Part shown: positions 1-64,000 of the stretch, piece after piece | Position numbering within the stretch: the first letter of the stretch is position 1 | How the letters are laid out: each line of letters starts with the position of its first letter | Assembly: GCA_037439845.1 (NCBI GenBank) | Contig: JBBIVF010000001.1 | Span: 1,842 to 65,841, forward strand | DNA length: 64,000 nt | Origin: Candidatus Woesearchaeota archaeon | GTDB lineage: Archaea; Nanobdellota; Nanobdellia; Woesearchaeales; JBBIVF01 | Direction: 5' to 3' | Position numbers and translations under genes: made by a program | Notes under the pieces: model-generated | Seen by the model: the letters and a program-made list of their open reading frames with translations, nothing else | The model's database searches: none | What the model was told of the DNA's origin: nothing

Positions 1-127
1 AACCATCATAAGCTATTGGAGTATATTTTTCATCACTGAGCATGGCTATTAGTTCTTCTTCTCCTATTATCTCTTCTCCTACTTGTTTAATCAGGTCTAT
101 TCTTTCTTTTAAGGATAATTTAGCCAT
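1..127 (-). CDS. tyrS: Tyrosyl-tRNA synthetase, N-terminal fragment; the gene continues off the window (TrpRS not fully excluded)
   Basis: Minus-strand translation from the ATG at 125-127 gives MAKLSLKERIDLIKQVGEEIIGEEELIAMLSDEKYTPIAYDG. This matches the archaeal TyrRS N-terminus (ERLELIKRNTEEIITEEEL...AYIGFEPSG). It is not in the ORF track because it is truncated by the window edge. Confidence 0.45.
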   Translation of the reverse strand, partial: MAKLSLKERIDLIKQVGEEIIGEEELIAMLSDEKYTPIAYDG

Positions 128-539
128 TCTATTTGCCTTTCTGTCTTAAATTTTGATAAATATTAATTATTTCAGGTATTTGTTGTAGTTATTTTTATTT
201 TGATGCTAAAAAAATATTCTTTTTTATTTTTTTAGTTGAATGTGTTAAATTAAAGCTTTAAAGGTTTTAGAAGGTCTTTCTTAAATATGTTTGCTTAAAA
301 ATCATATAAGAATCATAGTGCCTAAAAAAATATGGAATTGGATATAGTATTTATTTAAATCAAAATTGAGTTTTATTATAAAAATGTTTCATATTGTATT
401 TTTTTGTTAGCTTTTAATTTATATTTCTGATTTTTATATTATAGAATTATTATTTTTTTTATCATCTATTAAAAATTTTTTATCTGTTAATTCCATATTT
501 TACATCATAATCCTATGCACCACCATATCTGAAAATATT

Positions 540-780
540 TTATAACGGCTTCTGGTTAATAATAATAAGGTTTTTAGGGTTTTTATATTTATTTTAATAT
601 AACGTTAAATTAACGTTATAACGATATTTTTTATAATGTCTTATTAAGGCTCATAAATACGTTATAATCGTTATGAAATCGTTATAACGTTATATAACGA
701 TAACGATAACGGTTATAACGTTATAATAAGTCTTATAAACATGTTTTACAGAAAAATCGTTATAACGGTTGAATTTTTTT
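540..780. repeat. Array of the 10-bp palindrome CGTTATAACG plus variants in an AT-rich intergenic region; possible regulator-binding iterons
   Basis: Perfect copies at 614-623, 680-689 and 768-777. GTTATAACG occurs at 712-720. Variants CGTTATAATCG (660-670), CGTTATATAACG and CGATAACGATAACGG lie between them. Related copies occur inside the adjacent ORF at 1029-1038 and 1050-1077. Confidence 0.7.
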
Positions 781-786
781 CAAAAA

Positions 787-1521
787 TTACTCATAGTTGT
801 AGAACTTCTTTATTTTCTCCTTATTTGAAATGGCGTATAATTTAAGTTTTCCTGGGCCAGAAAAGGCTTCTAAGGGATAATTTTTATTTTTTAAAGCATT
901 AATATAGACCTTTACTGAATTGGGGCTCATATTGAGCTTATTTGCTATATCAAAATATGATAATGGCACTGTAGACTCAAATAACAAGCTTAATATCCTT
1001 TTTTCCGAGCTGGTAAGAACATTAGAAACGTTATAACGCGTTATATCCTTAACGATATTATCGTTAGTAACGTTAGAAGGCCTTTCCTGAAGAGCAACCT
1101 TTTCTATTGTTGTTCTTGTTATTGCGAGCTCTTCAAGAATTTCTTTCTTTAATTGGTCGCGGTCTATTTTAGGAATCTCAACATAAGAGTCGATTATACT
1201 TTTGATATACTCGTCATCTACCTGAGACATAACTTCTAAGATATCCTTAAGTTTCTGAAGCATTTCTAGGATAACTGTGACTTTTTTGTCATGCTCTTTA
1301 TGGAGCTTGTTAAAGTGATTAATCCACTGATAAATTAGGTTTAAGTTCTCTTCGTGGTGTTTTTTTAAGTACTCATGTTTAGTGTGTAGATGATCAACTT
1401 TTTGGTTGAGAACTTCATTAACATATTTAACATGTCTAAAAGAATTGGCTATATTATTTGATAATAAAGAAAGTTCGTTTTTCGAATCTATATTAGTTCT
1501 TCTTTTTCTAAACAAACCCAT
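787..1521 (-). CDS. Hypothetical protein with a C-terminal winged-HTH DNA-binding domain (MarR/ArsR-like)
   Basis: 244-aa ORF. The C-terminus SEKRILSLLFESTVPLSYFDIANKLNMSPNSVKVYINALKNK is a typical wHTH. Its coding sequence itself contains the CGTTATAACG palindrome (1024-1077). Confidence 0.5.
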   Translation of the reverse strand: MGLFRKRRTNIDSKNELSLLSNNIANSFRHVKYVNEVLNQKVDHLHTKHEYLKKHHEENLNLIYQWINHFNKLHKEHDKKVTVILEMLQKLKDILEVMSQVDDEYIKSIIDSYVEIPKIDRDQLKKEILEELAITRTTIEKVALQERPSNVTNDNIVKDITRYNVSNVLTSSEKRILSLLFESTVPLSYFDIANKLNMSPNSVKVYINALKNKNYPLEAFSGPGKLKLYAISNKEKIKKFYNYE

Positions 1522-1984
1522 GCTTAACCCCCCTTTTTTAGGATTCTTTTGGCTCCTTTAAAGTTTAACAATATAAAGTTTGTGAATTATTAAAAACCAA
1601 AAAAAATGAAATTTTTGATATATTTATATATATTATTGATAAAAGTGAGTAATAATTGGGCACTATTATGATTTGAAAAGAAGTTAATAATGAAAAAGTT
1701 TAGTAAAAATTATTAAGTTTTATTGAAATTTTATGCAAAAAAATGGCTTAAAATACTCTTAAAAAATAAAATCACTTTTTTTTAGGCACTATTAATATTA
1801 TTGAAAATTTTTCAAATTTTTTTGTTGGAAATTTTAATATAATATTTTAAGAACTAAAAAACATAAAATTCCTATTCCTAAAGGCCTTTTGTCACAAATT
1901 ATGAACACAAATGTCTAGCGAAACATTTATATATTTAGGTAGTAAGATTTTTTTAGTCTTTTCATAATAAATAAAAGGGGAGAT

Positions 1985-2248
1985 ATGATGGAAGAAGGCA
2001 AATTATTATCTAAGGCACTGATTGGCAAGACTATTGTTTCTAAAACAGGCAAAAAATTTGGTGAAATAGGAGATATAATCTTTGAAACAAGAACAGGAGA
2101 GCTCATTCACCTGGTTGTTGTTAATCCTACTGAATACATCTCTAGGCTAGAGCTTGAGAAGGATAAAGGCGGAGCTTATCTTGTGCCTTATTCTAGTGTT
2201 ATGGCAATAGGAGATTTCGTAGTGATTGCTGAAGAAGATATCATTTAA
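1985..2248 (+). CDS. PRC-barrel domain protein
   Basis: 87 aa. The GKTIVSKTGKKFGEIGDIIFETRTGELIHLVV pattern is typical of small archaeal PRC-barrel proteins. Confidence 0.45.
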   Translation: MMEEGKLLSKALIGKTIVSKTGKKFGEIGDIIFETRTGELIHLVVVNPTEYISRLELEKDKGGAYLVPYSSVMAIGDFVVIAEEDII

Positions 2249-2323
2249 TTATTTTTTTAATATTTAATCTTTTAATTTCTTAAAAGATAATCTATTTATA
2301 GTACAAATTTATTGTGAAATAAA

Positions 2324-3277
2324 ATGGAACATTCGATCTGGACAGAAAAATATAGGCCATCAGAATTCTCTGAAATCATTGGCCAAAAAGATGTTGTCTC
2401 TCGCGTAAAAGCATTTGTTGAGCACAAGAATATGCCTCATTTGCTTTTTACTGGTCCTGCTGGCGTAGGCAAGACTACTTTAGCAATTGTTGTCGCGAAA
2501 AAACTTTTTGGAGAAAATTGGAGAGGAAATTTCCTTGAACTAAATGCTTCTGATGAAAGAGGTATTGAGGTTATCAGGGTAAAAGTGAAAGATTTTGCCA
2601 GAACAAGAAGCATTGGAGATGTGCCTTTCAAAATAATTTATCTTGATGAGTGTGATGCTCTTACAAAAGAAGCCCAACAAGCTCTCAGAAGAACAATGGA
2701 AAATTTTACCCAGACCTGTAGATTCATATTATCTGCGAATTATTCCTCCAAAATCATTGAACCCATACAATCAAGATGCGCTATTTTCAGGTTCAAGCCT
2801 TTGTTGAAAGATGATGTTTTTGAAATTATCGAAAGAATCGCAAAAAATGAAAAACTTTCTATTGACAAAGACGCTAAAGATGCTTTGTATGAAGCCTGTG
2901 AAGGCGACCTCAGAAAATTAGAGAACATAATGCAAGCATGCGCTTCACTCGGAAAAAGCATATATGCTGAAAATGTTTTCTCAATGGCTGCAATGGCAAG
3001 GCCAAAAGAGGTCAAAGAGGTTCTTGAGCTTGCTGTGAAAGGAGATTTTGTAAAAGCAAGAGCAAAATTAATAGATACAATGCTCACTTATGGAATTTCA
3101 GGTCTTGACATGATTAAACAAATACAAAAACATATTCTAGACATTAATATAGACAAGCACAAGAAAATGGAGCTTATAGATTATTGTGGTGAAATAGAGT
3201 TTAGAATGACCGAGGGCTCTGACGAATACTTACAGCTAGACTGCCTGCTGGCAAGAATGGGTGTTGCGGGTAAATAA
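2324..3277 (+). CDS. rfcS: Replication factor C small subunit
   Basis: Walker A GPAGVGKTT, DEAD-like LDECDAL, SRC motif SRCAIFRF, and an N-terminal EKYRP box. 317 aa, no intein. Confidence 0.9.
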   Translation: MEHSIWTEKYRPSEFSEIIGQKDVVSRVKAFVEHKNMPHLLFTGPAGVGKTTLAIVVAKKLFGENWRGNFLELNASDERGIEVIRVKVKDFARTRSIGDVPFKIIYLDECDALTKEAQQALRRTMENFTQTCRFILSANYSSKIIEPIQSRCAIFRFKPLLKDDVFEIIERIAKNEKLSIDKDAKDALYEACEGDLRKLENIMQACASLGKSIYAENVFSMAAMARPKEVKEVLELAVKGDFVKARAKLIDTMLTYGISGLDMIKQIQKHILDINIDKHKKMELIDYCGEIEFRMTEGSDEYLQLDCLLARMGVAGK

Positions 3278-3319
3278 TAAATAAAAAGAGAAAATTAAAA
3301 AGAAAAAATAAATCAAAAT

Positions 3320-4309
3320 TTATTGAGCTGAAACATCTCTTATTTCTAAAGAGGTCTGTGCTCTGTCAAGATATTTGTAGATGAGCTCAATATCAAGTTG
3401 ATGCTCAAACTTGCCCTTGATACCTGAGACATCCAGAGTGCATGAAACTTTTCTTGGAGCTACTGCTCTTGACTCTGTTTCAAATAACTGCACATATCCT
3501 TCAGAAGAACTTGCTGATACTCCTTGCAATCCTGAACAAACTGGTTTTCTCCCATTTAGCTCAGAAGTTATTTTTAGATATACCTTGTTTCTTTCTGGAT
3601 TTGTTACAACATCATCGCAGACTGATTCTGTATATTTGAAGATGCGTCCATTACCCACATGCTCAATGTCAAATGTGAACTGCAGCTTGTCCTGTCCTAG
3701 CGGCTCTTGTCTGAAATTGGTAATGTGTATGGGAGATTTAGATGATTTTGCATCTTTGTAGCCTGAGATCTTGCAGATAGTTTCATCAGACACTATTGCA
3801 TCCAGCAAATTTTCCTTCACACACACCAATGTTGAGGTATATGTAATGTAATTATAGCAAATATCTACTGCTATTGTAGTTTGAGTGTTGCCTCTTATAT
3901 TTCTCTGGTAATTAAGGTTTGGGAATTCAATAACATCTTGGTCTCCTGGAAGTATTGTACCATCAAAATTCTTTGTTGCGCCTTTTAGAGCCGGCAGAGG
4001 TTTCTTAAGGTCTGCTGATGAAACGCCCCAGTCAGAAGGATTTATTCCTGAAAGCTCAACATATCCATCTGCTGCTCCTTTAATATCTGCTTCGCCATTA
4101 TTTGTTATCTTTAATCCTATTCCAAATGGATAGCCTTTATTATCAAAAACATATGGCGGCGGCATACCTGGCATGAATTCCAATGAAAGTCCACCAACTC
4201 CGCCAATAAATGGTTCTGTTGAACCTGTTTGTGTTTCTTGTTTTCCACAACCGAAAATTGTTATAACAACTATTAAGAGAGCCAATATCACAAAAAATTT
4301 CTTATTCAT
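3320..4309 (-). CDS. Secreted lipoprotein, paralog 1 of 3 of an unknown Cys-containing family
   Basis: Signal peptide plus lipobox (IFGCGKQ). Shares GLSLEFMPGMPPPYVF and DICYNYITYTSTLVCV motifs with the two upstream paralogs. Confidence 0.6.
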   Translation of the reverse strand: MNKKFFVILALLIVVITIFGCGKQETQTGSTEPFIGGVGGLSLEFMPGMPPPYVFDNKGYPFGIGLKITNNGEADIKGAADGYVELSGINPSDWGVSSADLKKPLPALKGATKNFDGTILPGDQDVIEFPNLNYQRNIRGNTQTTIAVDICYNYITYTSTLVCVKENLLDAIVSDETICKISGYKDAKSSKSPIHITNFRQEPLGQDKLQFTFDIEHVGNGRIFKYTESVCDDVVTNPERNKVYLKITSELNGRKPVCSGLQGVSASSSEGYVQLFETESRAVAPRKVSCTLDVSGIKGKFEHQLDIELIYKYLDRAQTSLEIRDVSAQ

Positions 4310-4334
4310 CTAAACACCTCCTTTCCTAAGTCAA

Positions 4335-5462
4335 TTAATTTTGTAATATCCTTAATGATCCTTGTATGGAATCATAATAACCATATCCTAGCACTATTCT
4401 TATTGGAGTTTCATAAGCAGATAATCCTTTTGCAGCGTCAGGAACGCAAACAATAGGACTTCCTCCATAAACGTAATTTGTAGTAAATGGGTTTGTTGGT
4501 GGTGCTAAACCCGTGCCTTTGTTTCCATGACAAAATTCACAAGTAATTACTGCTTCATTATTTATCAGCCGTATTTCACCTTCTGGAGTAAGCGGTCTGC
4601 AGGTTTGAGTTATTTCTATGTTTGAAACATAAACAGACGATAACCTGACTTTATTGATATCTTCATAATCAAAATCAGGACATATTTTCTCTCCTTTTAT
4701 AGATTCGACGAGAGAATATGGGAATCCTCTGCCAAGATTCCTTATGTATATCCTAAACTTGGTTTTTGAGGATGTTGTCTCTTGTTCTATTCTTGTTATA
4801 GCAATAGGTGCTGCCTGAGAAGTTAATGTAACATCATGAGGTGAGCATATTTCATTCTCAATACGCTGTGTAAATGGATCTGGATCTATGCATACAGAGG
4901 GATTTGCATAAGTCACATATTTATAGCAAACCTCTACTTTATACTTCTGCTCCATTGAGGTAGGTATTCCTCTTAAATCTGCTTTGGCTTTTATTGTCAT
5001 CAGCTCAGAGTTGCCTAAAGAATTGTATGGGTCTTTTCCATACAGATCAGGCGCGATTGTGCAGCCTGTACTTTCTGGTCTTGGATCGCAGAGATTGTTT
5101 GAATAATCATAACCTTGGAATATTGGGAAATATGTTGTATCTAATCCTGAAACATATAATTTTGCTTCTAATGGAAGTTCAATCATCATTCCACCAAAGA
5201 GATCTTTTGTATATTCATTTGGAAATCCTCCTCTATTATAAACTTCTATCAAAAACTCAAACTCATCTCCATTATAGACCACTGCAGGCGGAGCATTAGG
5301 CAAAAGCCTTAATGTCAGACCCTCAGTGCCTGTTAGATAGGCTGTGCTTGATCTTTTTGCACTGCTTCTATCTTTGCCACAAGAAAACCCAAACATTAGA
5401 AGAGTTAATAAGATACAAAATAACATGAGCTTTGTGGATTTTTCCATTATATATCTTTTCAT
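4335..5462 (-). CDS. Secreted lipoprotein, paralog 2 of 3
   Basis: Signal peptide with GFSCGKD lipobox. Motifs GLTLRLLPNAPPAVVY and VEVCYKYVTYANPSVCIDPD. Confidence 0.6.
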   Translation of the reverse strand: MKRYIMEKSTKLMLFCILLTLLMFGFSCGKDRSSAKRSSTAYLTGTEGLTLRLLPNAPPAVVYNGDEFEFLIEVYNRGGFPNEYTKDLFGGMMIELPLEAKLYVSGLDTTYFPIFQGYDYSNNLCDPRPESTGCTIAPDLYGKDPYNSLGNSELMTIKAKADLRGIPTSMEQKYKVEVCYKYVTYANPSVCIDPDPFTQRIENEICSPHDVTLTSQAAPIAITRIEQETTSSKTKFRIYIRNLGRGFPYSLVESIKGEKICPDFDYEDINKVRLSSVYVSNIEITQTCRPLTPEGEIRLINNEAVITCEFCHGNKGTGLAPPTNPFTTNYVYGGSPIVCVPDAAKGLSAYETPIRIVLGYGYYDSIQGSLRILQN

Positions 5463-5595
5463 TATAAGCTATCTTTAAAAAATAGTATATTTAAACTTTT
5501 CTAAAATGATATTTAAAGTTTACTGTTAAAATTTACTGCTTAGAATAAAAGAGTTTTTGACGATAAAAAATATTTAGTATTGTTGAGTGATAAAG

Positions 5596-6585
5596 TTAAC
5601 TAGGAATCTTTGTTATTCTTGTTCCTGTTGTCCAGGTTTGGGTATAACCATAATCGAATTTTACTATTAAAGGAGAAAGGAAAGACCTTCTTGAGGCAAG
5701 CTCATTTTCCTGAAAACGTTCTGTCCAGCATCTTGTCTTGCCTATATTGTCCTTTATCAAAATATCCTGAGGAGAACAAATTAGTGGCTTGCCCATAAAT
5801 GTGCCATTGAAATGCACAATGTTTATTGTAGACCTGTTGATTGGTTGATTTGAACATGCTTTTTGGATGTCATATATATTCAAAACAGTACCTTCTGCAT
5901 AATTTGTTAATTCAATATAAAATTCTGGCCTGTATGTTGTGTCCCAAGGCAATATTCTTACATCTATCAATGAAACTCCAATAGGTGCGCCTTGACCTGA
6001 AAATTTAAGGGGTTGAAATTCACACACTCCTTTTGTTACTTTAGTAGAATCTGCTGAATCCAAATTCACGCAAATATCAGCAACAAGATATGTAGAGTAA
6101 TCATAGCATGCAGTCACTCTGAACTTCACATCATGATAAAAAGAAAGATTTTCTAATTTTTTTGTCTGAAATCTGAGTATTGCTGTTTCTTCCTGGCCTT
6201 TTTTCTCATATAATGTCTTTCCTGCCAAAGAAAAAGGAACCAATTTGTCTTTTGTTATTGGGGTTTTGGCATAGGTGCCATTATTGAAGATCACATAATC
6301 TTTTTCTGTACCAATACCGAAATATCCGTTTGTTATGTTGAATGCTCCTATGTTTTCTAAATCGAATATTAACTGTATTTCCTGTTGTTCCATAACTTCT
6401 TCTGGAGGTGCATTTGGCATAAAATTCAATTCCAAACCTCCTTTTCCTGAATACAATTGTTTTATCATTCTATCAATTTCTGTAGGAGAAAGAATTGTAT
6501 CTTTTTTTTGGCATGAGCTAAGAATAAGTAAGCTAATTATCAATGCTAGGATTATTGCTTTTTTTATTATTTTCTGATTAATCAT
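5596..6585 (-). CDS. Secreted lipoprotein, paralog 3 of 3
   Basis: Signal peptide with LSSCQKK lipobox. Motifs GGLELNFMPNAPPEEV and VTACYDYSTYLVADICVNLD. Confidence 0.6.
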   Translation of the reverse strand: MINQKIIKKAIILALIISLLILSSCQKKDTILSPTEIDRMIKQLYSGKGGLELNFMPNAPPEEVMEQQEIQLIFDLENIGAFNITNGYFGIGTEKDYVIFNNGTYAKTPITKDKLVPFSLAGKTLYEKKGQEETAILRFQTKKLENLSFYHDVKFRVTACYDYSTYLVADICVNLDSADSTKVTKGVCEFQPLKFSGQGAPIGVSLIDVRILPWDTTYRPEFYIELTNYAEGTVLNIYDIQKACSNQPINRSTINIVHFNGTFMGKPLICSPQDILIKDNIGKTRCWTERFQENELASRRSFLSPLIVKFDYGYTQTWTTGTRITKIPS

Positions 6586-6601
6586 TTTAAGTCTTTTTTA
6601 G

Positions 6602-9580
6602 TTATCTTGTTAATATATCTTGTGGAGTGCCTGTGCCATCATAAATATCTTTACCTAACTCAATCGGGTCTGACTTTTCTGATGCATAGGATATTTCTCC
6701 TGGAGGTTGATTGAGATTAAAGTATGTTCTAATATAATAACAATATTGCTGCTTTTGTAATGAGATTGGAGGACTTAGTGGATACTCGTATTTATCTTTT
6801 CCTAAAGGTGTTATTGATACTGACCTTAATTTATTATTGTCATTGCACAAGAACTCAATAATTTCATATTTTTTTACAATCTCAGGATATTCTTTCTCTA
6901 TTTCATTTGGCTGGAAAGAAATTATTAACTTATTGGCTGAAGTGTTCATAAACACAGTGGGTTTAGATGTGCTTAAGCCTGTATGGGTCGTTCCTAAGGT
7001 TATATTCATTTCTTCTGAATCATTGAAATTGTTTTGTGAATCTATAGCTCTTACCTTATAAGTATATGTACCTGAAAATTTCTCTACACCTATGTATGCG
7101 TATGTCTTATCATAAGGAATATCTGCCACAAATTGGAAATCCTCCATAATATTTGATCTTTTCCTGTATATCTTATATCTAATGTCTTTCTGGTCAATAG
7201 TATGAGGATTCCATGCTAATGCGAGCACAAGTCCTGCGTCTTTTATGTCTTTGAGCATTGTGATTTCTGGCTGAGGTGGAGGTGTAATATCCCATTTTCC
7301 TGCCTCTAGTTCATTTTTACACTTTTGATAATTAGGATATATTTTATTAATATGATTTTTTGTTTCTGGTGGAAGAGAACATTTAGATATACTGCAGGTT
7401 GTTGCATCACAACAGTACTTCATCACATTCCCTATACCCCAATTATATGCTGCCAGCATTAGTTTTATTCTCTCTTCAGGATCTGTAATTCTGTTTTTGA
7501 TTTTTTCTTCTAATTGCATAATCAGCCAATTATAATAAAACATTCCTCCGCCTATGTTAGAGTATGGCAAAAATCTTGAATCTATTTCTGGTAACTGCTG
7601 AGGTGCTATTGAATTTTTAAGTTCCTTTAATTCTTTGACATAATTTGAATCAGGAGAATTGCCTTTGTAATCTTTAAAGAATTTGGTTAATCCTGGTGAA
7701 GGCTTAGCAGACTTTTCCATGTCATATGCTGTACCTGGCATAAGTTGCAAAAGACCTACTGCTCCTTTATTAGAAATAGCGCAAGGATCTCCTGCAGATT
7801 CTTGTAGAATAGAGGCTATTGCTAAACATCTTGGAATTCCTGACTGCTGTTCCCAAAAGTCAATTTCTTTTTTATAGTCGGCATAGATACATTTAAGAAG
7901 ATTCTTGCTTGGACATTCTTCTTTCTTGCCGCATTTAACGAATGCATCTCCAATAGTTGAAACAAACAAAGGCTGCTTTTCTTCACCTGCTATACCTAAT
8001 GTCTCGTCCTTAATAGTTACAACAAATGCCTTGTCTAACTCATAAACATACGATATTGAGGCCTTGATATATCTAACTGTGAGAGGATTGTCTGGCTCCA
8101 TTATATTAGGGTCTATTTTAACTTGACACCTGAATGACTTGAAGTTCTTTATTTCTCTCAAATTTGATACAGAAACATTATATTCATTCACATCAGATTC
8201 CTGGCTTGAGACGAGCAGAGGTTCGAAGAAACAATTTTCTTTTACGAATTCTATCTCTTTTGGCAAAATCAATTTTAAAGATGTGATGTTGATTATTTTG
8301 CCATCTGGCCCCCATTCATTATCTATTGTAATTCCAAATTGAGCAAATGTGACAGGCGCATCTTGAGATTGCTTGACTTCAATCAAGGAAGGTCTCATTT
8401 CCATTCCTATGCTGATTGGTCCTTGGGTATAGATTGCTATTGGCTCTCTTGGTTCTATTTGATATTCTACATATGGATCTATATTCTGAGATTTTAATGT
8501 TCTTACTCTTTCAAAATCAATGAGATTTATCTGAAAGTAAGAGAATGTATCGAAATTGAATGTTGATGTGAAGTGCACTCTGTAAGAGCCAGGGTCTGAA
8601 TTGTACTGGCTTGGGCTGAACCTGCAGTTTATTGTTTCTTCGCCATAATTATAAATTGAGACACTTTTTGGAAATACTCTGTCTGCTTCTACTTTACTTC
8701 CTGAATATTCTATATAGCAATTATTAGTGATATTTATTTCTTGGTTTGAAAGCGTCCTTGCGCTCAATGTTGCCCAGACATCTACATCTTCATCAGAGTA
8801 GAACTCATCTGTTGCTCTTGAGAGGTCTTCAAGTTTTACTCCTAAAGGTGCATCTTTGTTTTCTTCTACTTGACCTATGTAATAATCAGATGTCGCGATC
8901 TGATATTGCTTATCCCAGAAATTTTTTATCGATGTTTTTGTTTCGGAAGTAAGTAAAGCTATGTTTGCCATCCACTTTCCAATTTCTTTTGTTGCAATAG
9001 AAGGGTTCATAATGAATTTGACTACTGACCTCGAGAGTGACAATGTGGACTGCGTCAAGAAAGCAATACCAGCTATCAATACAAGCACAACTAATATTAT
9101 CAAGAAAACCTTTATTATCGAGCCCAATGATGTGCCAACTCCTGAATGAGTTTCTATCTCTATTTTTGTTTCACCTGGTTTGGGGTGAAGTTTTTTTTCT
9201 CTTCTATGTGCAATGAATACAAACAAAAGCCAGAAAGGAAAAATGTCTATCTCAAAAAAACCACCTATACCTTCTATAGCCATGGCCAACCAGCTACTAT
9301 TTCCTATCACAGGTCTTAGCAAAAACCCACCAACAATATCGAATATTGCGCTTGCTGCTGAACCAAAACCCCAAAAAAGACTTAATAATGATAAAAGATC
9401 AAGGATTAATGCATAGACATAAGCCATTGTCCAGTTCCTTTTTGGTGCTTCTCCTGCTGTTGCGGATTTTGAAAGCAAACCTGCCTTATTTGACATCTTG
9501 TTTAGAGCATCTGCTATCTTGTCCATTGCACTTGCTGATTTAGAAGCAGAATCTTTTTTGAAAAAATTCTTTAAGCCCAT
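6602..9580 (-). CDS. Large multi-pass membrane protein with a lytic transglycosylase (SLT) domain and a beta-rich extracellular region
   Basis: 992 aa. N-terminal hydrophobic helices (YVYALILDLLSLLSLFWGF, FPFWLLFVFIAH, IIKVFLIILVVLVLIAGIAFL). SLT signature CLAIASILQESAGDPCAISNKGAVGLLQLMPGTAYD followed by LAAYNWGIGNVMKY. Confidence 0.7.
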   Translation of the reverse strand: MGLKNFFKKDSASKSASAMDKIADALNKMSNKAGLLSKSATAGEAPKRNWTMAYVYALILDLLSLLSLFWGFGSAASAIFDIVGGFLLRPVIGNSSWLAMAIEGIGGFFEIDIFPFWLLFVFIAHRREKKLHPKPGETKIEIETHSGVGTSLGSIIKVFLIILVVLVLIAGIAFLTQSTLSLSRSVVKFIMNPSIATKEIGKWMANIALLTSETKTSIKNFWDKQYQIATSDYYIGQVEENKDAPLGVKLEDLSRATDEFYSDEDVDVWATLSARTLSNQEINITNNCYIEYSGSKVEADRVFPKSVSIYNYGEETINCRFSPSQYNSDPGSYRVHFTSTFNFDTFSYFQINLIDFERVRTLKSQNIDPYVEYQIEPREPIAIYTQGPISIGMEMRPSLIEVKQSQDAPVTFAQFGITIDNEWGPDGKIINITSLKLILPKEIEFVKENCFFEPLLVSSQESDVNEYNVSVSNLREIKNFKSFRCQVKIDPNIMEPDNPLTVRYIKASISYVYELDKAFVVTIKDETLGIAGEEKQPLFVSTIGDAFVKCGKKEECPSKNLLKCIYADYKKEIDFWEQQSGIPRCLAIASILQESAGDPCAISNKGAVGLLQLMPGTAYDMEKSAKPSPGLTKFFKDYKGNSPDSNYVKELKELKNSIAPQQLPEIDSRFLPYSNIGGGMFYYNWLIMQLEEKIKNRITDPEERIKLMLAAYNWGIGNVMKYCCDATTCSISKCSLPPETKNHINKIYPNYQKCKNELEAGKWDITPPPQPEITMLKDIKDAGLVLALAWNPHTIDQKDIRYKIYRKRSNIMEDFQFVADIPYDKTYAYIGVEKFSGTYTYKVRAIDSQNNFNDSEEMNITLGTTHTGLSTSKPTVFMNTSANKLIISFQPNEIEKEYPEIVKKYEIIEFLCNDNNKLRSVSITPLGKDKYEYPLSPPISLQKQQYCYYIRTYFNLNQPPGEISYASEKSDPIELGKDIYDGTGTPQDILTR

Positions 9581-9623
9581 CTAGCACCTCTGGAATCGAA
9601 TCTCTGGACATAGATACTTGATC

Positions 9624-10805
9624 TCATTCTATCAGTCGTATCTGTAATGTTAAAATATCAAGCCGTGTTCTTGGAACTATTTCAAGAGCATTGTTGCCTA
9701 ATCTTATGTATTGATTTATTATCTTAGAATATATTCTCTCGTCCTGATTAAGATTGGTTTCGATGCCGTTGATAATCAATTTAGCACTTTTTTGGGATTC
9801 TTCATCCACAAATTCTATGTATAATTCAATATCATATGTATTGTCAATAATACTGTTAAGTGTATCTAAGTCTATGTTGAAGAAATAAACTGGATTGACT
9901 ACTTGCTTCAGTTCATTCTTGATGACTACTTGGTCAAGCAAGAAAGTGCCTTTTGTTGCCTTGAATTCAATATAATTCTCGTTTTCCTTTAGTATCAATG
10001 GAGAGAACTCTATCAATACAGGAGATTTGCAGTCAGGCACTCCTGAAAATATCTCTTTGTCATTTATAGCAATACTCAGTGCACTCACTTCTGCTTCATT
10101 GCACTCTGGTATAAACCTTAATGCAGAGCTTTTTATGTTCTTGAGTTGTGATGATTGAATCAAAAACAGATTCTTTGAGGTTTGCTTAGAGATGTCAGTT
10201 ATGTCAGCCACTATCTTTAAGTCATTGACATCAAATTCATTTTTTAGCCAGAATCTCCACCCGACCTTATCTGTTTTGAATTTCAATGTATTCTGCTCTT
10301 TAAGCATTGCTTTCGGAAGCTCTATTGGATCAACATAGCCTTTTGTTATTCTTGCATTGAATATCTCTTTGCCATTAAGTTCAATTATCATTCTGCCTTT
10401 TGATGCTCCTACATTGAATGTCATCAATACATTATTTGTGTTAGGCAAGTCTTTTATCTCAAGACCTATGATTTTTTCATTTGTGTCAAAGAATGAATCT
10501 GAAATATAGAAAGGAGCAAAAGTCTTCAGCACTTGTGGCTCTGTGCTTGTGTATAACCTTATAGGATTCAATGCAATATTTTTTGAGGTCTCTCTTGTAA
10601 CATCAATTGTGCCTGGATGCTCTAGTAAAAGAACCTTGGCAGTAACATTTGTGTGGGGTGTTGGGGTTGTGCCTGTTGTCGGACCTAGAAGCTCTTCTCT
10701 TGCTTCAGGCGGAATGAACAAAAGATATAAAATAATTATCAAAGCTATAACAACAACCAAACTTGCTGCGCTGGTGCCAGAAGGCTGGGCTTTCTTGTTT
10801 TTCAT
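9624..10805 (-). CDS. N-terminally anchored extracellular protein, first gene of the surface cluster
   Basis: 393 aa. N-terminal KKAQPSGTSAASLVVVIALIIILYLLFIPP hydrophobic anchor followed by a Thr/Pro linker. Co-directional with 6602..9580, 43-bp gap. Confidence 0.5.
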   Translation of the reverse strand: MKNKKAQPSGTSAASLVVVIALIIILYLLFIPPEAREELLGPTTGTTPTPHTNVTAKVLLLEHPGTIDVTRETSKNIALNPIRLYTSTEPQVLKTFAPFYISDSFFDTNEKIIGLEIKDLPNTNNVLMTFNVGASKGRMIIELNGKEIFNARITKGYVDPIELPKAMLKEQNTLKFKTDKVGWRFWLKNEFDVNDLKIVADITDISKQTSKNLFLIQSSQLKNIKSSALRFIPECNEAEVSALSIAINDKEIFSGVPDCKSPVLIEFSPLILKENENYIEFKATKGTFLLDQVVIKNELKQVVNPVYFFNIDLDTLNSIIDNTYDIELYIEFVDEESQKSAKLIINGIETNLNQDERIYSKIINQYIRLGNNALEIVPRTRLDILTLQIRLIE

Positions 10806-10929
10806 AATATCATCCCTTTTTTGTTGACTTTTTTGTTGAAGAGTTATTAATATTTATAATTAATATTTATAACATATATTTATAACATGAAACATTACCT
10901 TTATATATTTAAGTTTTTCTAAAATAAGT

Positions 10930-11994
10930 ATGAAAATACTTGATTTGAATGAAAAAAAAGCATTTTTTAAGGTAAAAATCGAAAATGCGGATGATTTATG
11001 GTACTTGAGTCAATTAATCGAAAAAAATGACCTTGTTAGCGGAAAAACTGAAAGAAAAGTCAAGCTTGGAGAATCAGATGAAAGGAATGTTAAAATTATA
11101 AAAAAACCTTGTTTTTTGGAAATTGAGGTTGAGAAAATTGAGTTCTCCAAGTTCCAGAATTGGTTAAGGGTTTCTGGAAGGATAAGACAGGGGCCTGAAG
11201 ATGTGCAGAAAGGTTCATACCATACATTTAATCTTGAACCTGATGTTATTGTGAATGTGCAGAAAAAGGAATTGCTTAAATATCAAGTCCAGAGACTTCG
11301 TGAAAGTGCTGAAGAGAAAGAAATAAGAGTATTGATTGTTGTGCATGATAGGGAAGATGTGATTTTCGCGAAATTAAATTCGCAAGGATATGACTTGCTA
11401 AGCGAAAAAAAAGGAGAAGTTGAGAAGAAATTTGAGGGCTCGAAAGTTGTAGGGAATTTCTATGAGGATATAATCAAGATAATAAAAGAATATGATTCGC
11501 GTTATAATTTTCATAATATTGTAGTTGCATCGCCTGCATTCTTCAAAGATGATTTGATGAAATTATTGAAAGATGATGCGTTGAAAAAGAAAATTGTGTT
11601 AGCTACTTGCTCCACTGCAGATGAAAACGGCATTAAAGAAGTTGTGAAGAGAGCTGAGATAAAAAATGTGCTGAAGCAGAACAGGTATGCGATTGAGATT
11701 CAGTTTGTGGAGGAGGTGTTGAAAGAGATAATGAAACAGGGAGCAGTTGCATATGGCTTGAAAGAAGTCGAGAATGCAACAAATATGGGTGCAATTAAAA
11801 ATCTTCTTGTCAGCGACGAGCTGATAATGAAGATGAGAGAAGAAGAGAATTATGAAAAGCTTGAGGCTATAATGAAAAATGTAGAGTCTGCAGGCGGCGA
11901 AGTTCATATAATAAATTCTGAGCATGAAGGCGGCAAAAAATTGAATGGTTTGGGAGGAATTGCTGCCTTGCTAAGATATAAGGTTTATGAATAG
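10930..11994 (+). CDS. pelA: Pelota / aDom34 mRNA surveillance protein
   Basis: 354 aa. N-terminus MKILDLNEKKAFFKVKIENADDLWYLSQLIE. eRF1-like central and C-terminal domains. Confidence 0.85.
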   Translation: MKILDLNEKKAFFKVKIENADDLWYLSQLIEKNDLVSGKTERKVKLGESDERNVKIIKKPCFLEIEVEKIEFSKFQNWLRVSGRIRQGPEDVQKGSYHTFNLEPDVIVNVQKKELLKYQVQRLRESAEEKEIRVLIVVHDREDVIFAKLNSQGYDLLSEKKGEVEKKFEGSKVVGNFYEDIIKIIKEYDSRYNFHNIVVASPAFFKDDLMKLLKDDALKKKIVLATCSTADENGIKEVVKRAEIKNVLKQNRYAIEIQFVEEVLKEIMKQGAVAYGLKEVENATNMGAIKNLLVSDELIMKMREEENYEKLEAIMKNVESAGGEVHIINSEHEGGKKLNGLGGIAALLRYKVYE

Positions 11995-12008
11995 ATTATT
12001 TAGGTTCT

Positions 12009-13514
12009 TTACTTTAGGTTCTCCAGGCCTTTCTTTGCAGTCTGGTTTCTGCTGTCTATCTTTAAGGCCTCTTGGTAAAAATATGTAGCGCAGTTTTTGT
12101 CTTTCATGAGTTCGCAGTTCTTGCCTAGGAATATGATTACATCTATATTTGTTTTGTTATTATTATAGTATTTTAGCATATGAGAGTGTGCATTCTGATA
12201 GTCTCCAATATTCATCTCAAGCTTTCCCAGTTCAAACCATTCCTTCAATTTATTGGGCTCTTTCTCGAGATATTTTTTGTACATAAATATTGCCTTTTTT
12301 GTATTGTTTGTGGATTTTTTGGCAATCTCAAGTATTTTCTTGGCTTTCATATTCTTTATTTCTTCATACCATTCTTTTTCAAGCATCTGTTCTGAATAAC
12401 TAATTTTTTTTGTTGATGTCTCTACTTCTTTTTTTGTCTTTTCTTTTTCTTGCTGCTCTTTTATGAGTTTCTGCTGGTATGTTGTTGATTCTTTTTTATA
12501 CTGCTCTAGTTCCCACATTGCTTTTTGATTACTCTTTTCTAATGCCTTTGCTTTTTCTTCCTGGGATTTGAATGCCAGAAGAGCTTGCTGCTTTTCATAT
12601 TCCGCAGTGGATAATCTTGAAAGTAAGTTGCTGTTTTCTCTTTCCAAAGAATTTACTTTTCCTTCAAGTTGATATATTTTTTGTTGTTTGTTTTTTAGAT
12701 CTTGATCTCTATTTTTCACAATAGTCTCTAATGAATTTATTTTGATTAGTGCTTGTTTATATTTCGATTTTATATATGCTTTTCCAGTAAAAATATAGCC
12801 TAAGAAAATTCCTATTATTAATGCTATTACTCCAACTACTAATAGATTTTTGGAAGTAATGTCAGAAGATGAAGAGTATGAACTAGAAGAAGGTGATGCC
12901 ACATATATTGGTCTGGCCGCAGAAGCAAGTTGTGATTTCAATGAACTTATTTTTTCCTCAAGAGATGATATTTTTGAATTAGCTTGCACCAATTCAGATT
13001 TTAAATTTTGAACTTTTGAGACTTCTTGTTCCTTTTGTTTCTTAAGTAGATCTAGCTGTTTTTCTAGCACCTCAATATTTTGCTCTTTCTCATTTAAAAG
13101 GTTCGATTTCTGTTTAAGCTCATTTGTTTTATCGCGAAGCTCGGATTGTTTTTTCCCTAGTTCCTTTGTCTTTTCCTGAAGCTCTCGTTTTAACCTTGTT
13201 ATCTCTTTGTTTTTCTCGTTTAATTGCTCTTTTAGATTCAACTCAAAACCGACTTGAGTGTCTTCAAGTCTCTTTTTTTCTATCAATAGATTTTCATACT
13301 CTTGTTTCTTTAGAGAGAGCTCATTTTCAAGAGATTCAATTTTTAATTTGATATCATCAATATTGAAAAGAGCTTTTGTGACAAGATTTGGGTTATATTT
13401 CTCAAAAAGAGACAATATGCTAATTTCAATTTCCTCTTCTTCTTTGATATATTCGTCAAAATATTTTAGAATTTTTTGATATGCATCAAAATCCTTTTTT
13501 ATCCCTTTTAACAT
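12009..13514 (-). CDS. Bitopic membrane protein with long coiled coils either side of one TM helix, and a TPR-like C-terminus
   Basis: 501 aa. Heptad-rich segments. Ser-rich linker ASPSSSSYSSSSD. TM helix LLVVGVIALIIGIFLGYIF. C-terminal helical repeats (EWFELGKLEMNIGDYQNA...YFYQEALKID). Confidence 0.5.
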   Translation of the reverse strand: MLKGIKKDFDAYQKILKYFDEYIKEEEEIEISILSLFEKYNPNLVTKALFNIDDIKLKIESLENELSLKKQEYENLLIEKKRLEDTQVGFELNLKEQLNEKNKEITRLKRELQEKTKELGKKQSELRDKTNELKQKSNLLNEKEQNIEVLEKQLDLLKKQKEQEVSKVQNLKSELVQANSKISSLEEKISSLKSQLASAARPIYVASPSSSSYSSSSDITSKNLLVVGVIALIIGIFLGYIFTGKAYIKSKYKQALIKINSLETIVKNRDQDLKNKQQKIYQLEGKVNSLERENSNLLSRLSTAEYEKQQALLAFKSQEEKAKALEKSNQKAMWELEQYKKESTTYQQKLIKEQQEKEKTKKEVETSTKKISYSEQMLEKEWYEEIKNMKAKKILEIAKKSTNNTKKAIFMYKKYLEKEPNKLKEWFELGKLEMNIGDYQNAHSHMLKYYNNNKTNIDVIIFLGKNCELMKDKNCATYFYQEALKIDSRNQTAKKGLENLK

Positions 13515-13660
13515 GATTTGGGTTAATATTCTATATTTTAAAAATATGTATTATTTTCAATAATGAAGAAAAGTTATTTTTCATTGAAAAAATATAGAAA
13601 CTCAAATAAATAATACTTAGATAATATTGAAAAGAGTATAAAAAAGAGAATAAGAGGTGA

Positions 13661-13852
13661 TTGTATATGGATGAAGATATGAATGAAGAGCATGAGAATG
13701 ATATGGAAGAAGAAGATGACATTGTTGATTATGATGCACAAGTAAAGATAGAAGCGCTTGTAAATTTACTTGTAAGAAAAGGCATTATCACAGAAGAAGA
13801 GTTTGATAAGGAGTATGATAAGGTTTTTGATGAAGAGGATGAGGAAGAATAG
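13661..13852 (+). CDS. Small highly acidic protein with a SHOCT-like motif
   Basis: 63 aa, about 50% D/E. The central KIEALVNLLVRKGIITEEEFDKEY resembles the SHOCT consensus. Confidence 0.35.
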   Translation: MYMDEDMNEEHENDMEEEDDIVDYDAQVKIEALVNLLVRKGIITEEEFDKEYDKVFDEEDEEE

Positions 13853-13875
13853 AAAATATTTTTATATTTAATTTC

Positions 13876-14244
13876 TTGATTAAGAGTTTGATTAAGCATA
13901 TGAATATCAAACAAAACAAAAAGAACAAGAATCTCTTTAAAGTCGAAAGTTCAGAAAAAGGCAACTTTTATGATGTTGATCTTGAGAAGAAGACATGTAC
14001 TTGTATGCATTTCTTGCTAAGATTGAGAAATACCGGACAACTTTGTAAGCACCTTTTAGCAGTTCAGGAAAAGTTTGGAGTAATGAAAAAAGAGAAAAAA
14101 GAGAGTATTTTGAAATATCTGGAAAAGAGGAAAGAGATTGATTCTATCGAATTGATTGAGAAATTTGGTGAGAGAGTAGTAAATGAAGCATTGAAAAATG
14201 GCATTATTATTGAAGAAAAAGGCAGAATTAAGCTCCTAAAATGA
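13876..14244 (+). CDS. SWIM-type zinc-finger protein
   Basis: CTCMHFLLRLRNTGQLCKH fits the SWIM pattern CxCx(n)CxH. Confidence 0.5.
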   Translation: MIKSLIKHMNIKQNKKNKNLFKVESSEKGNFYDVDLEKKTCTCMHFLLRLRNTGQLCKHLLAVQEKFGVMKKEKKESILKYLEKRKEIDSIELIEKFGERVVNEALKNGIIIEEKGRIKLLK

Positions 14245-14311
14245 ATATATTATTGAAAATATATTTTGTAGTATAACATAATTTAAAAAGTAGTTTTTTT
14301 TAGATGAAAAT

Positions 14312-14674
14312 ATGCAGAAGAATATTGATATTGAACTCACATGCAGTCATTGCAAGAAAAGTTTTCCTGTAAAAGAATTGAAGTATGATATTTATAAAAA
14401 TCTATTATGCAAAAATTGTATTGAATTTAGATACAACAAAAAAGGGGTAGAACAAAAAATGTTAACCAATAAGCCTAAACAAACAGAAGACCCATATGAG
14501 AAGAAGGTAAAGTACAAATGCCAAAGCTGCAAAATGAGTTTCTTGCTGAAAAGAAGGCCAGACATAAGAAAAAGATGTCCTTATTGCGGAAGAGAGAATG
14601 TAATTGAACAGGATTTTGAGCTTAGCACTGATGAATTAATAGCTGAAGCCTCGAAAAAAGAGTATGACTTTTAA
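14312..14674 (+). CDS. Double zinc-ribbon protein
   Basis: Two CxxC...CxxC units (CSHCKK...CKNC and CQSCKM...CPYCGREN). Confidence 0.45.
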   Translation: MQKNIDIELTCSHCKKSFPVKELKYDIYKNLLCKNCIEFRYNKKGVEQKMLTNKPKQTEDPYEKKVKYKCQSCKMSFLLKRRPDIRKRCPYCGRENVIEQDFELSTDELIAEASKKEYDF

Positions 14675-15463
14675 TTGTATATCATAACTTTTTTATATAA
14701 TATATTTTTAGGAAAATCAATGAAACATATCTTACAAGGCTTTTCTTTTTTCAAAAATCCAAAGATACTATTGACTTTTCTCATTTTTGATACCTTAATA
14801 TTTTTCATTATAAAATTAGGAGAAAACGTTCCTAAATCTTTCTGGTATGCTCTTTTGTTTTTGTTTATGCTTCTATTGATAACTACAATCGCAAGATCTT
14901 TTGAGTATGGCCTTCTTTTTTTAGAGCATAAAAAGAAAAAAATAGAGATGATTGTTTCAAAAATATTTTTCAAAATTATGCTATCCAGCTTCATTGGCTA
15001 TATGGCTATGATAATAACATTAATTCTGATGGTTTTGGGATATTATTTTTTCAAAAATACATTGGATATGCGTTTCCTTAGTATTATTATTGTGCTTTTT
15101 GCTATGTTGATATTGTTGGCAATTTATTTCGTGACAAACATTGTTCAAATATTGCTGATAAAATACAAGAAAAAGAAAATCGGTTCATTATATTCAATTT
15201 ATTCATTTGCATTAATGCATTTAAAGAAAAAAGACATTTATTTCATAATATCAGTAGATATCTGCATAATATTGGCGTATTGCATAATAGCATTGATAAT
15301 GCTTTTTCTTACAGGAGGTCTGAAACCTAGGGTTGCTGGAAATGTTATTTTCAAATATTATTCTGTGCTGACATTCATCACTTGGCTTTTTACTTATGTA
15401 TCAAACAAATTTATGCTATTTAAGATGTTGGAACATGATAAAAGTCAAATTGATAAAGGTTAG
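14675..15463 (+). CDS. Polytopic membrane protein, unknown function
   Basis: 262 aa with about 6 hydrophobic helices. Confidence 0.45.
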   Translation: MYIITFLYNIFLGKSMKHILQGFSFFKNPKILLTFLIFDTLIFFIIKLGENVPKSFWYALLFLFMLLLITTIARSFEYGLLFLEHKKKKIEMIVSKIFFKIMLSSFIGYMAMIITLILMVLGYYFFKNTLDMRFLSIIIVLFAMLILLAIYFVTNIVQILLIKYKKKKIGSLYSIYSFALMHLKKKDIYFIISVDICIILAYCIIALIMLFLTGGLKPRVAGNVIFKYYSVLTFITWLFTYVSNKFMLFKMLEHDKSQIDKG

Positions 15464-15587
15464 ATGTCCGCATTGCAAGAACACGATGAATACAGCACCG
15501 AAATGCATTGCTGATTCTAAAAAGAGATGTGTGTATTGCGGCAGGACTTTTAAGGTCAAAGATCACATAATCCAAATATGTTCTTGA
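15435..15587 (+). CDS. Small C4 zinc-ribbon protein, possibly ribosomal protein S27e-like
   Basis: Internal Met of track ORF 15396..15587. MIKVKLIKVRCPHCKNTMNTAPKCIADSKKRCVYCGRTFKV resembles the S27e pattern VKVKCPDC...C.VCGR.L. It overlaps the 3' ends of the neighbouring genes on both strands. Confidence 0.3.
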   Translation: MIKVKLIKVRCPHCKNTMNTAPKCIADSKKRCVYCGRTFKVKDHIIQICS

Positions 15588-16302
15588 GTATTTCCAAAAG
15601 TCTTAAGAAATCAGAATTGGATATTGTCATCAGACCCTTATTCAAAAAAGAATTAAAAGAATTCTGATATTGTGAGAGGATTTCTTTTGACTGGCGTTTA
15701 GTGTGATCTTTTGCGATTAGAATCTCGATGATTGCATTTTTTATTTTCTTATCGTGCTGCTTGATGAGTTCAAACAATAATTGCTGCTTTTTTGTTCTTT
15801 TTTCTCTTAATTTCAATACTAATATGACTGACTTTGTTCTGGGTTTGGGCTCAAAGGCAAAGGGCTCTACATTTTCTTTATGTTCTATCTCATAAACTGC
15901 ATCAACAAGATGATGTATTTTAGAATCCGGGTTATTCAACAAATTATAGAAATTCTGGCCTACTGTCAGCACACAGAGTTCTGGCCTCTTTATGATAATA
16001 ATTTTGAACAATTGCTCGGAGATAGAATAAGGAATGTTAGCAACTATCTTATTGAAGTCAATGTCATAAATATTTTTGATTATATCCCCGATTATGACTT
16101 CTTTTGTTATTTTTTTTAGCTCTTTTTCGAATTTTTCATCAATTTCGACCACTATAACTTTGCACTTTAATGCGAGTTCTTTAGTTAAAGCACCTTTGCC
16201 TCCGCCTATCTCAAGAACTCTGTCTGATTCTTTTAGCTCTGCGTATATGGCCATTCTTTTTATTAATGAGGAGTCTATCATGTAATGCTGGTCATAGTTC
16301 AT
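15556..16302 (-). CDS. rsmA: 16S rRNA (adenine-N6,N6)-dimethyltransferase KsgA/Dim1
   Basis: SAM-binding motif LEIGGGKGALT and catalytic motif VANIPYSIS. 248 aa. Confidence 0.85.
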   Translation of the reverse strand: MNYDQHYMIDSSLIKRMAIYAELKESDRVLEIGGGKGALTKELALKCKVIVVEIDEKFEKELKKITKEVIIGDIIKNIYDIDFNKIVANIPYSISEQLFKIIIIKRPELCVLTVGQNFYNLLNNPDSKIHHLVDAVYEIEHKENVEPFAFEPKPRTKSVILVLKLREKRTKKQQLLFELIKQHDKKIKNAIIEILIAKDHTKRQSKEILSQYQNSFNSFLNKGLMTISNSDFLRLLEILKNIFGLCDL

Positions 16303-16344
16303 ATTATAGAATAAATAGAAAGAGTATTAAAATTTATCTCGGAT

Positions 16345-16578
16345 TTATTCAACTACCTCTTCCTCTTCGTCTTGTGATGCCCAATTTTTGAGGCATTCTA
16401 TTGAACAGAATTTCAAAGTATCAACTTTTGGCTTGATTTTCCATTTAGCTATCAGAGTAAAATTGTCATTTTCTGAATAGATGGGTTTTTGACAGTAACT
16501 GCACTTCTCTCCGCCGTTTTTTACTTTCCAGGTTTTCTGGTTGCTTGCCTTTGTTATGGTCTTGAAATATTTTGTCAT
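16345..16578 (-). CDS. Small Cys-containing protein with an acidic tail, unknown function
   Basis: 77 aa. CSYCQK...CSIEC spacing. C-terminal DEEEEVVE. Confidence 0.3.
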   Translation of the reverse strand: MTKYFKTITKASNQKTWKVKNGGEKCSYCQKPIYSENDNFTLIAKWKIKPKVDTLKFCSIECLKNWASQDEEEEVVE

Positions 16579-16624
16579 TTCATCTATATAATATGAACTA
16601 ATTCAAAAAGTTTTATGAAAAAAA

Positions 16625-17125
16625 CTAAAAAATTATGTCTTGAAGCTCTTTTATCTCTGATTCAAGTTCATTGATTATGGGCTTATTATCATAATGCTCC
16701 ATCAATGCTCCGCATTCAGGGCATTTGTAATCATAAGAAAGTGCTTGCTCGAAGTCTAGCCTAATACATCTGTTTCTGCAAAAGAAATATGAATTGTTCT
16801 GTTCTTTTTCCAAAAGGTCTTTTTTCTTCGCGAGCTTTATCTTGTTAAGGTTGTTTAAGGCATATTTCAGCTGCTTTGGTTTAAAGGTCCAATAGTAAAT
16901 ATACCAGCCTTTTTTGATATCCTTTTTTTTGCTGAAAGTCACTAAATTGATTTGATAGAGTTTATAAAGCAAATTCCTCACTTCATTGACTTCTTTACCT
17001 AAAATTTCGGCTATTTTGAATTCTGAGAGATTTTTCTTGTCTTTTATTAATCTAGCAACATCTAATACATCCTCGCTGACTAAATTCAGTATTATTTCAT
17101 CAAATAATTTATTTGAAACCTTCAT
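16625..17125 (-). CDS. tfe: Transcription factor E (TFIIE-alpha homolog)
   Basis: N-terminal winged helix followed by a Zn ribbon (FFCRNRCIRLDF...YKCPECGALM). 166 aa. Confidence 0.75.
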   Translation of the reverse strand: MKVSNKLFDEIILNLVSEDVLDVARLIKDKKNLSEFKIAEILGKEVNEVRNLLYKLYQINLVTFSKKKDIKKGWYIYYWTFKPKQLKYALNNLNKIKLAKKKDLLEKEQNNSYFFCRNRCIRLDFEQALSYDYKCPECGALMEHYDNKPIINELESEIKELQDIIF

Positions 17126-17319
17126 TTTAATCCCGTATCTAAAATGAGAGAATTTTTTTTTGAGATAATGTCATATTTAAATATTTTGGAAATAGTATAT
17201 TTTATATATGTTCTATATGCATATTATTTGTCTTTTATAGAAGTTTTATATAAAAGTTTTAAAAAGACATTATAATAAGATAAAAACCTTTATAAAGCAC
17301 TTCGAAAAACTTTTTCTTT

Positions 17320-17586
17320 ATGGTAAGAGGAATGTTTAAATCAAGGAGTTTAAGAAGGGTTTATGTAAAAACTCCAGGAGGAAAAACTGTTCTGAGATAC
17401 AGATTCAGAAAGCCGAATTTAGCCAAATGTGGAAAATGTGGCAAAACTTTAAAAGGCATTCCTAGAGAAAGACCTTATAAAATGAAAAATCTTGCAAAGA
17501 CAAAGAAAAGGCCTGAGAGGATGTTTGGCGGAGTGCTTTGTTCTGCATGTTCAAGAAATGAAATAAAAAGAAGGGCAAGACAATGA
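17320..17586 (+). CDS. rpl34e: Ribosomal protein L34e
   Basis: MVRGMFKSRSLRRVYVKTPGGKTVLRYRFRKP...KCGKCGK matches the L34e N-terminus and Zn motif. Confidence 0.8.
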   Translation: MVRGMFKSRSLRRVYVKTPGGKTVLRYRFRKPNLAKCGKCGKTLKGIPRERPYKMKNLAKTKKRPERMFGGVLCSACSRNEIKRRARQ

Positions 17587-17945
17587 TTGAAGTTGGAAGA
17601 TTATGCGTGAAATTGGCAGGAAGAGATTCTGGAAAGAAATGCGTAATAGTCGACGTGCTCGACAAGGATTATGTCCTCATAGACGGCGAGACAAGAAGAA
17701 GAAAGTGCAATATTGACCATATTGAGCCCCTAAAAGATAAAATAGATATAGCAAAAGGAGCATCGCACGAAACTGTTAAAACTGCATTTAAGAAACTAGG
17801 TATTGAAGTTATTGATACAAAAAAGAAAGAAAAAAAAGAAAAGCCTATTCGCAGTAGAGTTGCAAAAGTGAAACAACAAACTTCTTCAGAGAAAGAGCCT
17901 GCCAAAAAAGAAAATAAAAAAGAAAAAAAAGAACTCAAAAAATAG
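17583..17945 (+). CDS. rpl14e: Ribosomal protein L14e with a Lys-rich tail
   Basis: MIEVGRLCVKLAGRDSGKKCVIVDVLDKDYVLIDG is the L14e signature. Its start overlaps the L34e stop (ATGA). Confidence 0.8.
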   Translation: MIEVGRLCVKLAGRDSGKKCVIVDVLDKDYVLIDGETRRRKCNIDHIEPLKDKIDIAKGASHETVKTAFKKLGIEVIDTKKKEKKEKPIRSRVAKVKQQTSSEKEPAKKENKKEKKELKK

Positions 17946-17947
17946 AA

Positions 17948-19600
17948 CTATTTCTTTAATAATTCAAAAAATCTGTTCATATCCAATTCAAATGCTGCCA
18001 CTGGATAGAACAATGAGAAGTTCTCTAAAACTTTTGGATGTATCTCTCCTATCATGGCTATTTCTTCATTTTTGAAGAGAACTGAAGCAACTCTTCCTGG
18101 AATAAACGAATCATGCTCTTTTTCCTTAACATCAAATTTCAGTCTGAAACAATCAAAAATATAATCTAAGATTTGTCTTATTTTTGTATAATTAGCATCT
18201 GAAGAGCATAATGTCACTACTAATTTGCTTTTTTCTTCTATTCCTGTTTCGGTTTTTCCATTTTTTGCGAAAACAGTATTTATCTCGAAGATATTTTGTG
18301 GATATTCATTGCTCTTGTTTTTCTCAAGTATCTCTAAATGCGATGGTATAAGCCATGCTCTTAAGACATCATAATCCTTGTTCAATGAGTTAGACAATGG
18401 AATGACATCTATTTTTGAGCACATCCTCTCGCACTGCAGGGCTTTGCTTGTGAGATGATATGAGTTAACTTCAATTAGACCGAGGCCTAGCAATAGCTCA
18501 ACTATTTTTCTTTTGAATATTTCGAATTCAGATTCTTTTCCAACAGTAGAAATATTTGGGATTTCAGGGATGAAATTCTCGAAACCATAAGCAATTGCGA
18601 TGTCCTCTGCAAAATCTATCTGGTGCATTATGTCTGCGCGATAGCAAGGCACTAGAACTTTGTTGTCTTTCATTCCATATCCCATTTTCTCCAACAATTC
18701 TTTTGCCTGTTTCTGATTGAGTTCAAGGCCCAATAACTTATTGATGAACTTAAGGTCAAGCTCTTTTTCTTCAGGAGAAAGCTTGGGTGACAAGACCTTT
18801 TTTTCAGGATAATTCAATATCATCTCATAAACTTGGCCACCCATGTCTGCCAGGGAAGTCACGATTATATTCAATAATTTGCTTAATACTTTGATATCAA
18901 AGCCAGAGCATTCTATAAAAACATCTTTTGTACTCTCGGTAACTTTGCCTGTTTCATGGGAATTTATCAAAGGAGGCATAGATAGTATTTTGCCTGCTGC
19001 ATCTTCGAAAACTGGAAAGAGTTCTTTTCCTTCAAGAAGATGTGCAAATTCCCTGCCAGTTGGATGCTTTTGCAAAATTTCAAGAGCAGTCATCTCTTTT
19101 TCTGCCTCAAGAGGCCTAAACTTTATTTTTTCAGGGGCAAGAGCTTTATAGGTTATTGGAAATTTTATCTTTTCAAGAGGATATATTCCTATTGCTGCTT
19201 TTTTTCTGTTTCTGCAGAAAGTTACATGTAATTTTTCTTGCACTTGGATTATCTCTTTTATTAATGCATCGTCAAATTTTAAATTCTTCACAACAGCGCA
19301 CATAGTATATGGCCTTACTTTAGACACTGACCTGTCTATATTGAGAACATAATTTGATTTTTCCACTTTATATTGCCTTAAGCCAGTTTTCACTCCAATA
19401 AACGAGGAGAATGCACGGGCAAATCCTTGCATTGATAGCATATCCGGCCTGTTCGGAAAGACCTCCACTACAATATCATCTCCTTCTATTTTCTCTAAAT
19501 CTGTACCTAGCATAGATATTCTGTCTTTTAGTTGTTCAATAGGAAGTTTTTTTCCGACGAGTTTTTCAAATTCTGATTTGCTTAATGTTATTGTCGGCAT
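17948..19600 (-). CDS. pheT: Phenylalanyl-tRNA synthetase beta subunit (archaeal type)
   Basis: 550 aa. B3/B4 and B5 domain architecture. Follows pheS with a 1-nt gap. Confidence 0.9.
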   Translation of the reverse strand: MPTITLSKSEFEKLVGKKLPIEQLKDRISMLGTDLEKIEGDDIVVEVFPNRPDMLSMQGFARAFSSFIGVKTGLRQYKVEKSNYVLNIDRSVSKVRPYTMCAVVKNLKFDDALIKEIIQVQEKLHVTFCRNRKKAAIGIYPLEKIKFPITYKALAPEKIKFRPLEAEKEMTALEILQKHPTGREFAHLLEGKELFPVFEDAAGKILSMPPLINSHETGKVTESTKDVFIECSGFDIKVLSKLLNIIVTSLADMGGQVYEMILNYPEKKVLSPKLSPEEKELDLKFINKLLGLELNQKQAKELLEKMGYGMKDNKVLVPCYRADIMHQIDFAEDIAIAYGFENFIPEIPNISTVGKESEFEIFKRKIVELLLGLGLIEVNSYHLTSKALQCERMCSKIDVIPLSNSLNKDYDVLRAWLIPSHLEILEKNKSNEYPQNIFEINTVFAKNGKTETGIEEKSKLVVTLCSSDANYTKIRQILDYIFDCFRLKFDVKEKEHDSFIPGRVASVLFKNEEIAMIGEIHPKVLENFSLFYPVAAFELDMNRFFELLKK

Positions 19601-19601
19601 T

Positions 19602-21135
19602 TTATTTATCCCACTTCTTTATTTCTCTTAATTGCTTGAGGTCGTTTGAGTAGAGGTCCCTTATGTCTGTTATCTGGAAGTATTCCATTAGTTGTCTGTC
19701 AAGACCAGGGCCCCATGCCAATACAGGAACCCATTCTCCTAAAAGAGGCACAACTACTTCTGGTCTGAATATGCCTGCTCCTCCGAGTTCTATCCATTTC
19801 TTATGCACAGGATGAAATACATCTATTTCAACACTGGGTTCTGTATAGGGAAAATGTGCTGGCCTGAATCTTGCCTGAGGATATCCTATTTTTTTAAAAA
19901 ATTCTTTCAAGTAGCCCAAGAGATGCCTGAAATTGGCATTCTTATCCACTACTATGCCCTCAAATTGATTAAACTCAAAAAGATGGCTCCAATCAAGTGT
20001 TTCATTCCTAAAATTCCTGCCTACTGCAAAGAATTTCTTTGGCAGGTCTTTTAATTGCAATGATGCTAATGTTCTTGCACTTAGTACTGTTGTGTGTGTC
20101 CTCAGCACATTTTTTTTTTGCTTCTTCTGGATTCCATTTATATTGCCAGCCTGTGCTTCCTGTTGTTCCGCCATTCTCATGCGCATTCTTGACTCTTTCT
20201 ACAATTTTCTTGTCTGGCAAAATGCCTTTTTCAGGATCTTTGATAAAGAATGTATCTTGCATCTCTCTCACAGGATGGTCTTGGGCTGTAAAAAGAGCAT
20301 CAAAGTTCCAAAAACTTGTTTGAGTATATGCACCATTCATTTCCTCAAAACCAAACTCTAACCAAACTCTTTTGGCATAATCTGCCACATCAAGAACAAA
20401 ATGCCTTTTTGCTCCTGTTATTTTTGGCACATTAATTTTCACATCATATCTTCTGAACTCTTTTCCTTTCCAAGAGCCTGACTTGAGCATTTCTGGAGTA
20501 ACTGCATCAATGATTTCTTTATTTTCAATCTTTTGGCTCAATAATTGTCTGCATATTTCACTGGGAATCGCGATTATTGTCCTTAGTGATGTTTTCTTAA
20601 CTATTGACCTTCTTTTTGATAATTCTGTGAAAGCAAATGTCTGTTCTGGTGTTAAGTATTTTGGATCCACAGGAGATTTAGCAAGCAGGTCAAGAAGCTC
20701 TTCTTCAAATGACCTTTTTGTCAATATCTCTCTACCATAATCAGTTATCTTTATCTTTTTGCTTTCCAAAATTTCTATTGCCATCTTCTTTTTCAGCGTG
20801 CCAATAGAAACTGCTATCTCTTGTTCATTGAGTCCTTTTTTCAAGAGCTCCTCTTGAGTCAATGCTGCTTTTTCAATAGCCTTCAGAAAAACTTTTTCTG
20901 GCAGCCCATTTTTTTGGTATCTTTTTCCATTTTCATCAAGTTCAATAAGCTCTTTCTCCTGTTTTTCTATTTTTATTATTTCCTTGTTCGAGAGCCATTG
21001 CAATGCCCTCATTACTTCTACTTCACTCAGACCTGACTTTTGCTCTAGCTCTTTGACAGAAATCTGTTTAGTGAGATAAGGTAATATTCTTCTTTCAAGA
21101 GGATGCAATGAATTAACAAGTGTTTTGATGTCCAT
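19602..21135 (-). CDS. pheS: Phenylalanyl-tRNA synthetase alpha subunit, interrupted by an apparent 1-nt frameshift at an A10 run (20110-20119)
   Basis: Track ORFs 20008..21135 (N-terminal wHTH domains up to ...WNPEEAKK) and 19602..20186 (...KKNVLRTHTTVLSARTL...FRNE...GAGIFRPEV core) overlap in different frames. Deleting one A from the A10 run gives a continuous WNPEEAKKNVLRTHTT. Confidence 0.8.
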
Positions 21136-21243
21136 CGAGGCCGAATAAGAGAAGTTTATTTATAAAATTTATGTGTTTATAAGAAATAAAAGATGAAAAT
21201 TTTAAATTAAACTTTTAAATTATAAAATTTGAAATTAAAAAAA

Positions 21244-22053
21244 TTATTTGTTAATTGGCTTCATATCCTTCCAGGTCTGGTTGAATATTTCTTCCATTGC
21301 TGAAGCGAAATATGGAGTATTTACCCAGATCCCAACATCATAAGATGGATGCACGTCTTTGTCGTCAGCTATCATAAATATGAGCTCTTTTCCATCCACA
21401 ATAGTAAATCTGGCATCTTTTGGGCCTGCATGTCTTATTTCTGCCACTGAACTCAGTTCTTTAACTACATTTTGTGTTTCTTTTGTTATCGGAGCAGCAA
21501 TCCTTATCTTGACTCCTTTTTTTTTGAGCTTCTCGAAAACTGGCTTCAATGCTTCGGCTTTTCTTATGAGACCTTGTGCAGTTGTTTGCATTGTCACGGA
21601 TTTTTCTGCATTTCTCAAAGTAAGTTCGAGATGATTATAGAGATTGTGTCTTCCTTTCAGGGCTCCAGAGATGTCTGAAGGCTCAATTAATTCTATTCCT
21701 TGATTATGCAATGAATTCAATTCAGCTAGAACTTCTGTTTCTTTCAGATCATCCAGTCTTTTTATCATCTTTTCTGAATCTAGTTTTATATTCTTCTTAA
21801 CCCTCTCTACAACTTCTTCAGGAGGAACTGCGAGATATTTTATCGGCTTGCCTAGTTTTGTCACGCAAAAGCCTTTCTTCTCAAGCGACTCTAGAACATC
21901 ATATGACCTTGACCTTGGAACATTAGCAATGTCAGAAAGCTCTCCTGCTGTTGAAACTCCTCTTGAAAGAAGCGCTGCCCATATCTTTACTTCATATAAA
22001 TTCAAAGAAAAATATCGTCTTAATTTGCTTAAAAATTCTTCTTTAACTATCAT
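21244..22053 (-). CDS. TrmB-family transcriptional regulator
   Basis: N-terminal wHTH LSRGVSTAGELSDIANVPRSRSYDVLESLEKKGF plus a C-terminal TrmB-type effector domain. Paralog of 42437..43240. Confidence 0.75.
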   Translation of the reverse strand: MIVKEEFLSKLRRYFSLNLYEVKIWAALLSRGVSTAGELSDIANVPRSRSYDVLESLEKKGFCVTKLGKPIKYLAVPPEEVVERVKKNIKLDSEKMIKRLDDLKETEVLAELNSLHNQGIELIEPSDISGALKGRHNLYNHLELTLRNAEKSVTMQTTAQGLIRKAEALKPVFEKLKKKGVKIRIAAPITKETQNVVKELSSVAEIRHAGPKDARFTIVDGKELIFMIADDKDVHPSYDVGIWVNTPYFASAMEEIFNQTWKDMKPINK

Positions 22054-22436
22054 TTGAAAACCCTCCCCTTTTTTCTTATTGAAATTTTAAATTTTTGTTT
22101 ATTGCTTTTGCTTTTATGCTACAACTATTAAAATGTTACTGTTATTCACTATAACAAAATACTAATTTTGTATAGTCTATTAAAAAGGTTTAATCTCTCA
22201 AAATTCGCTATTTTTAACCTTAAATTCGATTGACACTACTGAGTAAAAACACTAGTTATTGAGTTTGACTTAATAAACCCCCTTTTTTTGATTTTTTTTA
22301 GAATAACATATATATAAATTTGTTGTTTTCAGATGGTAGTATTAAAAAAATAAAATCAAAAAATCTAGAAAAAAATAATAATTATTAAAAAGATTTTAAA
22401 AAATAAATAAAAAATAAATAAAAAAATAAACCCAAA

Positions 22437-23066
22437 ATGAATCCTGAGAAGATAAAGAAAATAATACAGATTCTTAAAAAAGAGTATCCTAATGCAAGAA
22501 CTTGCTTATATCATGGAAATGCACTTGACCTTCTTGTTGCAACGATATTGTCTGCACAATGCACTGATGAACGAGTAAACAGGGTCACTAAAGTGTTATT
22601 TAAGAAATTTAAAAAAGCCGAAGATTACGCTAAAGTCAAGCAAAATGTGCTTGAGAAATACATATTTAGCACTGGCTTCTACAAGAACAAGGCAAAAAAT
22701 ATCATAGCAATGGCCACGTATCTTGTTAAACAACATGGTGGAAAAGTTCCTGACAGTATGGAAGAGCTTGTCAAAATACCTGGAGTAGGAAGAAAGACTG
22801 CAAATGTGGTGCTGAGTGAATATTTTGGCAAGAATGCTGGTATTGTTGTTGATACCCATGTTGTCAGGTTAAGTCAATTACTTGGACTAACAAAAAATAA
22901 AGACGCCACAAGAATAGAGAAAGACTTAATGAAGATTGTTCCAGAAAAATATTGGGGTGAATTCTCGATGATGCTCATATTGCATGGAAGAAATGTCTGC
23001 ATTGCCAATAGGCCTAAATGCAAGGAATGTAAACTCAACAAATTATGTCCTAGCGCTAAAATTTAA
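22437..23066 (+). CDS. nth: Endonuclease III (HhH-GPD DNA glycosylase with an FeS cluster)
   Basis: LVATILSAQCTDERVN and the HhH motif VPGVGRKTANVVL. C-terminal CIANRPKCKECKLNKLC 4Fe-4S loop. Confidence 0.85.
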   Translation: MNPEKIKKIIQILKKEYPNARTCLYHGNALDLLVATILSAQCTDERVNRVTKVLFKKFKKAEDYAKVKQNVLEKYIFSTGFYKNKAKNIIAMATYLVKQHGGKVPDSMEELVKIPGVGRKTANVVLSEYFGKNAGIVVDTHVVRLSQLLGLTKNKDATRIEKDLMKIVPEKYWGEFSMMLILHGRNVCIANRPKCKECKLNKLCPSAKI

Positions 23067-23753
23067 CTACCATAACTCGTTCTTTATGCGTTCCTTATGT
23101 ATGCCCAGCTCGTTCAAGAGGTTCTTCATAGCTATAACAAAATCTTTCTGGCCGACTATGAAATAAAGAGGTTTGATGAGATGCTTTGTGCATGCTTTTA
23201 TTTTCTCTTTGTCTAATCTTCCTCTTTCTCCTTTCCAATCAGAATCTTGAGGCTCTCTTGTCAGAGTTATATAAACCTTGATATTCTTATTTTTGCTGAA
23301 TTGTTCCAGCTCTTCTCTGAAAATTATATCCTGTTGGTTCTTGCAGGAGTAAAGTACAACAATTTTGTTATTGTAATTATTTGCTAAGATATGGCGGATA
23401 ATGCATAAAAATGGGCTTATACCTGTGCCTGCTGCAATAAAAACTAAGTCATCTTTTGTGTTGTCATATATCATGTTGCCTTTTGGTTTTGTACTTAGAA
23501 CTTTATCTCCAACCTTCATTGCATTCAATCTTCTTGAAAATTCTCCTATTCCTCTTACTGTAATTTCAAGATAGGGATCAGAGGGAGCTGAACTTATGGA
23601 GTAAGCTCTTTGAGTTTCTTTGTCTGAAAATTTTAATATAAGAAATTGACCGGGTTTGAAATTGCACAAATATGGATTTTTCCTGAATCTCAATGAGTAT
23701 GTGTCTTCTGTTCTTTTTATTTTTTCTTGCAGCACTAATTCATACATTTTCAT
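23067..23753 (-). CDS. FAD/NAD(P)-binding oxidoreductase of the ferredoxin-NADP reductase fold
   Basis: RAYSIS FAD motif and GTGISP NAD(P) motif. No C-terminal FeS cysteines. Confidence 0.55.
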   Translation of the reverse strand: MKMYELVLQEKIKRTEDTYSLRFRKNPYLCNFKPGQFLILKFSDKETQRAYSISSAPSDPYLEITVRGIGEFSRRLNAMKVGDKVLSTKPKGNMIYDNTKDDLVFIAAGTGISPFLCIIRHILANNYNNKIVVLYSCKNQQDIIFREELEQFSKNKNIKVYITLTREPQDSDWKGERGRLDKEKIKACTKHLIKPLYFIVGQKDFVIAMKNLLNELGIHKERIKNELW

Positions 23754-24585
23754 ATAAATCCCTCATATAAACAGCATCTTCTTCTATATTCGGGGATTCT
23801 GATATCACTACTCCTTTAATTCTGAAATCTTTCCATACCTTTAATATTACTTGTGTTTTTAGGTCAGATTCTTTTAAAACAAGATGATGCTTTTCGCCTT
23901 TATCTGAATAAGCAATGCCAGACATATGGATATGCATTTGATTTAGAAATTCACGGCCAAGCTCACTTTCAAGGCACTGCATTATTTGCCTGTATCCTTC
24001 TTCATTATTGTTTTTGCCATTGTTTCTTGCGTGTAAATGCGCGAAATCAATGCATGGATAGAGATTTTCTATATCCTGAGAAAGTTTTATGAGTTCTTTA
24101 AGAGAGCCGAATTGGGTTGGTTTGCCTGTTGTTTCTGGCCGAAGCTGTATGCTAATATTATTATTTTTTAGTGTATTTTGAATATCTTTTATTTCTTTCT
24201 TGATATTTTCATAAACTATTTGTGATTGCATATTCAAAAAATAACCTGCATGAAATGTTAATGAAAAAGCGCCAGCCACATCTGCTATTTCTGCTGCATT
24301 AATTATGCGTTGTTTGGATTCTTTTAGGATTTTCTTGTCTGTTGCGTTTAAGTTAATATAATATGGTGCGTGACAAGTGAGAATAATATTATTCTTCTTG
24401 GCTCTCTCCTTTACTATCTCTGCTTTTTCTTTGGTTAAATTAACTGAACGTACAAACTCTAGTTCCATTGCATCCAGCTTGAGTTGCTTGAGGTAATCAA
24501 GACCATCATTTGTTCTGAAGTCGGTTTTTTTCGGTGTATTTATGGGAATTCCTGCTGTTCCGAAAAGTAGTTTGTTGAATTGCAT
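23740..24585 (-). CDS. nfo: Endonuclease IV (AP endonuclease family 2, TIM barrel)
   Basis: HAPYYINL, FHAGYF, IQLRPETTG and IDFAHLHARN match Nfo metal-binding motifs. Overlaps the downstream gene by 14 nt. Confidence 0.8.
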   Translation of the reverse strand: MQFNKLLFGTAGIPINTPKKTDFRTNDGLDYLKQLKLDAMELEFVRSVNLTKEKAEIVKERAKKNNIILTCHAPYYINLNATDKKILKESKQRIINAAEIADVAGAFSLTFHAGYFLNMQSQIVYENIKKEIKDIQNTLKNNNISIQLRPETTGKPTQFGSLKELIKLSQDIENLYPCIDFAHLHARNNGKNNNEEGYRQIMQCLESELGREFLNQMHIHMSGIAYSDKGEKHHLVLKESDLKTQVILKVWKDFRIKGVVISESPNIEEDAVYMRDLYENV

Positions 24586-24586
24586 A

Positions 24587-25765
24587 TTATCTTTTTACCT
24601 TTAAGCTTATTAGCACAAAGAAAAGCATTAATAATCCCATGCCCAAAAATAATATCTCATATGATATAAAAAGCAAAAATGCACCTATTGCTTTGACAAG
24701 GATATTTCCCAGGTCTGAAGAAGTGAGATAGGGGCCATAAAGTCTATGTTCCTCGTGAGTTTTAATGGACTTGAAAAAATATGATTCAAGATTAGGTTCA
24801 ATCATTGCTGCGCCAATGCTCGCAAGTGCAAGAATGATCAATATCAAAGCAGGATTGCCTGACACCAAAGAAATGACAAAGCAACTCAAGACAGAAAGGG
24901 CCAGAATAAAGAACCCAAGAGCGAACATTATTTTATACTTGCTTGAAGTTGTTTTCTTTCCGAAAGTGTATTCAAAGAGAATTAAAGGAAGACAAACTGC
25001 AAATAAAAAATAACCTATATTACTCATTGAATATCCTTGCTTAATCATATATAGCGGGATAAAAAGATATATCATACCCCAGCAACCTGTAATGCCCATT
25101 CTTAACAGATAAACAAGCACCAGCTCTTTTTGCTTGATGAAATTACTAAAATTCATAAATAATGTGTGTCCTTCTTTGTTATTTTTCTCTTTTTCTTTAG
25201 GAGTTACCAGAAACATCTTGAATGCGAAAATAGAAATGACTATAAACATGAACGACATAATGAACACTGAATTGAGAGAATGCTTTTCGGCGATAAATCC
25301 TGCCAAAATAGGCCCTATAAGAAATGCCAAATTAAGCACTGTGAACACAAAGCCTTCGCTTTTGGCTATCTCAGCTATATTTGTCTTATGCCGTACGAGT
25401 ATTCCAAAGGTCTCTAGCTGAAAAACATTCATCACTGTCAAGGCAAATGCCAGTATCATGAAAATATAGATATCTTTATTTATGGCAAACATTAAAGTGA
25501 GAAAAGCATAAAATATTATTGTCGTAAAATAAACATTTCTGGCAGAATATTGCTGGAATATTGGTATAAAATAGAAAAAACAAAAAATAGCGAATATGTT
25601 TGTGGCTGCAGAGAAAAAACCTACATAAGAATCTGAGTTAAGAAATGATTTTGCATAAATTCCCCAGACAGTAGCTATTGAGGCTACTGCTAAAGAAAAA
25701 AAAAACCTGGAAAAAATAAGGTCTGAGATAGGTGCGTTGTGATGAGTTCTGAATGGAGTGAACAT
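24587..25765 (-). CDS. Major facilitator superfamily transporter
   Basis: 392 aa with about 12 hydrophobic helices in a 6+6 arrangement. Confidence 0.55.
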   Translation of the reverse strand: MFTPFRTHHNAPISDLIFSRFFFSLAVASIATVWGIYAKSFLNSDSYVGFFSAATNIFAIFCFFYFIPIFQQYSARNVYFTTIIFYAFLTLMFAINKDIYIFMILAFALTVMNVFQLETFGILVRHKTNIAEIAKSEGFVFTVLNLAFLIGPILAGFIAEKHSLNSVFIMSFMFIVISIFAFKMFLVTPKEKEKNNKEGHTLFMNFSNFIKQKELVLVYLLRMGITGCWGMIYLFIPLYMIKQGYSMSNIGYFLFAVCLPLILFEYTFGKKTTSSKYKIMFALGFFILALSVLSCFVISLVSGNPALILIILALASIGAAMIEPNLESYFFKSIKTHEEHRLYGPYLTSSDLGNILVKAIGAFLLFISYEILFLGMGLLMLFFVLISLKVKR

Positions 25766-25839
25766 AGCTGCTCTTTAAACAACACCATTTATATATATTT
25801 TGGAAAAACATAAATATTGTTATTGCTTTAAACTCAGAT

Positions 25840-26427
25840 ATGAAGTTAAATTTTAAATGCGTTTTATTATTTTTTCTTCTTCTGATTGTTATTTTCAATT
25901 TTGGCTGCAAGAGAATTAAACAAGGTGAAGAAAGCTGTGACATTGACAAGTTAATCAATGATTATGATGGAATTAATATTTATACTCTTGACCTTAGGAA
26001 GATAATTGAATGTGATATTTATGTTGTTCCTAAACTGAGCACGTATGCTGATGATCCTTCAAGAAACAAGAGATATGCTGCAATAATGGGTTTAAGCGCG
26101 ATTGCCAAAGAATATGATATGAAAGAAACTGCAGTAAGTGTATTAAAACAGAAATTGAAAGATCAGGATATTTCAATAAAAATAATTGCTTCTTCTTTGC
26201 TACTCTCTTTTGGAGAGAAAGATGGATTCGATATTCTTATAGATAATATAGACTCTGAAGAAATGCTGAGGCCAAGTGAGCCGCCAATGCCTATATCTCA
26301 GAAATGCCTTGATACATTAAGAATATACACAGGAAAAGATTTTTCAGAAAAATCAGAATGGAGCCTTTGGTATAAAGATAATAAAGAAAAATTGAAATGG
26401 AATGCGCAAGATGAAAAATTCGAATAA
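25840..26427 (+). CDS. Secreted HEAT-repeat lipoprotein
   Basis: Signal peptide with FGCKR lipobox. PBS-lyase/HEAT-like helices (DPSRNKRYAAIMGLSAI, DISIKIIASSLLLSFGE). Overlaps the next gene by 26 nt. Confidence 0.5.
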   Translation: MKLNFKCVLLFFLLLIVIFNFGCKRIKQGEESCDIDKLINDYDGINIYTLDLRKIIECDIYVVPKLSTYADDPSRNKRYAAIMGLSAIAKEYDMKETAVSVLKQKLKDQDISIKIIASSLLLSFGEKDGFDILIDNIDSEEMLRPSEPPMPISQKCLDTLRIYTGKDFSEKSEWSLWYKDNKEKLKWNAQDEKFE

Positions 26428-27937
26428 ATTTTTCATTATCGGTATTTTTGCTATTTTATTCTTGTTTTTACTTCCTAATACTTTGGCAAAAAACAGTTGC
26501 TCAAGAGATGGATGCGAGATAACCATAACAATAAATATGGTCGCGTCTGGAGGAAATCAGGAGACAATTGACAATTGGATAAATGACATAGAAGATGTGT
26601 GGAATGGTCCTGTCCAAGGAGATGGAGCTTCTCCGACATATGGAGAATGCAAATGCCCTGTCAATTTTGAGGTTAATTTCTCTGGTTTTGTTACTACGTG
26701 TAATGGCACCTCAGGAAAATATCATTGCATTGAGATAACGCCAGAAGCTGCCAAGGATGAAGCAGGAGAAACATACAGAGGATATATGGACGGTGTTTCA
26801 AATAATGGCTCTTCCCTGAGAGGATGGTGGAGTTCATCAATGATGAACACTCCTGTAAGAGTTGGTGATGAAACATTTGATACTGTTCATGATGCTGCGC
26901 ATGAAGCAGGACATATGTTGGGGTTGGATGATGACTATGACAAAGAAACAGGAAGATATGGAAATAATATAATGGGAAGAACTTGGGGAGATGATGCCAG
27001 GCCAACACAAGAGCAAATAAATAAAGCTGTTGAAAACAACTGCAAAGAAGAAGAGAGAAAATGCCCTGATGAGTGCTGCTGTCCGAATGGAAATATAGAT
27101 AAGAACAAAGATGAAGAGTGTGACCCGCTTGCATCGCCTCAAGGATGCGGAAAAAATGAAGATTGCGGTTTTGATTGTAAATGCATAAAGAGGCCTTTTT
27201 GCGGAGACGGAAACATAAGTGAAGAAATAGGAGAAGAGTGTGAGCCAGATGCAAAGCCAACTGGATGCAAAGAGGATGAAGAATGCACTGAAGAGTGTTT
27301 GTGCGAGAAAAAACAGGAGAATATTACAATAAATATTACTTCTCCACCAAACAATGCCAAGATATCAGGAGAAGAAACAGTAAGGACTGCTGTGAGCTCT
27401 GTTGAAAAGATAGAAAAAGTGAAATTCTTCCTAGATGATGAGCCGCAATACACTGATTATTCTTTGCCATACAGTTGGACTTTTGATTCTAGGTCATTTG
27501 ATCCAGGAGAATATGTATTAAAAGTTATTGCGTATAGTATTTCTGGAAATACTGCTGAAGATGAGATTGAAATAACAATAGAAGAGCAAAATGAGAGTGA
27601 TGATGGCGGAGGTGGAGGTGGTGGAAGTAACAGAGACAATATTACTGTTTGCGGTAATGGAGAGTGTGCTTTTGAGAGTGGCGAGAATTGCCTGAATTGT
27701 CCTCAAGATTGTGTGTGTGAAGGAATCTGCAATCCTGAAGACGAGATGGCTGATGAAATTGGTTGCGTATATGCTGAAATTGCTTGTGGAAATGGTTTGT
27801 GCGAACCTCAAAATTTTGAAAATTGCCTAACTTGTGTATCTGATTGTATTTGTATTCCGCCGTATTTATGCGACCCTGAGAATGCGTATGCTGATTTAAT
27901 GGGATGTTATGAGCCTTTGCCTCCTACTGCAGGCTAG
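26402..27937 (+). CDS. Secreted Cys-rich multidomain protein with a zincin-like HExxH motif
   Basis: Signal peptide. HEAGHMLGLDDDYD. Repeated Cys-rich modules (KCPDECCCPNGNIDKNKDEECDP; CGDGNISEEIGEECEPDAKPTGC; VCGNGECAFESGENCLNCPQDC; ACGNGLCEPQNFENCLTCVSDC). A beta-rich middle domain and a GGGGGGGS linker. Confidence 0.55.
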   Translation: MRKMKNSNKFFIIGIFAILFLFLLPNTLAKNSCSRDGCEITITINMVASGGNQETIDNWINDIEDVWNGPVQGDGASPTYGECKCPVNFEVNFSGFVTTCNGTSGKYHCIEITPEAAKDEAGETYRGYMDGVSNNGSSLRGWWSSSMMNTPVRVGDETFDTVHDAAHEAGHMLGLDDDYDKETGRYGNNIMGRTWGDDARPTQEQINKAVENNCKEEERKCPDECCCPNGNIDKNKDEECDPLASPQGCGKNEDCGFDCKCIKRPFCGDGNISEEIGEECEPDAKPTGCKEDEECTEECLCEKKQENITINITSPPNNAKISGEETVRTAVSSVEKIEKVKFFLDDEPQYTDYSLPYSWTFDSRSFDPGEYVLKVIAYSISGNTAEDEIEITIEEQNESDDGGGGGGGSNRDNITVCGNGECAFESGENCLNCPQDCVCEGICNPEDEMADEIGCVYAEIACGNGLCEPQNFENCLTCVSDCICIPPYLCDPENAYADLMGCYEPLPPTAG

Positions 27938-29487
27938 AAAAATAAAATTTTTATCAAAAAAATTATTATTCCTGCCAATATTGCATAAAGTATGCAGGGC
28001 AGAAGATTAAACCTGATTATTTTTCCTTCTTGGCCTTTCAAATTGACAACAGATGTTGCTGCAACAACATTATGTATAGCAATCATATTTCCTGCTGCAC
28101 CGCCTACTGTCTGCAATGCAAGAATAAGGAAGATAGGCATACCTAATAAAATTGCAGTGTGTTCTTGAAAAGAGGCAAAAAGCATGTTTGAGACAGTGTT
28201 ACTGCCTGCTATAAATGCTCCGAAAACTCCGATAAGAGGACTAATTAAAATGAACAATTGTCCTGACATTGCTGCTGCTGCCTTGGCAAGCACAACAGGC
28301 ATGCTCTCTAAACCTGAAAAATTTTTGCCTGAATATATAAGTAATTGCACTAAAGCAACAGCAAAAAAAAGCACAATAAAAGTGTAGAGTCCTTTTTTCA
28401 ATGTGATTTTGACTGCTCTTTTTGTCTCCTTTTTTGTTGCGTGGAATATTAATAATGATATTATTGCTACGAGAAGGAATATTATTCCAGGAGATAATAA
28501 AGGATAGAATGAATTTGAAACGCCAGAACCGAAGATATTATTCAGATTAATTGCAAGTTTTTTTAAAACAGGATTTATTTCTCTTATTCTTGTCAGGAAT
28601 AATAAGAGTGCTGCCAGTAGATATGGAAATATAGCAAAGAATGCTTTTTTTCTCTCTATTTTTATTTTTCTTATCTTAATCTTAGGCAAGAACCATTGTT
28701 GTTTTGCTGCATAGATGGTAATGATGAGGCCTATTATCCCGCCTAAAAAAGAGGGAAATTCAGGACCGATGAAAATTGCTATCAGCAGATATGGAACTAC
28801 AAAACTTGCACCTGAAAACAGGGCGAATTTCCATAATTCAAGGCCTTTTTTGAATGAATTATGCATGAATCTTGAGATTACACAAGAAACAAGCAATGGC
28901 ATGAATAATCCGATTATTGAATGAACCAATGCAATGTATATTGATATGTGCCTGAGATTTTGAAGAGATTGATCTGTTATTGTGGTGCCAAGGCCAATCA
29001 AGATAGGTGTGCCGATTGCTCCGAAACTTACTGCGACTGCATTACTTATTAATGCCACGATTACAGATGCTATTGCCGGTATTCCTAAGCCAACCATTAA
29101 TGGAGCTGCTAATGCTGCTGGTGTGCCAAAGCCTGCTGCTCCTTCAATGAATACGCCGAATGACCATGCTATTATTATCGCATAAACTCTTTTATCTTCA
29201 GATAATTGTTTGAATAATGAATCTATTACAGGCAGCATGTGCGTGTCTTTCAAGACTTCAAGCAAAAGTATTGCTCCAAGAACAATAAGAAGTATTTCAA
29301 AAGCAACAAACAAAGCTTTTAGTGCTGTTGCTGCTATTACTAATGAAATGACTTTCCAGAAAAAATAGCTTATGACTAAGGTAATAAGAAAAGTAATTGG
29401 CATTGCTTTTATAGCAGGCATTTTTAGGATAATAATAAGAAAAAGAAGTAACACAAAAGGTAGAAGGGCTAGCAATATTTCATACAT
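27934..29487 (-). CDS. Polytopic permease, L-lactate permease (LctP)-like
   Basis: 517 aa with about 13 helices. The N-terminus and Gly-rich helices resemble the LctP family. Confidence 0.5.
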   Translation of the reverse strand: MYEILLALLPFVLLLFLIIILKMPAIKAMPITFLITLVISYFFWKVISLVIAATALKALFVAFEILLIVLGAILLLEVLKDTHMLPVIDSLFKQLSEDKRVYAIIIAWSFGVFIEGAAGFGTPAALAAPLMVGLGIPAIASVIVALISNAVAVSFGAIGTPILIGLGTTITDQSLQNLRHISIYIALVHSIIGLFMPLLVSCVISRFMHNSFKKGLELWKFALFSGASFVVPYLLIAIFIGPEFPSFLGGIIGLIITIYAAKQQWFLPKIKIRKIKIERKKAFFAIFPYLLAALLLFLTRIREINPVLKKLAINLNNIFGSGVSNSFYPLLSPGIIFLLVAIISLLIFHATKKETKRAVKITLKKGLYTFIVLFFAVALVQLLIYSGKNFSGLESMPVVLAKAAAAMSGQLFILISPLIGVFGAFIAGSNTVSNMLFASFQEHTAILLGMPIFLILALQTVGGAAGNMIAIHNVVAATSVVNLKGQEGKIIRFNLLPCILYAILAGIIIFLIKILFF

Positions 29488-29571
29488 ATTTTTGTATTAT
29501 AATATATCATATTTAAAGATGTTGTTTGGGCTTGATTTAAGAATTGTATAAATAAGGCGGTTGTTATTAAT

Positions 29572-30096
29572 CTAAAACTTATAATTTTTCTTATTTATTT
29601 TCTTGAGAATAGGACAATCATTATCGTGCGCACCTGGAAGATAGCCGAGACTCATCAAAAATTCATTTACGATTTCAGGGCCTGTGAATCTGAATGTTTT
29701 TTTGAAAATTTTTATCCACTGGGCTTTGGTTTTTGGATGATGCATGTGGAGCCATGCCTTAAATGAGCCGTATTGTTTTTGGAGTTGCTTTATTTTTTTC
29801 GCATTATGTATTATTGCCTCTGTTTTAAGACGATTTCTTATTATTCCTGGATTTTTCATTAATTGCTCTATTTTTTTATCATTGAACCTTGCTACTTTTT
29901 GTATAGAGCTGAATTGTTTGTATATTTCTTTTTTCTTCTTTAAGACAGTATCAAAAGAAAGTCCTGCCTGGCTTATCTCCAATACCAAACGCCTGAAAAT
30001 ATCATCATCATCTTTTGGAGGAAAACCATGTTCTGTGTCGTGATGCTCTTTGTGATGATTATCACAGGCTCTAGCAAAACTACAATAAGATTTCAT
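29572..30096 (-). CDS. tag: DNA-3-methyladenine glycosylase I (Tag)
   Basis: EHGFPPKDDDDIFRRLVLEISQAGLSFDTVL...IIRNRLK...NAKK matches the Tag core. N-terminal C/H zinc ligands. Confidence 0.75.
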   Translation of the reverse strand: MKSYCSFARACDNHHKEHHDTEHGFPPKDDDDIFRRLVLEISQAGLSFDTVLKKKKEIYKQFSSIQKVARFNDKKIEQLMKNPGIIRNRLKTEAIIHNAKKIKQLQKQYGSFKAWLHMHHPKTKAQWIKIFKKTFRFTGPEIVNEFLMSLGYLPGAHDNDCPILKKINKKNYKF

Positions 30097-30218
30097 AATA
30101 TGAGGAAAAAAAGCGAAGATTTAAATATTTTTTCAAGATGTTTTGAGTTTGTTAGAATTATTTTTATGAACTATTTAGAATTATAGAATTATTTTAAATC
30201 AAAAATTTTAAATCAAAA

Positions 30219-31700
30219 TCATTTTTTGTATTTGTGGTACTTATCTACTTCTTTCTTTAGCCACTCTGGCCAGAATTTTTCCTCAATAGGATAAGAAGCG
30301 TCTAATGCTTGGTAAGAACATTTGCCGATAACATCTTTTATTGCTTCTAAAGAATTGTAGCGCACTTTTAACTCGTCATAGTTTACTTTTCTTGGAAGAG
30401 GTATGTCTTTTGTATTATTAAGCGTATCAATAATCATCTTTGCCACTGCCTCGTTTATTTCCTCTCTTGATTTAGAATAAGGGTTTTTGTTTTTTGAACG
30501 CTCTTTGTACTGCAAGTTCTAAAAGACACTCTTGACCTCTGTGCCATTCTTTAAATGAAGGAAAAAGCATAGGGCCATATGATATCCAAAATTCCAAGCT
30601 TTCTATGCCTGAGTTATACAAAGACCATATAGAGCCTCCTTCACTAACACTGCCCTTGACAATGCTATCATCACCCATAAGAACTCTTTTGCCTTGAACA
30701 ATAGAATCAATTGCTCCGAATTTCAGACCCACCTCGATACTGCGCTGGCGGGAATCCTGTTCTTGAAAAGTCCGGACTGCTTGCGCTTGCTTGATAAGGC
30801 CATATTCAACTTTTTGGTTCAGGGCTTTTGCTATTCCTCTAGTAACGCCTTTTCCTGAATCAGGATTATCTACTATGATATCTATTTCTGGCGCTCCATA
30901 GTAATCCACCAATTTCTTTCCGAGACCTGCCCTTATTTCTGCTATTGACATCTCTCCGAAATTTGAATTTGGATGACCGAAATAAACTGCCTGAAAGGCG
31001 TCTTTCAAGTTTAATGAATTTTCTAAAATGAAATTCTCTATTCCATTATGGTCTGCGATGATCATTTCTGCTCCTAGAAACTCTCTTTCAGCATAACCGC
31101 CTATTCTTCTATGAGAACAAGATTCTGAACTTATTACAAAAACATTGTTTATTTTTCCGAAACAAAAACGGCTCGAATCCTGTTTTATCTTTTATACCTA
31201 TGAGTTTTGTCTCTTTTCCGTCGTATATCAAGGCGAGCAATGCAAAAGTTGCTCTTCCTTTAAGTTTTTTTATAAAGTCGCAACCGACTTCTGGGTTAAT
31301 TTCTCCGTATTTTTTCTATGTATTTATGAAGCAATGCTCCGAGAATTTCTGTCTTAATTCTTTGTTTCAAAATTATAATCTTTTTTAAGCTCTTTTACTA
31401 GGTCATCGTGTTTTACAAGATAACCATCCATTGTAACTGCGATTTCAAATTTAGAATGTTTTTTCGGGTTTATTCTTATTGGTTCTGCATTGATTGGCGC
31501 AGGGTATTTGTTCTTTGTATAGCCCACATTTCCTATTGCTGCTATGGACTCTAGCTTTTGGAATATTCTTATTTTTCTTTCATCGATAACATTACCGATG
31601 AGACCCAGCCCTTTTTCCTACTCAATACCTTTGTTGTTGCCGACTGCAATCCCTGCGCAAGTTTTGCCTCTGTGCTGACACGCGCCTATTGCCAGAAAAA
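30219..31700 (-). pseudogene. purF: Multiply disrupted amidophosphoribosyltransferase (purF) remnant
   Basis: Minus-strand pieces in different frames: MDGVAGVYGKDENLVKKIFLAIGACQHRGKTCAGIAVGNNKGIE, then an in-frame TAG, then KGLGLIGNVIDE...IAAIGNVGYT...IAVTMDGYLVKHDDLVKELKK; a PRTase domain (IDIIVDNPDSG...RVLMGDDSIVKGS) in ORF 30472..31065; the C-terminus in ORF 30219..30515. Catalytic Cys1 is replaced by Asp and the HNGN motif is lost. Confidence 0.5.
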
Positions 31701-31754
31701 TTTTTTTTACAAGATTTTCATCTTTCCCGTAAACTCCTGCTACGCCATCCATTT

Positions 31755-32501
31755 TTAATCGTTTTCTACTCTAGGCGCAAGAATAAAAGACAATTGTAGT
31801 TTGTCAAGAACCGCATATTCAAGCTTCAATGGATAATTTGAATTGAATTGCAAAGTAATATTATTTGAGAGTTTTGAGGCATTAATCATCTTTTTGAGGT
31901 ATTCTATAGAAAATTTGGCCTTTATTGTCTCTTCTGTTTCTGAGTGGATTTTTATTTCCTCATTTGGCTCAAGCTCTATTTTCACATCAGAAAGATCGCC
32001 TTCTGCTTTGATAATAAATTTATCTGTTTCACCTACCAGAGAGACTGATTCAGCAACAACATCAACATCTTCAATTGCTTCATTGAAAACCATTGACGGA
32101 GCCTTGATTGTTATTGGAAAATTGAGTTCTGGTATCTTCTGCTCTTTCTCATCCATCTCTATTATAGGTATCTTAAATGTTCTTGTTGTATTTGATTTTA
32201 GCCTTATAACAAGCTTTGATGTTCCTTCCATCTCCAAGGTCAGCATATCATTAGGTTTTGCCCTTTTCAGGATTTGCTTGAGGTTTGTCAGGTTGAGCGC
32301 AATCTCTTCCTCATGCTCCAGTTTGAAATCAACAAAACAACTTGAGAAAAGCTTGAAAATCACCATTGCAACATTTGCAGGGTCCATTGCCACTAATTCT
32401 ATGCCGTTCTTGGAAATCTTAAATCTTGCCTCATTGACAAGCTCGGAAATAATTGAAATTGGATCCCTGAGATATTTTGGTTCTGCTAGTGTGAGTTTCA
32501 T
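31755..32501 (-). CDS. pcn: DNA polymerase sliding clamp PCNA
   Basis: 248 aa. MKLTLAEPKYLRDPISIISELVNEARFKISKNGIELVAMDPANVAMVIF is a typical PCNA N-terminus. Confidence 0.85.
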   Translation of the reverse strand: MKLTLAEPKYLRDPISIISELVNEARFKISKNGIELVAMDPANVAMVIFKLFSSCFVDFKLEHEEEIALNLTNLKQILKRAKPNDMLTLEMEGTSKLVIRLKSNTTRTFKIPIIEMDEKEQKIPELNFPITIKAPSMVFNEAIEDVDVVAESVSLVGETDKFIIKAEGDLSDVKIELEPNEEIKIHSETEETIKAKFSIEYLKKMINASKLSNNITLQFNSNYPLKLEYAVLDKLQLSFILAPRVEND

Positions 32502-32572
32502 TCTAAATCGCCCTTTTTTTATAACTTTTTTATAAAATTCTAATTAGGACAGTTCTATTTAAATTTTTGGAT

Positions 32573-33925
32573 TTAATGTTTAATAGGAAGATTGAAAATT
32601 AACCCATTATTAATGATAAAAATATTCTTATTTCTTTTATAACCCATCTGCTCTGCCAATTCAATAAAGTGTTCTGCCTTGTCTATTGTTGAATGAGAGG
32701 GTATCATTATCTTGGGTTTGAGCATTGAGATTATCTCTCTTAAATCCTCTCTTGATGCATGGCCTGAGACATGCATGTCTGTAAAAATCCTTACTCCTTG
32801 AGATTTTAAAAGATTATCTAATTTTTTCCTGTTAAGTATGTTATATTCAACTGGAATTATTTTTGATGAAAAAATCACTGCATCATTAGGTTTGAACTCG
32901 AAGTTAATGTTCTTGTTGGCGAGACCTGACAAGACAGACCCTGGTTCTGCTTGGTGGCCTGTTGTTATCAAGATATATTTCTCCCTGTCCAGATGCACTT
33001 TCTTTAATATTTTTAACATTTCTTTCTTATATCTTATTATCCTTACATGCTCGGGAATATGAATTAAGTTTAATGCGTGTGCCGCGGAAAGATATTTGTG
33101 CATAGACCTTCCAAGAATGAGAATTTTTCTGTTTTTTTTGTTCGCGAGATTAAGAATTGTTTTTATTCTTGCTATGTGAGATGCGAATGTTGTAAATATA
33201 ATTATACCTGCATCTTTCAAGGAAAGATATGCGTCTTCAAGAAGCTCTTCAACAACAGATTCAGAAGGAGTTGTGGATGTGATGTCGGCATAAAGAGAAT
33301 CTGCGATAAAAAGAATGACTTTTCCAGATTTTCCCAGTGCCTTTATTCTCTTTAAGTCAATACTCTGGCCTAAAAGAGGTTTTTGGTCTATTTTGAAATC
33401 ATTTGAATAAACAATTGAACCGTATTTTGTATGAATAGTGCAGAAGATAGTGTGGGGTGTTGAATGAGTTACAGGAATAAATTCTATTGTAATTTTGTCA
33501 GAAAGTTTCATTGATTTTCCTGGCCTTAATTCAATTATTGGTTTTTTTAGCCTTTTGTCCTCATCTTTCAATATTCTTTTAAGAACCTCTTTTGTGAATG
33601 GAGTGCAAATTACAGGTCCTTTTAATTTATTTGCCAGAAATGGTATTGCGCCGATATGGTCAAGATGCGCGTGGGTAGGTATTATCGCAATTATTTTGTC
33701 TTTCCAATTTTTAAGAAGTTCAAGGTCTGGTATGACTCCTGTCTTGGCAAGTTCATAGCTCGAGATCAGTTTTACCTCTTCATCTTCTGTGAGCTCAACA
33801 TATTTCTGCATGTTCAGGCCTAAATCAATTATAATCACCTCATCATCAACTCTTATTGCAGTACAATTGCGGCCTATTTCTCCATAACCGCCAAGAGGAA
33901 GTAGTTGTATTGCCATTTGTATCAA
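32573..33925 (-). CDS. Beta-CASP family metallo-beta-lactamase ribonuclease (aCPSF2 / RNase J-like)
   Basis: MBL motif IPTHAHLDHIGAIPF and N-terminal LGGYGEIGRNCTAIRV. beta-CASP architecture in 450 aa. Confidence 0.7.
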   Translation of the reverse strand: MIQMAIQLLPLGGYGEIGRNCTAIRVDDEVIIIDLGLNMQKYVELTEDEEVKLISSYELAKTGVIPDLELLKNWKDKIIAIIPTHAHLDHIGAIPFLANKLKGPVICTPFTKEVLKRILKDEDKRLKKPIIELRPGKSMKLSDKITIEFIPVTHSTPHTIFCTIHTKYGSIVYSNDFKIDQKPLLGQSIDLKRIKALGKSGKVILFIADSLYADITSTTPSESVVEELLEDAYLSLKDAGIIIFTTFASHIARIKTILNLANKKNRKILILGRSMHKYLSAAHALNLIHIPEHVRIIRYKKEMLKILKKVHLDREKYILITTGHQAEPGSVLSGLANKNINFEFKPNDAVIFSSKIIPVEYNILNRKKLDNLLKSQGVRIFTDMHVSGHASREDLREIISMLKPKIMIPSHSTIDKAEHFIELAEQMGYKRNKNIFIINNGLIFNLPIKH

Positions 33926-33946
33926 GTCCTTTATATTAAATATTAA

Positions 33947-34030
33947 ATGCAGGGGAAGGGATTCGAACCCTCGTAAGCACTAAGCTACTGGATCTTGAGT
34001 CCAGCCCGTTTGGCCACTCCGGCACCCCTG
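33947..34030 (-). tRNA. tRNA-Leu (anticodon CAA) with a long variable arm
   Basis: The reverse complement is GCAGGGGTGCCGGAGTGGCCAAACGGGCTGGACTCAAGATCCAGTAGCTTAGTGCTTACGAGGGTTCGAATCCCTTCCCCTGCA. It has a 7-bp acceptor stem, an anticodon stem CTGGA/TCCAG, the loop CTCAAGA, a GGTTCGAATCC T-loop and a variable arm. CCA is not encoded. Confidence 0.85.
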
Positions 34031-34106
34031 CAAAAAACTCAGACAAAAACTCAAATTAGCAAAGAGGTGGTCAGAGTATTTAAAAAAGTTACTGAGAATA
34101 AATGCT

Positions 34107-34559
34107 TTAAATCTTGAAAGTACTAAGTTTTGTTTCTATTTCTTTCAGGTCATCTTCTAATTTCTTTAGTTCATCTGTATCTCTTATTGGGCCTGCTTTT
34201 ATTATCTTTTTTGGCTCGGATATTTGCTGTGCTTTAGGTTTTTGTTCTTCTGTTTTAGGCACTTGCACTAATCTCGGGGCTTTTTTTGATGGCCTGATAA
34301 CTGTTTGAGGAAATGATTTGTTAAGATTGTCCATCAATATTCTTAGCTCATCAACAATCTTCTTAATCTGCACAACATTTGAATATTTCTCCACTCTCAA
34401 TTTTTTAATTTCTTCATAAAGTTGCAATGTTGTCAGTATTTTCTTTGAGGATTCAAGGATATTTCTCCTAAAATCAATAGGTGATTCTATACCCACATAA
34501 AACAATTCTTTGTCTTGCATTTTTTGAATCTTATTCTGTTTCTGGCTCGAACATTGCAC
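34107..34559 (-). CDS. Coiled-coil protein, member 3 of a tandem paralog triad
   Basis: 150 aa. The region FYVGIESPIDFRRNILESSKKILTTLQLYEEIKKLRVEK aligns with the domain shared by the two upstream genes. Overlaps the preceding gene by 29 nt. Confidence 0.4.
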   Translation of the reverse strand: MQCSSQKQNKIQKMQDKELFYVGIESPIDFRRNILESSKKILTTLQLYEEIKKLRVEKYSNVVQIKKIVDELRILMDNLNKSFPQTVIRPSKKAPRLVQVPKTEEQKPKAQQISEPKKIIKAGPIRDTDELKKLEDDLKEIETKLSTFKI

Positions 34560-34758
34560 GGTCTATCTCTTCAATTCTCTGCTCGACTTCCACGAGGTCT
34601 TGGCGCCATTTGTCAACTAAGGAGTCTTCTTTTCTCTTAAGCTCGTTAACATTGTCAATCAAATTCTTGGCCTTTATTATCTTTGCCTTGATAATATCCA
34701 TTACTTCGACAATCTGTTTATATTCTGAAATTTTAATGAAAACAGGCATTTTGTTCAT
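34531..34758 (-). CDS. Small coiled-coil protein, member 2 of the triad
   Basis: 75 aa. VFIKISEYKQIVEVMDIIKAKIIKAKNLIDNVNELK...IEEIDRAMFEP. Start overlaps the upstream stop (ATGA). Confidence 0.4.
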   Translation of the reverse strand: MNKMPVFIKISEYKQIVEVMDIIKAKIIKAKNLIDNVNELKRKEDSLVDKWRQDLVEVEQRIEEIDRAMFEPETE

Positions 34759-35342
34759 ATTAATTCACCTTTGAATATTGTCCTATCTATCAGCAATAGC
34801 TTTCTTTCTATCTCTTCTAATAATTCATGATAACTGCTGAAAACATTGTCCTGCAACACTTTAAGTTCTGCTAGATTCTTATTGAGTGCATTGCATTCCA
34901 TCAACCTTGACTTGGCATAATCAATATTTTGCAGGACTTGCCCGAAGTGTGATGTTCGTATGAACATGGGTTTTTCTATTCTGAATTTGTTATGAAGGCT
35001 AATTTTTATTTTCTCTTCATCTGTTATCTCCTGCTCTAACATTGATTTTAGTTTAGGTAGTTTATCAGGAACTTCATTATAGGAAAATTGCTTGATAGTA
35101 TTCTGCTTAATCTCTTGTTCTGGAGTTGTCATTTGTTCAGGTAACTTTTGTGATGAAAGTTGTTGTGACTGGCGTACTGATTCAAAAGAAGGGGGCATAT
35201 CCTTATCTTCAACATAATTAGGAACCGGATTAACAGCTATGTCCGATTGTAACTGACCTAAACTCGTATCTGGACCTATATTCGGAGGTTCTAAGTTAGG
35301 TTGTGGTATTTCTGGTTGCTCTTTTTTTTGAAAAATCGGCAT
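34755..35342 (-). CDS. Pro/Gln-rich N-terminus plus coiled-coil domain, member 1 of the triad
   Basis: 195 aa. The C-terminal MFIRTSHFGQVLQNIDYAKSRLMECNALNKNLAELK...IDRTIF is homologous to the 75-aa protein. Confidence 0.4.
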   Translation of the reverse strand: MPIFQKKEQPEIPQPNLEPPNIGPDTSLGQLQSDIAVNPVPNYVEDKDMPPSFESVRQSQQLSSQKLPEQMTTPEQEIKQNTIKQFSYNEVPDKLPKLKSMLEQEITDEEKIKISLHNKFRIEKPMFIRTSHFGQVLQNIDYAKSRLMECNALNKNLAELKVLQDNVFSSYHELLEEIERKLLLIDRTIFKGELI

Positions 35343-35413
35343 TATTCACCCCTAAGGCAAAACTCTTTATTTTTATATTAAAATATTTATAATCATTAAT
35401 AAGAAGTAAAAAC

Positions 35414-37615
35414 TTATTCTTTGTATTCTTTATTGAATATCTCGTAGAGTTCTTTGGCCTTTAATGGGCCTATCTTTGAAACTTTCTCAAGGTGCTCTGG
35501 TTTCGCATTTACTATCCTTGTTATTGTTTTGAACTCTTTCAAAAGAGGTTTTGACAACGCTGTTCCAATTCCTGGAAAACTTGAGACAATGAATTCCTGC
35601 TGTTCTTTGTATGACAAAGGCTTTGCAGAGTGGAGCTGTGGCTCTTTTTTTGTGTTCTCCTGCTCTCTCCGGATTATTGTCAAAAAAAAATTTGCTGTGT
35701 CTTGCCATGTTTTTAGTTGTATGATTGGTATCTGAAAATTTATTGTTATTGCTGATATCATTCCATATATTGAATTGGGATGTACTTTTCTTTGTGTGAA
35801 AATATTCTCTTCTCCTTGAATCACAAGAATTGGTTTCTCGAAATTCTTTTTTAGGTTATATATTTGGGTAAGAAGACGACCATCAATAATAGACTCTACA
35901 AAATCAGGCACTGTCTTGAACTCTACTCCCACTTTATCAGAAAGAATATAATCTCCGATATCTAATGTAGTCAGCTCAATTTTAATGTTGTTTTCTGCCA
36001 GAAATTTTATTATAGGAGATGCTTTTTCTCTTGTATCTATTTTAATAGAATACTCTTCTGAGGGAAGAAATGAATCTAGTTTTGTCTCTTTTTTTGCATC
36101 TTTTTTGTATAGCTTGAATTTGTTTTTAAGCTCTTCGAGAGTGCGGTGCATTCTTTTTTCTTTGTGATGGGCGCTCCATCTATAACTCACATCAAGAGTG
36201 CCTTCTGTGACAAGCACTTTAAGGATGCCTTTTTTGAATCTGGCTGTCCTGCCTCTTCTCTGGATTGTCCTGATAGCAGACGGCACTGGCTCGTAAAAGA
36301 TGACCTCATCAACTTCTGGAATATCCAGGCCTTCTTCTCCAACTGATGTAGAAACAAGCACGCGAAATGCATTTTTCCTGAAATCTTCAAGAATCTGTTT
36401 CTGCTCTTTCTGGGACATTCCTGTGTCTTTCTTTTTCTGTTGGCCCAAAAATATCTTTGAGGATATGCCTGCTGAGCTGAGCTCATCCACAACCTCGACA
36501 GCAGTGTCCCTGAATTGAGTAAATATTATTGCTTTTTGGACTTTTTTAAGGTCATTTTCTATAATCTCTTTAAGTTTTAGAAGTTTGGGGTGCTTGACAT
36601 TTGAATCTATCATATTTTTGGTGAGCCTTATTGCAGAGATGAAATTAGTGTCTTTCATTAGGTTTTGCACTGCCTTGACTTTTGTTTTTGGAGCTTCATC
36701 GAGCAATTTTTCAAAATAATTGTTTAATTGAGAAAGGCCTTGAGAGGAAAGAAGCTCATATGCATGAAGAATTTTGAGAATCTCAGCCAACAAGGATATT
36801 GTTTTCATAAGATTAGGATTGTATTTTTCTTTGCTTATTTCTGTATGGAGATTATTTTGTAATTGAATGATATCTGATTTTTTCAATGAACTGAATGTGA
36901 GATTGCAATATCCTAGCTGATTTGCCTCTGACAATTTCTCTTTTATGGCTGCATCAAGATATTCAGATATTTTTTTGAATGCAGGAGAAAGCTGAACCTT
37001 GACCCATTCTATTTCCAAAGGTTTTATGTATGGTTTTACGTCAGGATCTTTTTCTGTGCGTATTTCAAGCTCTTCAATTAGCAGGTTGTTGCAGACCTCT
37101 TTTATTTTTTCTATATCTGAGCCAGGAGATGCAGTAAGAGCAAGCACTCTCGGTCTAGTGGCTTGAGCATCATATTGCTTTGCAATGAATACATATGAAT
37201 AATCACCTACTGCCTTGTGGGCTTCATCGAATGCAATTAATGAAACATCTTTTAGTGATATTTTCTTTGATATTAAGTCATTTTCTACTCCTTGGGGTGT
37301 TGAAAATATTAGTTGAGATGAATTAAACAGCTCTTTTCTTTTTTCTGAAGGAACTTGGCCGGTCAGTAAAGAAAATTTGGTTTCGTCTATTTCTAGATGC
37401 TTTTTGAATGTCTTCATATGCTGTTCTATTAACGGCCTTGTGGGTGCAAGCACTAAAATTTTTGAATCAGGATATTGCTTAAGTCTGTGGGCTGCCATCA
37501 TCATCAGTATATTTGTTTTTCCTAATCCTGTTGGAAGCACGACAAGTGTATTATTAGAGACACAGGTAGAAAAGATTGTCTGCTGGTAGAGTCTTGGCGT
37601 AAAATCTTTTATCAT
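35414..37615 (-). CDS. hef: Hef helicase-nuclease (superfamily 2 helicase plus ERCC4/XPF nuclease plus HhH2)
   Basis: Walker A PTGLGKT and DEAH-like FDEAH. Helicase C motifs (QRRGRTAR). A C-terminal ERCC4 domain (TIDTREKASP...GDYILSD...GVEFK) and HhH (FPGIGTALSKPLL). Confidence 0.8.
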   Translation of the reverse strand: MIKDFTPRLYQQTIFSTCVSNNTLVVLPTGLGKTNILMMMAAHRLKQYPDSKILVLAPTRPLIEQHMKTFKKHLEIDETKFSLLTGQVPSEKRKELFNSSQLIFSTPQGVENDLISKKISLKDVSLIAFDEAHKAVGDYSYVFIAKQYDAQATRPRVLALTASPGSDIEKIKEVCNNLLIEELEIRTEKDPDVKPYIKPLEIEWVKVQLSPAFKKISEYLDAAIKEKLSEANQLGYCNLTFSSLKKSDIIQLQNNLHTEISKEKYNPNLMKTISLLAEILKILHAYELLSSQGLSQLNNYFEKLLDEAPKTKVKAVQNLMKDTNFISAIRLTKNMIDSNVKHPKLLKLKEIIENDLKKVQKAIIFTQFRDTAVEVVDELSSAGISSKIFLGQQKKKDTGMSQKEQKQILEDFRKNAFRVLVSTSVGEEGLDIPEVDEVIFYEPVPSAIRTIQRRGRTARFKKGILKVLVTEGTLDVSYRWSAHHKEKRMHRTLEELKNKFKLYKKDAKKETKLDSFLPSEEYSIKIDTREKASPIIKFLAENNIKIELTTLDIGDYILSDKVGVEFKTVPDFVESIIDGRLLTQIYNLKKNFEKPILVIQGEENIFTQRKVHPNSIYGMISAITINFQIPIIQLKTWQDTANFFLTIIRREQENTKKEPQLHSAKPLSYKEQQEFIVSSFPGIGTALSKPLLKEFKTITRIVNAKPEHLEKVSKIGPLKAKELYEIFNKEYKE

Positions 37616-37756
37616 TGTCTAAGAAGAGGGAATTTTGTTTAAATATGTTTAGCATAGTTGTCTAGTGGCAAGTGGTTTAAAGAAAGATAATTAGAATTTC
37701 GTTACTTTGAATTATAGAAAAAGTTTATTTAATTTATTAAAAAAAGTATTAAAAAT

Positions 37757-38044
37757 CTAGTCCTCATCTTCATGAGGGGCACTTGGCTCATCAGAGAAGC
37801 TTGGCATTGCGCTTCTGCTTATTATCATAATATCTCCAACTGACTTCACAAGCTGGTGCGGCACAAGCACTCCTTTTGCAGAGCCTAATACTTTGGCTAG
37901 ATAAGAGTTTTTTGTGGCTTTTATTCTCCAGCCAAACACCTTGTTTTTGCCGAGCTGAGCCTCTTCAACATCACCAAAATATTCGCCGCTATCAGTGAAT
38001 ACTCTCATATCATATATTTCAGAAATTCTTTTCATCTTGAGCAT
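37757..38044 (-). CDS. PRC-barrel domain protein
   Basis: 95 aa. MRVFTDSGEYFGDVEEAQL...GVLVPHQLVKSVGDIMIIS. Confidence 0.45.
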   Translation of the reverse strand: MLKMKRISEIYDMRVFTDSGEYFGDVEEAQLGKNKVFGWRIKATKNSYLAKVLGSAKGVLVPHQLVKSVGDIMIISRSAMPSFSDEPSAPHEDED

Positions 38045-38162
38045 AATCTATCCCTCCGATTTATTATGATGATAAAAAACAAGAAAAACTTATATATAAA
38101 CTTATCCTTTTTAAATACAACATCATTAAACCTTTTAAAGCAAAAAAATTAATCTGTGAACA

Positions 38163-38852
38163 ATGATAAAAATCAACAATATAGCAATTATAGGCACTTC
38201 ACATGTTTCAAGGAATTCTGTGAAAGAAATAGAAGCATTTATTGAAAAGAACAAACCTGACATTATCGCGATTGAACTTGATGCTCAGAGGTTGCAGGCA
38301 CTGATAAAGAAAAAAAAGTCAAAACCTTCATTTTCTATGATAAGAGAATTCGGCTTCAAAGGTTTTGTCTTTTTAATATTAGGTTCATTAGCCCAGAAAA
38401 TAATCGGCAAGCGATTGCAGATAATGCCTGGCTCTGATATGTATGCCGCATTTAAACAGGCAAAAAAAAATTCTCTTAAAATCGCTCTTATTGATCAGGA
38501 TATTCGCATAACCTTAAGAAGATTCTCAAAGAATTTCAAGTTCAGGGATTTTTTCTCGATGATAAAGGATTTTTTAAAAGGCATATTTATTCCGAAAAAA
38601 CAGCTGAAAAATCTAGGTTTAGACAAGCTTGCTATTGGCCAAGTTCCTGAGGATGAAGTTGTTGAAGCAATAATCAAACACATGCAAAAACATTATCCTG
38701 GCATTTACAAGAGTTTGATAGATGAACGCAATAAACTAATGGCAATAAATCTTCTTACATTACACCATAATTTTCCTGAAAAATCTATCTTGGCAGTAGT
38801 GGGAAAAGGCCATGAAAAAGGTATTATGGAAATACTCAGCAAAAACCTTTAA
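38163..38852 (+). CDS. TraB/GumN/PrgY family protein
   Basis: N-terminal IIGTSHVSRNSVKEIEAFIEKNKPDIIAIELDAQR matches the TraB-family signature (GTAHVS...VELD). Confidence 0.55.
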   Translation: MIKINNIAIIGTSHVSRNSVKEIEAFIEKNKPDIIAIELDAQRLQALIKKKKSKPSFSMIREFGFKGFVFLILGSLAQKIIGKRLQIMPGSDMYAAFKQAKKNSLKIALIDQDIRITLRRFSKNFKFRDFFSMIKDFLKGIFIPKKQLKNLGLDKLAIGQVPEDEVVEAIIKHMQKHYPGIYKSLIDERNKLMAINLLTLHHNFPEKSILAVVGKGHEKGIMEILSKNL

Positions 38853-38878
38853 ATAGTTCATTCCTTAATATAATATAG

Positions 38879-39607
38879 ATGAGTGTGTTCAGCTATTCAA
38901 TCAGGAAATATTTCACATTTTCAAAAAATGAGATTTGGGGAATTCTTCTCTCTATAATTATTTTGTCCATAATTACAGGTATAGATGATGGTAAAGAGCA
39001 GTTCATCTGGATTCAATGGCTCAATAATTTCATTTCTATTCTGCTTTTAATGAGTTTGATTATGATAGTATTTGTGACGTCAAAGAAACTGCTTGCATTG
39101 AAGCGTGGTTTTTCATGTGAATACAAACCATGGCTTTTGGGTCTTTTTTTCGGTCTTATTGTGGCATTAGTGTCAAAAGGTAAAATATGGTATTTTCTTG
39201 TTCCAGGAGGATTTGCCTTACATCACATAGTCAAGCTTAGAATTGGAAAATACAAGCCACAAGGCTCGTTTCTGGAAATGGCGATGATAGGCCTTATAGG
39301 TCCTTTGTCTGTTCTGACCTTGGCAATTTTATTCAAAATGGCAGGAGCATTCTCAACAACCAACCTTTTCTTTGAGAAGGCTATGATTATCTGTTGTGTG
39401 TTTGCAGTTGCCAATGCATTGCCTATTCCTCCATTGGACGGCTCCCATATGTTCTATGTGAGCAGAAAATCTTACATATTCTTTTTCTTCTTTTTCTTAG
39501 CTACTGCTTTGCTGATGTTCTTTTTCAATATAATAATCAGCATCATTGCGGCAATGATATTAGGAGCGATAATGATGGTGCTTTTCACCATAACAATTGA
39601 AAGATGA
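38879..39607 (+). CDS. Polytopic membrane protein, site-2-protease-like (LDG motif present, HExxH not evident)
   Basis: NALPIPPLDGSHMFY resembles the S2P N..P..LDGG motif. Several TM helices. Confidence 0.3.
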   Translation: MSVFSYSIRKYFTFSKNEIWGILLSIIILSIITGIDDGKEQFIWIQWLNNFISILLLMSLIMIVFVTSKKLLALKRGFSCEYKPWLLGLFFGLIVALVSKGKIWYFLVPGGFALHHIVKLRIGKYKPQGSFLEMAMIGLIGPLSVLTLAILFKMAGAFSTTNLFFEKAMIICCVFAVANALPIPPLDGSHMFYVSRKSYIFFFFFFLATALLMFFFNIIISIIAAMILGAIMMVLFTITIER

Positions 39608-39927
39608 GCTTTGATTTTAACAGGGATTGGGTAGAGTATATTTTCTTGGTTTTGTTTGTGATAGGGTTTTTGCTTCCTTTGATGATAAACAACAAGATAG
39701 TTTCAATTATAGTTATATTCTTGTCAGGCATATTTTCAGGAGCAATCTTACATAGAGGAAAAAAGCATTCGAGGTTTGTTGTTTATTCAATAATTGCAGT
39801 AGGATTTCTCGCGGGTTATGTCATAGGCTCATTCAATCACAGCAGGATTGCAACATTATTGCTGTTTGTCATCGGAAATCTTGTTGGGTTTTATCTTTTA
39901 AAGAAAGAGTATATTAAGTTCTTCTGA
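39604..39927 (+). CDS. Small membrane protein (3 TM)
   Basis: 107 aa, hydrophobic. Start overlaps the upstream stop. Confidence 0.35.
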   Translation: MSFDFNRDWVEYIFLVLFVIGFLLPLMINNKIVSIIVIFLSGIFSGAILHRGKKHSRFVVYSIIAVGFLAGYVIGSFNHSRIATLLLFVIGNLVGFYLLKKEYIKFF

Positions 39928-39958
39928 ATTTTAAGATATATTAAGAAAAAATTTAAAA

Positions 39959-40360
39959 TCATTTACTCTCTTCTACTGTCTCAAACATTGCCAATAATCC
40001 TGGCTTTAAAGCTTCTGGGTCTGTTATTTTATCATGGATGTGAGGTTTTAGGGCCCATTTCTTGTCAAGGGAAGATTCTGGGTTAATGAAAAAAATAGAG
40101 AGATTAGGATATTCTTTTAGACTATTCCAGTTTTTTATCAAGAATTCAACATGCTCTTTTTTGTTGGGAAATAGTATAGTCAAATATTCTTTCTTGTCAT
40201 ATTTCTTTATTTCATCTAAAGTAGGTTTTATTAGAATTTTTAGAATTTTATCAGTGAAATGCACCTCTGTAACAGAATCTTTCTTTATGATATCCTTTAT
40301 CTTCTTCTCAAAGACATCTCTTGCTTTCAGGAATTGTATGTACCATTCTTCTAGTTCCAT
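39959..40360 (-). CDS. Hypothetical protein, downstream partner of 40351..40965
   Basis: 133 aa. Start is 9 nt inside the upstream gene end, so the two are co-translated as a pair. Confidence 0.4.
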   Translation of the reverse strand: MELEEWYIQFLKARDVFEKKIKDIIKKDSVTEVHFTDKILKILIKPTLDEIKKYDKKEYLTILFPNKKEHVEFLIKNWNSLKEYPNLSIFFINPESSLDKKWALKPHIHDKITDPEALKPGLLAMFETVEESK

Positions 40361-40965
40361 ATTAACTCAGCCTTGTTAGGATCAAATACATATGCTTCAT
40401 TTTCATCGAAATATCCGCACCTGAAATTCTCGAGTGGAATATTTGTCCTTTTGGAAAGCATCCTGGCATAAAAATATACCTGAAAGGGTGCATATTTTTC
40501 TTTATATGCTTTTGGTTTATAGTCCCATATCCATATTTTATTGTCTTCTATCCTGAGAACATCAATATGACCTGTGACAGGAAAACTTGAGTTGAAGATG
40601 TGCTTGTATTCCTGCATTTCATTTTCTTCAAGCCATAATGGAACTTCTGTTGCAATTGTTGCATTGTCGTGATTTAGCATGAAGAGTTGTATTGTTGTAT
40701 GTGGTGAATGTGTCTTGTTTTGCATTGCTATTTCTGCCAGTTTTGATATTTCATGGCCTTTGAGATTATAAAGCTCTGCTTTCAGATTAATTTTTTGCTT
40801 GGATATTCTCGGGCCTTTTCTAAAATAATCATCAGGACAATTTTCTAGCACATTCTCGAGAAATATTTTCAGGGTGTTAAAATCTTTTGATATTGAATCC
40901 AATTTAGATTTATGCAATCTATAATGATAGAACCAGCCGTGCTCAAAAGATTTATACAATATCAT
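40351..40965 (-). CDS. Hypothetical protein with a putative PD-(D/E)xK nuclease-like core
   Basis: 204 aa. PVTGHIDVLRIEDNKIWIWDYKPKAYK fits the hhD...(D/E)xK restriction-endonuclease fold pattern. Confidence 0.4.
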   Translation of the reverse strand: MILYKSFEHGWFYHYRLHKSKLDSISKDFNTLKIFLENVLENCPDDYFRKGPRISKQKINLKAELYNLKGHEISKLAEIAMQNKTHSPHTTIQLFMLNHDNATIATEVPLWLEENEMQEYKHIFNSSFPVTGHIDVLRIEDNKIWIWDYKPKAYKEKYAPFQVYFYARMLSKRTNIPLENFRCGYFDENEAYVFDPNKAELIWN

Positions 40966-40983
40966 AGAAAAAAATTAAAAAAT

Positions 40984-41184
40984 TTATTTTTTTCTCTCGA
41001 ATTTTTGCATTTCTTTCTCAATTCTAAACTCTTCTCTTGCTATTTTTCTTGCCATTCTCTCTATGTTCAAGTCCATTCTGGCAATTCTTCTCTCCAAAAG
41101 GACCATTATTCTCATTGAGTAAACTATTGCAGCTAATGTGGCTATAATTATGGCCAATGTTACGCCTTCAACGCTAAGTGCCAT
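40984..41184 (-). CDS. Small single-TM protein with a basic coiled tail
   Basis: 66 aa. A TM helix (LAIIIATLAAIVYSMRIMVLL) then an R/K-rich helix. Confidence 0.3.
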   Translation of the reverse strand: MALSVEGVTLAIIIATLAAIVYSMRIMVLLERRIARMDLNIERMARKIAREEFRIEKEMQKFERKK

Positions 41185-41649
41185 GCTATCAACCTCCTTT
41201 GAATATAATTATAATATAATTATTTGATTTTTATTTTGATTTTTTTATGATTATTTTCTATATTGGCTAATGTATTTATAAATGTTTTTGAAGGACTTAA
41301 CTGTGTTTATTTTTTATTTTTTTTTTATTTTTAACTACTTTTTAGGGGTTAAAATAGGAAAGATTTATATAGATGAGATATATGACAGTAAGTAATATGA
41401 TAAAGCTTTTTAAAAAAAAATAAAAGAAAATTAGGTGTTGTATGTGCTTTTTTGACAATTTCTCTTGGTGGAATATTTTATTATAAAAATATATTCATCA
41501 GCAAGAAAAATCGCACCTCAGTAAATGATTTTTTTATTTTAAAATTTCTTCCAGCAAAACTTTCTTTTCATTAGATATTTTGGTTTTATTTTCTTCCTAA
41601 TCAAAAGCATAAACACAGTTCATATCTTGATTATAACCAATATATTTTT

Positions 41650-41990
41650 CTATTTTATTTTGTTCGATATTTTTTTTATTAATGTTGGATAAATTAAACT
41701 TAAAGCATCAGGACTTTTAAAACCATAAATTCTTCCTAATTTTGCTGTTGCATATATATCACATCTAGTATCAACATCAATAAATTCTACTTTTTCTTTT
41801 AAAGAATTTCCTAGTATCTTTTCAAGATCTTTTTTTAATGCCCTGTAAGGAATAGACCCTTTTGCTCCAAATATAATAAGTTTATTTTTATCAAGAGCAT
41901 CTAAAAATATTTTTTATATCTTTCATAAGTCTCGTTAAAAGAATCTCCACAAGTTTTTTCTATATCTCTTTGTAAAAATGAAACAGTCAT
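41650..41990 (-). pseudogene. Small gene with an apparent +1 frameshift, unknown function
   Basis: Minus-strand translation gives MTVSFLQRDIEKTCGDSFNETYERYKKYF then a stop. A second frame continues DALDKNKLIIFGAKGSIPYRALKKDLEKILGNSLKEKVEFIDVDTRCDIYATAKLGRIYGFKSPDALSLIYPTLIKKISNKIK. It is absent from the ORF track because the long frame lacks an ATG. Confidence 0.3.
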
Positions 41991-41997
41991 TGCAATA

Positions 41998-42276
41998 TTA
42001 TGCAGGTACGCAACCTCCGCACCATTCATCTACAGTTCCATCACTATAAGTACACTTATAACACTGTCTTTCATAATTAGGAGGACATTCGTAAATTCTC
42101 GTTCCTGTCCTCTCACACAATTTTAGATGTGCGGGTTCTACAATGTTTGCTTCTCCTGCAATATTTTGATTTGGCAATACAATTTGACTATGATTTCCGG
42201 TTATTAATACTACCAATGCAACAATTGCAACAATCGCAACAATCGCAAGATATGCGAATGATGTTTTTTTTTCCAT
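41998..42276 (-). CDS. Small secreted Cys-rich protein
   Basis: 92 aa. N-terminal hydrophobic segment. Six Cys in the mature part (CERTGTRIYECPPNYERQCYKCTYSDGTVDEWCGGC). Confidence 0.45.
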   Translation of the reverse strand: MEKKTSFAYLAIVAIVAIVALVVLITGNHSQIVLPNQNIAGEANIVEPAHLKLCERTGTRIYECPPNYERQCYKCTYSDGTVDEWCGGCVPA

Positions 42277-42436
42277 TTTCTAACACCTCGTTTTTTTTTA
42301 TTGTTTTTTAATTTATGAATATATGCCTTTTTTTAGACTAACTTGTATATAAAGATTATCTAAAAAAATCAAAAAACAAAGAAAAAATAAAAGAAAAAAG
42401 GAAGGTAATAGTATTATGATAGTATTGTGAAAATGT

Positions 42437-43240
42437 TTATTTCATTGGTTTCATGTTTTTCCAATGAGCATCAAAAAGCTTTTCCATTGTGTTTGCGAAG
42501 AAATCTGTATTGACCCAAACACCAACATCATAAGAAGGATGCACATCCTTGTCATCAAGAAGCATGAAGGCCATCTCTTTTCCGTCAACAATGACGAATC
42601 TTGAAACAAAGTCGCTTGAATGCCTGACATCAGCAAACTTCGAAACTGCTTTGAGAGCTTCTTTTGAATCTGGTGTTATTGGTGCTGCTATTCTTATATT
42701 TACACCTCTTTCTTTGGCTTTTTCGAGAAGTCTCTTGAAATTCTCTGCTTTTCTCAAGAAACCTTGCTTAGTTGTACATATTGTAATAGATTTTTTGGCA
42801 TTTTTTAACATCAATTCAATGTGGTTATAGATGTTATTTCTGCCTTTGAAAGCGCCAGAAAGATCAGTTGAATCGACGAGCTCTATGCCTTGATTGTGCA
42901 ACATTTTTAATTCTTCGAGAACTTCAGAGCCTTTTAATGATTCCAGTGCTTTTGCTTGTCTTTCTGATTCTTCTTTAATTCTTTTTTTTACTCTTTCAAA
43001 AACTTCTTCAGGAGGCACTGCTAAATATTTTATGGGCTTGCCAAGTTTCATCATTATAAAGCCTTTCTTTTCAAGTGACTCGAGAACATCATATGACCTT
43101 GACCTTGGAACATTAGCAATGTCAGAAAGCTCTCCTGCTGTTGAAACTCCTCTTGATAAAAGAGCAGTCCAAAGTTTTGATTCATAAGAATTTAGACCAA
43201 ACTCTTTGAGTTTATTTAAAAATTCTTTTTGCACAATCAT
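42437..43240 (-). CDS. TrmB-family transcriptional regulator (paralog of 21244..22053)
   Basis: Identical wHTH segment WTALLSRGVSTAGELSDIANVPRSRSYDVLESLEKKGF. The nucleotides 43073-43145 are identical to 21889-21961. Confidence 0.75.
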   Translation of the reverse strand: MIVQKEFLNKLKEFGLNSYESKLWTALLSRGVSTAGELSDIANVPRSRSYDVLESLEKKGFIMMKLGKPIKYLAVPPEEVFERVKKRIKEESERQAKALESLKGSEVLEELKMLHNQGIELVDSTDLSGAFKGRNNIYNHIELMLKNAKKSITICTTKQGFLRKAENFKRLLEKAKERGVNIRIAAPITPDSKEALKAVSKFADVRHSSDFVSRFVIVDGKEMAFMLLDDKDVHPSYDVGVWVNTDFFANTMEKLFDAHWKNMKPMK

Positions 43241-43425
43241 TTTCTATACCTTCCATTTTTAATAATGATTATCAACACCCTCTAAACACCTCTAGATATC
43301 AAACTCTGATAATAAGAGAGGGAATAGCCAACTCGTATTTAAATGTTTCCATTCCTTTACTATTCTGCAGTAATGAAATTATTTTCCTATATTTTTATAA
43401 AATTGGGGGCTTTAAGAGTGTTAAA

Positions 43426-44616
43426 ATGAATATTACAAAAACAGAAAAGCTAAAAGTTTTGGATATAAAAGAAGAAAACTCTAAAACTTATGTGCTTCTT
43501 GAAAGCAAGCTGTTTTATGCTGGCGGAGGCGGCCAACCCCCGGACACAGGTGTCATTGAGACAGAAAACAGGGAAGAAAACAGAGAACATGCTAATATTG
43601 TTAATATAGAAAAAAATGAGAATAGGAGCTGGTTTGAGTTAGACAAAAAAATAGAGTTGAAAAAAGGGGAAGAGGTAATTTTGAAATTAAATGTTGAAAG
43701 AAGAGAGAAATTAATGAGAATGCATAGCGGAGAGCATATTTTCTTTAAAGCATTACAAAAAGTAAAAGAAAATCTTCTTCTTGACAAAATAGACCTTGAC
43801 GAGAATGAAAGCAGTATTTTTGTTTTAGCAGACAAATTAGAATGGGATGATGTGTTGAAAGCAGAGAAATTGGCTAATGAAGTAATCAAGAAAAGAATAA
43901 ATGTGCAAGAGATATTTGTGAAGAAAGATGAGGTGGAAAAGTATCCTGAACTGAGAATAAAGAAGGAGAGAATAAAAGAGAATGAAGTGAGGATAATAAA
44001 GATAAATGATTTTGACCTGAGTGCATGCAAAGGAACGCATGTGAAAAATACTTCAGAAATAGGTAATTTTCTTGTCACAAAATTTAATTGCTTGGGAAAT
44101 AAATATGAGATAAAGTTTAAAGTGAATGTTGATGAAGATCTTTTTCTTTTAGCAGCGCAATCAAGGAAGATTGCTTCATTGGTAAATGCAGATGTGAATG
44201 AAATATTTGACAGGATAAAAGTAATAATGACAGAAAAGGAAGCGCTTAAGGAGAAAGTAAGAAAATTTTCTGAATATGTTGTTGAAAAATATGAAAAAGA
44301 AAAATTGGGTGATATTGAGTTTTATAGTGCTATCTACGACGATGTTGAAAAAAGAAAAATGATAGACAAGGCGAATGAGATAATCAATAATGGAAAAGAA
44401 AAGAAAGTATTGGTATTTATCAACAAGACGAAAGAGAAAAATGAGATTCTCATTTGCTGTACGCAAGATTCAGGATATAAGGCCAATGAGTTGTTAAAAA
44501 TCATCTTTGAATTTGGAGGAAAAGGAGGAGGTAATGAAAAAATTGTTCAAGGAAGCTTTTCTGGAGAGCCTGCTTTTGTGATAAATAAAATAAAAGAGAG
44601 ATTATATGTTGAATAA
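43426..44616 (+). CDS. alaX: Alanyl-tRNA editing protein AlaX (AlaRS editing-domain homolog with a DHHA1-like C-terminus)
   Basis: Zn-binding motifs HSGEHIFF and CKGTH. C-terminal GGKGGG. Confidence 0.7.
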   Translation: MNITKTEKLKVLDIKEENSKTYVLLESKLFYAGGGGQPPDTGVIETENREENREHANIVNIEKNENRSWFELDKKIELKKGEEVILKLNVERREKLMRMHSGEHIFFKALQKVKENLLLDKIDLDENESSIFVLADKLEWDDVLKAEKLANEVIKKRINVQEIFVKKDEVEKYPELRIKKERIKENEVRIIKINDFDLSACKGTHVKNTSEIGNFLVTKFNCLGNKYEIKFKVNVDEDLFLLAAQSRKIASLVNADVNEIFDRIKVIMTEKEALKEKVRKFSEYVVEKYEKEKLGDIEFYSAIYDDVEKRKMIDKANEIINNGKEKKVLVFINKTKEKNEILICCTQDSGYKANELLKIIFEFGGKGGGNEKIVQGSFSGEPAFVINKIKERLYVE

Positions 44617-45804
44617 TTTCTTTGTTTTTTGTAAAAAGTCCTTTTCATATTCTTCTTGATTTGTTATTTTTTCTGCTGAGAGTGATGTGATCAGTTGTTT
44701 GATCAATTCTGGGCCTATTTTGACATCTGCATTCTTGAAAGTGAAATTAGAGCTGAATTCCTTTATCAATGTCTCTTCTACAAGGTCTTGTGATGTTTCT
44801 TTTGTCCTGACCTCCCTGAGTTGCTTGCTTATGAGCTTTGAGGTGTTTCTCATTACATAGAAAGCATTTCTTTTCAAAGCTTCAGAATTTATGAGATTGA
44901 AATTTATGTCAGAAACTTTCACATCAATAGCACCAAAAAGCCTTAGTGTTAATATCTTTTGCGATAGATCTTCAGGAAACTGATTGATGATTTTTTGTTC
45001 TATTTGGGCAGGAGTAAGATTAGTGCAATCAAGAGCAATGGATATTGTTGAGATATTATCTAAGTTTATTCTTTTTATTTTTCCATTATCATATATCACG
45101 AAACTGCCGTGCTTGAGTTTTTCCAATTCTGAGAAATTAACAGGAAAAATAGGGCCTGGATACACGATATTCTTGTAACCTGGAATAGTGATGTCTGTGG
45201 TTATGTGAATGTGGCCTCCTGCGTAATAGTCGAAATTTTTAGGAAGCAAAGAACATGGAATGGAGTTCATCTCTGACATTTCTTCTGGTTTCAGCTCTGA
45301 AAGAGAGGTATGAAAGATGAAAATCTTGAAACCCTCTGCAGATTCAAGAGGTTCTCGGTTGAGTTGCTCATAGTATTCCTTCTCAAGCATATTTCTTTTT
45401 CCTAGTATGCCTGTGATTTTGGCTCCTGTTTTTTTGTCAATTGTGAATTTGAGATTTAATCTTCCATTTTTGTCTTGCTCTCCTTTCAACACATTGACTA
45501 GCATTCCTGTATGCTCTAAAATATCTATGATTGTTTTGCCAGAAGAGCTATAATCATGAGAGCCTGCCACCAGATATACTGGAATATTATTCTCTTTTAA
45601 TCTTTTTAATTGAAGAACTGTCTCTTTTAGGTTGTCTATTCCAGGCATTGCGACATTGAAAAGATCACCTGCGATGATGACAAAATCTACATTTTCTTTC
45701 AAAGAAATGTCTATTGCCTGCTTAAAATTATCTAGAATGATTTTTGATAATTTCGGGTCATTATATGCTCCTATATGGATATCTGCGAGGTGGGTAAATT
45801 TCAT
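44602..45804 (-). CDS. mre11: DNA double-strand-break repair nuclease Mre11
   Basis: Phosphoesterase motifs HLADIHIG, GDLFN, GSHDYS and GGHIH. Start taken at internal Met (MKFTHLADIH); track ORF extends to 45891. Confidence 0.75.
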   Translation of the reverse strand: MKFTHLADIHIGAYNDPKLSKIILDNFKQAIDISLKENVDFVIIAGDLFNVAMPGIDNLKETVLQLKRLKENNIPVYLVAGSHDYSSSGKTIIDILEHTGMLVNVLKGEQDKNGRLNLKFTIDKKTGAKITGILGKRNMLEKEYYEQLNREPLESAEGFKIFIFHTSLSELKPEEMSEMNSIPCSLLPKNFDYYAGGHIHITTDITIPGYKNIVYPGPIFPVNFSELEKLKHGSFVIYDNGKIKRINLDNISTISIALDCTNLTPAQIEQKIINQFPEDLSQKILTLRLFGAIDVKVSDINFNLINSEALKRNAFYVMRNTSKLISKQLREVRTKETSQDLVEETLIKEFSSNFTFKNADVKIGPELIKQLITSLSAEKITNQEEYEKDFLQKTKKLFNI

Positions 45805-45933
45805 ATGCTTTGTTAAAAAAAAGGTGTTATTATTATGTTTTGTTATGGAAATTGTATAAACAAGGTATTTATAACTACTTATTAATGACAATAAAAGGAA
45901 ATATTTAAAAAGAGAAAAAAATTCACTTTTTTT

Positions 45934-46497
45934 ATGGACACTATTTCAAAGACTTTATTGAAGACTTTGAATGATTCTGAAAATGGTCTTCAGAAATTAA
46001 TGCAACATTTCTATCCCAGACAGTCTTCTATTTTTCCAAAAGAAGCAAATTTGGATGAGTTGGTAAAAGCAATGAAAGAGAACAAGATTGTTATTGTGGG
46101 TGAGATGCATTCATCAGAGTATCATGAAAATGAAAAGAAGATTTTAAGTTATCTCAACAATGGACACAAGATATATATTGGCGATGAAATCATAGAAGAT
46201 GCTCAAGACCTGTCTTCTGTTATTGAGAATAAAGAATATTTTTGTTTATGGAAAGAAAATAATGAGAATTGCAATGCAGAAGCCGCAAACAGTATTGCTG
46301 CCTTGGCCACAGAAAGTGATGCCTCTGTTTTTGCTGTTGTTGGAAATGCACATATTCTTTCTGAAAAAAGTATTCAATATTATCTCTTAAAGAAATCCAT
46401 TGTTCCTTTAGTAATAGAACAAAAAATTGAGGAGAAACCCTTAAAAATCATAAAATATTCTGATTATTTCTATGTTGTTAAAGGCAAATTATACTAA
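45934..46497 (+). CDS. Hypothetical protein, possibly ChaN/Tiki/TraB-superfamily-like
   Basis: 187 aa. IVIVGEMHSSEYHE resembles the GE.H...H motif of ChaN-like proteins. Weak. Confidence 0.3.
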   Translation: MDTISKTLLKTLNDSENGLQKLMQHFYPRQSSIFPKEANLDELVKAMKENKIVIVGEMHSSEYHENEKKILSYLNNGHKIYIGDEIIEDAQDLSSVIENKEYFCLWKENNENCNAEAANSIAALATESDASVFAVVGNAHILSEKSIQYYLLKKSIVPLVIEQKIEEKPLKIIKYSDYFYVVKGKLY

Positions 46498-46757
46498 GCA
46501 TAATTCTCATATCTTCTGTAGTGTCCATGGAAAATTTGATAATATTTCATGAGCTCATTTAGCTCATCTGAGCTCAATTCTAATCCTTTTCTTAATTGAT
46601 AGTCGCTGATAATAACCAGTGCATTCTTGAGTGTTTTCAATATCTCTTTCAGTTTTTCCTTATCATGCTCTGCATAAAATTTAAGGCTTATTTTGTTCAG
46701 CTGTGCGTTGATTTCCTTGACTTTTTCCATTATTTTCTTATATTCGCTCATTTGCAC
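46494..46757 (-). CDS. Small helical protein
   Basis: 87 aa. Overlaps the upstream gene end by 4 nt. Confidence 0.3.
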   Translation of the reverse strand: MQMSEYKKIMEKVKEINAQLNKISLKFYAEHDKEKLKEILKTLKNALVIISDYQLRKGLELSSDELNELMKYYQIFHGHYRRYENYA

Positions 46758-46803
46758 ACCTCTTTCTTAAAGCTATTATTATTACAGGTAATATTTATTC
46801 TTT

Positions 46804-47382
46804 TTGAAAATATTTAAAAAGAAATTTAGATTAACCTTGATTATGGAAAATAATATAATAAACATAGTAAAAAAACCTTATTTTATTGGAGTTGAGTGTG
46901 AGCTGGATTTTAGGATGAGGAAGTTTATTAAAAACTTGAAAAATCTTGAATGCGATAAAAGCGAGATAAGATTATGTAATTTCAGGGAATTTAGAACTAT
47001 AGATAATGTGAAAGCATTGGTTGATAATTATTATTTTTCTTATTATGGATATGGAGACAAAAATCGTTTGATTGTGGAGCCCCTAAAAAAACAACCCTAT
47101 ATTTGTGTTTTTTTAGCTGAAGAGTTTAAAGAGTTTGATAATCTTCTGGATTTGTTGTATGAAGAACCTGGTTTTGGTCAATATGAGTATCTTTGGAAGC
47201 AGTTTGCTGCGAGAGTTGCTGCAGTCAGGGAAAAAAAGATTCAGTGTAGAGGCACTTATAGTAGAGAATGGTTGTATGACAAAGATAATAAAAAAGATAT
47301 AAATATAATATGGGATTATAATGAAGAACTTAATCTAGAACATAAAGTGAAAATAGAATATCAGGCCAAATTCTTTTTATGA
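46804..47382 (+). CDS. Hypothetical protein
   Basis: 192 aa, no recognisable motif. Likely real start at MENNIINIVKKP (46843). Confidence 0.35.
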   Translation: MKIFKKKFRLTLIMENNIINIVKKPYFIGVECELDFRMRKFIKNLKNLECDKSEIRLCNFREFRTIDNVKALVDNYYFSYYGYGDKNRLIVEPLKKQPYICVFLAEEFKEFDNLLDLLYEEPGFGQYEYLWKQFAARVAAVREKKIQCRGTYSREWLYDKDNKKDINIIWDYNEELNLEHKVKIEYQAKFFL

Positions 47383-47401
47383 ACTAAAGAGTTTATTCTA
47401 T

Positions 47402-48060
47402 TTTGTATTGTTTTTTTATTTTTTTTATTAACTCCAGGGACTTGTTTATTATTTTTGTTGGTTCCATTCCTCTTATATTTTTGAAAAGAATATCTAAATT
47501 GTTTAAGAGAATTGCTATGTTTAAATTGTTTTCTTCTCCTTTATACTTGGAAGCGAACATCAATTCTAGCATTTCATTAATTTTTTGGCCTATTTCGACC
47601 TGCCTTTCTACTATTTGTTTTTTATCAACAAGATTTTGGTCTTTATACCTATATTTGATTAGAATATCTTTTTTATTTTCTTCTTTTTTTTCTATTTTTA
47701 CAAACGTGTTTATAATTGAATTTATTTCTTCACAGAGTTTGAGTGTGTTGTTCAGTTCTTCTGAAATGAGTGCTAAGGATTGATTTTCTTTTATTGTTTC
47801 TTGCAGCTCTTTTGCTTTTGCTTCTAAATTATTTATTATTTTGATAAACGCACCTAAAATATCTAAAAACTCTCTTTCAGCCTTTATTCTTTTATTCAGA
47901 GGTATGTTTTGGTCCAGAAGATTAGTTTTTATAGTTGGAAATTATCTTTAACGCGATTTAAAATTGAAAGATAAATTTTTTGTATTGCGACGAAATTGTC
48001 ACGAAGTTTTTTTAATTCTTTTTCTCTAACCCACATCATTTTCCCTTTCTCCAAATTAAG
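47402..48060 (-). pseudogene. Coiled-coil protein immediately downstream of herA, apparently frameshifted
   Basis: Minus-strand translation gives MMWVREKELKKLRDNFVAIQKIYLSILNRVKDNF... then a stop. An adjacent frame continues about 185 aa of heptad-rich sequence (KRIKAEREFLDILGAFIKIINNLEAKAKELQETIKEN...KINEMLELMFASKYK...) ending near 47402. There is no ATG at the head of the long frame. Confidence 0.3.
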
Positions 48061-48124
48061 AGTGTATTTTTTATTTATTATTTATTTTTTATTTTTTTAA
48101 AGTTTTTTCTTATTTTCTTGTTTT

Positions 48125-49663
48125 TTATCTTCTTAATTCCTCAAAAATTATATTTCTTTTTTGAATATTATAAATTTTTTCTTTTATAAATTCTGTAAAT
48201 AGAGGAATTCTTATAGGCAAGGCAAAATGGGCAAAAGTTGAAGTAATTATGGCTTCGCCTTTGTCGAGAGATGCGATGTTTCTTGAATCCTGGCTTAAAT
48301 CTTGAGCTGCTGAATCAATTATTGCCTGCCTTTCATTTGCCATCTCCACTCCTAAGATTATTTTTGTGTTAATATTTGCAAGAATATCTTTTGGGATTGC
48401 GCTTGGAAGTTGGGTTATTGCAGTAAGACCTATCTTGAATTTTCTTCCTTCTCTTGCAATTGTAGAAAATATATTTGGACCTTTCTCCAATACTTCTTTT
48501 CCAAGAACTCTTGGAGCCTCTTCAATAACAATAGAGATAACTGGTTTTGAGTCAAGCTCACCTGTTGTCTTGTAATGCTGGTATTTCCTGAGGATTTCTG
48601 AGGCTATTAATGAGCCAACAAGTATTTCCTGGCTGCTTGAGAGATTAGATGTGTCTATGATTACTATTTTTGAATTTTCCAGTTCTGCTGCTATGTCAAG
48701 ATGGGTTGTCATTCCTGATTTGATGTCAAATATTCCGTGACAGAGAAGATGATTGTTTGTGAACTCAAGATCTAGGATATTTAGTATCTTTCTTTTCACG
48801 ACGTGCAGTGTTCCTTCCTGAAAATGAATGCCCTCTATTTCTTTTTCGAGAATTATGGACTCTATCCATTTCTTTCCGAAGAATTTATAGTATATTCTGA
48901 GAAGGTCATATTGTGGAGGAGTAAGGTTTAATGCGCCGTCAAAATGCTCTGGCTTTATATTAGTGATATTGAATGTCAGTGTTCTTTGTCCTGCAGGCGC
49001 ATTTCTTGAGGTATAATACACAATTTTGTCCTTGTTTGGATGATCCTTAAGGCCTTGTCTTGTTCTGCCAAAATACTCGTCATGAGGATCCAGCACAAGA
49101 ACACCGCAATAATCTTTATCTACTGAGTCCCATAACATAACTGAGGTTAGGTTTGATTTGCCTCTTCCTGTTGTAGCTGCAATAAGTATGTGATGTGAAA
49201 ATACATCTTTACCTTTCAGAAAAATATCAACATCTATAATTTTTGAACCAGATCTTAATTTTCCAAAATATATTGAATCTTCTGGCTTTGTAATGAACGA
49301 GAGGTCTTGTTTGTTTATTTCTCTCAAGAATGAAAAAAAAGAAGGCAGTGTCTTGCACAAGGAAGTTGTGTTGTTTTTTATTGCGAGCAATGGTTTTAGA
49401 CATGCAATATTGTAATTTCTTAAATTTTTGTCGAGAAATTCATAGGAATGATTCTCTTCAAGTGTCATTCCTGATATTAATTCAAGGTTTTTGTCTGAAA
49501 TTTGTGAAGAGTAAAGAAGTTCATAAACCTGAAAAATAATCTTCTGATGTTCTGTTTCTGATACCATTAATTCTCCAAGCTCTATTTCTTTGCCTGATTT
49601 TTGTCTTGCAATGATTTTTCCATATTCGCCTGATATTATTTGGGCTTTAATTTCTTCGGACAT
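48125..49663 (-). CDS. herA: HerA-like / DUF87 FtsK-HerA superfamily ATPase
   Basis: Walker [13 protein letters not shown]. Walker B region VIIDTSNL...VIEEAPR. N-terminal HAS-barrel-like region. C-terminal [17 protein letters not shown]. 512 aa. Confidence 0.7.
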
Positions 49664-49904
49664 TATTTTTTTAATTTTTTTTAATGAATATTTATAATTA
49701 ATTTTTTTCTATATTGATGTTTATTTGTGGTTTATTTTCCATATGAAATTCAGGAGTTTTATGTTGAATATTATCTGAAAAATGTTTAATTTTCTATTAA
49801 TAGGCCTTAAAAATGTATTTTTCCACAGGAAATGAAGGAGGTATATATCTTGGAAAATATTTGTCTTTAAATAAAAGCATTTATAAACTAGTGGATTTTT
49901 AGTA

Positions 49905-49939
49905 TTTAAATAATTTAAAAATAAGAATGTCAAGGGGGT
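49905..49939 (+). promoter_or_regulatory. Putative TATA box (tttaaata) and Shine-Dalgarno-like GGGGG upstream of tbp
   Basis: AT-rich TATA-like octamer about 35 nt upstream of the ATG at 49947. GGGGGT at 49934-49939 is 8 nt upstream of the start. Confidence 0.3.
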
Positions 49940-49946
49940 AGTTAAA

Positions 49947-50495
49947 ATGGATGAGAGCATTAAAAAAAATGTTAAGGTTGTGAATATAGTTGTTTCAAGT
50001 TCACTTGAACACGATATTCCTTTGGAAAAAGTTGCTGCAACATTATCTAATACAGAATACAATCCTGAACAATTTCCTGGATTAGTAATAAGAATAAAAG
50101 AACCAAAAACTTCTGCTCTCATTTTCAGTTCTGGAAAGATTGTGTGCACTGGTGCGAAATCCCTTGACAAAGTAGAAGAATCAATCCAGACAATAATCAA
50201 AAGTTTAGAAAAGATTGGCATACATATTAAGATTAAACCGAAAATTGTTGTGCAGAACATTGTGGCTGCAGGTAACATAAATATGGACCTAAATCTGAAC
50301 ACACTTGCAGTCAAGCTTGAAAACACAGAATATGAACCAGAACAATTCCCTGGTCTTGTCTATAAGCTGGCAGAAGCTAAAGCTACATTCTTGTTATTCT
50401 CAAACGGCAAGATAGTCTGCACAGGAACAAAGAGCGAAGATGAAGTATATACTGCATTGGATATGCTCATTGAGAATCTCAAGAAAGTAAAATAA
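49947..50495 (+). CDS. tbp: TATA-box binding protein
   Basis: Two direct repeats with the NxEYNPEQFPGLV(I/Y)(R/K) signature. 182 aa. Confidence 0.9.
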   Translation: MDESIKKNVKVVNIVVSSSLEHDIPLEKVAATLSNTEYNPEQFPGLVIRIKEPKTSALIFSSGKIVCTGAKSLDKVEESIQTIIKSLEKIGIHIKIKPKIVVQNIVAAGNINMDLNLNTLAVKLENTEYEPEQFPGLVYKLAEAKATFLLFSNGKIVCTGTKSEDEVYTALDMLIENLKKVK

Positions 50496-50570
50496 ATTTT
50501 TCATCTTTATTGAAATAAATTCAAATTTTCAATAGATAAAAATATCAATAAGTTTTGGAAAAGGGGCAAG

Positions 50571-52592
50571 ATGTTAAATGTCAATGAACAAATAAGAAGG
50601 TTTAATGAATTTGTTGAAAAATATTATCTTGACACTTTATTAGAAAATGTCAGAAAGGGCAACAAGTTCCTAAAAGTGGATTTCTTGTTGTTGTCAAAAT
50701 ATGACCCTGAGCTTGCAGAAATTATATTTGAACAACCTGAAGAAGTCTTTAAGGCATTTGAGATTGCTCTTCTTCAATTTGATTATGCTCAAAAACCAGA
50801 TTATGTCAGGGTAAGATTCTATAATCTTCCTCCTTCTTCTTACATAGATATCAGAGACATAAGAGCAAAGGAAATAAACAAATATTTTTATGTAGAGGGA
50901 GTTGTAAGGCAAAAATCTGAAATAAGGCCGCAGGTCACGAGCGCGAGGTTTGAATGTCCTAGTTGCGGCAATATAATGAATGTTCTTCAACTAGATAAGA
51001 AGTTCAAAGAACCATCAAGATGTCCTTGCGGAAGAAGCGGAAAATTCAGGATGATTTCTAAAGAGCTGGTGGATGTGCAAGGACTAGACATAGAAGAAGC
51101 GCCTGAAAATCTCATTGGTGGAGAGCAGCCTAAAAGAATCAAGGTTTTCTTGAAAGAGGACCTTGTTAGTCCAATGTCAGACAAGAAAACAAACCCAGGA
51201 ACAAAGATAAGAGTATTTGGAATATTGAAAGAGGTGCCGATTGTGCTGCAGACAGGAGGCCAAAGCACAAGATTTGACTTGATTATTGAAGCAAATGAGA
51301 TAGAGCCAATCGAGGAGGATTTCGGAGAGCTGGCAATAGATGAGAAAACAAAACAAGAGATTCTTGAATTGAGCAAAGACCCTAAAATCATTCAAAAACT
51401 CATAGACAGCATTGCTCCAAGTATATATGGCCATGAAAGAGTGAAAGAGGCGCTTGTACTTCAATTGTTCGGAGGAGTTAGAAAACAGAGGTCTGATGGA
51501 GTTGTTTCCAGAGGAGATATGCACATCCTTCTCGTCGGAGACCCTGGAAGCGGTAAGAGTCAGTTGCTCAAGAGAACTGCTATTGTTGCACCTAAAGCGA
51601 GATTTGTTTCTGGAAAGGGAGCTTCTGGAGCTGGAATTACTGCAAGCGTTGTCAAGGACGAGTTTCTTAAAGGATGGACACTAGAGGCAGGAGCGCTTGT
51701 TCTTGCACACAAAGGTATGTGCATGATAGACGAGCTTGACAAGATGTCAAAAGAAGACAGGGCTGCGATGCACGAGGCACTTGAGCAGCAGACAGTAACA
51801 ATTTCAAAAGCGAATATTCAAGCCACTTTACGATGCGAGACAACTGTGCTTGCAGCAGCAAATCCAAAGTTCGGAAGATTCGATCCTTTTGAGCTTATTG
51901 CAAAACAGATCGACCTGCCTCCTTCTTTGATAAACAGGTTTGACCTTATTTTTCCGATAAAAGACCTTCCTGACAAGGACCGGGATGATACAATGGCTTC
52001 ATTCATACTCAATATTCACCAGACAAAAAAGACAGGAGATGCAGAAATCAAAACAGATCTTCTTAGAAAATATATTGCATTTGCCAGGCAAAATATTGTT
52101 CCTAGTTTGACTGACAGCGCAGTGCAGGAGATAAAATCATATTATGTCACATTGAGGAGTTCTGGCTCTGATGAAGGAGGAATAAAAAGCGTGCCTATTA
52201 ACGCAAGACAGCTTGAAGGATTGATAAGATTGGCAGAAGCTTCAGCAAGAGCAAGATTATCTGATAAGGTGACGAAAAAAGATGCGAAAAGAGCTATTGA
52301 GTTGCTTGATTTTTGTTTGAGACAGATAGGAGTTGACCCTAAAACAGGAAAACTTGATATTGACAGAATAAGTTCAGGAGTAACTGCATCTGAAAGGTCC
52401 AAAATTTCTGTTGTCAAACAGATAATAGCAGAGCTTGAAGAAAAGCTTGGAAAACAAATACCTATTAAAGAGCTTGTGATAAATGCTGATGAAAAAGGCA
52501 TAGACTCTGCAGAAGTAGAGGATATAATAGAGAAATTGAAAAGGTCAGGAGACATATTCGAACCCGAAAGAGGATTAATACAGAGGTTATAA
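50571..52592 (+). CDS. mcm: MCM replicative helicase
   Basis: C4 Zn finger CPSCGN...CPCG. Walker A GDPGSGKSQLL, Walker B IDELDKM, arginine finger SRFD and a C-terminal wH. 673 aa, no intein. Confidence 0.9.
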   Translation: MLNVNEQIRRFNEFVEKYYLDTLLENVRKGNKFLKVDFLLLSKYDPELAEIIFEQPEEVFKAFEIALLQFDYAQKPDYVRVRFYNLPPSSYIDIRDIRAKEINKYFYVEGVVRQKSEIRPQVTSARFECPSCGNIMNVLQLDKKFKEPSRCPCGRSGKFRMISKELVDVQGLDIEEAPENLIGGEQPKRIKVFLKEDLVSPMSDKKTNPGTKIRVFGILKEVPIVLQTGGQSTRFDLIIEANEIEPIEEDFGELAIDEKTKQEILELSKDPKIIQKLIDSIAPSIYGHERVKEALVLQLFGGVRKQRSDGVVSRGDMHILLVGDPGSGKSQLLKRTAIVAPKARFVSGKGASGAGITASVVKDEFLKGWTLEAGALVLAHKGMCMIDELDKMSKEDRAAMHEALEQQTVTISKANIQATLRCETTVLAAANPKFGRFDPFELIAKQIDLPPSLINRFDLIFPIKDLPDKDRDDTMASFILNIHQTKKTGDAEIKTDLLRKYIAFARQNIVPSLTDSAVQEIKSYYVTLRSSGSDEGGIKSVPINARQLEGLIRLAEASARARLSDKVTKKDAKRAIELLDFCLRQIGVDPKTGKLDIDRISSGVTASERSKISVVKQIIAELEEKLGKQIPIKELVINADEKGIDSAEVEDIIEKLKRSGDIFEPERGLIQRL

Positions 52593-53278
52593 TGATGGAA
52601 GAGGTTCAAAAAAGACAAATCGCGTACAAAACAAATATAACTAATATTGTGTCAGGAAGATTTGTCAGACAAGAGGGTTGGCTACCTAATTATATTATTG
52701 ATAATGATAATAATATGCTCTCCCGGGTGAATGTGCTAGGAGTTATAGTGTCTAAAGACAATATGCCTGAGGATAATTTTAGCGCAGTAACTATTGACGA
52801 TGGTTCTGCTAAAATACAGGTTCGTGATTTTGATAAAGAGAAAATGAATGATTTTGAAGTAGGAAATGTGGTTAATATTATCGGAAAAATAAGAGAATAT
52901 GCTGGCAATGTGTATATTTTTCCTGAAATAATGAAAAAATTGGATGATAATAGGTGGATATTAGTTAGAAAAAAAGAAATTGAGAAATTGAAAAAATTAG
53001 GGGTGTATGAAAAATATCAAGAACAAGAAACCAAAGTCATGAAAGAAGAGACATTTATCCAGGCAAAAGAAGAAGAGAATATTGAAGAGAGTGTTGATTC
53101 AGGAGAAAGCAGGAAAATATATGAACTAATTAAGACACTTGATAATGGAGATGGTGTTGATATAGATGTCGTGATAAAGGAATCTGGAATGAATAATTCA
53201 GAAAGCATCATACTTGAGCTTTTAAAAAATGGTGAAGTTTTTGAACTGAAACCAGGACGTATCAAGGCATTAGAATAA
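52592..53278 (+). CDS. OB-fold plus C-terminal winged-helix protein, translationally coupled to mcm (RPA32/Stn1-like architecture)
   Basis: Start overlaps the mcm stop (ATGATGG). OB-fold-like segment VNVLGVIVSKD...AVTIDDGSAKIQVRDFD...VGNVVNIIGKIREYAGNVYIF. C-terminal wH-like IYELIKTLDNGDGVDIDVVIKESGMNNSESIILELLKNGEVFE. Confidence 0.5.
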   Translation: MMEEVQKRQIAYKTNITNIVSGRFVRQEGWLPNYIIDNDNNMLSRVNVLGVIVSKDNMPEDNFSAVTIDDGSAKIQVRDFDKEKMNDFEVGNVVNIIGKIREYAGNVYIFPEIMKKLDDNRWILVRKKEIEKLKKLGVYEKYQEQETKVMKEETFIQAKEEENIEESVDSGESRKIYELIKTLDNGDGVDIDVVIKESGMNNSESIILELLKNGEVFELKPGRIKALE

Positions 53279-54112
53279 AATCGGTGTTATGTATACTTCT
53301 AATATTGCTGCTATAAATAAAAGTATCAAGGAAATTGCCAGCAATGTTCCTGCATCTCCCATAATATTCTTGAAATTCTTTTTTCTATAGTCGTGATTGA
53401 CAACTGCAAAAGATATTATGCCGCCTGATAATCCTGCTATGAAATAAGAGGCCATTTCAGGTATGCCATGTAGCGCATATTTCAGCAAGGCAAAAGAAAT
53501 TATGGAGAAATAACTAGATATTTTGCTGAAACCAACAAGCTCAACTATCTTGGCAAGTTCTATCCTTATGAAATTTCCTATGACTGTACCCAGCACTGTT
53601 GCGTTCCAGATCAATATGAATATGGCTCCAATTCCATAAAGCAAAGAAAATAAAACACAGAGCAGCAGGACTCTGAGATTGTTGAAGAATATCTTGAACA
53701 ACAATCCTGATTTAATTGCTGCTGCGTTTATACTTGTTAGGGTGTTTGATTGTGCTGAAAAAACACTGAATACTATATTTTCAGGCAATATCACATACCA
53801 GAAAGCTGTTGCGAGCACAAAACCTATAAACATCCAGATAAAGAAACTTATTGCTTTCATGTGCTCTTTCAGCATCTTAGGCTCTTTTGTTGTTTTCGTG
53901 TCTTTTTTTTCTTCTAATCTTATTACTCTGTACATAATCGGGAATGCAGCGAAGACTGCGAGAAAAACAGTTACCATTGATGCCTGTGACCTAAATATCC
54001 AGTAACTTAAGAAAATAGCAATAGTCATATAAAGAAAACTCAAGAACATCATACTATATGGCTTCTTCTCAGCAAGTATTGGATTTATTATTGATTCAAA
54101 AACCATAACCAT
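53270..54112 (-). CDS. Polytopic membrane protein (DUF95/SpoIIM-like?)
   Basis: 280 aa, 6-7 TM helices. Confidence 0.4.
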   Translation of the reverse strand: MVMVFESIINPILAEKKPYSMMFLSFLYMTIAIFLSYWIFRSQASMVTVFLAVFAAFPIMYRVIRLEEKKDTKTTKEPKMLKEHMKAISFFIWMFIGFVLATAFWYVILPENIVFSVFSAQSNTLTSINAAAIKSGLLFKIFFNNLRVLLLCVLFSLLYGIGAIFILIWNATVLGTVIGNFIRIELAKIVELVGFSKISSYFSIISFALLKYALHGIPEMASYFIAGLSGGIISFAVVNHDYRKKNFKNIMGDAGTLLAISLILLFIAAILEVYITPILF

Positions 54113-54192
54113 AAAATTGAGGTTGTGCTATATAAAGATTACTGAGAACTGATATTATATGTTTTATTTGATATATTAGTTGTTATATATTT

Positions 54193-55899
54193 TTACTTAT
54201 TGTATATTATTTCTATAATCTTGGCATATGCTGGTCTTGTCAAGAAAACGCCTATTGAAACTCCAACAATAGTTACAATGGCAAATCCTTTCACTAAACC
54301 TGCTCCTGCAAAAAGCAACGGCACCATTGCAATTGAGGTGGCAAAATAAGCACCCATTATTATGAAAAATGCTTTCTTTAATTTAGTTTTCCAGTCATAG
54401 ATTTCTCTTTTCTTTCCGAATAATGTCTCATCTGCGATTATAATCTGGTCATCTACTCCTGTTCCTGTTGCAACCACAATACCTGCTATTGCTGCAAGAT
54501 CAAGATTCCAGCCTGCCAGAGCCGCGAATCCCAGAAGCAGAAGAACTTCTATCAGCATTGTAAAAAACATTGGAATGCTTACCCATAATTTTCTGTATCT
54601 AATGAAAACAACTAATGCCACACAAATAATAGAAACAAATCCTACTAAAATCGCGTTCTTAAGGAATTGCTCTCCTAAAATAGGTGAGATAGAATCTGAT
54701 TTGACTATTTTTAATTTGACAGGAAGACTGCCTGTGACTAAAATTGTCTGCAATCTTTTCATCTGTGCTGCTGAATCCTGTGCTGCTAATGCCCTTGTTT
54801 GCCCTGTTCCTGAGCCTGATATTGAAATGTCAGTGACAGGTCTTCCTTTCAGGTCTGCTCCAATATTGAGTGAATCAACCAGCTGGTCATCGAGATAAAG
54901 ATCTAATTTCTCAGAAAGATACTGCTCTCCGTTTTGATCTACAATAGCCAAGTTCTTTGTCATGTCTGCCTGTTTTTGAGCTGCTTCTGGACTTAATGTG
55001 ATAGAGAAACTAAATATGCAAAAATGTTCATTTCCGCTTTGACCGCAACCTCTTCTCGGGTCTATTGCATATGCGCATTGAGGTGTCCGACAGACATATT
55101 TTATATCCTGTCCTCCTTTGAAGACAGTTGTATTTCCTATCTTTGCCTCGAACTTTCCCTGTTGTGATATTAATGTCTTTACTTCTTCTTCGTTTGCTCC
55201 TGCTATCTCGACTAAAATATAATGATTTCTTGAAAGGTCACTGACTTTCGCAACGACAATATCGCTAAGGCCATAAACATTCAATCTCTGCTTGAGATTG
55301 TCAATAATCATATCCATATCTTCGCTAGTGGTATTTTCTTCTGGCTGAAGCAAGACTCTTGTGCCTCCTTCAATATCCAATCCTTTTTTCAGATTGTTTG
55401 TAGGTGCCTCATATACAGTAATGCCTAATGGCTCTGTGCCTATTATTTTCTTTTCTTGTTTTGGGACTTCCTTTTTAATTTCTCTTATCATAGTTTGATT
55501 TTTTTGTTCATCGAAATACGACTCGTTAACAAGAATTATTTCTGTTTCATTCAAGTCAATTATTTCGTATAATGGTTTTGTTGTTATTGTATATACTTGC
55601 TTGTTTGTCTTGATTAGTATAGGCACATCTGGCTGCAGGTCTTTTGTCGCCATGAAATATTCTTCAACTGTGTTTGTTGCAATGCCATTTACAAACAATA
55701 TCCTTTCTTTTGAAACTGGTCTTGTTCCTGGTTCTGGGCTTTTTAGGCCAGCTGCTTCTGCTGCGCTGTTTTTCGCAACTGCCCTTATGGCAACTCCCTC
55801 AACACCAAATTTAGGGTGAATTGCTACTAAGGACATGATTATGAATAATATCAGAATTATTATTCTTAGACTTGTTAATAGCTGCTTAATCTTGGACAT
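54193..55899 (-). CDS. secD: Protein-export membrane protein SecD
   Basis: N-terminal TM, a large periplasmic-type domain and a C-terminal 6-TM bundle (GWNLDLAAIAGIVVATGTGVDDQIII). Overlaps secF by 14 nt. Confidence 0.8.
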   Translation of the reverse strand: MSKIKQLLTSLRIIILILFIIMSLVAIHPKFGVEGVAIRAVAKNSAAEAAGLKSPEPGTRPVSKERILFVNGIATNTVEEYFMATKDLQPDVPILIKTNKQVYTITTKPLYEIIDLNETEIILVNESYFDEQKNQTMIREIKKEVPKQEKKIIGTEPLGITVYEAPTNNLKKGLDIEGGTRVLLQPEENTTSEDMDMIIDNLKQRLNVYGLSDIVVAKVSDLSRNHYILVEIAGANEEEVKTLISQQGKFEAKIGNTTVFKGGQDIKYVCRTPQCAYAIDPRRGCGQSGNEHFCIFSFSITLSPEAAQKQADMTKNLAIVDQNGEQYLSEKLDLYLDDQLVDSLNIGADLKGRPVTDISISGSGTGQTRALAAQDSAAQMKRLQTILVTGSLPVKLKIVKSDSISPILGEQFLKNAILVGFVSIICVALVVFIRYRKLWVSIPMFFTMLIEVLLLLGFAALAGWNLDLAAIAGIVVATGTGVDDQIIIADETLFGKKREIYDWKTKLKKAFFIIMGAYFATSIAMVPLLFAGAGLVKGFAIVTIVGVSIGVFLTRPAYAKIIEIIYNK

Positions 55900-56905
55900 T
55901 TTGCTCTTTTACTTTAGGTTTTTCCAGATACCATCTCAACACAGGATAGTTCCATAACCATGTGAAAATCAGGTCTGCGATGAGACCAATAAATATTATT
56001 GTCATAATCTGCCTGAACACGTCTGATTGCGCAATTAAAAGTCCTATAAACGCAGCAGTAATTGTGGTTAGCGTCATTGTCCAGCCGGGTTTAATCGCGT
56101 TCAATACTCTTTCAATCATTGAATATTCTGTATCTTTTATCATCTTCGTGGAAAGAAGAATGTCTGTGTCAATTGAGTATCCTATTAACATTAACATTGC
56201 TGCTATGCCTGAAGTGGAAACTTTTATTCCTAAAATGTTTATTATTGCCATAGTGAAAACTATATCTGCGAAAGCACAAGAGATCACAGTTATAGAAGGT
56301 ATGAATTTCTTGAAATATAACATGACAACAATACCCATACCCAAGAATGCTAATAACACACTGAAGAGAGTTTCTTTAAAGAAGCTTTCTCCTAATGTGC
56401 TTCCACTCATGTCAATACTGAATCTATCCTTATCTAATTTTCCTAATTTTTGCTCAACCAGAGAGAGAAGTTGTTTGTCTTCAATGTCAGAGGCCTCAAT
56501 TATTATTCCAGATATTGCTCCTCCTGACTTGATGTATCTTATTAAAACATCTCCCTGAATATTGTCCTTGAGATATTTTTCTAGAGCAGGGATGTCGATG
56601 CTATTGTCTATAGATATTGTGAGAGTTATGCCTCCTGTTAAGGACACTGCTTTGGGAAATAGATCTCCTGTTTGAATATAGTGAAAAATCACTATGCTTA
56701 ATGCGATAATGAATAAAAAGATAGGTAATATCATTATTTTTTTGTAATGAACATCATAGAACTGTATTATTTTGCTATGTTTCTTTGAATGTGAATGCTC
56801 AAGATGAGTTTCATTGGTTTTCTGTTGTTGTTTTTTTGCTTCTATTTCTTTCAGTCTTTCTTCTCTTTTTCTGAGTCTTCTTTCTCTTCTTTTGCTTATT
56901 TCCAT
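55886..56905 (-). CDS. secF: Protein-export membrane protein SecF with a basic N-terminal extension
   Basis: C-terminal LIGYSIDTDILLSTKM and the TM bundle match SecF. About 50-aa Lys/Arg/Glu-rich N-terminal extension. Confidence 0.8.
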   Translation of the reverse strand: MEISKRRERRLRKREERLKEIEAKKQQQKTNETHLEHSHSKKHSKIIQFYDVHYKKIMILPIFLFIIALSIVIFHYIQTGDLFPKAVSLTGGITLTISIDNSIDIPALEKYLKDNIQGDVLIRYIKSGGAISGIIIEASDIEDKQLLSLVEQKLGKLDKDRFSIDMSGSTLGESFFKETLFSVLLAFLGMGIVVMLYFKKFIPSITVISCAFADIVFTMAIINILGIKVSTSGIAAMLMLIGYSIDTDILLSTKMIKDTEYSMIERVLNAIKPGWTMTLTTITAAFIGLLIAQSDVFRQIMTIIFIGLIADLIFTWLWNYPVLRWYLEKPKVKEQNVQD

Positions 56906-57050
56906 CTTTAATCGGGTTTTTTTTGGTTCTTTTAAAAAGTTTTCTAATACTGAAACACCATATGTCCTTTGTTTCGTGTGGAGGTGAAATTTTAGAAAAG
57001 AGTAGTTAGAACAGAGTAGTCTGGTTTTATTCAGTGAATATTTAGTGAAT

Positions 57051-57190
57051 TATAAGTAAAAGTTTATATTATTATAAGTAAAAGTTTATTATAAGTAAAA
57101 GTTTATATTATTATAAGTAAAAGTTTATATTATTATAAGTAAAAGTTTATTATAAGTAAAAGTTTATATTATTATAAGTAAAAGTTTATA
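57051..57190. repeat. Seven tandem copies of the 17-bp core TATAAGTAAAAGTTTAT, spaced 22/17/22/22/17/22; candidate origin-recognition (ORB-like) repeats
   Basis: Core ATAAGTAAAAGTTTAT starts at 57052, 57074, 57091, 57113, 57135, 57152 and 57174. It lies about 630 bp upstream of orc1/cdc6, next to a stretch that is more than 85% AT. Confidence 0.8.
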
Positions 57191-57199
57191 GAGGGTGTT

Positions 57200-57560
57200 T
57201 TGTGATTTCTATAAGGAAGGTGGTTTTTTGAAAAATAATGATTTTTTGTTTGGATTTGGTTTTTTATTGATTTTTATTTTTTTATTATTTATTTAATTTT
57301 TATTTTTAGTTTTTATTATATTTTTTTAGTTGATTTAACAATATGTTAGTTTTTATTCTTTTAATATTAATTTTATTTTTCAATGTTAGTTTTATTTTTA
57401 ATATTAAACATATTTTTATTTCATTTCATAATTTTCCATATAGAAACCAAATTTTTCGAACATGACAAAAATAAAAAAATTTCTTAGAATTTTGTTTAAT
57501 TTTACTTGAAAAAATGATTATTTTCTATATTTTTTCGTTAAAAAATTAATTTATTGAATA
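57200..57560. other. Extremely AT-rich stretch; candidate DNA unwinding element of oriC
   Basis: Almost pure A/T runs (tttttattgatttttatttttttattatttatttaattttt...) between the tandem repeats and orc1/cdc6. Confidence 0.4.
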
Positions 57561-57786
57561 ATTATTTAAAATACACTTTATTAAAAACAAAAGAGATGAT
57601 AAAAATCAAAAGACTCTGATATCACTTCAACACCAAAAAATTCAAATATTTCCAAATGAAATAGAGGTGTGTTGGTGTCTAAATCTGAAATCTAATGGCT
57701 AAATTAAAAAGGCGCTATAAACTATATATTCTATTATAATAAGGATTATTTCACAATGACAACAATTTAATCCCTCAAAACAAACA

Positions 57787-57794
57787 TTTATATA
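57787..57794 (+). promoter_or_regulatory. Putative TATA box (tttatata) for orc1/cdc6, consistent with a leaderless transcript
   Basis: The octamer ends 25 nt upstream of the ATG at 57820. Typical archaeal TATA-to-TSS spacing would put the TSS at or near the start codon. Confidence 0.3.
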
Positions 57795-57819
57795 CCTCTG
57801 TTTCGAATGGAAAAATCTC

Positions 57820-59058
57820 ATGAATAACGAAAAACCCAAAATCTCTGATTATTTTGAATCATTCATCAAAAAAACACCTATTTTCTTGGATAAAAAGGTA
57901 CTTCAAGCACCCTATATGCCAGAAAATATTCCTCACAGAGATAATGAAGTGCAAAAAATCGCAAACATACTTGCGCCTGTCTTAAGAATGGAAAAACCTT
58001 CAAATCTTTTCATATATGGAAAAACAGGGACCGGAAAGACACTATCTGTAAAGCACGTCTCCAATGAAATCCTCAAAATTGCTCAAAGAGAAAATATCAA
58101 TGTGAAAATATTCTATATTAATTGCAAATTGAAAAAAGTAACAGACACAGAATATAGATTACTGGCTCATCTTGTCAGTGGTTTCGGAAAAGAAATACCT
58201 CCAACAGGATTGCCTACTGATGAAGTATATAACATTTTTTTCAAGCTGCTTGATTCTGAAAAACAACTTGTAATATTGGTGCTGGATGAGATAGATCAAT
58301 TATATAAGACCGGAAATGAAATACTATATAATCTAACCAGGATAAATTCAGAGTTAAAAAATTCACAATTATCCATTGTAGGAATATCAAATGACCTGAC
58401 ATTCACCGACTCATTAGATCCAAGAGTAAAATCATCATTATCGGAAGAGGAGATAATATTTCCGCCATACAATGCAATCCAGCTTCAAGACATACTTTTC
58501 CAGAGAGCGAAATATGCATTCAGAGAAAACTCAATAACAGAAGGAGTAATTCACAAATGCGCGGCATACGCTGCAAGAGAACACGGAGATGCGAGAAGAG
58601 CACTTGAGCTTCTGAGAGTAGCAGGAGAATTGGCAGAAAGAGAAGGCTCTGATATTGTTCAATTAAAACACATAGATGAGGCAGAAGAAAAAATAGAGAA
58701 AGACAGGGTAATCGATATAACAAAGACACAACCAAAACAATTCCAGGCAACACTTTTCGCAATTCTCAGCATTGAAAACAAACAAAAAAACGACAAGCTA
58801 TCAAAACACAACAAACCAGCAATATATACAGGAGATGTCTATGACCTCTATAAAAGCATATGCGACAAGATAGGATTGAGACCCCTGACACAAAGAAGAG
58901 TGTCTGACATCCTCGCCGAGTTAGATATGATGGGAATAATCAATGCAAAAGTAATATCATATGGAAGATACGGCAGGACAAGAGAAATAACCGTATCATT
59001 GTCTCAGCAAGTGAGAGAAAATATAGAAAAAAACCTAAAGCAAGAACTCCATCTTTAG
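57820..59058 (+). CDS. cdc6: Orc1/Cdc6 replication initiator
   Basis: Walker A GKTGTGKT, Walker B LDEID and sensor motifs. C-terminal winged helix. 412 aa. Confidence 0.9.
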   Translation: MNNEKPKISDYFESFIKKTPIFLDKKVLQAPYMPENIPHRDNEVQKIANILAPVLRMEKPSNLFIYGKTGTGKTLSVKHVSNEILKIAQRENINVKIFYINCKLKKVTDTEYRLLAHLVSGFGKEIPPTGLPTDEVYNIFFKLLDSEKQLVILVLDEIDQLYKTGNEILYNLTRINSELKNSQLSIVGISNDLTFTDSLDPRVKSSLSEEEIIFPPYNAIQLQDILFQRAKYAFRENSITEGVIHKCAAYAAREHGDARRALELLRVAGELAEREGSDIVQLKHIDEAEEKIEKDRVIDITKTQPKQFQATLFAILSIENKQKNDKLSKHNKPAIYTGDVYDLYKSICDKIGLRPLTQRRVSDILAELDMMGIINAKVISYGRYGRTREITVSLSQQVRENIEKNLKQELHL

Positions 59059-59081
59059 TCTGGAGAAAATATTTTGCCAAC

Positions 59082-60521
59082 ATGAAAAAGAAAGAGATAA
59101 TTCAAGAGCTATTGAAAAAAGGCATTCTGATTTCAAAAGACCTTGAGGAAGAGGATTTCAATTTCATAGACCAAGAAAAATTAAACATCATTATCGCAAA
59201 CAATCCATTCATTCTGGACAAAAAATTACTTTTTTCCTTGTTTCCGGAAAAACAAGCACAGGGCAATTTCGAGATAGTAATGAATTATACCAAAACACCT
59301 GTCAAAAGAGAGATATCTCACTTTATTCAACATTTCGAGAAAAGATTTGAGGCAATAAAGAAAATATTAATGCAAAGAGACGAGCTCCAGAACATATTAT
59401 CAATAAATAGAATCTTCACAAAAGGTCAAAAAGAGCAGGTGGCGCTGATAGGGATGGTATATAACAAGCAGACAACAAAAAACGAGAACATAATACTCGA
59501 AATCGAGGACAAAACAGGCGTGGCAAAAGTGCTGGTCAATAAAAGCAAACCCGAATTACATAAAGAGGCAAAGGATATTGTGCTTGATGAAACCATAGGT
59601 GTTGTCGGCAGTATCGGAAACGGAATACTATTCGCGAATGAAATATATTTTCCAGATATTCCCACAACAAAAGAGCTTAAAAAAGCGCCTGAAGAAGTAT
59701 ATGCTCTTTTCCTGTCTGATACTCATGTAGGCAACAAAAAATTCCTGAAAGAGGAGTTCTCAAGGTTTTTGGACTGGCTTAATCAAAGAATAGGAGATGA
59801 AAATCAGAAGAACGTGGCATCAAAAGTCAGATACATATTCATCACAGGAGACCTTGTTGAGGGCGTCGGATATTATCCCAACCAAGAGAGTGAATTAGAC
59901 CCTGAAACGCCGGATATCAAGGCCCAGTATTCAAAACTTGCCTTTTATCTCAGCCAAATTCCGGAAAATATCACGATTTTCATATGCGCAGGAGACCACG
60001 ATGCCATGAGAATAGCACAACCCCAAGCACCTCTGTATGATGATTTCGCAGAAGACCTGTATAAAATAAATAATGTAAAAATACTCTCAAACCCATCTAT
60101 TGTCACAATACATAAAACACAAAAATTTCCAGGAATAGATGTGCTTCTTTATCACGGATACTCATTTATTTATTATTCAGACACAGTAGAAAGCATAAGG
60201 TCGCAAGGAGGTATGGAGAGAGCAGACCAAATAATGAAATTCCTGTTGAGAAGGAGGCATCTTTCACCCACTCATTCTGCCTCACTTTACATACCTGACC
60301 CGGAAAAAGATTATCTTATGATTGAAAAGGTTCCTGACATTATAACTTCTGGCCACATACACAAAGTTACCATCTCCAACTACAGAAACGTGTCTTTACT
60401 AAACAGCTCCTGCTGGTTGCCTTTGACAGATTATCAGGAAAAAAGAGGAATAAACCCTCATCCTGCGAGAGTGCTGTGCATGAATCTCCAGACAAGAGAA
60501 ACAAAGGTGCTCAGGTTTTAA
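59082..60521 (+). CDS. polD1: DNA polymerase II (PolD) small subunit DP1
   Basis: 479 aa. OB domain then a calcineurin-like phosphoesterase domain (LFLSDTHVG, ITGDLVEG, GDHD, GHIH). Confidence 0.85.
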   Translation: MKKKEIIQELLKKGILISKDLEEEDFNFIDQEKLNIIIANNPFILDKKLLFSLFPEKQAQGNFEIVMNYTKTPVKREISHFIQHFEKRFEAIKKILMQRDELQNILSINRIFTKGQKEQVALIGMVYNKQTTKNENIILEIEDKTGVAKVLVNKSKPELHKEAKDIVLDETIGVVGSIGNGILFANEIYFPDIPTTKELKKAPEEVYALFLSDTHVGNKKFLKEEFSRFLDWLNQRIGDENQKNVASKVRYIFITGDLVEGVGYYPNQESELDPETPDIKAQYSKLAFYLSQIPENITIFICAGDHDAMRIAQPQAPLYDDFAEDLYKINNVKILSNPSIVTIHKTQKFPGIDVLLYHGYSFIYYSDTVESIRSQGGMERADQIMKFLLRRRHLSPTHSASLYIPDPEKDYLMIEKVPDIITSGHIHKVTISNYRNVSLLNSSCWLPLTDYQEKRGINPHPARVLCMNLQTRETKVLRF

Positions 60522-60522
60522 A

Positions 60523-63500
60523 ATGAAAGAATACTTTGATGCAATAAATTCAGGAGTAATAGAGCAATTTAAGATAGCACAGAAAGCCAGAGAAAAAAAA
60601 CTCGACCCAGAAGACTATGTGGAAATACAATTAACAAAGAACATGGCTGAAAGGGTTGTAGGATTGATATCTGTGATTGCTCCTCAAATAAAGGATTCCG
60701 GTGTTGTGGAAAGGATAATAGAACTGGAAAAAGAATTCGGAATATTGGACTGGAGAGTGTGCCTGCAAATAGCTTTGGAGATAGCGCAGCAGAAATACTG
60801 CAAGTTCAATGACCAGAAAGAAGCAATTGAAGTAGGAATCAGAACAGGATTCGCATACTCAACAGTCGGAGTGGTATCTTCTCCTATAGAAGGATTCACC
60901 CATATTGATATCAAAGACAGATACGATAGAAAAGGAAAATATTTTTGCATAAATTTCGCAGGGCCGATAAGAAATGCAGGAGGAACAAATGCAGCCCTGT
61001 GTGTGCTTATCGCAGATTATGTCAGGAAAAAACTCGGATTTAGCAAATACGACCCTAATGAGCAAGAGATAAAGAGATGTTATACTGAATTATGCGATTA
61101 TCATGAGCGCGTTACTAATTTACAATATTTTCCGTCTGAAGAGGAGACAATTTTCTTGATGAAAAACATACCGATTGAAATAGGAGGCGAGCCTTCAGAA
61201 AAGGTTGAAGTATCCAACTATAAAGACATACCCAGAATACCAACAAATTACCTGCGTTCAGGATATTGCCTGCTACATTCTTCCTGTATTCCGCTAAAAG
61301 CACCCAAACTTTGGAAACAAATTTCTAAATGGGGAAAAGAATTTGATATGGATGACTGGAATTTTTTAGGCGAATTCTGCGAATTACAGAAAAAGATGAA
61401 GACAATGAAAAAACTCAATTCAGAAGAATCAAAATCAGAATCAATTTTGACACCTTCTTACACATATATTGCGGACATTGTAGCAGGAAGGCCTGTGCTT
61501 TCACATCCTCTTGCCTCAGGAGGACTAAGGCTGAGATATGGCAGGGCAAGAACAACAGGATACTCTGCTTGCGGACTACATCCTGCAACAATGCTTGTAT
61601 TGAATTCATTTATAGGAAACGCAACTCACATAAAACTTGAAAGACCGTCGAAAGGAGCTGCTATTACCTCTTGCTCAACGATTGAAGGACCGATAGTTAA
61701 ACTAGAAAACGGCAATGTAATATTTCTAGAAACAGAAGCACTGGCAAAACAACATAAAAAAGAGATAAAAGAAATACTTTATCTAGGAGACATATTAATT
61801 TCATACGGAGATTTCTTTAACAGGGCACATCCTCTTGTTCCTGCTGGATATTGCGAAGAATGGTGGATAAAAGAATTTGAAAAGGCCTGTGTGACACTTT
61901 TTGGCACATTAGATTTCAGCAAATTAGCTGAATTTTTGTCTATTGATGAAAGTACAATAAATAAAATATACAAAAAATACATGATAATAAAACCATCAGC
62001 AGAAGAAGCATTGACAATCTCAAAAAAAATGAACATTCCATTACATCCTTATTATACATATCATTTTTCACAAATATCTATTGAGAAAGCTGTTGAATTA
62101 CTTGAAGCGCTAAGAAACTCCACTATACAAGATGAAAAACTAATAATGAAAAATGAACCTCAAGTAAAAAGGGCACTAGAAATAATCGGAGTTCCTCATA
62201 TAAATGCCTCAAATGAATTCATTGTCATAGAAAAGCCTCATTCAAAAATAATCTTCTCTAATCTTATTTTATCAACCCAAAAAATTGATAATATCAAAAA
62301 AACTATCCCTCAATTCAACAACACAATAGATTTTCTTAATAGTTTTCTCGAGTATAAGATAAGAGACAAATCAGGAACATTTATAGGAGCGAGAATGGGG
62401 CGGCCAGAAAAAGCAAAAATCAGGAAGCTAAAAGGCAACCCTCATGGATTGTTTCCAGTAGGTGCTGAAGGAGGAAGAATGAGGTCGTTTCAGGCAGCAA
62501 TGCAAGCAGGAAAAGTAAGGTCTGATTTTCCTATCTTTTTTTGCAATAAATGTGAAAAGGAGACTATTTTTAAAATATGTGAAGAGTGCAGAACAGAGAC
62601 AACGCAAAAATATTATTGTGACCTGTGCGGAATTATTGACACAAAAACATGTGCTCATGGAAATGCAAAACCATTCCGAAAAAAAGATATCGATATAAAC
62701 AATTACATAAATAATTGCCTAGATAAATTGCAGATGAAAACTGCACCTGACTTGATAAAAGGAGTGAAAGGCACTTTCTCAGATGAGCATGTTCCAGAAC
62801 ATCCAATAAAAGCAATATTAAGAGCAAAACACGAGTTATATGTGAATAAAGACGGAACAGTAAGGTATGATTCCAGTGAAGTGCCAATAACACATTTCAA
62901 ACCAAAAGAGATAGGAGTAAGTATAGAGAGATTAAAATCATTGGGTTATGAAAAAGACATCAAAGGAGCGCCTTTGGAAGAAGAGGACCAAATACTTCAA
63001 CTTCTGCCTCAAGACATAATATTACCTTGCTCTCCTGAATCTCCTGATGAACCTGCTGACGAAATTTTATTCAGAACAGGATTGTTCATAGACGAGCTTT
63101 TAGAGAAATTCTACGGACTGCCAGCATTCTATAATTTCAAAAGCAAGGAAGATCTTGTTGGAGTGCTTGTTCTTGGCTTGGCGCCGCATACCTCTGCGGC
63201 TGCTGTCGGAAGAATAATTGGTTTTTCTAAGACACAAGGATTTTTAGCACATCCTGTTTTTCATGCTGCAATGAGAAGAGACTGCGATGGAGATGAAAGC
63301 TGTATTCTGTTGGTTATGGACGCTTTCCTGAATTTCTCAAGAAAATATCTGCCTGGAAAAAGAGGCTCTACAATGGATGCACCTCTTGTGGTGACACCCG
63401 TGATAAACATACAGGAAGTAGATGATATGGTTTTTGACCTTGATATTGCTTATTCTTATCCTCTTGAGTTATATACTGCTGCTTTAGAATTCAAAAAACC

Positions 63501-64000
63501 CTGGGATGTGAAAGTCAAGCAGATATCCTCTGTGTTATTGAACGAGAACCCATATTTAGACCTGGGTTTCACGCACGATACTGAAAATCTCAATATGGGC
63601 GTGCTTTGTTCCGCGTATAAAAAAATACCTTCCATGGAAGACAAGATGAAATCGCAGATGGAATTGGCAGAAAAAATAAGAGCAGTTGATGAAAATGATG
63701 TTGCCAGGCTGGTCATAGAAAAACATTTTTTAAAAGATATCAGAGGAAATCTTAGAAAATTCTCACAGCAAAAATTCAGATGCTCAAAATGCAATGAGTC
63801 ATACAGAAGGCCTCCTTTACTTGGAGCGTGCCTGAAATGTAACGGCAATATTATCTTCACGATTTCTGAAGGATTCATAACAAAGTACCTTGAACCCTCG
63901 TTATCTCTTGCCAAGAAGTATGCAATTCCAGAGTACCTGAAACAGACATTAGAACTCACAAAAAGGCTGGTTGAAGGAAATTTCGGAAGAGAAAAAGAAA
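60523..64000 (+). CDS. polD2: DNA polymerase II (PolD) large subunit DP2, 5' portion; continues beyond the window
   Basis: ATG at 60523, 1 nt after the DP1 stop. The open frame runs to the window end. FCINFAGPIRNAGGTNAA and the Zn finger CSKCNESYRRPPLLGACLKCNG are DP2 hallmarks. It is missing from the ORF track only because no stop codon falls within the window. Confidence 0.85.
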   Translation, partial: MKEYFDAINSGVIEQFKIAQKAREKKLDPEDYVEIQLTKNMAERVVGLISVIAPQIKDSGVVERIIELEKEFGILDWRVCLQIALEIAQQKYCKFNDQKEAIEVGIRTGFAYSTVGVVSSPIEGFTHIDIKDRYDRKGKYFCINFAGPIRNAGGTNAALCVLIADYVRKKLGFSKYDPNEQEIKRCYTELCDYHERVTNLQYFPSEEETIFLMKNIPIEIGGEPSEKVEVSNYKDIPRIPTNYLRSGYCLLHSSCIPLKAPKLWKQISKWGKEFDMDDWNFLGEFCELQKKMKTMKKLNSEESKSESILTPSYTYIADIVAGRPVLSHPLASGGLRLRYGRARTTGYSACGLHPATMLVLNSFIGNATHIKLERPSKGAAITSCSTIEGPIVKLENGNVIFLETEALAKQHKKEIKEILYLGDILISYGDFFNRAHPLVPAGYCEEWWIKEFEKACVTLFGTLDFSKLAEFLSIDESTINKIYKKYMIIKPSAEEALTISKKMNIPLHPYYTYHFSQISIEKAVELLEALRNSTIQDEKLIMKNEPQVKRALEIIGVPHINASNEFIVIEKPHSKIIFSNLILSTQKIDNIKKTIPQFNNTIDFLNSFLEYKIRDKSGTFIGARMGRPEKAKIRKLKGNPHGLFPVGAEGGRMRSFQAAMQAGKVRSDFPIFFCNKCEKETIFKICEECRTETTQKYYCDLCGIIDTKTCAHGNAKPFRKKDIDINNYINNCLDKLQMKTAPDLIKGVKGTFSDEHVPEHPIKAILRAKHELYVNKDGTVRYDSSEVPITHFKPKEIGVSIERLKSLGYEKDIKGAPLEEEDQILQLLPQDIILPCSPESPDEPADEILFRTGLFIDELLEKFYGLPAFYNFKSKEDLVGVLVLGLAPHTSAAAVGRIIGFSKTQGFLAHPVFHAAMRRDCDGDESCILLVMDAFLNFSRKYLPGKRGSTMDAPLVVTPVINIQEVDDMVFDLDIAYSYPLELYTAALEFKKPWDVKVKQISSVLLNENPYLDLGFTHDTENLNMGVLCSAYKKIPSMEDKMKSQMELAEKIRAVDENDVARLVIEKHFLKDIRGNLRKFSQQKFRCSKCNESYRRPPLLGACLKCNGNIIFTISEGFITKYLEPSLSLAKKYAIPEYLKQTLELTKRLVEGNFGREKE

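What the first reader, a model, noticed from the sequence alone, without database searches (positions are those of the whole stretch)
540..1080. Array of the palindrome CGTTATAACG spanning an intergenic region and the coding sequence of a wHTH protein
At least four perfect and about five variant copies of a 10-bp palindrome are packed into about 240 bp, in the 660-bp AT-rich region between the TyrRS start and the 3' end of ORF 787..1521. Further copies (CGTTATAACGCGTTATA and AACGATATTATCGTT) lie inside that ORF. The ORF encodes a protein ending in a wHTH. Such a density of a specific palindrome suggests a multi-site operator, an iteron array or an architectural element. The wHTH protein may bind its own locus. 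A plasmid-like or accessory replication or partition element cannot be excluded.
Basis: seen in the sequence. Interest (0 to 1): 0.6.

Follow-up and report, generated by a model that had tools for sequence, protein, structure and literature searches.

The report
Binding-site array beside its own regulator gene
A cluster of one 10-base palindrome sits just after, and partly inside, the gene for a DNA-binding protein, and the same gene-plus-sites unit recurs across a group of tiny uncultured archaea, so it is very probably that protein's own docking platform, with a purpose still unknown.

Summary
CGTTATAACG occurs 4 times in 64 kb (0.01 expected). Three copies lie in the intergenic region and one inside ORF 787-1521. 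Sixteen of 17 TATAACG half-sites lie in 541-1045.

The ORF encodes a long coiled coil, a disordered linker and a C-terminal wHTH. It belongs to an uncharacterised family found in Woesearchaeota/Nanoarchaeota (DPANN) genome bins.

In 27 loci of homologs (23-43% identity, 24-52% GC), YRTTATAAYR is about 78-fold enriched in the 700 bp after the stop codon. Neighbouring sites usually sit 10 or 12 bp apart.

Site type tracks the recognition helix. Six of 6 Lys-type proteins have TAACG sites, and 31 of 31 Arg-type proteins have mostly TAATG sites.

In the window, copies inside the ORF fall in the linker-coding segment and use rare codons (ACG, CGT).

So the array is very probably this protein's cognate site cluster, a conserved cis/trans module. 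Its function is inferred. I favour a single-locus architectural or centromere-like complex over plain autoregulation.

It is not the Orc1/ORB origin, which lies 49-57 kb away. It is not plasmid- or virus-derived. I found no description of it in the literature.

The parts
787..1521 (-). Gene for a 244-aa protein. It has a long N-terminal helix (res. 10-113), a second helix (119-145), a disordered linker (147-165) and a C-terminal wHTH (171-241).
   Evidence: ORF list. Pfam HTH_11/HTH_24 on res. 172-224. AlphaFold2 model, mean pLDDT 82.6, linker below 50. The wHTH resembles ArsR/SmtB/MarR cores. The family has 84 representatives at 50% clustering.
538..767 (.). Intergenic palindrome array. It starts 20 bp after the stop codon and holds 3 perfect CGTTATAACG copies, 4 ten-mer variants, one 12-bp variant and at least 5 extra half-sites.
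   Evidence: The same position, 3' of the gene, is occupied by YRTTATAAYR arrays in 25 of 27 homolog loci.
614..623 (.). Perfect CGTTATAACG. It is preceded by two TAACGTTA units at 600-607 and 611-618.
680..728 (.). Densest block: CGTTATAACG(680) / CGTTATATAACG(688) / ATAACG ATAACG(700, 706) / GGTTATAACG(711) / CGTTATAATA(719). Neighbouring sites share their terminal CG.
758..767 (.). Perfect CGTTATAACG 20 bp after the stop codon. On the gene strand it is followed by a T5 run, a possible archaeal terminator, so this site probably lies in the 3' UTR.
   Evidence: The terminator reading is my inference from the sequence.
1027..1076 (.). Intragenic cluster in the codons for the disordered linker (res. 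149-165, part of ...PSNVTNDNIVKDITRYNVSNV...). It holds a perfect CGTTATAACG (1029-1038), the half-site CGTTATA (1039-1045), the 17-bp palindrome TAACGATATTATCGTTA (1050-1066) and TAACGTTA (1068-1075).
   Evidence: The motif is built with rare codons: T161 ACG (3.5% of Thr codons) and R162 CGT (2.5% of Arg codons), plus N150/153/164 AAC (27% of Asn codons). One clade of homologs has the same kind of site-encoding linker, with peptides such as VINVNNVNN, RYNGYNG and HYNAYNG.
128..537 (.). AT-rich spacer without CpG between the array and the TyrRS start. One of the three most AT-rich 300-bp stretches in the window begins at 176 (16.7% GC).
   Evidence: Long AT-rich regions after the gene are also seen in most homolog loci.
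316..325 (+). TAGTGCCTAA box, in inverted orientation relative to the two copies upstream of the gene.
   Evidence: All 3 exact TAGTGCCYAA copies in the window lie here, against 0.13 expected. The role of this distal, inverted copy is unexplained.
1656..1665 (-). TAGTGCCCAA box, 143 bp upstream of the gene's ATG and on the gene strand.
1782..1791 (-). TAGTGCCTAA box, 269 bp upstream of the ATG and on the gene strand. Probably a promoter-proximal element of the wHTH transcription unit.
   Evidence: In L016, L017, L018, L020, L023, L024 and L031, AGTGCCTAA sits between a TATA-like box and the ATG of the first gene of the operon that ends with the wHTH gene. In L156 it is 131 bp upstream of the gene.
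1522..1984 (.). Upstream intergenic region (promoter side) of the wHTH gene. It contains no palindrome copy and a single CpG.
   Evidence: This argues against classical promoter-operator autoregulation in this genome.

Best explanation
The palindromes are the cognate binding sites of the protein encoded by ORF 787-1521. Gene and sites form a self-contained cis/trans module that is conserved across Woesearchaeota/Nanoarchaeota.

How it most likely works, all inferred:
- The protein dimerises through its ~105-residue N-terminal helix.
- The two wHTH domains, on ~20-residue flexible linkers, read the two half-sites of YRTTATAAYR (here CGTTA|TAACG).
- Sites abut or overlap, so several dimers load side by side on one face of the DNA. 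This builds a 50-230-bp nucleoprotein complex next to, and in this clade also inside, the protein's own gene.

Committed function, also inferred: the complex is itself the product. It would be a single-locus architectural or centromere-like mark, with the coiled-coil rods available for bridging or tethering. Feedback on the protein's own expression would be a side effect.

What is shown and what is not:
- Shown: the sites are real, locus-specific, conserved with the gene, phased, and co-vary with the recognition helix.
- Not shown: physical binding, oligomeric state and cellular role.

My confidence that the array is this protein's site cluster is about 0.85. My confidence that the role is architectural or centromere-like rather than regulatory is about 0.4-0.45. 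The overall confidence of 0.5 reflects both parts.
For: 1. Specificity in the window. All 4 perfect palindromes and 16 of 17 half-sites in 64 kb lie at this locus. Two-mismatch matches elsewhere do not exceed chance.

2. Conservation with the gene. Over 27 loci, YRTTATAAYR scores 97 hits in the 18.9 kb just after the stop codon and 16 hits in the other 243 kb. Twenty-five of 27 loci are positive. Neighbouring genes differ between clades.

3. Independent recovery. In a DNA-only metagenome scan, the five genuine palindrome arrays in archaeal-type contigs all had a family gene with the array on its 3' side.

4. Phasing. Of 140 neighbour spacings up to 60 bp, 67 are 10 bp and 31 are 12 bp.

5. Protein-DNA covariation.
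- Proteins with helix-3 signature S-[PA]-[NG]-x-x-K-V have TAACG sites in 6 of 6 cases (fraction 0.86-1.0).
- Proteins with [ST]-x-[NS]-T-x-R-V have mostly TAATG sites in 31 of 31 cases (fraction 0-0.64).
- P0004/L156 is among the window protein's closest relatives yet is Arg-type with CATTATAATG sites.

6. Selection at the DNA level inside the ORF. The sites sit in the disordered linker and use rare ACG and CGT codons.

7. Points favouring an architectural role over promoter control.
- There are 5-16 sites per locus.
- They lie after the stop codon in most lineages, often across 300-900-bp conserved intergenic regions in otherwise compact genomes.
- The window's promoter region has no site. 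It carries a different conserved box instead.
- There is no second target in 64 kb.
- The protein has a ~105-residue helix.

8. Position relative to replication features. In one clade the module abuts two canonical ORBs and the TBP-MCM genes. In the window it lies 49-57 kb from them.
Against: - No binding experiment exists.
- The covariation test is not corrected for phylogeny, and other helix positions (Pro versus Ile/Val/Leu/Met) change together with Lys/Arg.
- No partner NTPase (ParA/SegA, ParM or TubZ type) is conserved nearby. That weakens a partition reading.
- In L153 and L154 the arrays lie upstream of the gene and overlap the promoter. Several other loci have one upstream site. Both fit ordinary autoregulation.
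- Uniqueness of the cluster is shown only for 64 kb here and about 12 kb at each related locus, not for a whole genome.
- The window's array is less regular than those of relatives, with overlapping sites rather than 10/12-bp abutment.
- Codon type in the linker does not reliably follow array type across loci (Spearman 0.57, p = 0.08, n = 10).
Confidence: 0.5

Rival explanations
1. Ordinary transcriptional operator. The wHTH protein is a repressor or activator that autoregulates, by roadblock from intragenic and 3' sites or from promoter sites in some lineages. It may also control the adjacent gene, which is TyrRS here.
For: - The wHTH core resembles ArsR/SmtB/MarR repressors.
- In L153 and L154 the arrays overlap the promoter region. 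L002, L006, L009 and L028 have a site about 100-270 bp upstream.
- In the L009-L015 clade the array lies about 100-400 bp upstream of the next gene on the same strand.
Against: - Most loci have the sites after the stop codon.
- The gene downstream of the array varies (TyrRS, THUMP, GlmM) or is convergent in at least 6 loci.
- The window's promoter region has no site.
- Five to 16 phased sites and conserved 300-900-bp spacers exceed what autoregulation needs.
- A regulator whose only visible target is itself explains little.
Confidence: 0.3
2. Accessory replication origin. The palindrome clusters flank an AT-rich unwinding region and the wHTH protein acts as an initiator or origin-binding factor. 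This would be analogous to Sulfolobus oriC3 with WhiP encoded next to it.
For: - Relatives show two site clusters separated by AT- and T-rich spacers.
- The two intergenic regions flanking the gene are the 2nd and 3rd most AT-rich 300-bp stretches of the window.
- In one clade the module is adjacent to ORBs and MCM.
- There are weak PHROG hits of homologs' wHTH to replication-initiator and DnaD-like families, E about 1e-3.
Against: - The protein has no ATPase, helicase-loader or Rep domain.
- ORBs follow the TBP-MCM genes, not the wHTH gene. None lie near it in the window or in L016-L032.
- The best origin candidate in the window is the 915-bp region upstream of orc1/cdc6, with an 11% GC stretch.
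- The PHROG hits cover only the generic HTH.
Confidence: 0.08
3. RNA-level element. The array is transcribed as a 3' UTR or as an antisense or non-coding RNA, and it acts through hairpins formed by the repeated palindromes.
For: - In L011-L014 the array starts 4-25 bp after the stop codon and an oligo-T run follows it. It is therefore probably part of the mRNA.
- A promoter-type TAGTGCCTAA box at 316 points towards the array.
Against: - Each unit is itself a dyad, as expected for a dimeric DNA binder.
- The site type tracks the protein's recognition helix.
- Arrays lie upstream of the gene in L153 and L154.
- No Rfam family matches.
- The only conserved parts of the intergenic regions are the palindromes.
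Confidence: 0.04
4. No function. The array is low-complexity AT-rich repeat drift, a MITE-like repeat or a remnant of a mobile element.
For: - The region is AT-rich.
- Tandem satellites with similar words exist in unrelated metagenome contigs.
- One relative (L153) has a tyrosine recombinase gene next to the module.
Against: - The motif is CpG-containing in a CpG-poor setting.
- It is conserved next to the same gene family across 24-52% GC.
- It occurs at a single locus per region examined.
- No viral homologs were found.
Confidence: 0.02

Closest known systems
ParB-parS, for example B. subtilis Spo0J, whose first parS was found inside the spo0J coding sequence (from my own knowledge)
   Same: Palindromic sites for a DNA-binding protein lie next to and inside the protein's own gene. 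The locus is origin-proximal in at least one clade. A higher-order complex forms at a defined chromosomal site.
   Different: There is no ParB/Srx CTPase domain and no ParA partner nearby. The site is 10 bp rather than 16 bp. Sites are packed in one array rather than scattered. The DNA-binding domain is a wHTH tethered to a long coiled coil.
Plasmid centromere arrays bound by small adaptors: ParR-parC (ten 11-bp repeats) and TubR-tubC (wHTH, 12-bp repeats). From my own knowledge; reviewed in PMC9178275.
   Same: Phased 10-12-bp units lie adjacent to the binder's gene. Cooperative loading on one face of the DNA is implied. TubR is also a wHTH.
   Different: Those arrays are direct repeats upstream of an operon that also encodes an actin- or tubulin-like NTPase. 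Here the units are palindromes, usually 3' of the gene. The module is chromosomal and no NTPase partner was identified.
AspA of Sulfolobus plasmid pNOB8, and SegB of the SegAB system (PMC5120986)
   Same: These are archaeal, dimeric, site-specific binders (AspA is a wHTH) that recognise palindromes next to their own genes. The sites are proposed to be centromeres, with autoregulation not excluded.
   Different: AspA uses one 23-bp site and then spreads, and it is co-transcribed with ParB and ParA. SegB is always paired with SegA. Neither has a long coiled coil, and no such partners are present here.
RacA-ram of B. subtilis and MatP-matS of E. coli (from my own knowledge)
   Same: A DNA-binding domain is joined to a coiled coil and recognises short palindromes to anchor or bridge a chromosomal region.
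   Different: The domain order is reversed relative to RacA. ram and matS sites are spread over hundreds of kilobases, not packed at one locus. There is no sequence relationship.
ArsR/SmtB and MarR-type wHTH repressors
   Different: There is no family-level Pfam or NCBIfam match. Dimerisation would have to come from a ~105-residue N-terminal helix instead of helices flanking the wHTH. No sensing site is recognisable. The sites are not at the promoter in the window.

Membership tests
ArsR/SmtB or MarR transcription regulators | Winged helix-turn-helix fold | tested here: met
ArsR/SmtB or MarR transcription regulators | Family-specific sequence signature (Pfam HTH_5/HTH_20/MarR or an NCBIfam model above its cut-off) | tested here: not met
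   Only generic HTH_11, HTH_24 and HTH_Mga pass their cut-offs. There is no HTH_5, HTH_20 or MarR match, and NCBIfam hits fall far below their cut-offs.
ArsR/SmtB or MarR transcription regulators | Operator overlapping the regulator's own or a divergent promoter | tested here: not met
   The window has no palindrome copy in 1522-1984. The feature is met only in some relatives, L153 and L154.
ParB-parS partition system | ParB N-terminal (ParB/Srx, CTPase) domain | tested here: not met
   No such Pfam or NCBIfam hit. The N-terminus is a single long helix.
ParB-parS partition system | Palindromic sites in or next to the binder's gene | tested here: met
ParB-parS partition system | ParA-type Walker ATPase partner encoded nearby | tested here: not met
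   No ParA, CbiA or MinD-type domain was found among neighbours in the window or in L002, L007 and L153-L156.
ParR-parC / TubR-tubC type centromeres | Array of phased ~10-12-bp units next to the binder's gene | tested here: met
   Spacings of 10 or 12 bp account for 98 of 140 neighbour pairs across loci. In the window the sites overlap or are irregularly spaced. The units are palindromes, not direct repeats.
ParR-parC / TubR-tubC type centromeres | Adjacent actin-like (ParM) or tubulin-like (TubZ) motor gene | tested here: not met
   None found among neighbours. The recurrent neighbour is a Fap7/AK6-like kinase.
Iteron-type replicon (Rep plus iterons) | Rep initiator (Rep_3 / WH1-WH2) and 17-22-bp direct iterons | tested here: not met
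   No Rep domain was found. The units are 10-bp dyads.
Archaeal Orc1/Cdc6 origin | Origin recognition boxes (ORB) at the locus | tested here: not met
   An ORB weight matrix built from 12 relatives' copies finds one strong ORB at 49818 (upstream of TBP-MCM) and a weak one at 57647. None lies in 1-2400.
Archaeal Orc1/Cdc6 origin | Adjacent orc1/cdc6 gene | tested here: not met
   orc1/cdc6 is at 57820-59058, about 56 kb away.
AspA-ParB-ParA (pNOB8) / SegAB | Binder co-transcribed with ParB and ParA, or with SegA | tested here: not met
   No such neighbours were found. The defining features are taken from PMC5120986.
AspA-ParB-ParA (pNOB8) / SegAB | Spreading or higher-order assembly on DNA from the palindrome | not testable with these tools
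   This needs footprinting or a structure with DNA.

The most novel reading that the evidence does not exclude
Woesearchaeota, and related DPANN archaea with tiny genomes, carry a lineage-specific kinetochore-like system. A coiled-coil wHTH protein assembles on a unique phased palindrome array beside its own gene and uses its ~150-Å rods to tether or pair that chromosomal site for segregation or organisation, without a ParA-type motor encoded nearby. In one clade the binding sites are written into the codons of the protein's own disordered linker, so DNA-site selection dictates part of the protein sequence.
Probability: 0.25. Interest if true: 0.85.

Novelty: new variant of a known kind. Interest (0 to 1): 0.62.

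Why it matters
Chromosome organisation and segregation in DPANN archaea are essentially unknown, and these organisms have shed most regulators.

This module is kept across the lineage. It pairs a dedicated DNA-binding protein with a unique, phased site array in an unusually long non-coding region of a compact genome. That makes it a concrete candidate for an archaeal centromere-like or architectural element.

The predictions can be tested in vitro:
- the binding specificity;
- the Lys/Arg to CG/CA specificity switch;
- cooperative loading of dimers.

The module is also a clear case of a protein's binding sites being embedded in its own coding sequence, with a visible cost in rare codons and repetitive linker peptides.

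If the role proves to be plain autoregulation, the finding is still a new transcription-factor family with a defined motif in an uncultured phylum.

Tried and rejected
1. Replication origin at the locus. Canonical ORBs lie right next to the wHTH gene in L006 and L009-L015. However, an ORB matrix shows they follow the TBP-MCM genes. In the window the ORB is at 49818 and the wHTH gene has none. L016-L032 have none either. I rejected this as the general explanation.

2. A regulon site about 3.6-4.0 kb downstream in L010-L015. These hits are single half-sites inside a conserved large ORF, in the codons for the peptide ESYND, so they are coincidental.

3. Known RNAs in the intergenic regions. There is no Rfam hit except chance miRNA-like matches to the palindromes.

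4. A conserved small ORF or RNA in the downstream intergenic regions. blastn and tblastx between loci detect only the arrays.

5. Unbiased metagenome scan with CATTRYAATGN{0,2}CATTRYAATG.
- The pattern was too permissive. Of the 80 loci examined, most are chance pairs or eukaryote-like tandem satellites such as CATTACAATG.
- Only 5 loci were informative, and all 5 are consistent with the module.

6. Covariation between linker codon type (AAC versus AAT) and array type. The result is suggestive only (Spearman 0.57, p = 0.08, n = 10). L006 and L009 contradict it.

7. CTCACTTTT box. It is frequent in many intergenic regions of some genomes, so it is not specific to the module.

9. The search for related loci with broad alignments failed for lack of a conserved peptide stretch. 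A narrower alignment worked.

10. Literature searches for the motif, and for DPANN wHTH palindromes, found nothing relevant.
Full report
**Observation**

The 10-bp palindrome CGTTATAACG occurs four times in the 64-kb window, at 614, 680, 758 and 1029. Dinucleotide-preserving shuffles give 0.01. Three copies are intergenic and one is inside ORF 787-1521.

- With up to two mismatches there are six more copies at the locus: 538, 660, 711, 719, 1039 and 1071. Eleven lie elsewhere, which is no more than chance gives for the rest of the window.
- The half-site TATAACG is the sharper measure. Of 17 copies in the window, 16 lie in 541-1045, against 2.4 expected overall.
- CpG is nearly absent from the flanking non-coding DNA: 0 in 128-530 and 1 in 1522-1984. 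There are 14 in 530-790, all from the motif.

**Context**

The window is chromosomal DNA of a low-GC archaeon.
- TyrRS starts at 127 on the minus strand.
- The wHTH ORF is at 787-1521 on the minus strand.
- A PRC-barrel protein is at 1985-2248 and the RFC small subunit at 2324-3277.
- Further along are eRF1, PheRS, RNase J, SecDF, HerA, TBP (49947-50495), MCM (50571-52592) and Orc1/Cdc6 (57820-59058).
- The two non-coding regions flanking the ORF (659 and 463 bp) are long for this genome. They are its second and third most AT-rich 300-bp stretches.

**The protein**

- Pfam sees only generic wHTH families on residues 168-224.
- An AlphaFold2 model built with 23 homologs has mean pLDDT 82.6. It shows one helix of about 105 residues (10-113), a second helix (119-145), a disordered segment (147-165) and a wHTH (171-241).
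- PDB sequence search, NCBIfam and PHROGs give nothing specific.
- A word-indexed search found only the protein itself.
- A full HMMER search of 1.8 billion representatives found 84 relatives, 19 of them at E ≤ 1e-10. Most have the same length and architecture.
- NCBI names one relative merely 'winged helix-turn-helix domain-containing protein [Candidatus Woesearchaeota archaeon]'.
- Genome records holding relatives are Woesearchaeota, Nanoarchaeota or Nanobdellota bins. Some TPA bins are titled Methanosarcinales; six of these (L011, L015, L026, L027, L031, L032) have 38-52% GC and the other six 24-40%. None is viral.

**Related loci: the decisive evidence**

I retrieved loci for homologs with 23-43% identity to the window protein.

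- The motif is there. In L002 (P0003) CGTTATAACG lies 98 bp upstream of the ATG, once in the linker codons and twice just after the stop. All 14 TATAACG copies of that 10.7-kb locus lie between position 4903 (98 bp upstream of the ATG) and 6649 (about 0.9 kb past the stop).
- In higher-GC relatives the unit is the variant CATTATAATG/CGTTATAATG. It forms arrays of 3-6 abutting copies directly after the stop codon in L006 and L009-L015.
- In the more distant clade L016-L031 the layout is more elaborate. Reading away from the stop codon:
  - one site;
  - a run of CAATGTT half-site repeats;
  - an AT-rich spacer;
  - a tight array of 5-6 abutting CATT(AT/GC/GT)AATG units.
- Over 27 loci, YRTTATAAYR occurs 97 times in the first 700 bp after the stop (18.9 kb in total) and 16 times in the other 243 kb. 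That is about 78-fold enrichment. Twenty-five of 27 loci have at least one copy there.
- Of 140 neighbour spacings up to 60 bp, 67 are exactly 10 bp and 31 exactly 12 bp. Successive dyads therefore lie about one helical turn apart.
- The flanking genes are not conserved between clades. What travels together is the gene and its array.
- A DNA-only scan of metagenome contigs was noisy. The five genuine palindrome arrays it recovered in archaeal-type contigs all had a family gene with the array on its 3' side.

**Who binds the sites**

I compared the third helix of the wHTH, which is the recognition helix in this fold, with the site type at each locus.
- All six proteins with S-[PA]-[NG]-x-x-K-V have TAACG-type half-sites (fraction 0.86-1.0). 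They are the window protein and those of L001, L002, L153, L154 and L155.
- All 31 proteins with [ST]-x-[NS]-T-x-R-V have mostly TAATG-type half-sites (fraction 0-0.64).
- Separation is complete (Mann-Whitney p = 1.2e-4, not corrected for phylogeny).
- P0004 (L156) is among the four closest relatives of the window protein, yet it is Arg-type and has a CATTATAATG array. This looks like an independent switch.

This is the strongest available argument that the encoded protein reads these sites.

**Sites inside the gene**

The intragenic copies (1027-1076) fall exactly in the codons of the disordered linker.
- The motif is made with codons that are rare in this genome. ACG is 3.5% of Thr codons and CGT is 2.5% of Arg codons. 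AAC (27% of Asn codons) is used for three of the five Asn residues.
- Homologs of one clade have repetitive linker peptides such as VINVNNVNN, NVDNVDNV, RYNGYNG and HYNAYNG. Their DNA is a string of the same half-sites. More distant homologs lack this.
- The sites therefore appear to be selected at the DNA level within a protein segment that tolerates them.
- A test for matching site type between linker and array was inconclusive.

**A second element**

TAGTGCCYAA occurs exactly three times in the window, all at this locus and against 0.13 expected. Two copies are upstream of the gene on its strand (1656, 1782). One inverted copy lies beyond the array (316).
- In seven distant loci AGTGCCTAA sits between a TATA-like box and the ATG of the first gene of an operon. 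That operon encodes a protein with a 'YAYLV' motif, a Fap7/AK6-like kinase and the wHTH protein.
- In L156 the box lies 131 bp upstream of the gene.
- The box is probably the promoter-proximal element of the wHTH transcription unit.
- The window's promoter region has this box and no palindrome. That argues against simple promoter-operator autoregulation here. The inverted distal copy is unexplained.

**Is it a replication origin?**

In L006 and L009-L015 two canonical ORBs (CCCCCATSATTTCCWNTGGAAA) lie between the TBP gene and the wHTH gene, with MCM next to TBP.
- The window has the same TBP-MCM block, with one strong ORB at 49818. Its wHTH gene is 48 kb away and has no ORB.
- L016-L032 have no ORB within 6 kb. 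ORBs therefore go with TBP-MCM, not with the module.
- The best origin candidate in the window is the 915-bp region upstream of orc1/cdc6. It has an 11% GC stretch and seven tandem repeats.
- The protein has no initiator-type domain.
- I keep an accessory-origin reading at low probability.

**Mechanism and function**

Shown:
- the sites are real, locus-specific, phased and conserved with the gene;
- they co-vary with the recognition helix;
- the protein has a coiled coil, a flexible linker and a wHTH.

Inferred:
- coiled-coil dimers bind each dyad;
- neighbouring dimers load on one face of the DNA and form a multi-dimer complex at the protein's own locus.

For the purpose I commit to a single-locus architectural or centromere-like complex, with feedback on the protein's own expression as a by-product. 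My reasons are:
- the number and phasing of the sites;
- their usual position after the stop codon, in long conserved non-coding regions of compact genomes;
- the absence of other targets in 64 kb;
- the long rod-like helix;
- the parallel with binders whose centromere sites lie in or next to their own genes, such as ParB/parS, ParR/parC, TubR/tubC, and AspA and SegB (PMC5120986).

The main rival is ordinary autoregulation or local regulation. It is favoured by the promoter-overlapping arrays in L153 and L154 and by the ArsR/MarR-like fold. The lack of any conserved NTPase partner weighs against a classical partition system.

**Novelty**

Literature searches found no description of the motif or the family, and the curated libraries have no model for it. 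The kind of system is known: a site-specific binder with clustered cognate sites at its own gene. Three things are new:
- the protein family;
- the palindrome-array architecture 3' of the gene;
- the sites embedded in the linker codons.

I rate it a new variant of a known kind, of moderate to high interest.

Noticed in passing
window 49818-49841 (- strand), upstream of TBP (49947-50495) and MCM (50571-52592); also L006 and L009-L015, 100-375 bp upstream of the wHTH gene: A canonical archaeal origin recognition box (CCTCCTTCATTTCCTGTGGAAAAA) sits in the 283-bp region upstream of the TBP-MCM genes. Relatives have two direct copies about 85 bp apart at the equivalent place, between TBP and the wHTH gene. 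This could be an origin, or Orc1-dependent control of TBP-MCM.
   Followed up: partly
window 56906-57819, upstream of orc1/cdc6 (57820-59058): A 915-bp AT-rich non-coding region holds seven tandem copies of TTATAAGTAAAAGTTTATA(TTA) (about 57047-57190, periods 17 and 22 bp). It also has the most AT-rich 300 bp of the window (11% GC, from 57276) and a weak ORB-like site at 57647. It is probably the chromosomal origin.
   Followed up: partly
L016-L018, L020, L024 and L028-L031 (separate genes upstream of the wHTH gene); L021 and L023 (one fused gene); L001; L002, L156: The wHTH gene is often the last gene of an apparent operon. Upstream are a ~180-aa protein starting MFIRxKKIK..YAYLV..W.K.GPRQK and a Fap7/AK6-like kinase (AAA_18). 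These two are fused in L021 and L023. In L002 and L156 the kinase gene lies convergent on the other side of the array. The link to a ribosome-biogenesis kinase is unexplained.
   Followed up: partly
window 1641-1649 (- strand); L002 (11 copies), L017 (8), L028 (10), L025 (6): The motif CTCACTTTT recurs in many intergenic regions of some of these genomes. In L002 it flanks the wHTH gene in opposite orientations. It is not specific to the module and may be a general promoter- or terminator-associated element of the lineage.
   Followed up: partly
L025 D445, L026 D181, L027 D168, L028 D340, L030 D156 (bases after the stop codon): A conserved box AACTATGTAA(A/T) lies in the AT-rich spacer between the two palindrome clusters in one subclade.
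   Followed up: partly
window 1985-2248 (+): An 87-aa PRC-barrel protein is encoded divergently from the wHTH gene and directly upstream of the RFC small subunit. PRC-barrel proteins have been tied to archaeal cell division (from my own knowledge). The adjacency is seen only in this genome.
   Followed up: no
window 3320-9580 (- strand): Three consecutive paralogous genes (329, 375 and 329 aa) have an N-terminal signal or lipobox-like sequence and no Pfam match. A 992-aa protein with an SLT lytic transglycosylase domain follows. This may be a cell-surface or host-interaction cluster.
   Followed up: no
L153 3638-4213 (- strand): In the locus of the short homolog P0005 (187 aa), the array of seven CGTTATAACG copies lies upstream of the gene. 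A tyrosine recombinase (Phage_integrase) gene is convergent immediately downstream.
   Followed up: no
L030, about 470-520 bases after the stop codon: Three direct repeats of GTCCCTCAGGAAAA follow the palindrome array in the locus from the complete Woesearchaeota chromosome OY970338.1.
   Followed up: no

What the first reader, a model, noticed from the sequence alone, without database searches (positions are those of the whole stretch)
3320..10805. Five-gene co-directional cell-surface cluster built around a giant SLT-domain membrane protein
Between the core genes rfcS and pelota lies a 7.5-kb minus-strand operon-like block with 25-130-bp spacers. Its order is: N-anchored 393-aa protein, a 992-aa multi-pass membrane protein, then three tandem paralogous lipoproteins. 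None has an assignable housekeeping role; all are predicted extracytoplasmic. The 992-aa protein carries a textbook family-1 lytic transglycosylase motif (QES...GAVGLLQLMP...AYNWG). That enzyme class cleaves bacterial murein, which archaea do not make. A murein-cleaving enzyme fused to an archaeal membrane anchor, next to a set of lipoproteins, is what a host-cell-wall-breaching or attachment apparatus of an episymbiotic archaeon might look like. It could also be a horizontally acquired domain put to another use. Either way this is the strongest candidate here for an undescribed system.
Basis: partly seen in the sequence, partly recalled or inferred. Interest (0 to 1): 0.75.

Follow-up and report, generated by a model that had tools for sequence, protein, structure and literature searches.

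The report
Archaeal surface module carrying murein-cutting enzymes
This is a five-gene cell-surface gene block conserved across Woesearchaeota-type (DPANN) archaea, in which one membrane-anchored protein carries, at its outer end, an exchangeable enzyme that cuts bacterial cell wall (here a lytic transglycosylase), which points to direct physical interaction of these tiny archaea with bacteria.

Summary
Five co-directional minus-strand genes lie between rfcS and pelota:
- A: 393 aa, N-terminal anchor.
- B: 992 aa, multi-pass membrane protein.
- C, D, E: three paralogous lipoproteins.

B has a significant SLT/GH23 domain. Its Glu594 aligns with the catalytic Glu478 of E. coli Slt70.

The cluster is not "built around" SLT. 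The same A-B-C-D-E block lies between pelota and rfcS in about 20 Woesearchaeota/Nanoarchaeia genomes. C, D and E are positional orthologs across these genomes, and many B orthologs have no enzyme domain.

B's extracellular part is a tandem beta-sandwich. It is probably a distant fourth paralog of C/D/E.

The C-terminal end of B is a variable slot. It holds SLT (most often), Amidase_2, Amidase_3, NlpC/P60, Peptidase_M23, a weak GH73-like domain, or Ig/FN3/PKD-like repeats. About one third of 162 family representatives carry a recognisable murein hydrolase.

Recruitment of unrelated murein-cleaving enzymes to one slot argues that bacterial peptidoglycan is the real target.

Large SLT proteins in DPANN archaea, and the host-wall idea, are already published. 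I did not find the shared scaffold, the operon or the enzyme swapping described anywhere. The function of A, C, D and E remains inferred.

The parts
9624..10805 (-). Gene A (393 aa). It has an N-terminal membrane anchor, then a beta-rich extracytoplasmic part with three tandem repeats of about 95 aa. It is the first gene of the module.
   Evidence: ORF. Orthologs occupy the same position in about 30 loci (HMM scores 150-590 bits). No Pfam or PDB match, even with a 28-sequence profile.
10713..10769 (-). N-terminal hydrophobic anchor of A (aa 13-31). It is preceded by a basic [KR][KR][GA]Q motif and followed by a conserved LYILFLPPxERxxLL-type motif.
   Evidence: Hydropathy 3.17. N-terminal consensus across about 30 orthologs.
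9627..10484 (-). Three tandem internal repeats of A. R1 covers aa 108-205 (10191-10484), R2 aa 206-300 (9906-10190) and R3 aa 301-393 (9627-9905).
   Evidence: hhalign between segment profiles: R1 vs R2 probability 97.5%, E = 6e-12; R2 vs R3 probability 58%, E = 1e-4. Coordinates.
6602..9580 (-). Gene B (992 aa). It comprises a polytopic membrane anchor, a conserved extracellular tandem beta-sandwich, an SLT domain and a beta-rich C-terminal region.
9047..9430 (-). Membrane-anchor region of B (aa 51-178, 3-4 hydrophobic helices). It is poorly conserved in sequence, and the number of helices varies across orthologs.
   Evidence: Across family representatives, 3-7 hydrophobic segments lie upstream of the ectodomain.
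7994..8911 (-). Conserved ectodomain of B (aa 224-529): two tandem Ig-like beta-sandwiches. This is the family-defining part and a probable distant paralog of C/D/E.
7301..7864 (-). SLT / GH23 lytic transglycosylase domain of B (about aa 573-760). It has an insertion of about 45 aa between motif II and motif III.
   Evidence: Pfam PF01464, 54.1 bits. PHROG endolysin and lytic tail families, E = 2e-18 and 2e-13. Alignments to MltC and Slt70.
7799..7801 (-). Codon of Glu594, the predicted catalytic acid of the SLT domain (in LQES).
   Evidence: It aligns with Glu478 of E. coli Slt70 (chain 1qsa, RQES). This Glu is conserved in all 11 B-fused SLT domains aligned. Coordinates.
6605..7273 (-). C-terminal region of B (aa 770-992), beta-rich and probably Ig/FN3-like. 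No family is assigned.
   Evidence: Beta strands are predicted but pLDDT is below 50. No Pfam hit in this region. Only a weak match to the FN3-like tail of P0002 (E = 0.06).
5596..6585 (-). Gene C (329 aa), a lipoprotein paralog with lipobox ILSSC at 6511-6525. The B-C pair is the minimal conserved unit of the module.
   Evidence: B-C-only loci are L011, L043 and L044. B and C overlap by a few bases in L003, L005 and L006.
4335..5462 (-). Gene D (375 aa), a lipoprotein paralog with lipobox-like FGFSC at 5379-5393.
3320..4309 (-). Gene E (329 aa), a lipoprotein paralog with lipobox TIFGC at 4247-4261. It is the most conserved of the three.
   Evidence: (up to 283 bits to orthologs).
10904..10919 (-). 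BRE/TATA-like element GAAAAACTTAAATATA upstream of A. It is a candidate promoter only.
   Evidence: Read directly from the sequence. No statistical test was possible in this AT-rich spacer.
5486..5501 (-). Second BRE/TATA-like element, GAAAAGTTTAAATATA, in the 133-bp C-D spacer after a T-run. It is a candidate internal promoter, so the block may be transcribed as A-B-C plus D-E.
   Evidence: Read directly from the sequence. Inference only.

Best explanation
The block encodes a lineage-wide, vertically inherited cell-surface module of Woesearchaeota-type DPANN archaea.

Subunit B is held in the archaeal membrane by a multi-helix anchor. It projects a two-domain beta-sandwich stalk outward. At its distal C-terminal end it carries an exchangeable cargo domain. 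In this genome the cargo is a catalytically intact family-1 lytic transglycosylase, followed by a beta-rich tail.

C, D and E are lipid-anchored paralogs of B's stalk domain. A is an N-anchored protein with three repeats. All four are co-encoded with B and most likely assemble with it into one hetero-oligomeric surface structure.

When the archaeon touches a bacterium, the tethered enzyme cuts the glycan strands of the bacterial murein locally. This opens the wall for close attachment, access to the host membrane or release of wall fragments. The action is contact-dependent because the enzyme stays anchored to the archaeal cell.

Shown here: the genes, their conservation and order, the paralogy, the intact SLT motifs, and the recurrent replacement of SLT by other murein hydrolases.

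Inferred: surface exposure, complex formation, enzyme activity, and the bacterial target cell.
For: 1. Conservation. The same order, pelota <- | A B C D E -> | <- rfcS <- PRC-barrel, appears in about 20 loci whose contigs cover both flanks. Many truncated contigs are consistent with it. The module proteins are only 25-45% identical across these loci, while RfcS is 62-69% identical.

2. Ancient triplication. C, D and E are positional orthologs across genomes.

3. Extracytoplasmic location. The lipobox Cys and four further Cys are invariant in C/D/E. B's ectodomain is a probable paralog of these secreted proteins. It follows a hydrophobic helix that is preceded by a basic loop.

4. SLT looks active. 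Pfam gives 54 bits. E594 aligns with Slt70 E478, and the GLxQxMP and AYNxG motifs are present. The Glu and GxMQ are conserved in all 11 B-fused SLT domains.

5. Cargo swapping, always C-terminal to the ectodomain:
- SLT in 11 loci above the Pfam cutoff, plus L037 by motif.
- Amidase_2 in L011, 109.7 bits, and in P0031 and P0035.
- Amidase_3 together with SLT in P0063.
- NlpC/P60 in P0050 and P0117.
- Peptidase_M23 in P0065.
In all, 52 of 162 family representatives carry a recognisable murein hydrolase.

6. The variants sit in the same module. The M23 variant (L042) and the SLT+Amidase_3 variant (L041) have the full five-gene block.

7. Turnover. SLT-bearing B proteins fall in at least four separate clades of the ectodomain tree, mixed with enzyme-free ones. 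The SLT domains themselves are very divergent: 16-52 bits to each other, against 38 bits to E. coli Slt70.

8. The literature independently proposes a bacterial-wall target for DPANN SLT proteins (PMC8204110, PMC9723730).
Against: - There is no experimental or expression data.
- About 40% of B representatives have little or no C-terminal extension (46 with under 60 aa, 20 with 60-130 aa). The module's core function therefore does not require a hydrolase.
- No structural or co-evolutionary evidence shows that A, C, D and E bind B. The A model failed (pLDDT 36).
- Fold matches of the ectodomain are generic Ig-like sandwiches and give no functional clue.
- Some lineages keep only B plus one lipoprotein (L011, L043, L044).
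- The 133-bp C-D spacer has promoter-like and terminator-like features, so the block may not be a single transcript.
- The bacterial partner is unknown. Woesearchaeota are often proposed to associate with methanogens, which lack murein.
Confidence: 0.55

Rival explanations
1. The module is a general envelope scaffold, for example an S-layer-like or S-layer-anchoring lattice, or an organiser of a pseudo-periplasm. It is needed by every cell of this lineage. The murein hydrolases are optional passengers that use B as a convenient membrane tether. They serve defence or feeding and say little about the module's core role.
Against: A third of the representatives carry murein hydrolases from at least five families at exactly this site. 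That is hard to explain unless B's tip regularly meets bacterial wall. No match to any known S-layer family was found. This rival is also not fully exclusive of the main explanation.
Confidence: 0.25
2. B is a precursor of a diffusible antibacterial or scavenging enzyme. The hydrolase is cleaved off and released to kill competing bacteria, or to harvest muropeptides at a distance, like the secreted archaeal peptidoglycan hydrolases described in 2025.
For: Patchy distribution and domain shuffling resemble weaponised PG hydrolases under arms-race dynamics (PMC12352652). Cys-rich linkers lie between the ectodomain and the enzyme in one clade.
Against: The enzyme is always fused to a polytopic membrane protein, not to a cleavable signal peptide. 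No protease site or release mechanism is evident. The fusion point is conserved next to a stalk domain, which suggests display rather than secretion.
Confidence: 0.1
3. These archaea make a murein-like wall of their own, and the module remodels it during growth and division.
For: The enzymes are the classes that bacteria use as autolysins. The module is core and syntenic with replication and translation genes.
Against: A protein-family survey of DPANN archaea focused on bacterial-type pathways treats murein transglycosylases as normally absent in Archaea and reports no murein synthesis (PMC8204110). No mur, mraY or PBP genes appear among the 20 larger genes of the 64-kb window that I scanned, which is weak evidence. 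An essential remodelling enzyme should not be absent from most orthologs, nor swap between glycosidase, amidase and endopeptidase.
Confidence: 0.05
4. The block is an integrated virus or mobile element, and the SLT is a virion-associated lysin.
For: The SLT segment hits phage endolysin and lytic-tail PHROGs (E = 2e-18). It also hits SPbeta-type tape-measure transglycosylases at about 29-30% identity.
Against: A, C, D, E and the B scaffold have no PHROG hit. The block has the same chromosomal neighbours in about 20 genomes and evolves vertically. No integrase, repeats or compositional shift were seen; GC is 0.33-0.36, like the surroundings.
Confidence: 0.02

Closest known systems
[quoted passage not shown] 2021, PMC8204110; also Vigneron et al. 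2022, PMC9723730; PMC10936187)
   Same: Same lineage and same catalytic domain (SLT/GH23) in large surface proteins. Same proposed role, binding or degrading bacterial cell wall. B992 is very probably one of these proteins.
   Different: In the passages I read, those papers report the domain and the protein size only. They do not describe the conserved non-enzymatic scaffold, the five-gene operon, the paralogous lipoproteins, the fixed pelota-rfcS locus, or the replacement of SLT by amidases and endopeptidases at the same site.
Virion-associated peptidoglycan hydrolases of phage tails (tape-measure or tail-tip proteins with fused SLT, M23, NlpC/P60 or amidase domains)
   Same: A structural protein of a cell-contacting device carries a murein hydrolase at its business end. 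The catalytic type varies between relatives, while the job (a local breach of the wall on contact) stays the same. The SLT segment hits lytic tail PHROGs and SPbeta YomI.
   Different: The scaffold is unrelated: no PHROG hit for A, C, D, E or the B ectodomain. The carrier is a membrane protein of a cell, not a virion part, and it is chromosomal and vertically inherited.
Specialised lytic transglycosylases of bacterial trans-envelope machines (VirB1 of type IV secretion, EtgA of type III secretion, FlgJ/SltF and Borrelia BB0259 of flagella)
   Same: A dedicated SLT or glucosaminidase is encoded within, or fused to, a machine component to open murein locally. The best NCBIfam hit of B992 is the flagellar assembly transglycosylase BB0259 family (E = 5e-12, partial).
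   Different: Those enzymes cut the producer's own wall from the periplasmic side. Here the producer has no murein, so the target must be another cell. There is no homology outside the SLT domain.
Family 1 lytic transglycosylases (E. coli Slt70, MltC, MltE; Pfam PF01464, CAZy GH23)
   Same: Catalytic Glu in an E-S motif, and the GLMQ and AYNxG motifs.
   Different: There is an insertion of about 45 aa between motifs II and III, several extra cysteines, and fusion to an archaeal membrane scaffold. Similarity is only about 50% identity over a 42-aa core.
Secreted modular archaeal peptidoglycan hydrolases that kill bacteria (PLoS Biol 2025, PMC12352652)
   Same: Archaeal use of bacterial-type murein hydrolases against bacteria. 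That paper notes that such enzymes are prominent and diverse in Nanoarchaeota, with domain shuffling and patchy distribution.
   Different: That survey required a known cell-wall-binding domain next to the catalytic domain. Fusions to this novel scaffold fall outside its search. The proteins there are soluble and secreted, whereas B is membrane-tethered and part of a conserved operon.

Membership tests
Family 1 lytic transglycosylase (Pfam SLT PF01464 / GH23) | Significant match to the family profile above the curated cutoff | tested here: met
   54.1 bits against a cutoff of 21.3, E = 1.4e-14, aa 573-626 plus a second stretch.
Family 1 lytic transglycosylase (Pfam SLT PF01464 / GH23) | Catalytic glutamate in the E-S motif at the end of the first helix | tested here: met
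   B992 E594 (LQES) aligns with Slt70 E478 (RQES) and with the MltC ES motif. It is conserved in 11 of 11 B-fused SLT domains.
Family 1 lytic transglycosylase (Pfam SLT PF01464 / GH23) | Motif II (G-L-M-Q) and motif III (A-Y-N-x-G) | tested here: met
   GLLQLMP at aa 609 and AYNWG at aa 711. They align with GLMQIMP and AYNAG of Slt70 and MltC.
Family 1 lytic transglycosylase (Pfam SLT PF01464 / GH23) | Lysozyme-like alpha-helical fold | tested here: inconclusive
   The model is helical over aa 540-760, but pLDDT is mostly below 60 because the alignment did not cover this part.
Family 1 lytic transglycosylase (Pfam SLT PF01464 / GH23) | Cleavage of MurNAc-GlcNAc bonds with formation of 1,6-anhydroMurNAc | not testable with these tools
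   This needs a biochemical assay.
Archaeal lipoproteins (lipobox proteins) | N-terminal signal-type hydrophobic segment ending in a lipobox [LVI][ASTVI][GAS]C (pattern as given in PMC12462473) | tested here: met
   C has L-S-S-C, which is canonical. E has I-F-G-C and D has G-F-S-C, which are near-canonical. The Cys is invariant in 15 of 15 orthologs, most of which have canonical boxes such as LAGC, FVGC and LSAC.
Archaeal lipoproteins (lipobox proteins) | Lipidation machinery (AliA/AliB) present in the genome, and lipid modification shown | not tested
   Only a 64-kb window is available. AliA is reported to be present in DPANN generally (PMC12462473).
Class III (prepilin-like) signal peptide proteins, considered for A | Basic residue followed by G/A at the cleavage site, immediately followed by a hydrophobic stretch of about 20 aa | tested here: inconclusive
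   [KR][KR][GA]Q is common in A orthologs. However, 3-10 small polar residues separate it from the hydrophobic stretch, and some orthologs have KKAN, KKAD or KKGS instead. This does not fit the usual pattern as I recall it. A plain signal-anchor is equally likely.
Fibronectin type III domain, considered for the B C-terminal region | Significant Pfam fn3 match | tested here: not met
   The only fn3 hit in B992 has E = 0.14, 12.8 bits against a cutoff of 25, and lies at aa 304-376 inside the ectodomain. Nothing matches aa 770-992. Orthologs L032 and L007 (by the sequence pattern of its tail) do show FN3-like tails.
DPANN fam00969 (Castelle et al. 2021) | Membership in that protein cluster | not testable with these tools
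Assignment rests on shared lineage, size and SLT domain.
Known S-layer protein families | Sequence or profile match to a described S-layer family | tested here: not met
   No Pfam, NCBIfam or PDB-sequence match for A, C, D, E or the B ectodomain. There is only a generic Ig-fold resemblance.

The most novel reading that the evidence does not exclude
The five proteins form a previously undescribed, order-wide archaeal surface machine dedicated to breaching bacterial cell walls. It would have a conserved hetero-oligomeric stalk (B plus its three lipoprotein paralogs and A) and a cassette-like 'warhead' position. Evolution has repeatedly refilled that position with glycosidases, amidases and endopeptidases to match different bacterial hosts or prey. 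This would be the first conserved molecular apparatus for cross-domain (archaeon-on-bacterium) episymbiosis or predation. It would also imply that much of Woesearchaeota depends on bacterial, not archaeal, partners.
Probability: 0.3. Interest if true: 0.85.

Novelty: new variant of a known kind. Interest (0 to 1): 0.65.

Why it matters
Woesearchaeota are among the most widespread uncultured archaea, and their partners and way of life are still unknown. SLT genes in a few of their genomes have been cited as a hint of interaction with bacteria.

This analysis turns that hint into a defined genetic system that can be tested:
- one conserved locus;
- one scaffold family, with at least 173 cluster representatives;
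- a clear pattern in which unrelated murein-cutting enzymes are exchanged at one site.

That pattern is independent evolutionary evidence that bacterial peptidoglycan is the real substrate.

The system offers concrete handles. B and the lipoproteins are candidates for antibodies, for localisation by cryo-ET, for heterologous enzyme assays, and for predicting host type from the warhead type.

It also shows that surveys requiring known wall-binding domains miss a large class of archaeal murein hydrolases.

Tried and rejected
1. Full-length B992 as a single query in the word-indexed search found only itself and one homolog. A two-sequence ectodomain profile was needed to reach 16 more.

2. My last word-indexed search used a collinear concatenation of A+C+D+E from five genomes, to collect three families at once. 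This was a wasted search. It left no permitted alignment for modelling A or the lipoproteins.

The single-sequence model of A was unusable (mean pLDDT 36), so A has no fold assignment.

4. The first genome scans failed. A 15-sequence alignment was too diverse, and a two-sequence alignment gave over-specific patterns with 0 confirmed hits. A six-sequence subset then worked.

5. My interim conclusion that SLT is unique to the window's B protein was wrong. It rested on the first 16 homologs, all 661 aa or shorter. It was overturned.

6. An apparent set of 11 proteins with SLT before the end of the ectodomain was an artefact of negative-scoring HMM fragments.

8. Profile searches of A and C/D/E against PDB sequences, and Pfam scans of 28 A orthologs, gave nothing significant. 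There were only scattered sub-threshold hits to carbohydrate-binding jelly rolls.

9. Extra length in some A, C and D orthologs (L019, L022, L031, L034) has no Pfam domain.

10. A phage or mobile origin was considered and rejected.

11. The glucosaminidase (GH73) assignment for L017 and L025 stays tentative: 19.9 and 21.1 bits against a cutoff of 30.2.

12. I did not use the metagenome scan. It would have added loci without taxonomy.

Full report
**1. The observation**

The window is AT-rich (GC 0.25-0.39). It carries archaeal core genes: MCM, Orc1/Cdc6, the PolD small subunit, Hef, PheRS, RNase J, HerA and SecDF.

Five co-directional minus-strand ORFs lie at the stated coordinates between RfcS (2324-3277, +) and pelota (10930-11994, +):
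- A, 393 aa, 10805..9624
- B, 992 aa, 9580..6602
- C, 329 aa, 6585..5596
- D, 375 aa, 5462..4335
- E, 329 aa, 4309..3320

The spacers are 43, 16, 133 and 25 bp.

A has a single strong N-terminal hydrophobic segment. B has 3-4 hydrophobic segments in its first 180 residues. C, D and E each begin with a hydrophobic segment that ends in a lipobox-type cysteine.

C, D and E are true paralogs at 23-25% identity (E = 1e-14, 3e-9 and 1e-13).

Only B matches a curated family: Pfam SLT PF01464, E = 1.4e-14, 54.1 bits against a cutoff of 21.3. It also gives partial NCBIfam hits to lytic transglycosylases.

**2. The SLT domain looks catalytically competent**

I aligned the SLT segment alone to solved structures. 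B992's IPRCLAIASILQESAGDPCAISNKGAVGLLQLMPGTA lines up with Slt70's [37 protein letters not shown]. This places Glu594 on the catalytic Glu478 of Slt70. The AAYNWG motif lines up with AAYNAG (that Glu478 is the catalytic residue is established knowledge about Slt70).

An insertion of about 45 residues separates motifs II and III.

PHROG matches are to endolysin and lytic tail families. Phage tblastn hits are remote, about 29-30% identity to SPbeta YomI-type tape-measure transglycosylases.

**3. The block is a conserved core module, not an island**

A single-sequence search found only one homolog of B, P0002. Its 3.6-kb contig already showed an A homolog upstream and a lipoprotein homolog downstream.

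A profile of the shared ectodomain then found 16 more B homologs. On the four longest contigs the arrangement is identical: pelota <- | A B C D E -> | <- rfcS <- PRC-barrel.

A scan of species-representative genomes added 34 loci. All of them are titled Woesearchaeota, Nanoarchaeota or Nanoarchaeia. Some third-party assemblies are titled "Methanosarcinales", probably wrongly.

I annotated all loci with home-built HMMs. About 20 loci show the complete five-gene block with both flanks, and many truncated contigs are consistent with it.

C, D and E are positional orthologs: each best-hits the protein in the same position in other genomes. The triplication therefore predates the divergence of these lineages.

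Module proteins are 25-45% identical between genomes, while RfcS is 62-69% identical and pelota 38-56%. This is the usual signature of fast-evolving surface proteins.

There are exceptions. L011, L043 and L044 (marine MAGs) keep only B plus one C-type lipoprotein, followed by an H+-pyrophosphatase. L010 has only A-B-C. B-C is thus the minimal pair, and B and C overlap by a few bases in several genomes.

**4. Anatomy of the proteins**

*B versus C/D/E.* A profile-profile comparison of the B ectodomain with C/D/E gives 84% probability, E = 7.4e-6, over 190 collinear columns. The motifs correspond one to one: F.F.T.SY with CY.Y.T.AS, GPV.IGM with GAPVAVT, GITIDN.W.G with F.I.I.NVG.G, and the terminal Y.Y.LE with YGY. 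B's stalk is therefore probably a fourth, older paralog of the lipoproteins.

*A.* A is unrelated to B and to C/D/E. It consists of an anchor plus three tandem repeats of about 95 residues (R1 vs R2 E = 6e-12; R2 vs R3 E = 1e-4). It has no family or PDB match, even with a 28-sequence profile. The N-terminus of A has a conserved [KR][KR][GA]Q motif, then small residues, then 20 hydrophobic residues, then LYILFLPPxERxxLL. It could be a signal anchor or an unusual prepilin-type signal. I could not decide between these.

**5. The key finding: B's C-terminus is an exchangeable cargo slot dominated by murein hydrolases**

At first SLT looked unique to the window, because the first 16 homologs were all 661 aa or shorter and had no Pfam domain. 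That was a sampling artefact.

Among the loci, B ranges from 416 to 1222 aa. Pfam and motif inspection find:
- SLT above the Pfam cutoff in L014, L016, L018, L019, L020, L021, L022, L027, L030 and L034.
- SLT by motif in L037.
- Amidase_2 at 109.7 bits in L011.
- A weak glucosaminidase-like match in L017 and L025, 19.9 and 21.1 bits, below the cutoff.
- FN3-like or PKD-like repeats in others.

An exhaustive HMMER search of 1.84 billion cluster representatives found 173 family members at E <= 1e-30. Of the 162 representatives with a B ectodomain that I analysed:
- 40 carry SLT by my own HMM, 2 carry Amidase_2 and 2 carry the GH73-like domain.
- Pfam on the 52 long, unexplained extensions added 5 SLT, 2 NlpC/P60 (best E = 2e-14), 1 Amidase_3 (5.6e-20) and 1 Peptidase_M23 (2.9e-12).

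In total, 52 of 162 carry a recognisable murein hydrolase.

Further details:
- P0063 has SLT and Amidase_3 in tandem.
- In every case the enzyme lies C-terminal to the ectodomain.
- The M23 variant (L042) and the SLT+Amidase_3 variant (L041) sit in complete five-gene modules.
- The NlpC/P60 protein P0117 is a GenBank "Candidatus Woesearchaeota archaeon" protein.
- The remaining extensions include a 22-member group of PKD/cadherin-like repeats and a 9-member Cys-rich plus helical domain of unknown type.

**6. Evolutionary pattern**

On a rough neighbour-joining tree of the ectodomain, SLT-bearing proteins occupy at least four separate clades. They are interleaved with enzyme-free members and with close relatives that carry a different enzyme.

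The fused SLT domains all keep the catalytic Glu and GxMQ. Even so, they are so divergent that the window's SLT scores no better against most of them (16-52 bits) than against E. coli Slt70 (38 bits). This fits repeated gain, loss and replacement. The tree is crude, and proper domain phylogenies are still needed.

**7. Interpretation**

Glycan-cleaving, amide-cleaving and peptide-cleaving enzymes share only their substrate, which is bacterial murein. Their repeated recruitment to one position on an orthologous archaeal surface protein is strong indirect evidence that the tip of B meets murein.

No murein synthesis is reported for DPANN archaea in the papers I read. Castelle et al. treat murein transglycosylases as normally absent from Archaea (PMC8204110). 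The target is therefore most likely another cell's wall.

Because the enzyme is tethered to a polytopic membrane protein, its action should depend on contact.

The best mechanistic model is a surface stalk with three components:
- B;
- its paralogous lipoproteins C, D and E, probably assembled with it;
- A, whose repeats may be adhesive.

This stalk would present a wall-cutting or adhesive cargo to bacterial partners or prey. The closest working analogies are phage virion-associated peptidoglycan hydrolases and the specialised transglycosylases of secretion and flagellar machines. There is no homology to them outside the catalytic domains.

Several things remain inferred: that the five proteins form a complex, that the enzymes are active, and who the partner is. 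The many enzyme-free orthologs show that the module's basic function does not need a hydrolase. This keeps alive the rival that the module is a general envelope scaffold with optional passengers.

**8. Transcription signals (weak evidence)**

Shine-Dalgarno-like sequences precede A, B and E. GAAAAnnTTAAATATA elements resembling BRE/TATA lie upstream of A and in the C-D spacer after a T-run. The block may therefore be one or two transcripts in this genome. In relatives the genes are tightly packed or overlapping.

**9. Comparison with the literature, and novelty**

Large SLT proteins in Woesearchaeota and Pacearchaeota, and the idea that they bind or degrade bacterial walls, have been published repeatedly:
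- PMC8204110, which also cites Rinke 2013 and Castelle 2015
- PMC9723730
- PMC10936187

The diversity of peptidoglycan hydrolases in Nanoarchaeota has also been noted (PMC12352652). That survey required a known wall-binding domain, so it would not capture these fusions.

Lipoproteins are known to be common in DPANN archaea (PMC12462473).

In five full-text searches and the papers I read, I found no description of any of the following:
- the shared scaffold;
- the five-gene operon at the pelota-rfcS locus;
- the paralogy between B and the lipoproteins;
- the enzyme swapping.

I therefore rate this a new variant of a known kind. The headline (SLT in a DPANN archaeon, aimed at bacteria) is known. 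The system-level picture appears to be new, and it is testable.

Noticed in passing
window 12009-13514 (-): A 501-aa protein with long coiled-coil regions, a central hydrophobic segment and a TPR-like C-terminus. It has no Pfam match and lies just beyond pelota.
   Followed up: partly
window 26402-27937 (+): A 511-aa protein with a bacterial Ig domain (Big_7, E = 1e-11). It is probably another surface protein of this archaeon.
   Followed up: partly
window 10904-10919 and 5486-5501 (-): The same BRE/TATA-like word, GAAAA[A/G][C/T]TTAAATATA, occurs upstream of gene A and in the 133-bp C-D spacer. This suggests a shared promoter type and possibly two transcription units.
   Followed up: partly
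L008, L010, L012-L014, L017, L019, L025, L027, L031, L034 (genome-contig loci): Third-party MAG records titled 'uncultured Methanosarcinales archaeon' carry the Woesearchaeal module. Where rfcS lies on the contig, its RfcS is 62-69% identical to the window's. The organism labels are probably wrong.
   Followed up: partly
L011:7885-11526, L043:3-3659, L044:7965-11992: A reduced two-gene form of the module: B with Amidase_2 or NlpC/P60, plus one C-type lipoprotein. In L043 and L044 an H+-pyrophosphatase gene follows directly. No A, D or E was found within the fetched flanks. These are mostly marine MAGs.
   Followed up: partly
C-terminal extensions of P0091, P0097, P0108, P0114, P0131, P0137, P0146, P0147, P0164: A recurrent cargo of unknown type on B: a Cys-rich motif (C..C.D.DGC.C....C..P.G) followed by a helical domain of about 150 aa. 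It has no Pfam hit and no similarity to the SLT or GH73-like profiles.
   Followed up: partly
L044:1-2028 (-): A giant surface protein (over 2190 aa, with LTD, He_PIG and Big_9 domains) is encoded about 6 kb from the reduced module.
   Followed up: no
L002, L005, L041 (downstream of PRC-barrel gene): The wider neighbourhood is also conserved. A Cas4/PD-(D/E)XK nuclease gene and tyrosyl/tryptophanyl-tRNA synthetase (tRNA-synt_1b) follow rfcS and PRC in several genomes. Conserved gene order therefore extends beyond the module.
   Followed up: no
L013:1581-2384 and neighbouring ORF; L013 B (639 aa): In L013, gene A is split into two ORFs (148 + 267 aa). B ends right after the Cys-rich linker that precedes SLT in its sister genomes L014 and L016. 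This may reflect pseudogenisation or assembly errors in this MAG.
   Followed up: no
window 33948-34031 (-): The only Rfam match in the window at gathering threshold is a single tRNA gene. There is no rRNA or other structured RNA.
   Followed up: no

What the first reader, a model, noticed from the sequence alone, without database searches (positions are those of the whole stretch)
3320..6585. Three tandem paralogous lipoproteins with a conserved Cys motif
The three adjacent ORFs each have a signal peptide and lipobox, the G(G)L-x-L-x-F/L-M/L-P-G/N-x-PP motif, and a conserved C-Y-x-Y-x-T-Y...C-V block. This indicates a local triplication of a secreted, probably disulfide-bonded, domain of unknown family. 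Tandem divergence of surface proteins is typical of host-interaction or antigenic functions.
Basis: seen in the sequence. Interest (0 to 1): 0.5.

Follow-up and report, generated by a model that had tools for sequence, protein, structure and literature searches.

The report
Three lipoprotein subunits, Woesearchaeota surface operon
The three neighbouring lipoprotein genes are real but ancient paralogues, and they form the fixed last three genes of a five-gene cell-surface operon in Woesearchaeota archaea whose membrane subunit often carries enzymes that cut bacterial cell walls, which makes it a concrete candidate for how these tiny archaea contact bacteria.

Summary
ORFs 3320-4309, 4335-5462 and 5596-6585 (all minus strand) are homologous: BLASTP E 4e-6 to 1e-13, hhalign probability 99.8-100%. 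Each has a signal peptide and a lipobox cysteine. Six further cysteines are invariant in essentially all of 197 family members.

This is not a local or recent triplication, and it does not look like antigenic variation. The three paralogues (here called g3, g4, g5) form separate monophyletic clades and keep one order in 21 operons from different Woesearchaeota (DPANN) assemblies. They always follow g1 and g2, and the operon lies between Pelota and RFC.
- g1 is membrane-anchored, and its model shows three CBM-like jelly-roll domains.
- g2 is a polytopic membrane protein whose ectodomain looks like a fourth, distant paralogue.
- In 8 of 21 operons g2 (once g3) is fused to a peptidoglycan hydrolase: SLT, muramidase, Amidase_2, M23 or 3D.

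The family is large (2,966 clusters at 50% identity) but matches nothing in Pfam, NCBIfam, PHROGs, PADLOC or PDB sequences.

Best reading (confidence about 0.5): these are lipid-anchored, disulfide-stabilised structural subunits of a heteromeric surface complex that binds glycans and often cuts murein. Function and assembly are inferred, not shown.

The parts
3320..4309 (-). g5: lipoprotein paralogue, 329 aa, last gene of the operon. Lipobox Cys21; six invariant Cys at 151/163/179/231/258/290. It is the best conserved of the three.
   Evidence: ORF. (homology). AF2 model with pLDDT 83.1 and pTM 0.78, all-beta with strands in two groups that I read as two beta-sandwich domains. (Cys conservation). 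(monophyletic g5 clade, 28/28).
4335..5462 (-). g4: lipoprotein paralogue, 375 aa, lipobox Cys28.
   Evidence: Orthologues in L001 and L004 are 29-30% identical. Monophyletic g4 clade, 19/19.
5596..6585 (-). g3: lipoprotein paralogue, 329 aa, lipobox Cys25.
   Evidence: Monophyletic g3 clade, 16/16, sister to g4.
6602..9580 (-). g2: 992-aa membrane protein immediately upstream of g3 (16-nt gap). Its order of parts is a Lys-rich N-terminus, hydrophobic segments, a conserved ectodomain, an SLT domain and a C-terminal extension.
   Evidence: Orthologues occupy the same operon position in all complete operons. Alignment A5.
9053..9430 (-). g2 hydrophobic (transmembrane) region, aa 51-176. It is poorly conserved in sequence, so it looks like an anchor rather than an enzyme.
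   Evidence: Read directly from the sequence and from alignment A5; Pro115 is the only invariant residue here. The topology (ectodomain outside) is inferred from the positive-inside rule.
7991..8899 (-). g2 conserved ectodomain, aa 228-530. It begins with the GDYYxGQVEEN / PLGV motif and is a probable fourth, distant paralogue of g3-g5.
   Evidence: hhalign g2 against g3: E = 1.6e-4, probability 50.5%, 186 columns. FNFxTxxY aligns with CYxYxTY, GPVxIG with GAPVxV, GITIxNxW with FxIxxxN, and the terminal YxY strands align with each other. The support is moderate and not conclusive.
7406..7921 (-). SLT (family-1 lytic transglycosylase) domain of g2, aa about 554-725. The sequence shows QES, GLLQLMP and AAYNWG motifs.
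   Evidence: Pfam PF01464, 54.1 bits against a cut-off of 21.3, E 1.4e-14. NCBIfam lytic transglycosylase models. Motifs read from the sequence.
9624..10805 (-). g1: 393-aa first gene of the operon. It has an N-terminal [KR][KR][AG]Q motif, a hydrophobic helix and LPPxxRxxLL, followed by beta domains that I read as three CBM / galactose-binding-like jelly rolls.
10806..10929 (.). AT-rich divergent intergenic region between g1 and Pelota, with TATA-like elements. It is the presumed operon promoter.
   Evidence: Sequence. The Pelota-g1 divergent arrangement is conserved in at least 17 other genomes. Promoter function is inferred.
5463..5595 (-). g3-g4 intergenic region (133 nt). It contains AGAAAAGTTTAAATATA, which resembles the element upstream of g1, so it may be an internal promoter.
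   Evidence: Sequence. This is inference only.
3278..3319 (-). T-rich stretch after the g5 stop codon, convergent with RFC. It resembles an archaeal terminator.
   Evidence: Sequence. This is inference only.
10930..11994 (+). Pelota, the conserved upstream synteny anchor (context only).
1985..3277 (+). PRC-barrel protein and RFC small subunit, the conserved downstream synteny anchors (context only).

Best explanation
The three ORFs are g3, g4 and g5, three anciently diverged, non-interchangeable lipoprotein subunits encoded by the last three genes of a vertically inherited five-gene operon (g1-g2-g3-g4-g5) of Woesearchaeota (DPANN, Nanoarchaeia). Each is exported by a Sec-type signal peptide and anchored to the outer face of the cytoplasmic membrane through its lipobox cysteine. 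The modelled copy (g5) is all-beta and appears to form two beta-sandwich domains. The six invariant cysteines are inferred to form three disulfides, with C151-C163 lying across a beta-hairpin. I infer that the three lipoproteins assemble with the homologous ectodomain of the polytopic membrane protein g2 into a membrane-proximal hetero-oligomeric scaffold. That scaffold would work together with g1, a membrane-anchored protein with three carbohydrate-binding-module-like jelly rolls. In many lineages, including this window, the scaffold carries a peptidoglycan hydrolase on the C-terminus of g2. The most likely job of the complex is therefore to bind glycan and locally cut bacterial murein at the archaeal cell surface, either for attachment to or breaching of bacterial partners or prey, or for harvesting cell-wall material. 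Shown: paralogy, lipobox, invariant cysteines, operon conservation, hydrolase fusions and the CBM-like fold of g1. Inferred: lipidation, disulfides, physical assembly, and peptidoglycan as the physiological target.
Confidence: 0.5

Rival explanations
1. The module is a general cell-envelope scaffold. In this reading the five proteins form a housekeeping, membrane-proximal structural layer (S-layer-like, or an S-layer anchor) needed for envelope integrity in Woesearchaeota. The hydrolase domains are opportunistic passengers that use g2 as a surface-display anchor.
For: The operon is located in the core genome and inherited vertically. It has a fixed stoichiometry-like gene set in 21 operons. 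The folds are all beta-sandwiches or jelly rolls, as in many surface-layer proteins. Most operons (13 of 21) lack any hydrolase.
Against: Five unrelated peptidoglycan-hydrolase families have been recruited to the same operon. The partner has CBM-like domains. Both suggest more than passive display. The proteins are small (about 320 aa) compared with typical S-layer proteins. No similarity to any known S-layer protein was found.
Confidence: 0.25
2. The module is a glycan or muropeptide capture and uptake system. The lipoproteins act as substrate-binding proteins, g1 captures polymer, g2 releases fragments, and the membrane domain of g2 (or an unlinked transporter) imports them.
For: Lipoprotein anchoring is typical of archaeal and Gram-positive solute-binding proteins (established knowledge; PMC12462473). 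g1 has a CBM-like fold. Hydrolase fusions are present. Woesearchaeota are metabolically reduced scavengers (PMC8204110).
Against: The g5 model is all-beta and not the alpha/beta Venus-flytrap fold of known solute-binding proteins. The operon contains no ABC ATPase or permease family. The g2 transmembrane region is poorly conserved, with one invariant residue, which is unlike a transporter.
Confidence: 0.1
3. One reading: three independently acting, tandemly diversifying surface antigens or adhesins arose from a local triplication driven by host or immune-like pressure.
For: The lipoproteins evolve much faster than their neighbours: g5 is 31-46% identical between genomes, while the adjacent RFC is mostly 58-69% identical. 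Lineage-specific insertions and copy changes occur, for example an extra g3 in L026 and two g5-like copies in L010.
Against: There is 1:1 orthology, a fixed order and three monophyletic clades. The cysteines and core motifs are fully conserved. There is no sign of recent duplication, since the paralogues are only 21-25% identical.
Confidence: 0.05
4. The module assembles or exports a polysaccharide or cell-wall polymer. g1 would act like BcsB, guiding a nascent glycan, and the hydrolases would remodel the archaeon's own wall polymer.
Against: The operon contains no glycosyltransferase or synthase. No murein synthesis genes were seen in the window. Archaea are not known to make murein, and these hydrolase families are specific for MurNAc-containing peptidoglycan (established knowledge).
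Confidence: 0.07

Closest known systems
Large extracellular SLT-domain proteins of Woesearchaeota/Pacearchaeota (fam00969, 'Module 98'; Castelle et al. 2021, PMC8204110)
   Same: g2 of this window is an SLT-domain surface protein from a Woesearchaeote. It is the kind of protein that paper proposed to bind and degrade bacterial cell walls.
   Different: In the passages I read, that work noted the SLT domain only. It did not describe a five-gene operon, three paralogous lipoproteins, a CBM-like partner, a conserved non-catalytic ectodomain, or the alternation of SLT with amidase, muramidase, M23 and 3D domains. I did not check whether g3-g5 are among the 51 families of Module 98.
Archaeal lipobox lipoproteins (AliA/AliB-dependent, Haloferax volcanii; Hong et al. 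2025, PMC12462473)
   Same: An N-terminal signal peptide followed by [LIV][ASTV][GAS]C. Such proteins are predicted to be frequent in DPANN.
   Different: There is no sequence or fold relationship to any characterised haloarchaeal lipoprotein. Export is presumably by Sec rather than Tat, since I saw no twin-arginine motif. Lipidation is untested, and no AliA homologue was looked for.
SpoIID-SpoIIM-SpoIIP engulfment hydrolase complex of Bacillus (from my own knowledge, not tested here)
   Same: It works alike in outline: a polytopic membrane scaffold holds a lytic transglycosylase and an amidase/endopeptidase at the membrane surface to cut peptidoglycan next to another cell.
   Different: No homology was detected between these operon proteins and any Pfam or NCBIfam family other than the SLT domain of g2. 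Here the hydrolase is fused to the scaffold, and the complex includes three lipoproteins and a CBM-like subunit. The organism is an archaeon without its own murein.
Membrane-anchored peptidoglycan hydrolases of monoderm conjugation/T4SS systems (VirB1-like PrgK, CwlT, TcpG; from my own knowledge)
   Same: A transmembrane-anchored multidomain hydrolase (SLT with an amidase or peptidase) encoded with other envelope components in order to breach a wall.
   Different: The operon and its neighbourhood contain no VirB4/VirD4 ATPases and no VirB6/VirB8 homologues. It lies in the core genome and not on a mobile element.
BcsB and CBM35/CBM6/GH2 sugar-binding jelly rolls (structural neighbours of g1)
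   Different: No significant sequence match was found in the PDB (E at least 0.36). The anchor is N-terminal. No ligand site was examined, and there is no cellulose synthase partner.

Membership tests
Lipobox lipoproteins (bacterial-type signal peptide II motif; archaeal AliA/AliB substrates) | An N-terminal positively charged n-region and a hydrophobic h-region, followed by [LVI][ASTVI][GAS]C | tested here: met
   139 of 143 full-length representatives have the motif, with -3 L/I/V dominant, -2 A/S/T/V and -1 G/A/S. In the window copies C+1 and -1 (G/S/S) are canonical. Position -2 is Phe in g5 and g4, which is non-canonical.
Lipobox lipoproteins (bacterial-type signal peptide II motif; archaeal AliA/AliB substrates) | Covalent lipid on the Cys, and signal-peptide cleavage | not testable with these tools
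   This needs mass spectrometry or labelling. The lipobox Cys is conserved in 99-100% of 197 sequences, which is consistent with lipidation but does not prove it.
Lipobox lipoproteins (bacterial-type signal peptide II motif; archaeal AliA/AliB substrates) | Presence of the lipidation enzyme (AliA, arCOG02177) in the genome | not tested
   No AliA model was available. The window holds a Tiki/TraB-family protein at 38163-38852. That superfamily (arCOG02142) was reported to co-occur with archaeal lipoproteins.
Any curated protein family (Pfam-A, NCBIfam, PHROGs, PADLOC, PDB sequences) for g3-g5 | A significant profile match | tested here: not met
   There were zero hits at E up to 1 in Pfam and NCBIfam, none in PHROGs or PADLOC, and the best PDB profile hit had E 0.38. 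Database members are named 'hypothetical protein'.
SLT / family-1 lytic transglycosylases (PF01464), for the C-terminal part of g2 | A profile match above the gathering score, plus the catalytic E-S, GLxQ and AYNxG motifs | tested here: met
   54.1 bits against a cut-off of 21.3. QES, GLLQLMP and AAYNWG are read in the sequence. Enzymatic activity was not tested.
Carbohydrate-binding modules / galactose-binding-domain-like jelly rolls, for g1 | A beta-jelly-roll fold similar to known CBMs | tested here: met
Carbohydrate-binding modules / galactose-binding-domain-like jelly rolls, for g1 | A conserved ligand-binding site and demonstrated glycan binding | not tested
Type IV pilin-like proteins (class III signal peptide), for g1 | A [KR][GA] cleavage site directly followed by a hydrophobic helix, plus a linked TFF ATPase, platform protein and prepilin peptidase | tested here: inconclusive
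   [KR][KR][AG]Q is nearly invariant, but 5-8 small or polar residues separate it from the helix. No TFF ATPase or platform gene lies in or beside any of the operons.
Type IV secretion / conjugation envelope modules | VirB4/VirD4-type ATPases and VirB6/VirB8-like components next to the hydrolase | tested here: not met
   No such Pfam families were found in the operon or its conserved flanks in the loci whose neighbouring genes were listed.
Virus- or mobile-element-derived surface proteins | Relatives in viral genomes, or a variable or island-like genomic location | tested here: not met
   No relative was found in IMG/VR. BFVD fold hits have TM at most 0.23. The Pelota/RFC synteny is conserved.

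The most novel reading that the evidence does not exclude
The operon encodes a previously undescribed, lineage-defining envelope machine of Woesearchaeota. It would be a pseudo-symmetric hetero-oligomer of four paralogous ectodomains (g2, g3, g4, g5) held on the membrane by three lipid anchors and a helical bundle, partnered with a tri-CBM subunit. It would serve as the archaeon's contact and penetration apparatus for bacterial cell walls, which would make it the first molecular device proposed for an archaeon-on-bacterium episymbiosis or predation. The interchangeable hydrolase 'warheads' would be tuned to different host walls.
Probability: 0.3. Interest if true: 0.85.

Novelty: new variant of a known kind. 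Interest (0 to 1): 0.6.

Why it matters
Woesearchaeota are among the most widespread uncultured archaea. Their partners, and how they contact them, are unknown. SLT-domain proteins had been noted as a hint of interaction with bacteria, but only as isolated genes.

This analysis places that hydrolase inside a conserved, core-genome, five-gene surface module. The module has three obligate lipoprotein subunits, a CBM-like subunit and swappable murein hydrolases. That yields a defined set of proteins to test by multimer modelling, antibodies or cryo-ET on enrichments, peptidoglycan-binding and muralytic assays, and comparative genomics against host type.

It also adds a large family (about 3,000 clusters at 50% identity), invariant in seven cysteines, to the still small list of predicted archaeal lipoproteins outside the haloarchaea.

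Tried and rejected
1. The word-indexed homologue search with the three-protein profile found only 10 proteins, which wrongly suggested a tiny family. The exhaustive HMMER scan found 2,966 clusters.
2. The same word-indexed search with the g2 profile found only 2 proteins, probably swamped by low-complexity words.
3. The first genome-contig scan with the 11-sequence alignment failed because it had no conserved stretch. It was repeated with g5 orthologues only.
4. The afdb50 fold library was unavailable.
6. Internal duplication of the two g5 domains was tested. BLAST hinted at it (E 0.002), but hhalign of the N- against the C-domain profile was not significant (E 0.087 over 28 columns). It was left open.
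7. Comparisons of g1 against g2-g5 gave no similarity.
8. Phage, defence-system and viral-contig origins were rejected.
9. A type IV pilus or T4SS reading was rejected because no ATPase or platform gene is linked.
10. Literature searches found no description of this operon or family.
Full report
**What is in the window.** The window is a low-GC (about 33%) archaeal chromosome segment. It carries RFC small subunit, Pelota, MCM, Cdc6, PolD DP1/DP2, PCNA, Hef, RNase J, SecDF and PheRS. Record titles of the closest related loci name Candidatus Woesearchaeota or Nanoarchaeia; a few are labelled 'uncultured Methanosarcinales'. On the minus strand, five ORFs lie head to tail between the divergently transcribed Pelota (10930-11994) and the convergent RFC (2324-3277):
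- g1: 9624-10805, 393 aa.
- g2: 6602-9580, 992 aa.
- g3: 5596-6585, 329 aa.
- g4: 4335-5462, 375 aa.
- g5: 3320-4309, 329 aa.

The gaps between them are 43, 16, 133 and 25 nt. The finding concerns g3, g4 and g5.

**Check of the observation.** The three proteins are 23-25% identical, with BLASTP E of 1e-13, 4e-6 and 2e-13. When each is represented by an alignment of its orthologues, hhalign gives probability 99.8-100% (E 8e-29 to 9e-58) over about 300 columns. Each begins with a basic n-region, a hydrophobic h-region and a Cys preceded by a small residue (IFGC, GFSC, LSSC). In 197 family members the lipobox Cys and six further Cys are present in 99-100% of sequences in all three paralogue groups. 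Of 143 complete representatives, 139 carry a canonical lipobox.

**Size and annotation status of the family.** A word-indexed search found only 10 relatives. An exhaustive HMMER scan of 1.84 billion cluster representatives found 2,966 clusters at E up to 1e-3 and 892 at E up to 1e-30, most of them 300-350 aa long. None of g1, g3, g4 or g5 matches Pfam, NCBIfam, PHROGs, PADLOC or any PDB sequence. Named database members are 'hypothetical protein [Candidatus Woesearchaeota archaeon]'.

**The triplication is ancient and the genes belong to a five-gene operon.**
- I fetched genomic context for relatives from genomes and metagenomes and classified all ORFs with HMMs for g1-g5.
- The order g1-g2-g3-g4-g5 appeared in every locus with enough flanking DNA: the window plus L001, L004, L007, L008, L009, L013, L014, L017, L023, L024, L025, L026, L030 and L038-L044. 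That is 21 operons from different assemblies. In L042 the gene at the g2 position was not confirmed by my HMM.
- All-against-all BLAST shows 1:1 orthology. For example, window g5 is 44% and 32% identical to its orthologues in L001 and L004, against 21-25% for any paralogue pair.
- An NJ tree of 63 sequences recovers g3 (16), g4 (19) and g5 (28) as three monophyletic groups, with g3 and g4 as sisters.
- Pelota lies upstream of g1 in at least 17 other genomes. RFC and a PRC-barrel gene lie downstream of g5 in about 20 of the first 37 loci, and RFC lies within 4 kb downstream in six of the seven further operons.
- No relative was found in IMG/VR viral contigs.
- The module is therefore a vertically inherited core-genome element and not an island.
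- Variations exist. L026 has an extra g3 copy and L010 has two g5-like copies. In one lineage (L020, L021, L005, L022) g5 stands alone beside RFC. A distant genome (L045) has a g1 homologue followed by a single g5-like lipoprotein, which may be the state before the triplication.
- The lipoproteins evolve much faster than their neighbours: g5 is 31-46% identical between genomes, whereas RFC is mostly 58-69% identical.

**The partners.**
- *g2.* It has a Lys-rich N-terminus and several hydrophobic segments that are poorly conserved (one invariant Pro). A conserved ectodomain of about 300 aa follows, introduced by GDYYxGQVEEN-PLGV. With 14-16 sequences per profile, this ectodomain aligns to g3 over 186 columns (E 1.6e-4, probability 50.5%). 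The characteristic elements are in register: FNFxTxxY with CYxYxTY, GPVxIG with GAPVxV, GITIxNxW with FxIxxxN, plus a shared Cys and the terminal YxY strand. I take g2 to be a probable fourth paralogue that uses a helical anchor instead of a lipid, but the support is only moderate.

**The link to peptidoglycan.** In the window, g2 carries an SLT domain (54 bits; QES, GLLQLMP and AAYNWG motifs). Hydrolase domains across the 21 operons are as follows:

| Operon(s) | Protein | Domain(s) |
|---|---|---|
| window, L007, L008, L024 | g2 | SLT |
| L017 | g2 | Muramidase (PF11860) + Amidase_2 |
| L026 | g2 | Amidase_2 |
| L041 | g2 | Peptidase_M23 + weak SLT |
| L014 | g3 | 3D domain |

Eight of 21 operons therefore carry a murein hydrolase from one of five unrelated catalytic families, always appended to a conserved operon protein. 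This pattern of repeated domain recruitment is the strongest functional clue. Archaea are not known to make murein, and no murein-synthesis gene appears in the window, so the substrate is most simply bacterial peptidoglycan. That agrees with the earlier suggestion made for Woese-/Pacearchaeota SLT proteins (PMC8204110).

**Proposed mechanism.**
- *Shown:* homology, lipobox, invariant Cys, operon conservation, hydrolase fusions and the CBM-like fold of g1.
- *Inferred:* g3, g4 and g5 are Sec-exported, lipidated on the lipobox Cys and stabilised by three disulfides. This fits the report that lipoproteins and the AliA enzyme are present in DPANN (PMC12462473). The three lipoproteins then assemble with the g2 ectodomain into a membrane-proximal hetero-oligomer. 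g1 adds glycan binding, and the g2 C-terminus, where present, cuts murein.
- The complex would serve attachment to or local breaching of bacterial walls, or harvesting of wall material. I put this at about 0.5.
- The main rival (0.25) is a general envelope scaffold onto which hydrolases are merely displayed, because 13 of 21 operons have no detectable hydrolase.

**Comparison with known systems.** The module is not a member of any curated family. Its C-terminal g2 domain is a bona fide SLT domain, and g1 has a CBM-like fold. In outline the module works like membrane-held hydrolase complexes such as SpoIIDMP, or like T4SS-associated wall hydrolases. That resemblance comes from my own knowledge. 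No homology was found, and no secretion ATPases are linked. The SLT proteins themselves were already noted in the literature. The operon, the three lipoprotein subunits, the putative fourth paralogue, the CBM-like partner and the interchangeable hydrolases were not described in any paper I could find.

**Verdict.** The feature is a conserved but uncharacterised Woesearchaeota surface module. I rate it a new variant of a known kind, namely membrane-anchored cell-wall-directed surface complexes, with a substantial chance (about 0.3) of being something more distinctive. Interest is 0.6.

Noticed in passing
window 19602-21135 (minus strand): pheS (PheRS alpha) is split by a frameshift. ORF 20008-21135 carries positions 2-76 of the tRNA-synt_2d model, and the overlapping ORF 19602-20186 carries positions 77-245. 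The junction is near 20120-20223. Related genomes have a single 495-549 aa gene. This could be an assembly error, a pseudogene or programmed frameshifting.
   Followed up: partly
window 38163-39607 (plus strand): A TraB/PrgY/GumN (Tiki-superfamily) protein is followed by a weak M50-like membrane protease. A Tiki-superfamily arCOG was reported to co-occur with archaeal lipoproteins (PMC12462473), so this pair is a candidate lipoprotein-processing factor for g3-g5.
   Followed up: no
window about 10898-10920 and about 5480-5502 (minus strand): A similar AGAAAAnnTTAAATATA element lies upstream of g1 and in the 133-nt gap before g4. It may mean a BRE/TATA promoter and an internal promoter for g4-g5.
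   Followed up: no
L045 9001-11289 (GCA_964444465.1): The most distant g1 homologue (24% identity) is followed by only one lipoprotein (g5-like, 323 aa), with no g2. This may be the arrangement before the triplication, and it lies in a different neighbourhood with no Pelota or RFC.
   Followed up: partly
L020 9998-10990, and also L021, L005, L022: In one lineage g5 sits alone next to RFC, and g1-g4 are not within 10 kb upstream. Where those genes went, or whether they were lost, is unknown.
   Followed up: partly
L026 6391-11197; L010 2076-4205: Copy number varies. L026 has four lipoproteins (g3, a second g3-like copy, g4, g5), and L010 has two consecutive g5-like genes.
   Followed up: no
Representative proteins P0093, P0121, P0141, P0149, P0150, P0156, P0157: Some g5-type lipoproteins are 560-700 aa long. 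Their C-terminal extension of about 300 aa matches no Pfam family.
   Followed up: partly
window 26402-27937 (plus strand): A 511-aa protein with a bacterial Ig-like Big_7 domain. It may be another surface protein.
   Followed up: no
window 60523-64000 (plus strand): The apparent ORF-free end of the window is the PolD large subunit (DP2) running off the end. It follows Cdc6 and PolD DP1. Only one tRNA (Leu-CAA, 33947-34032) and no other Rfam family occur in the 64 kb.
   Followed up: yes
window 6605-7348 (minus strand; g2 aa about 745-992): The part of g2 C-terminal to the SLT domain, about 250 aa, has no family match. From the sequence it looks like two Fn3/Ig-like repeats, and it may be a further binding module.
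   Followed up: no
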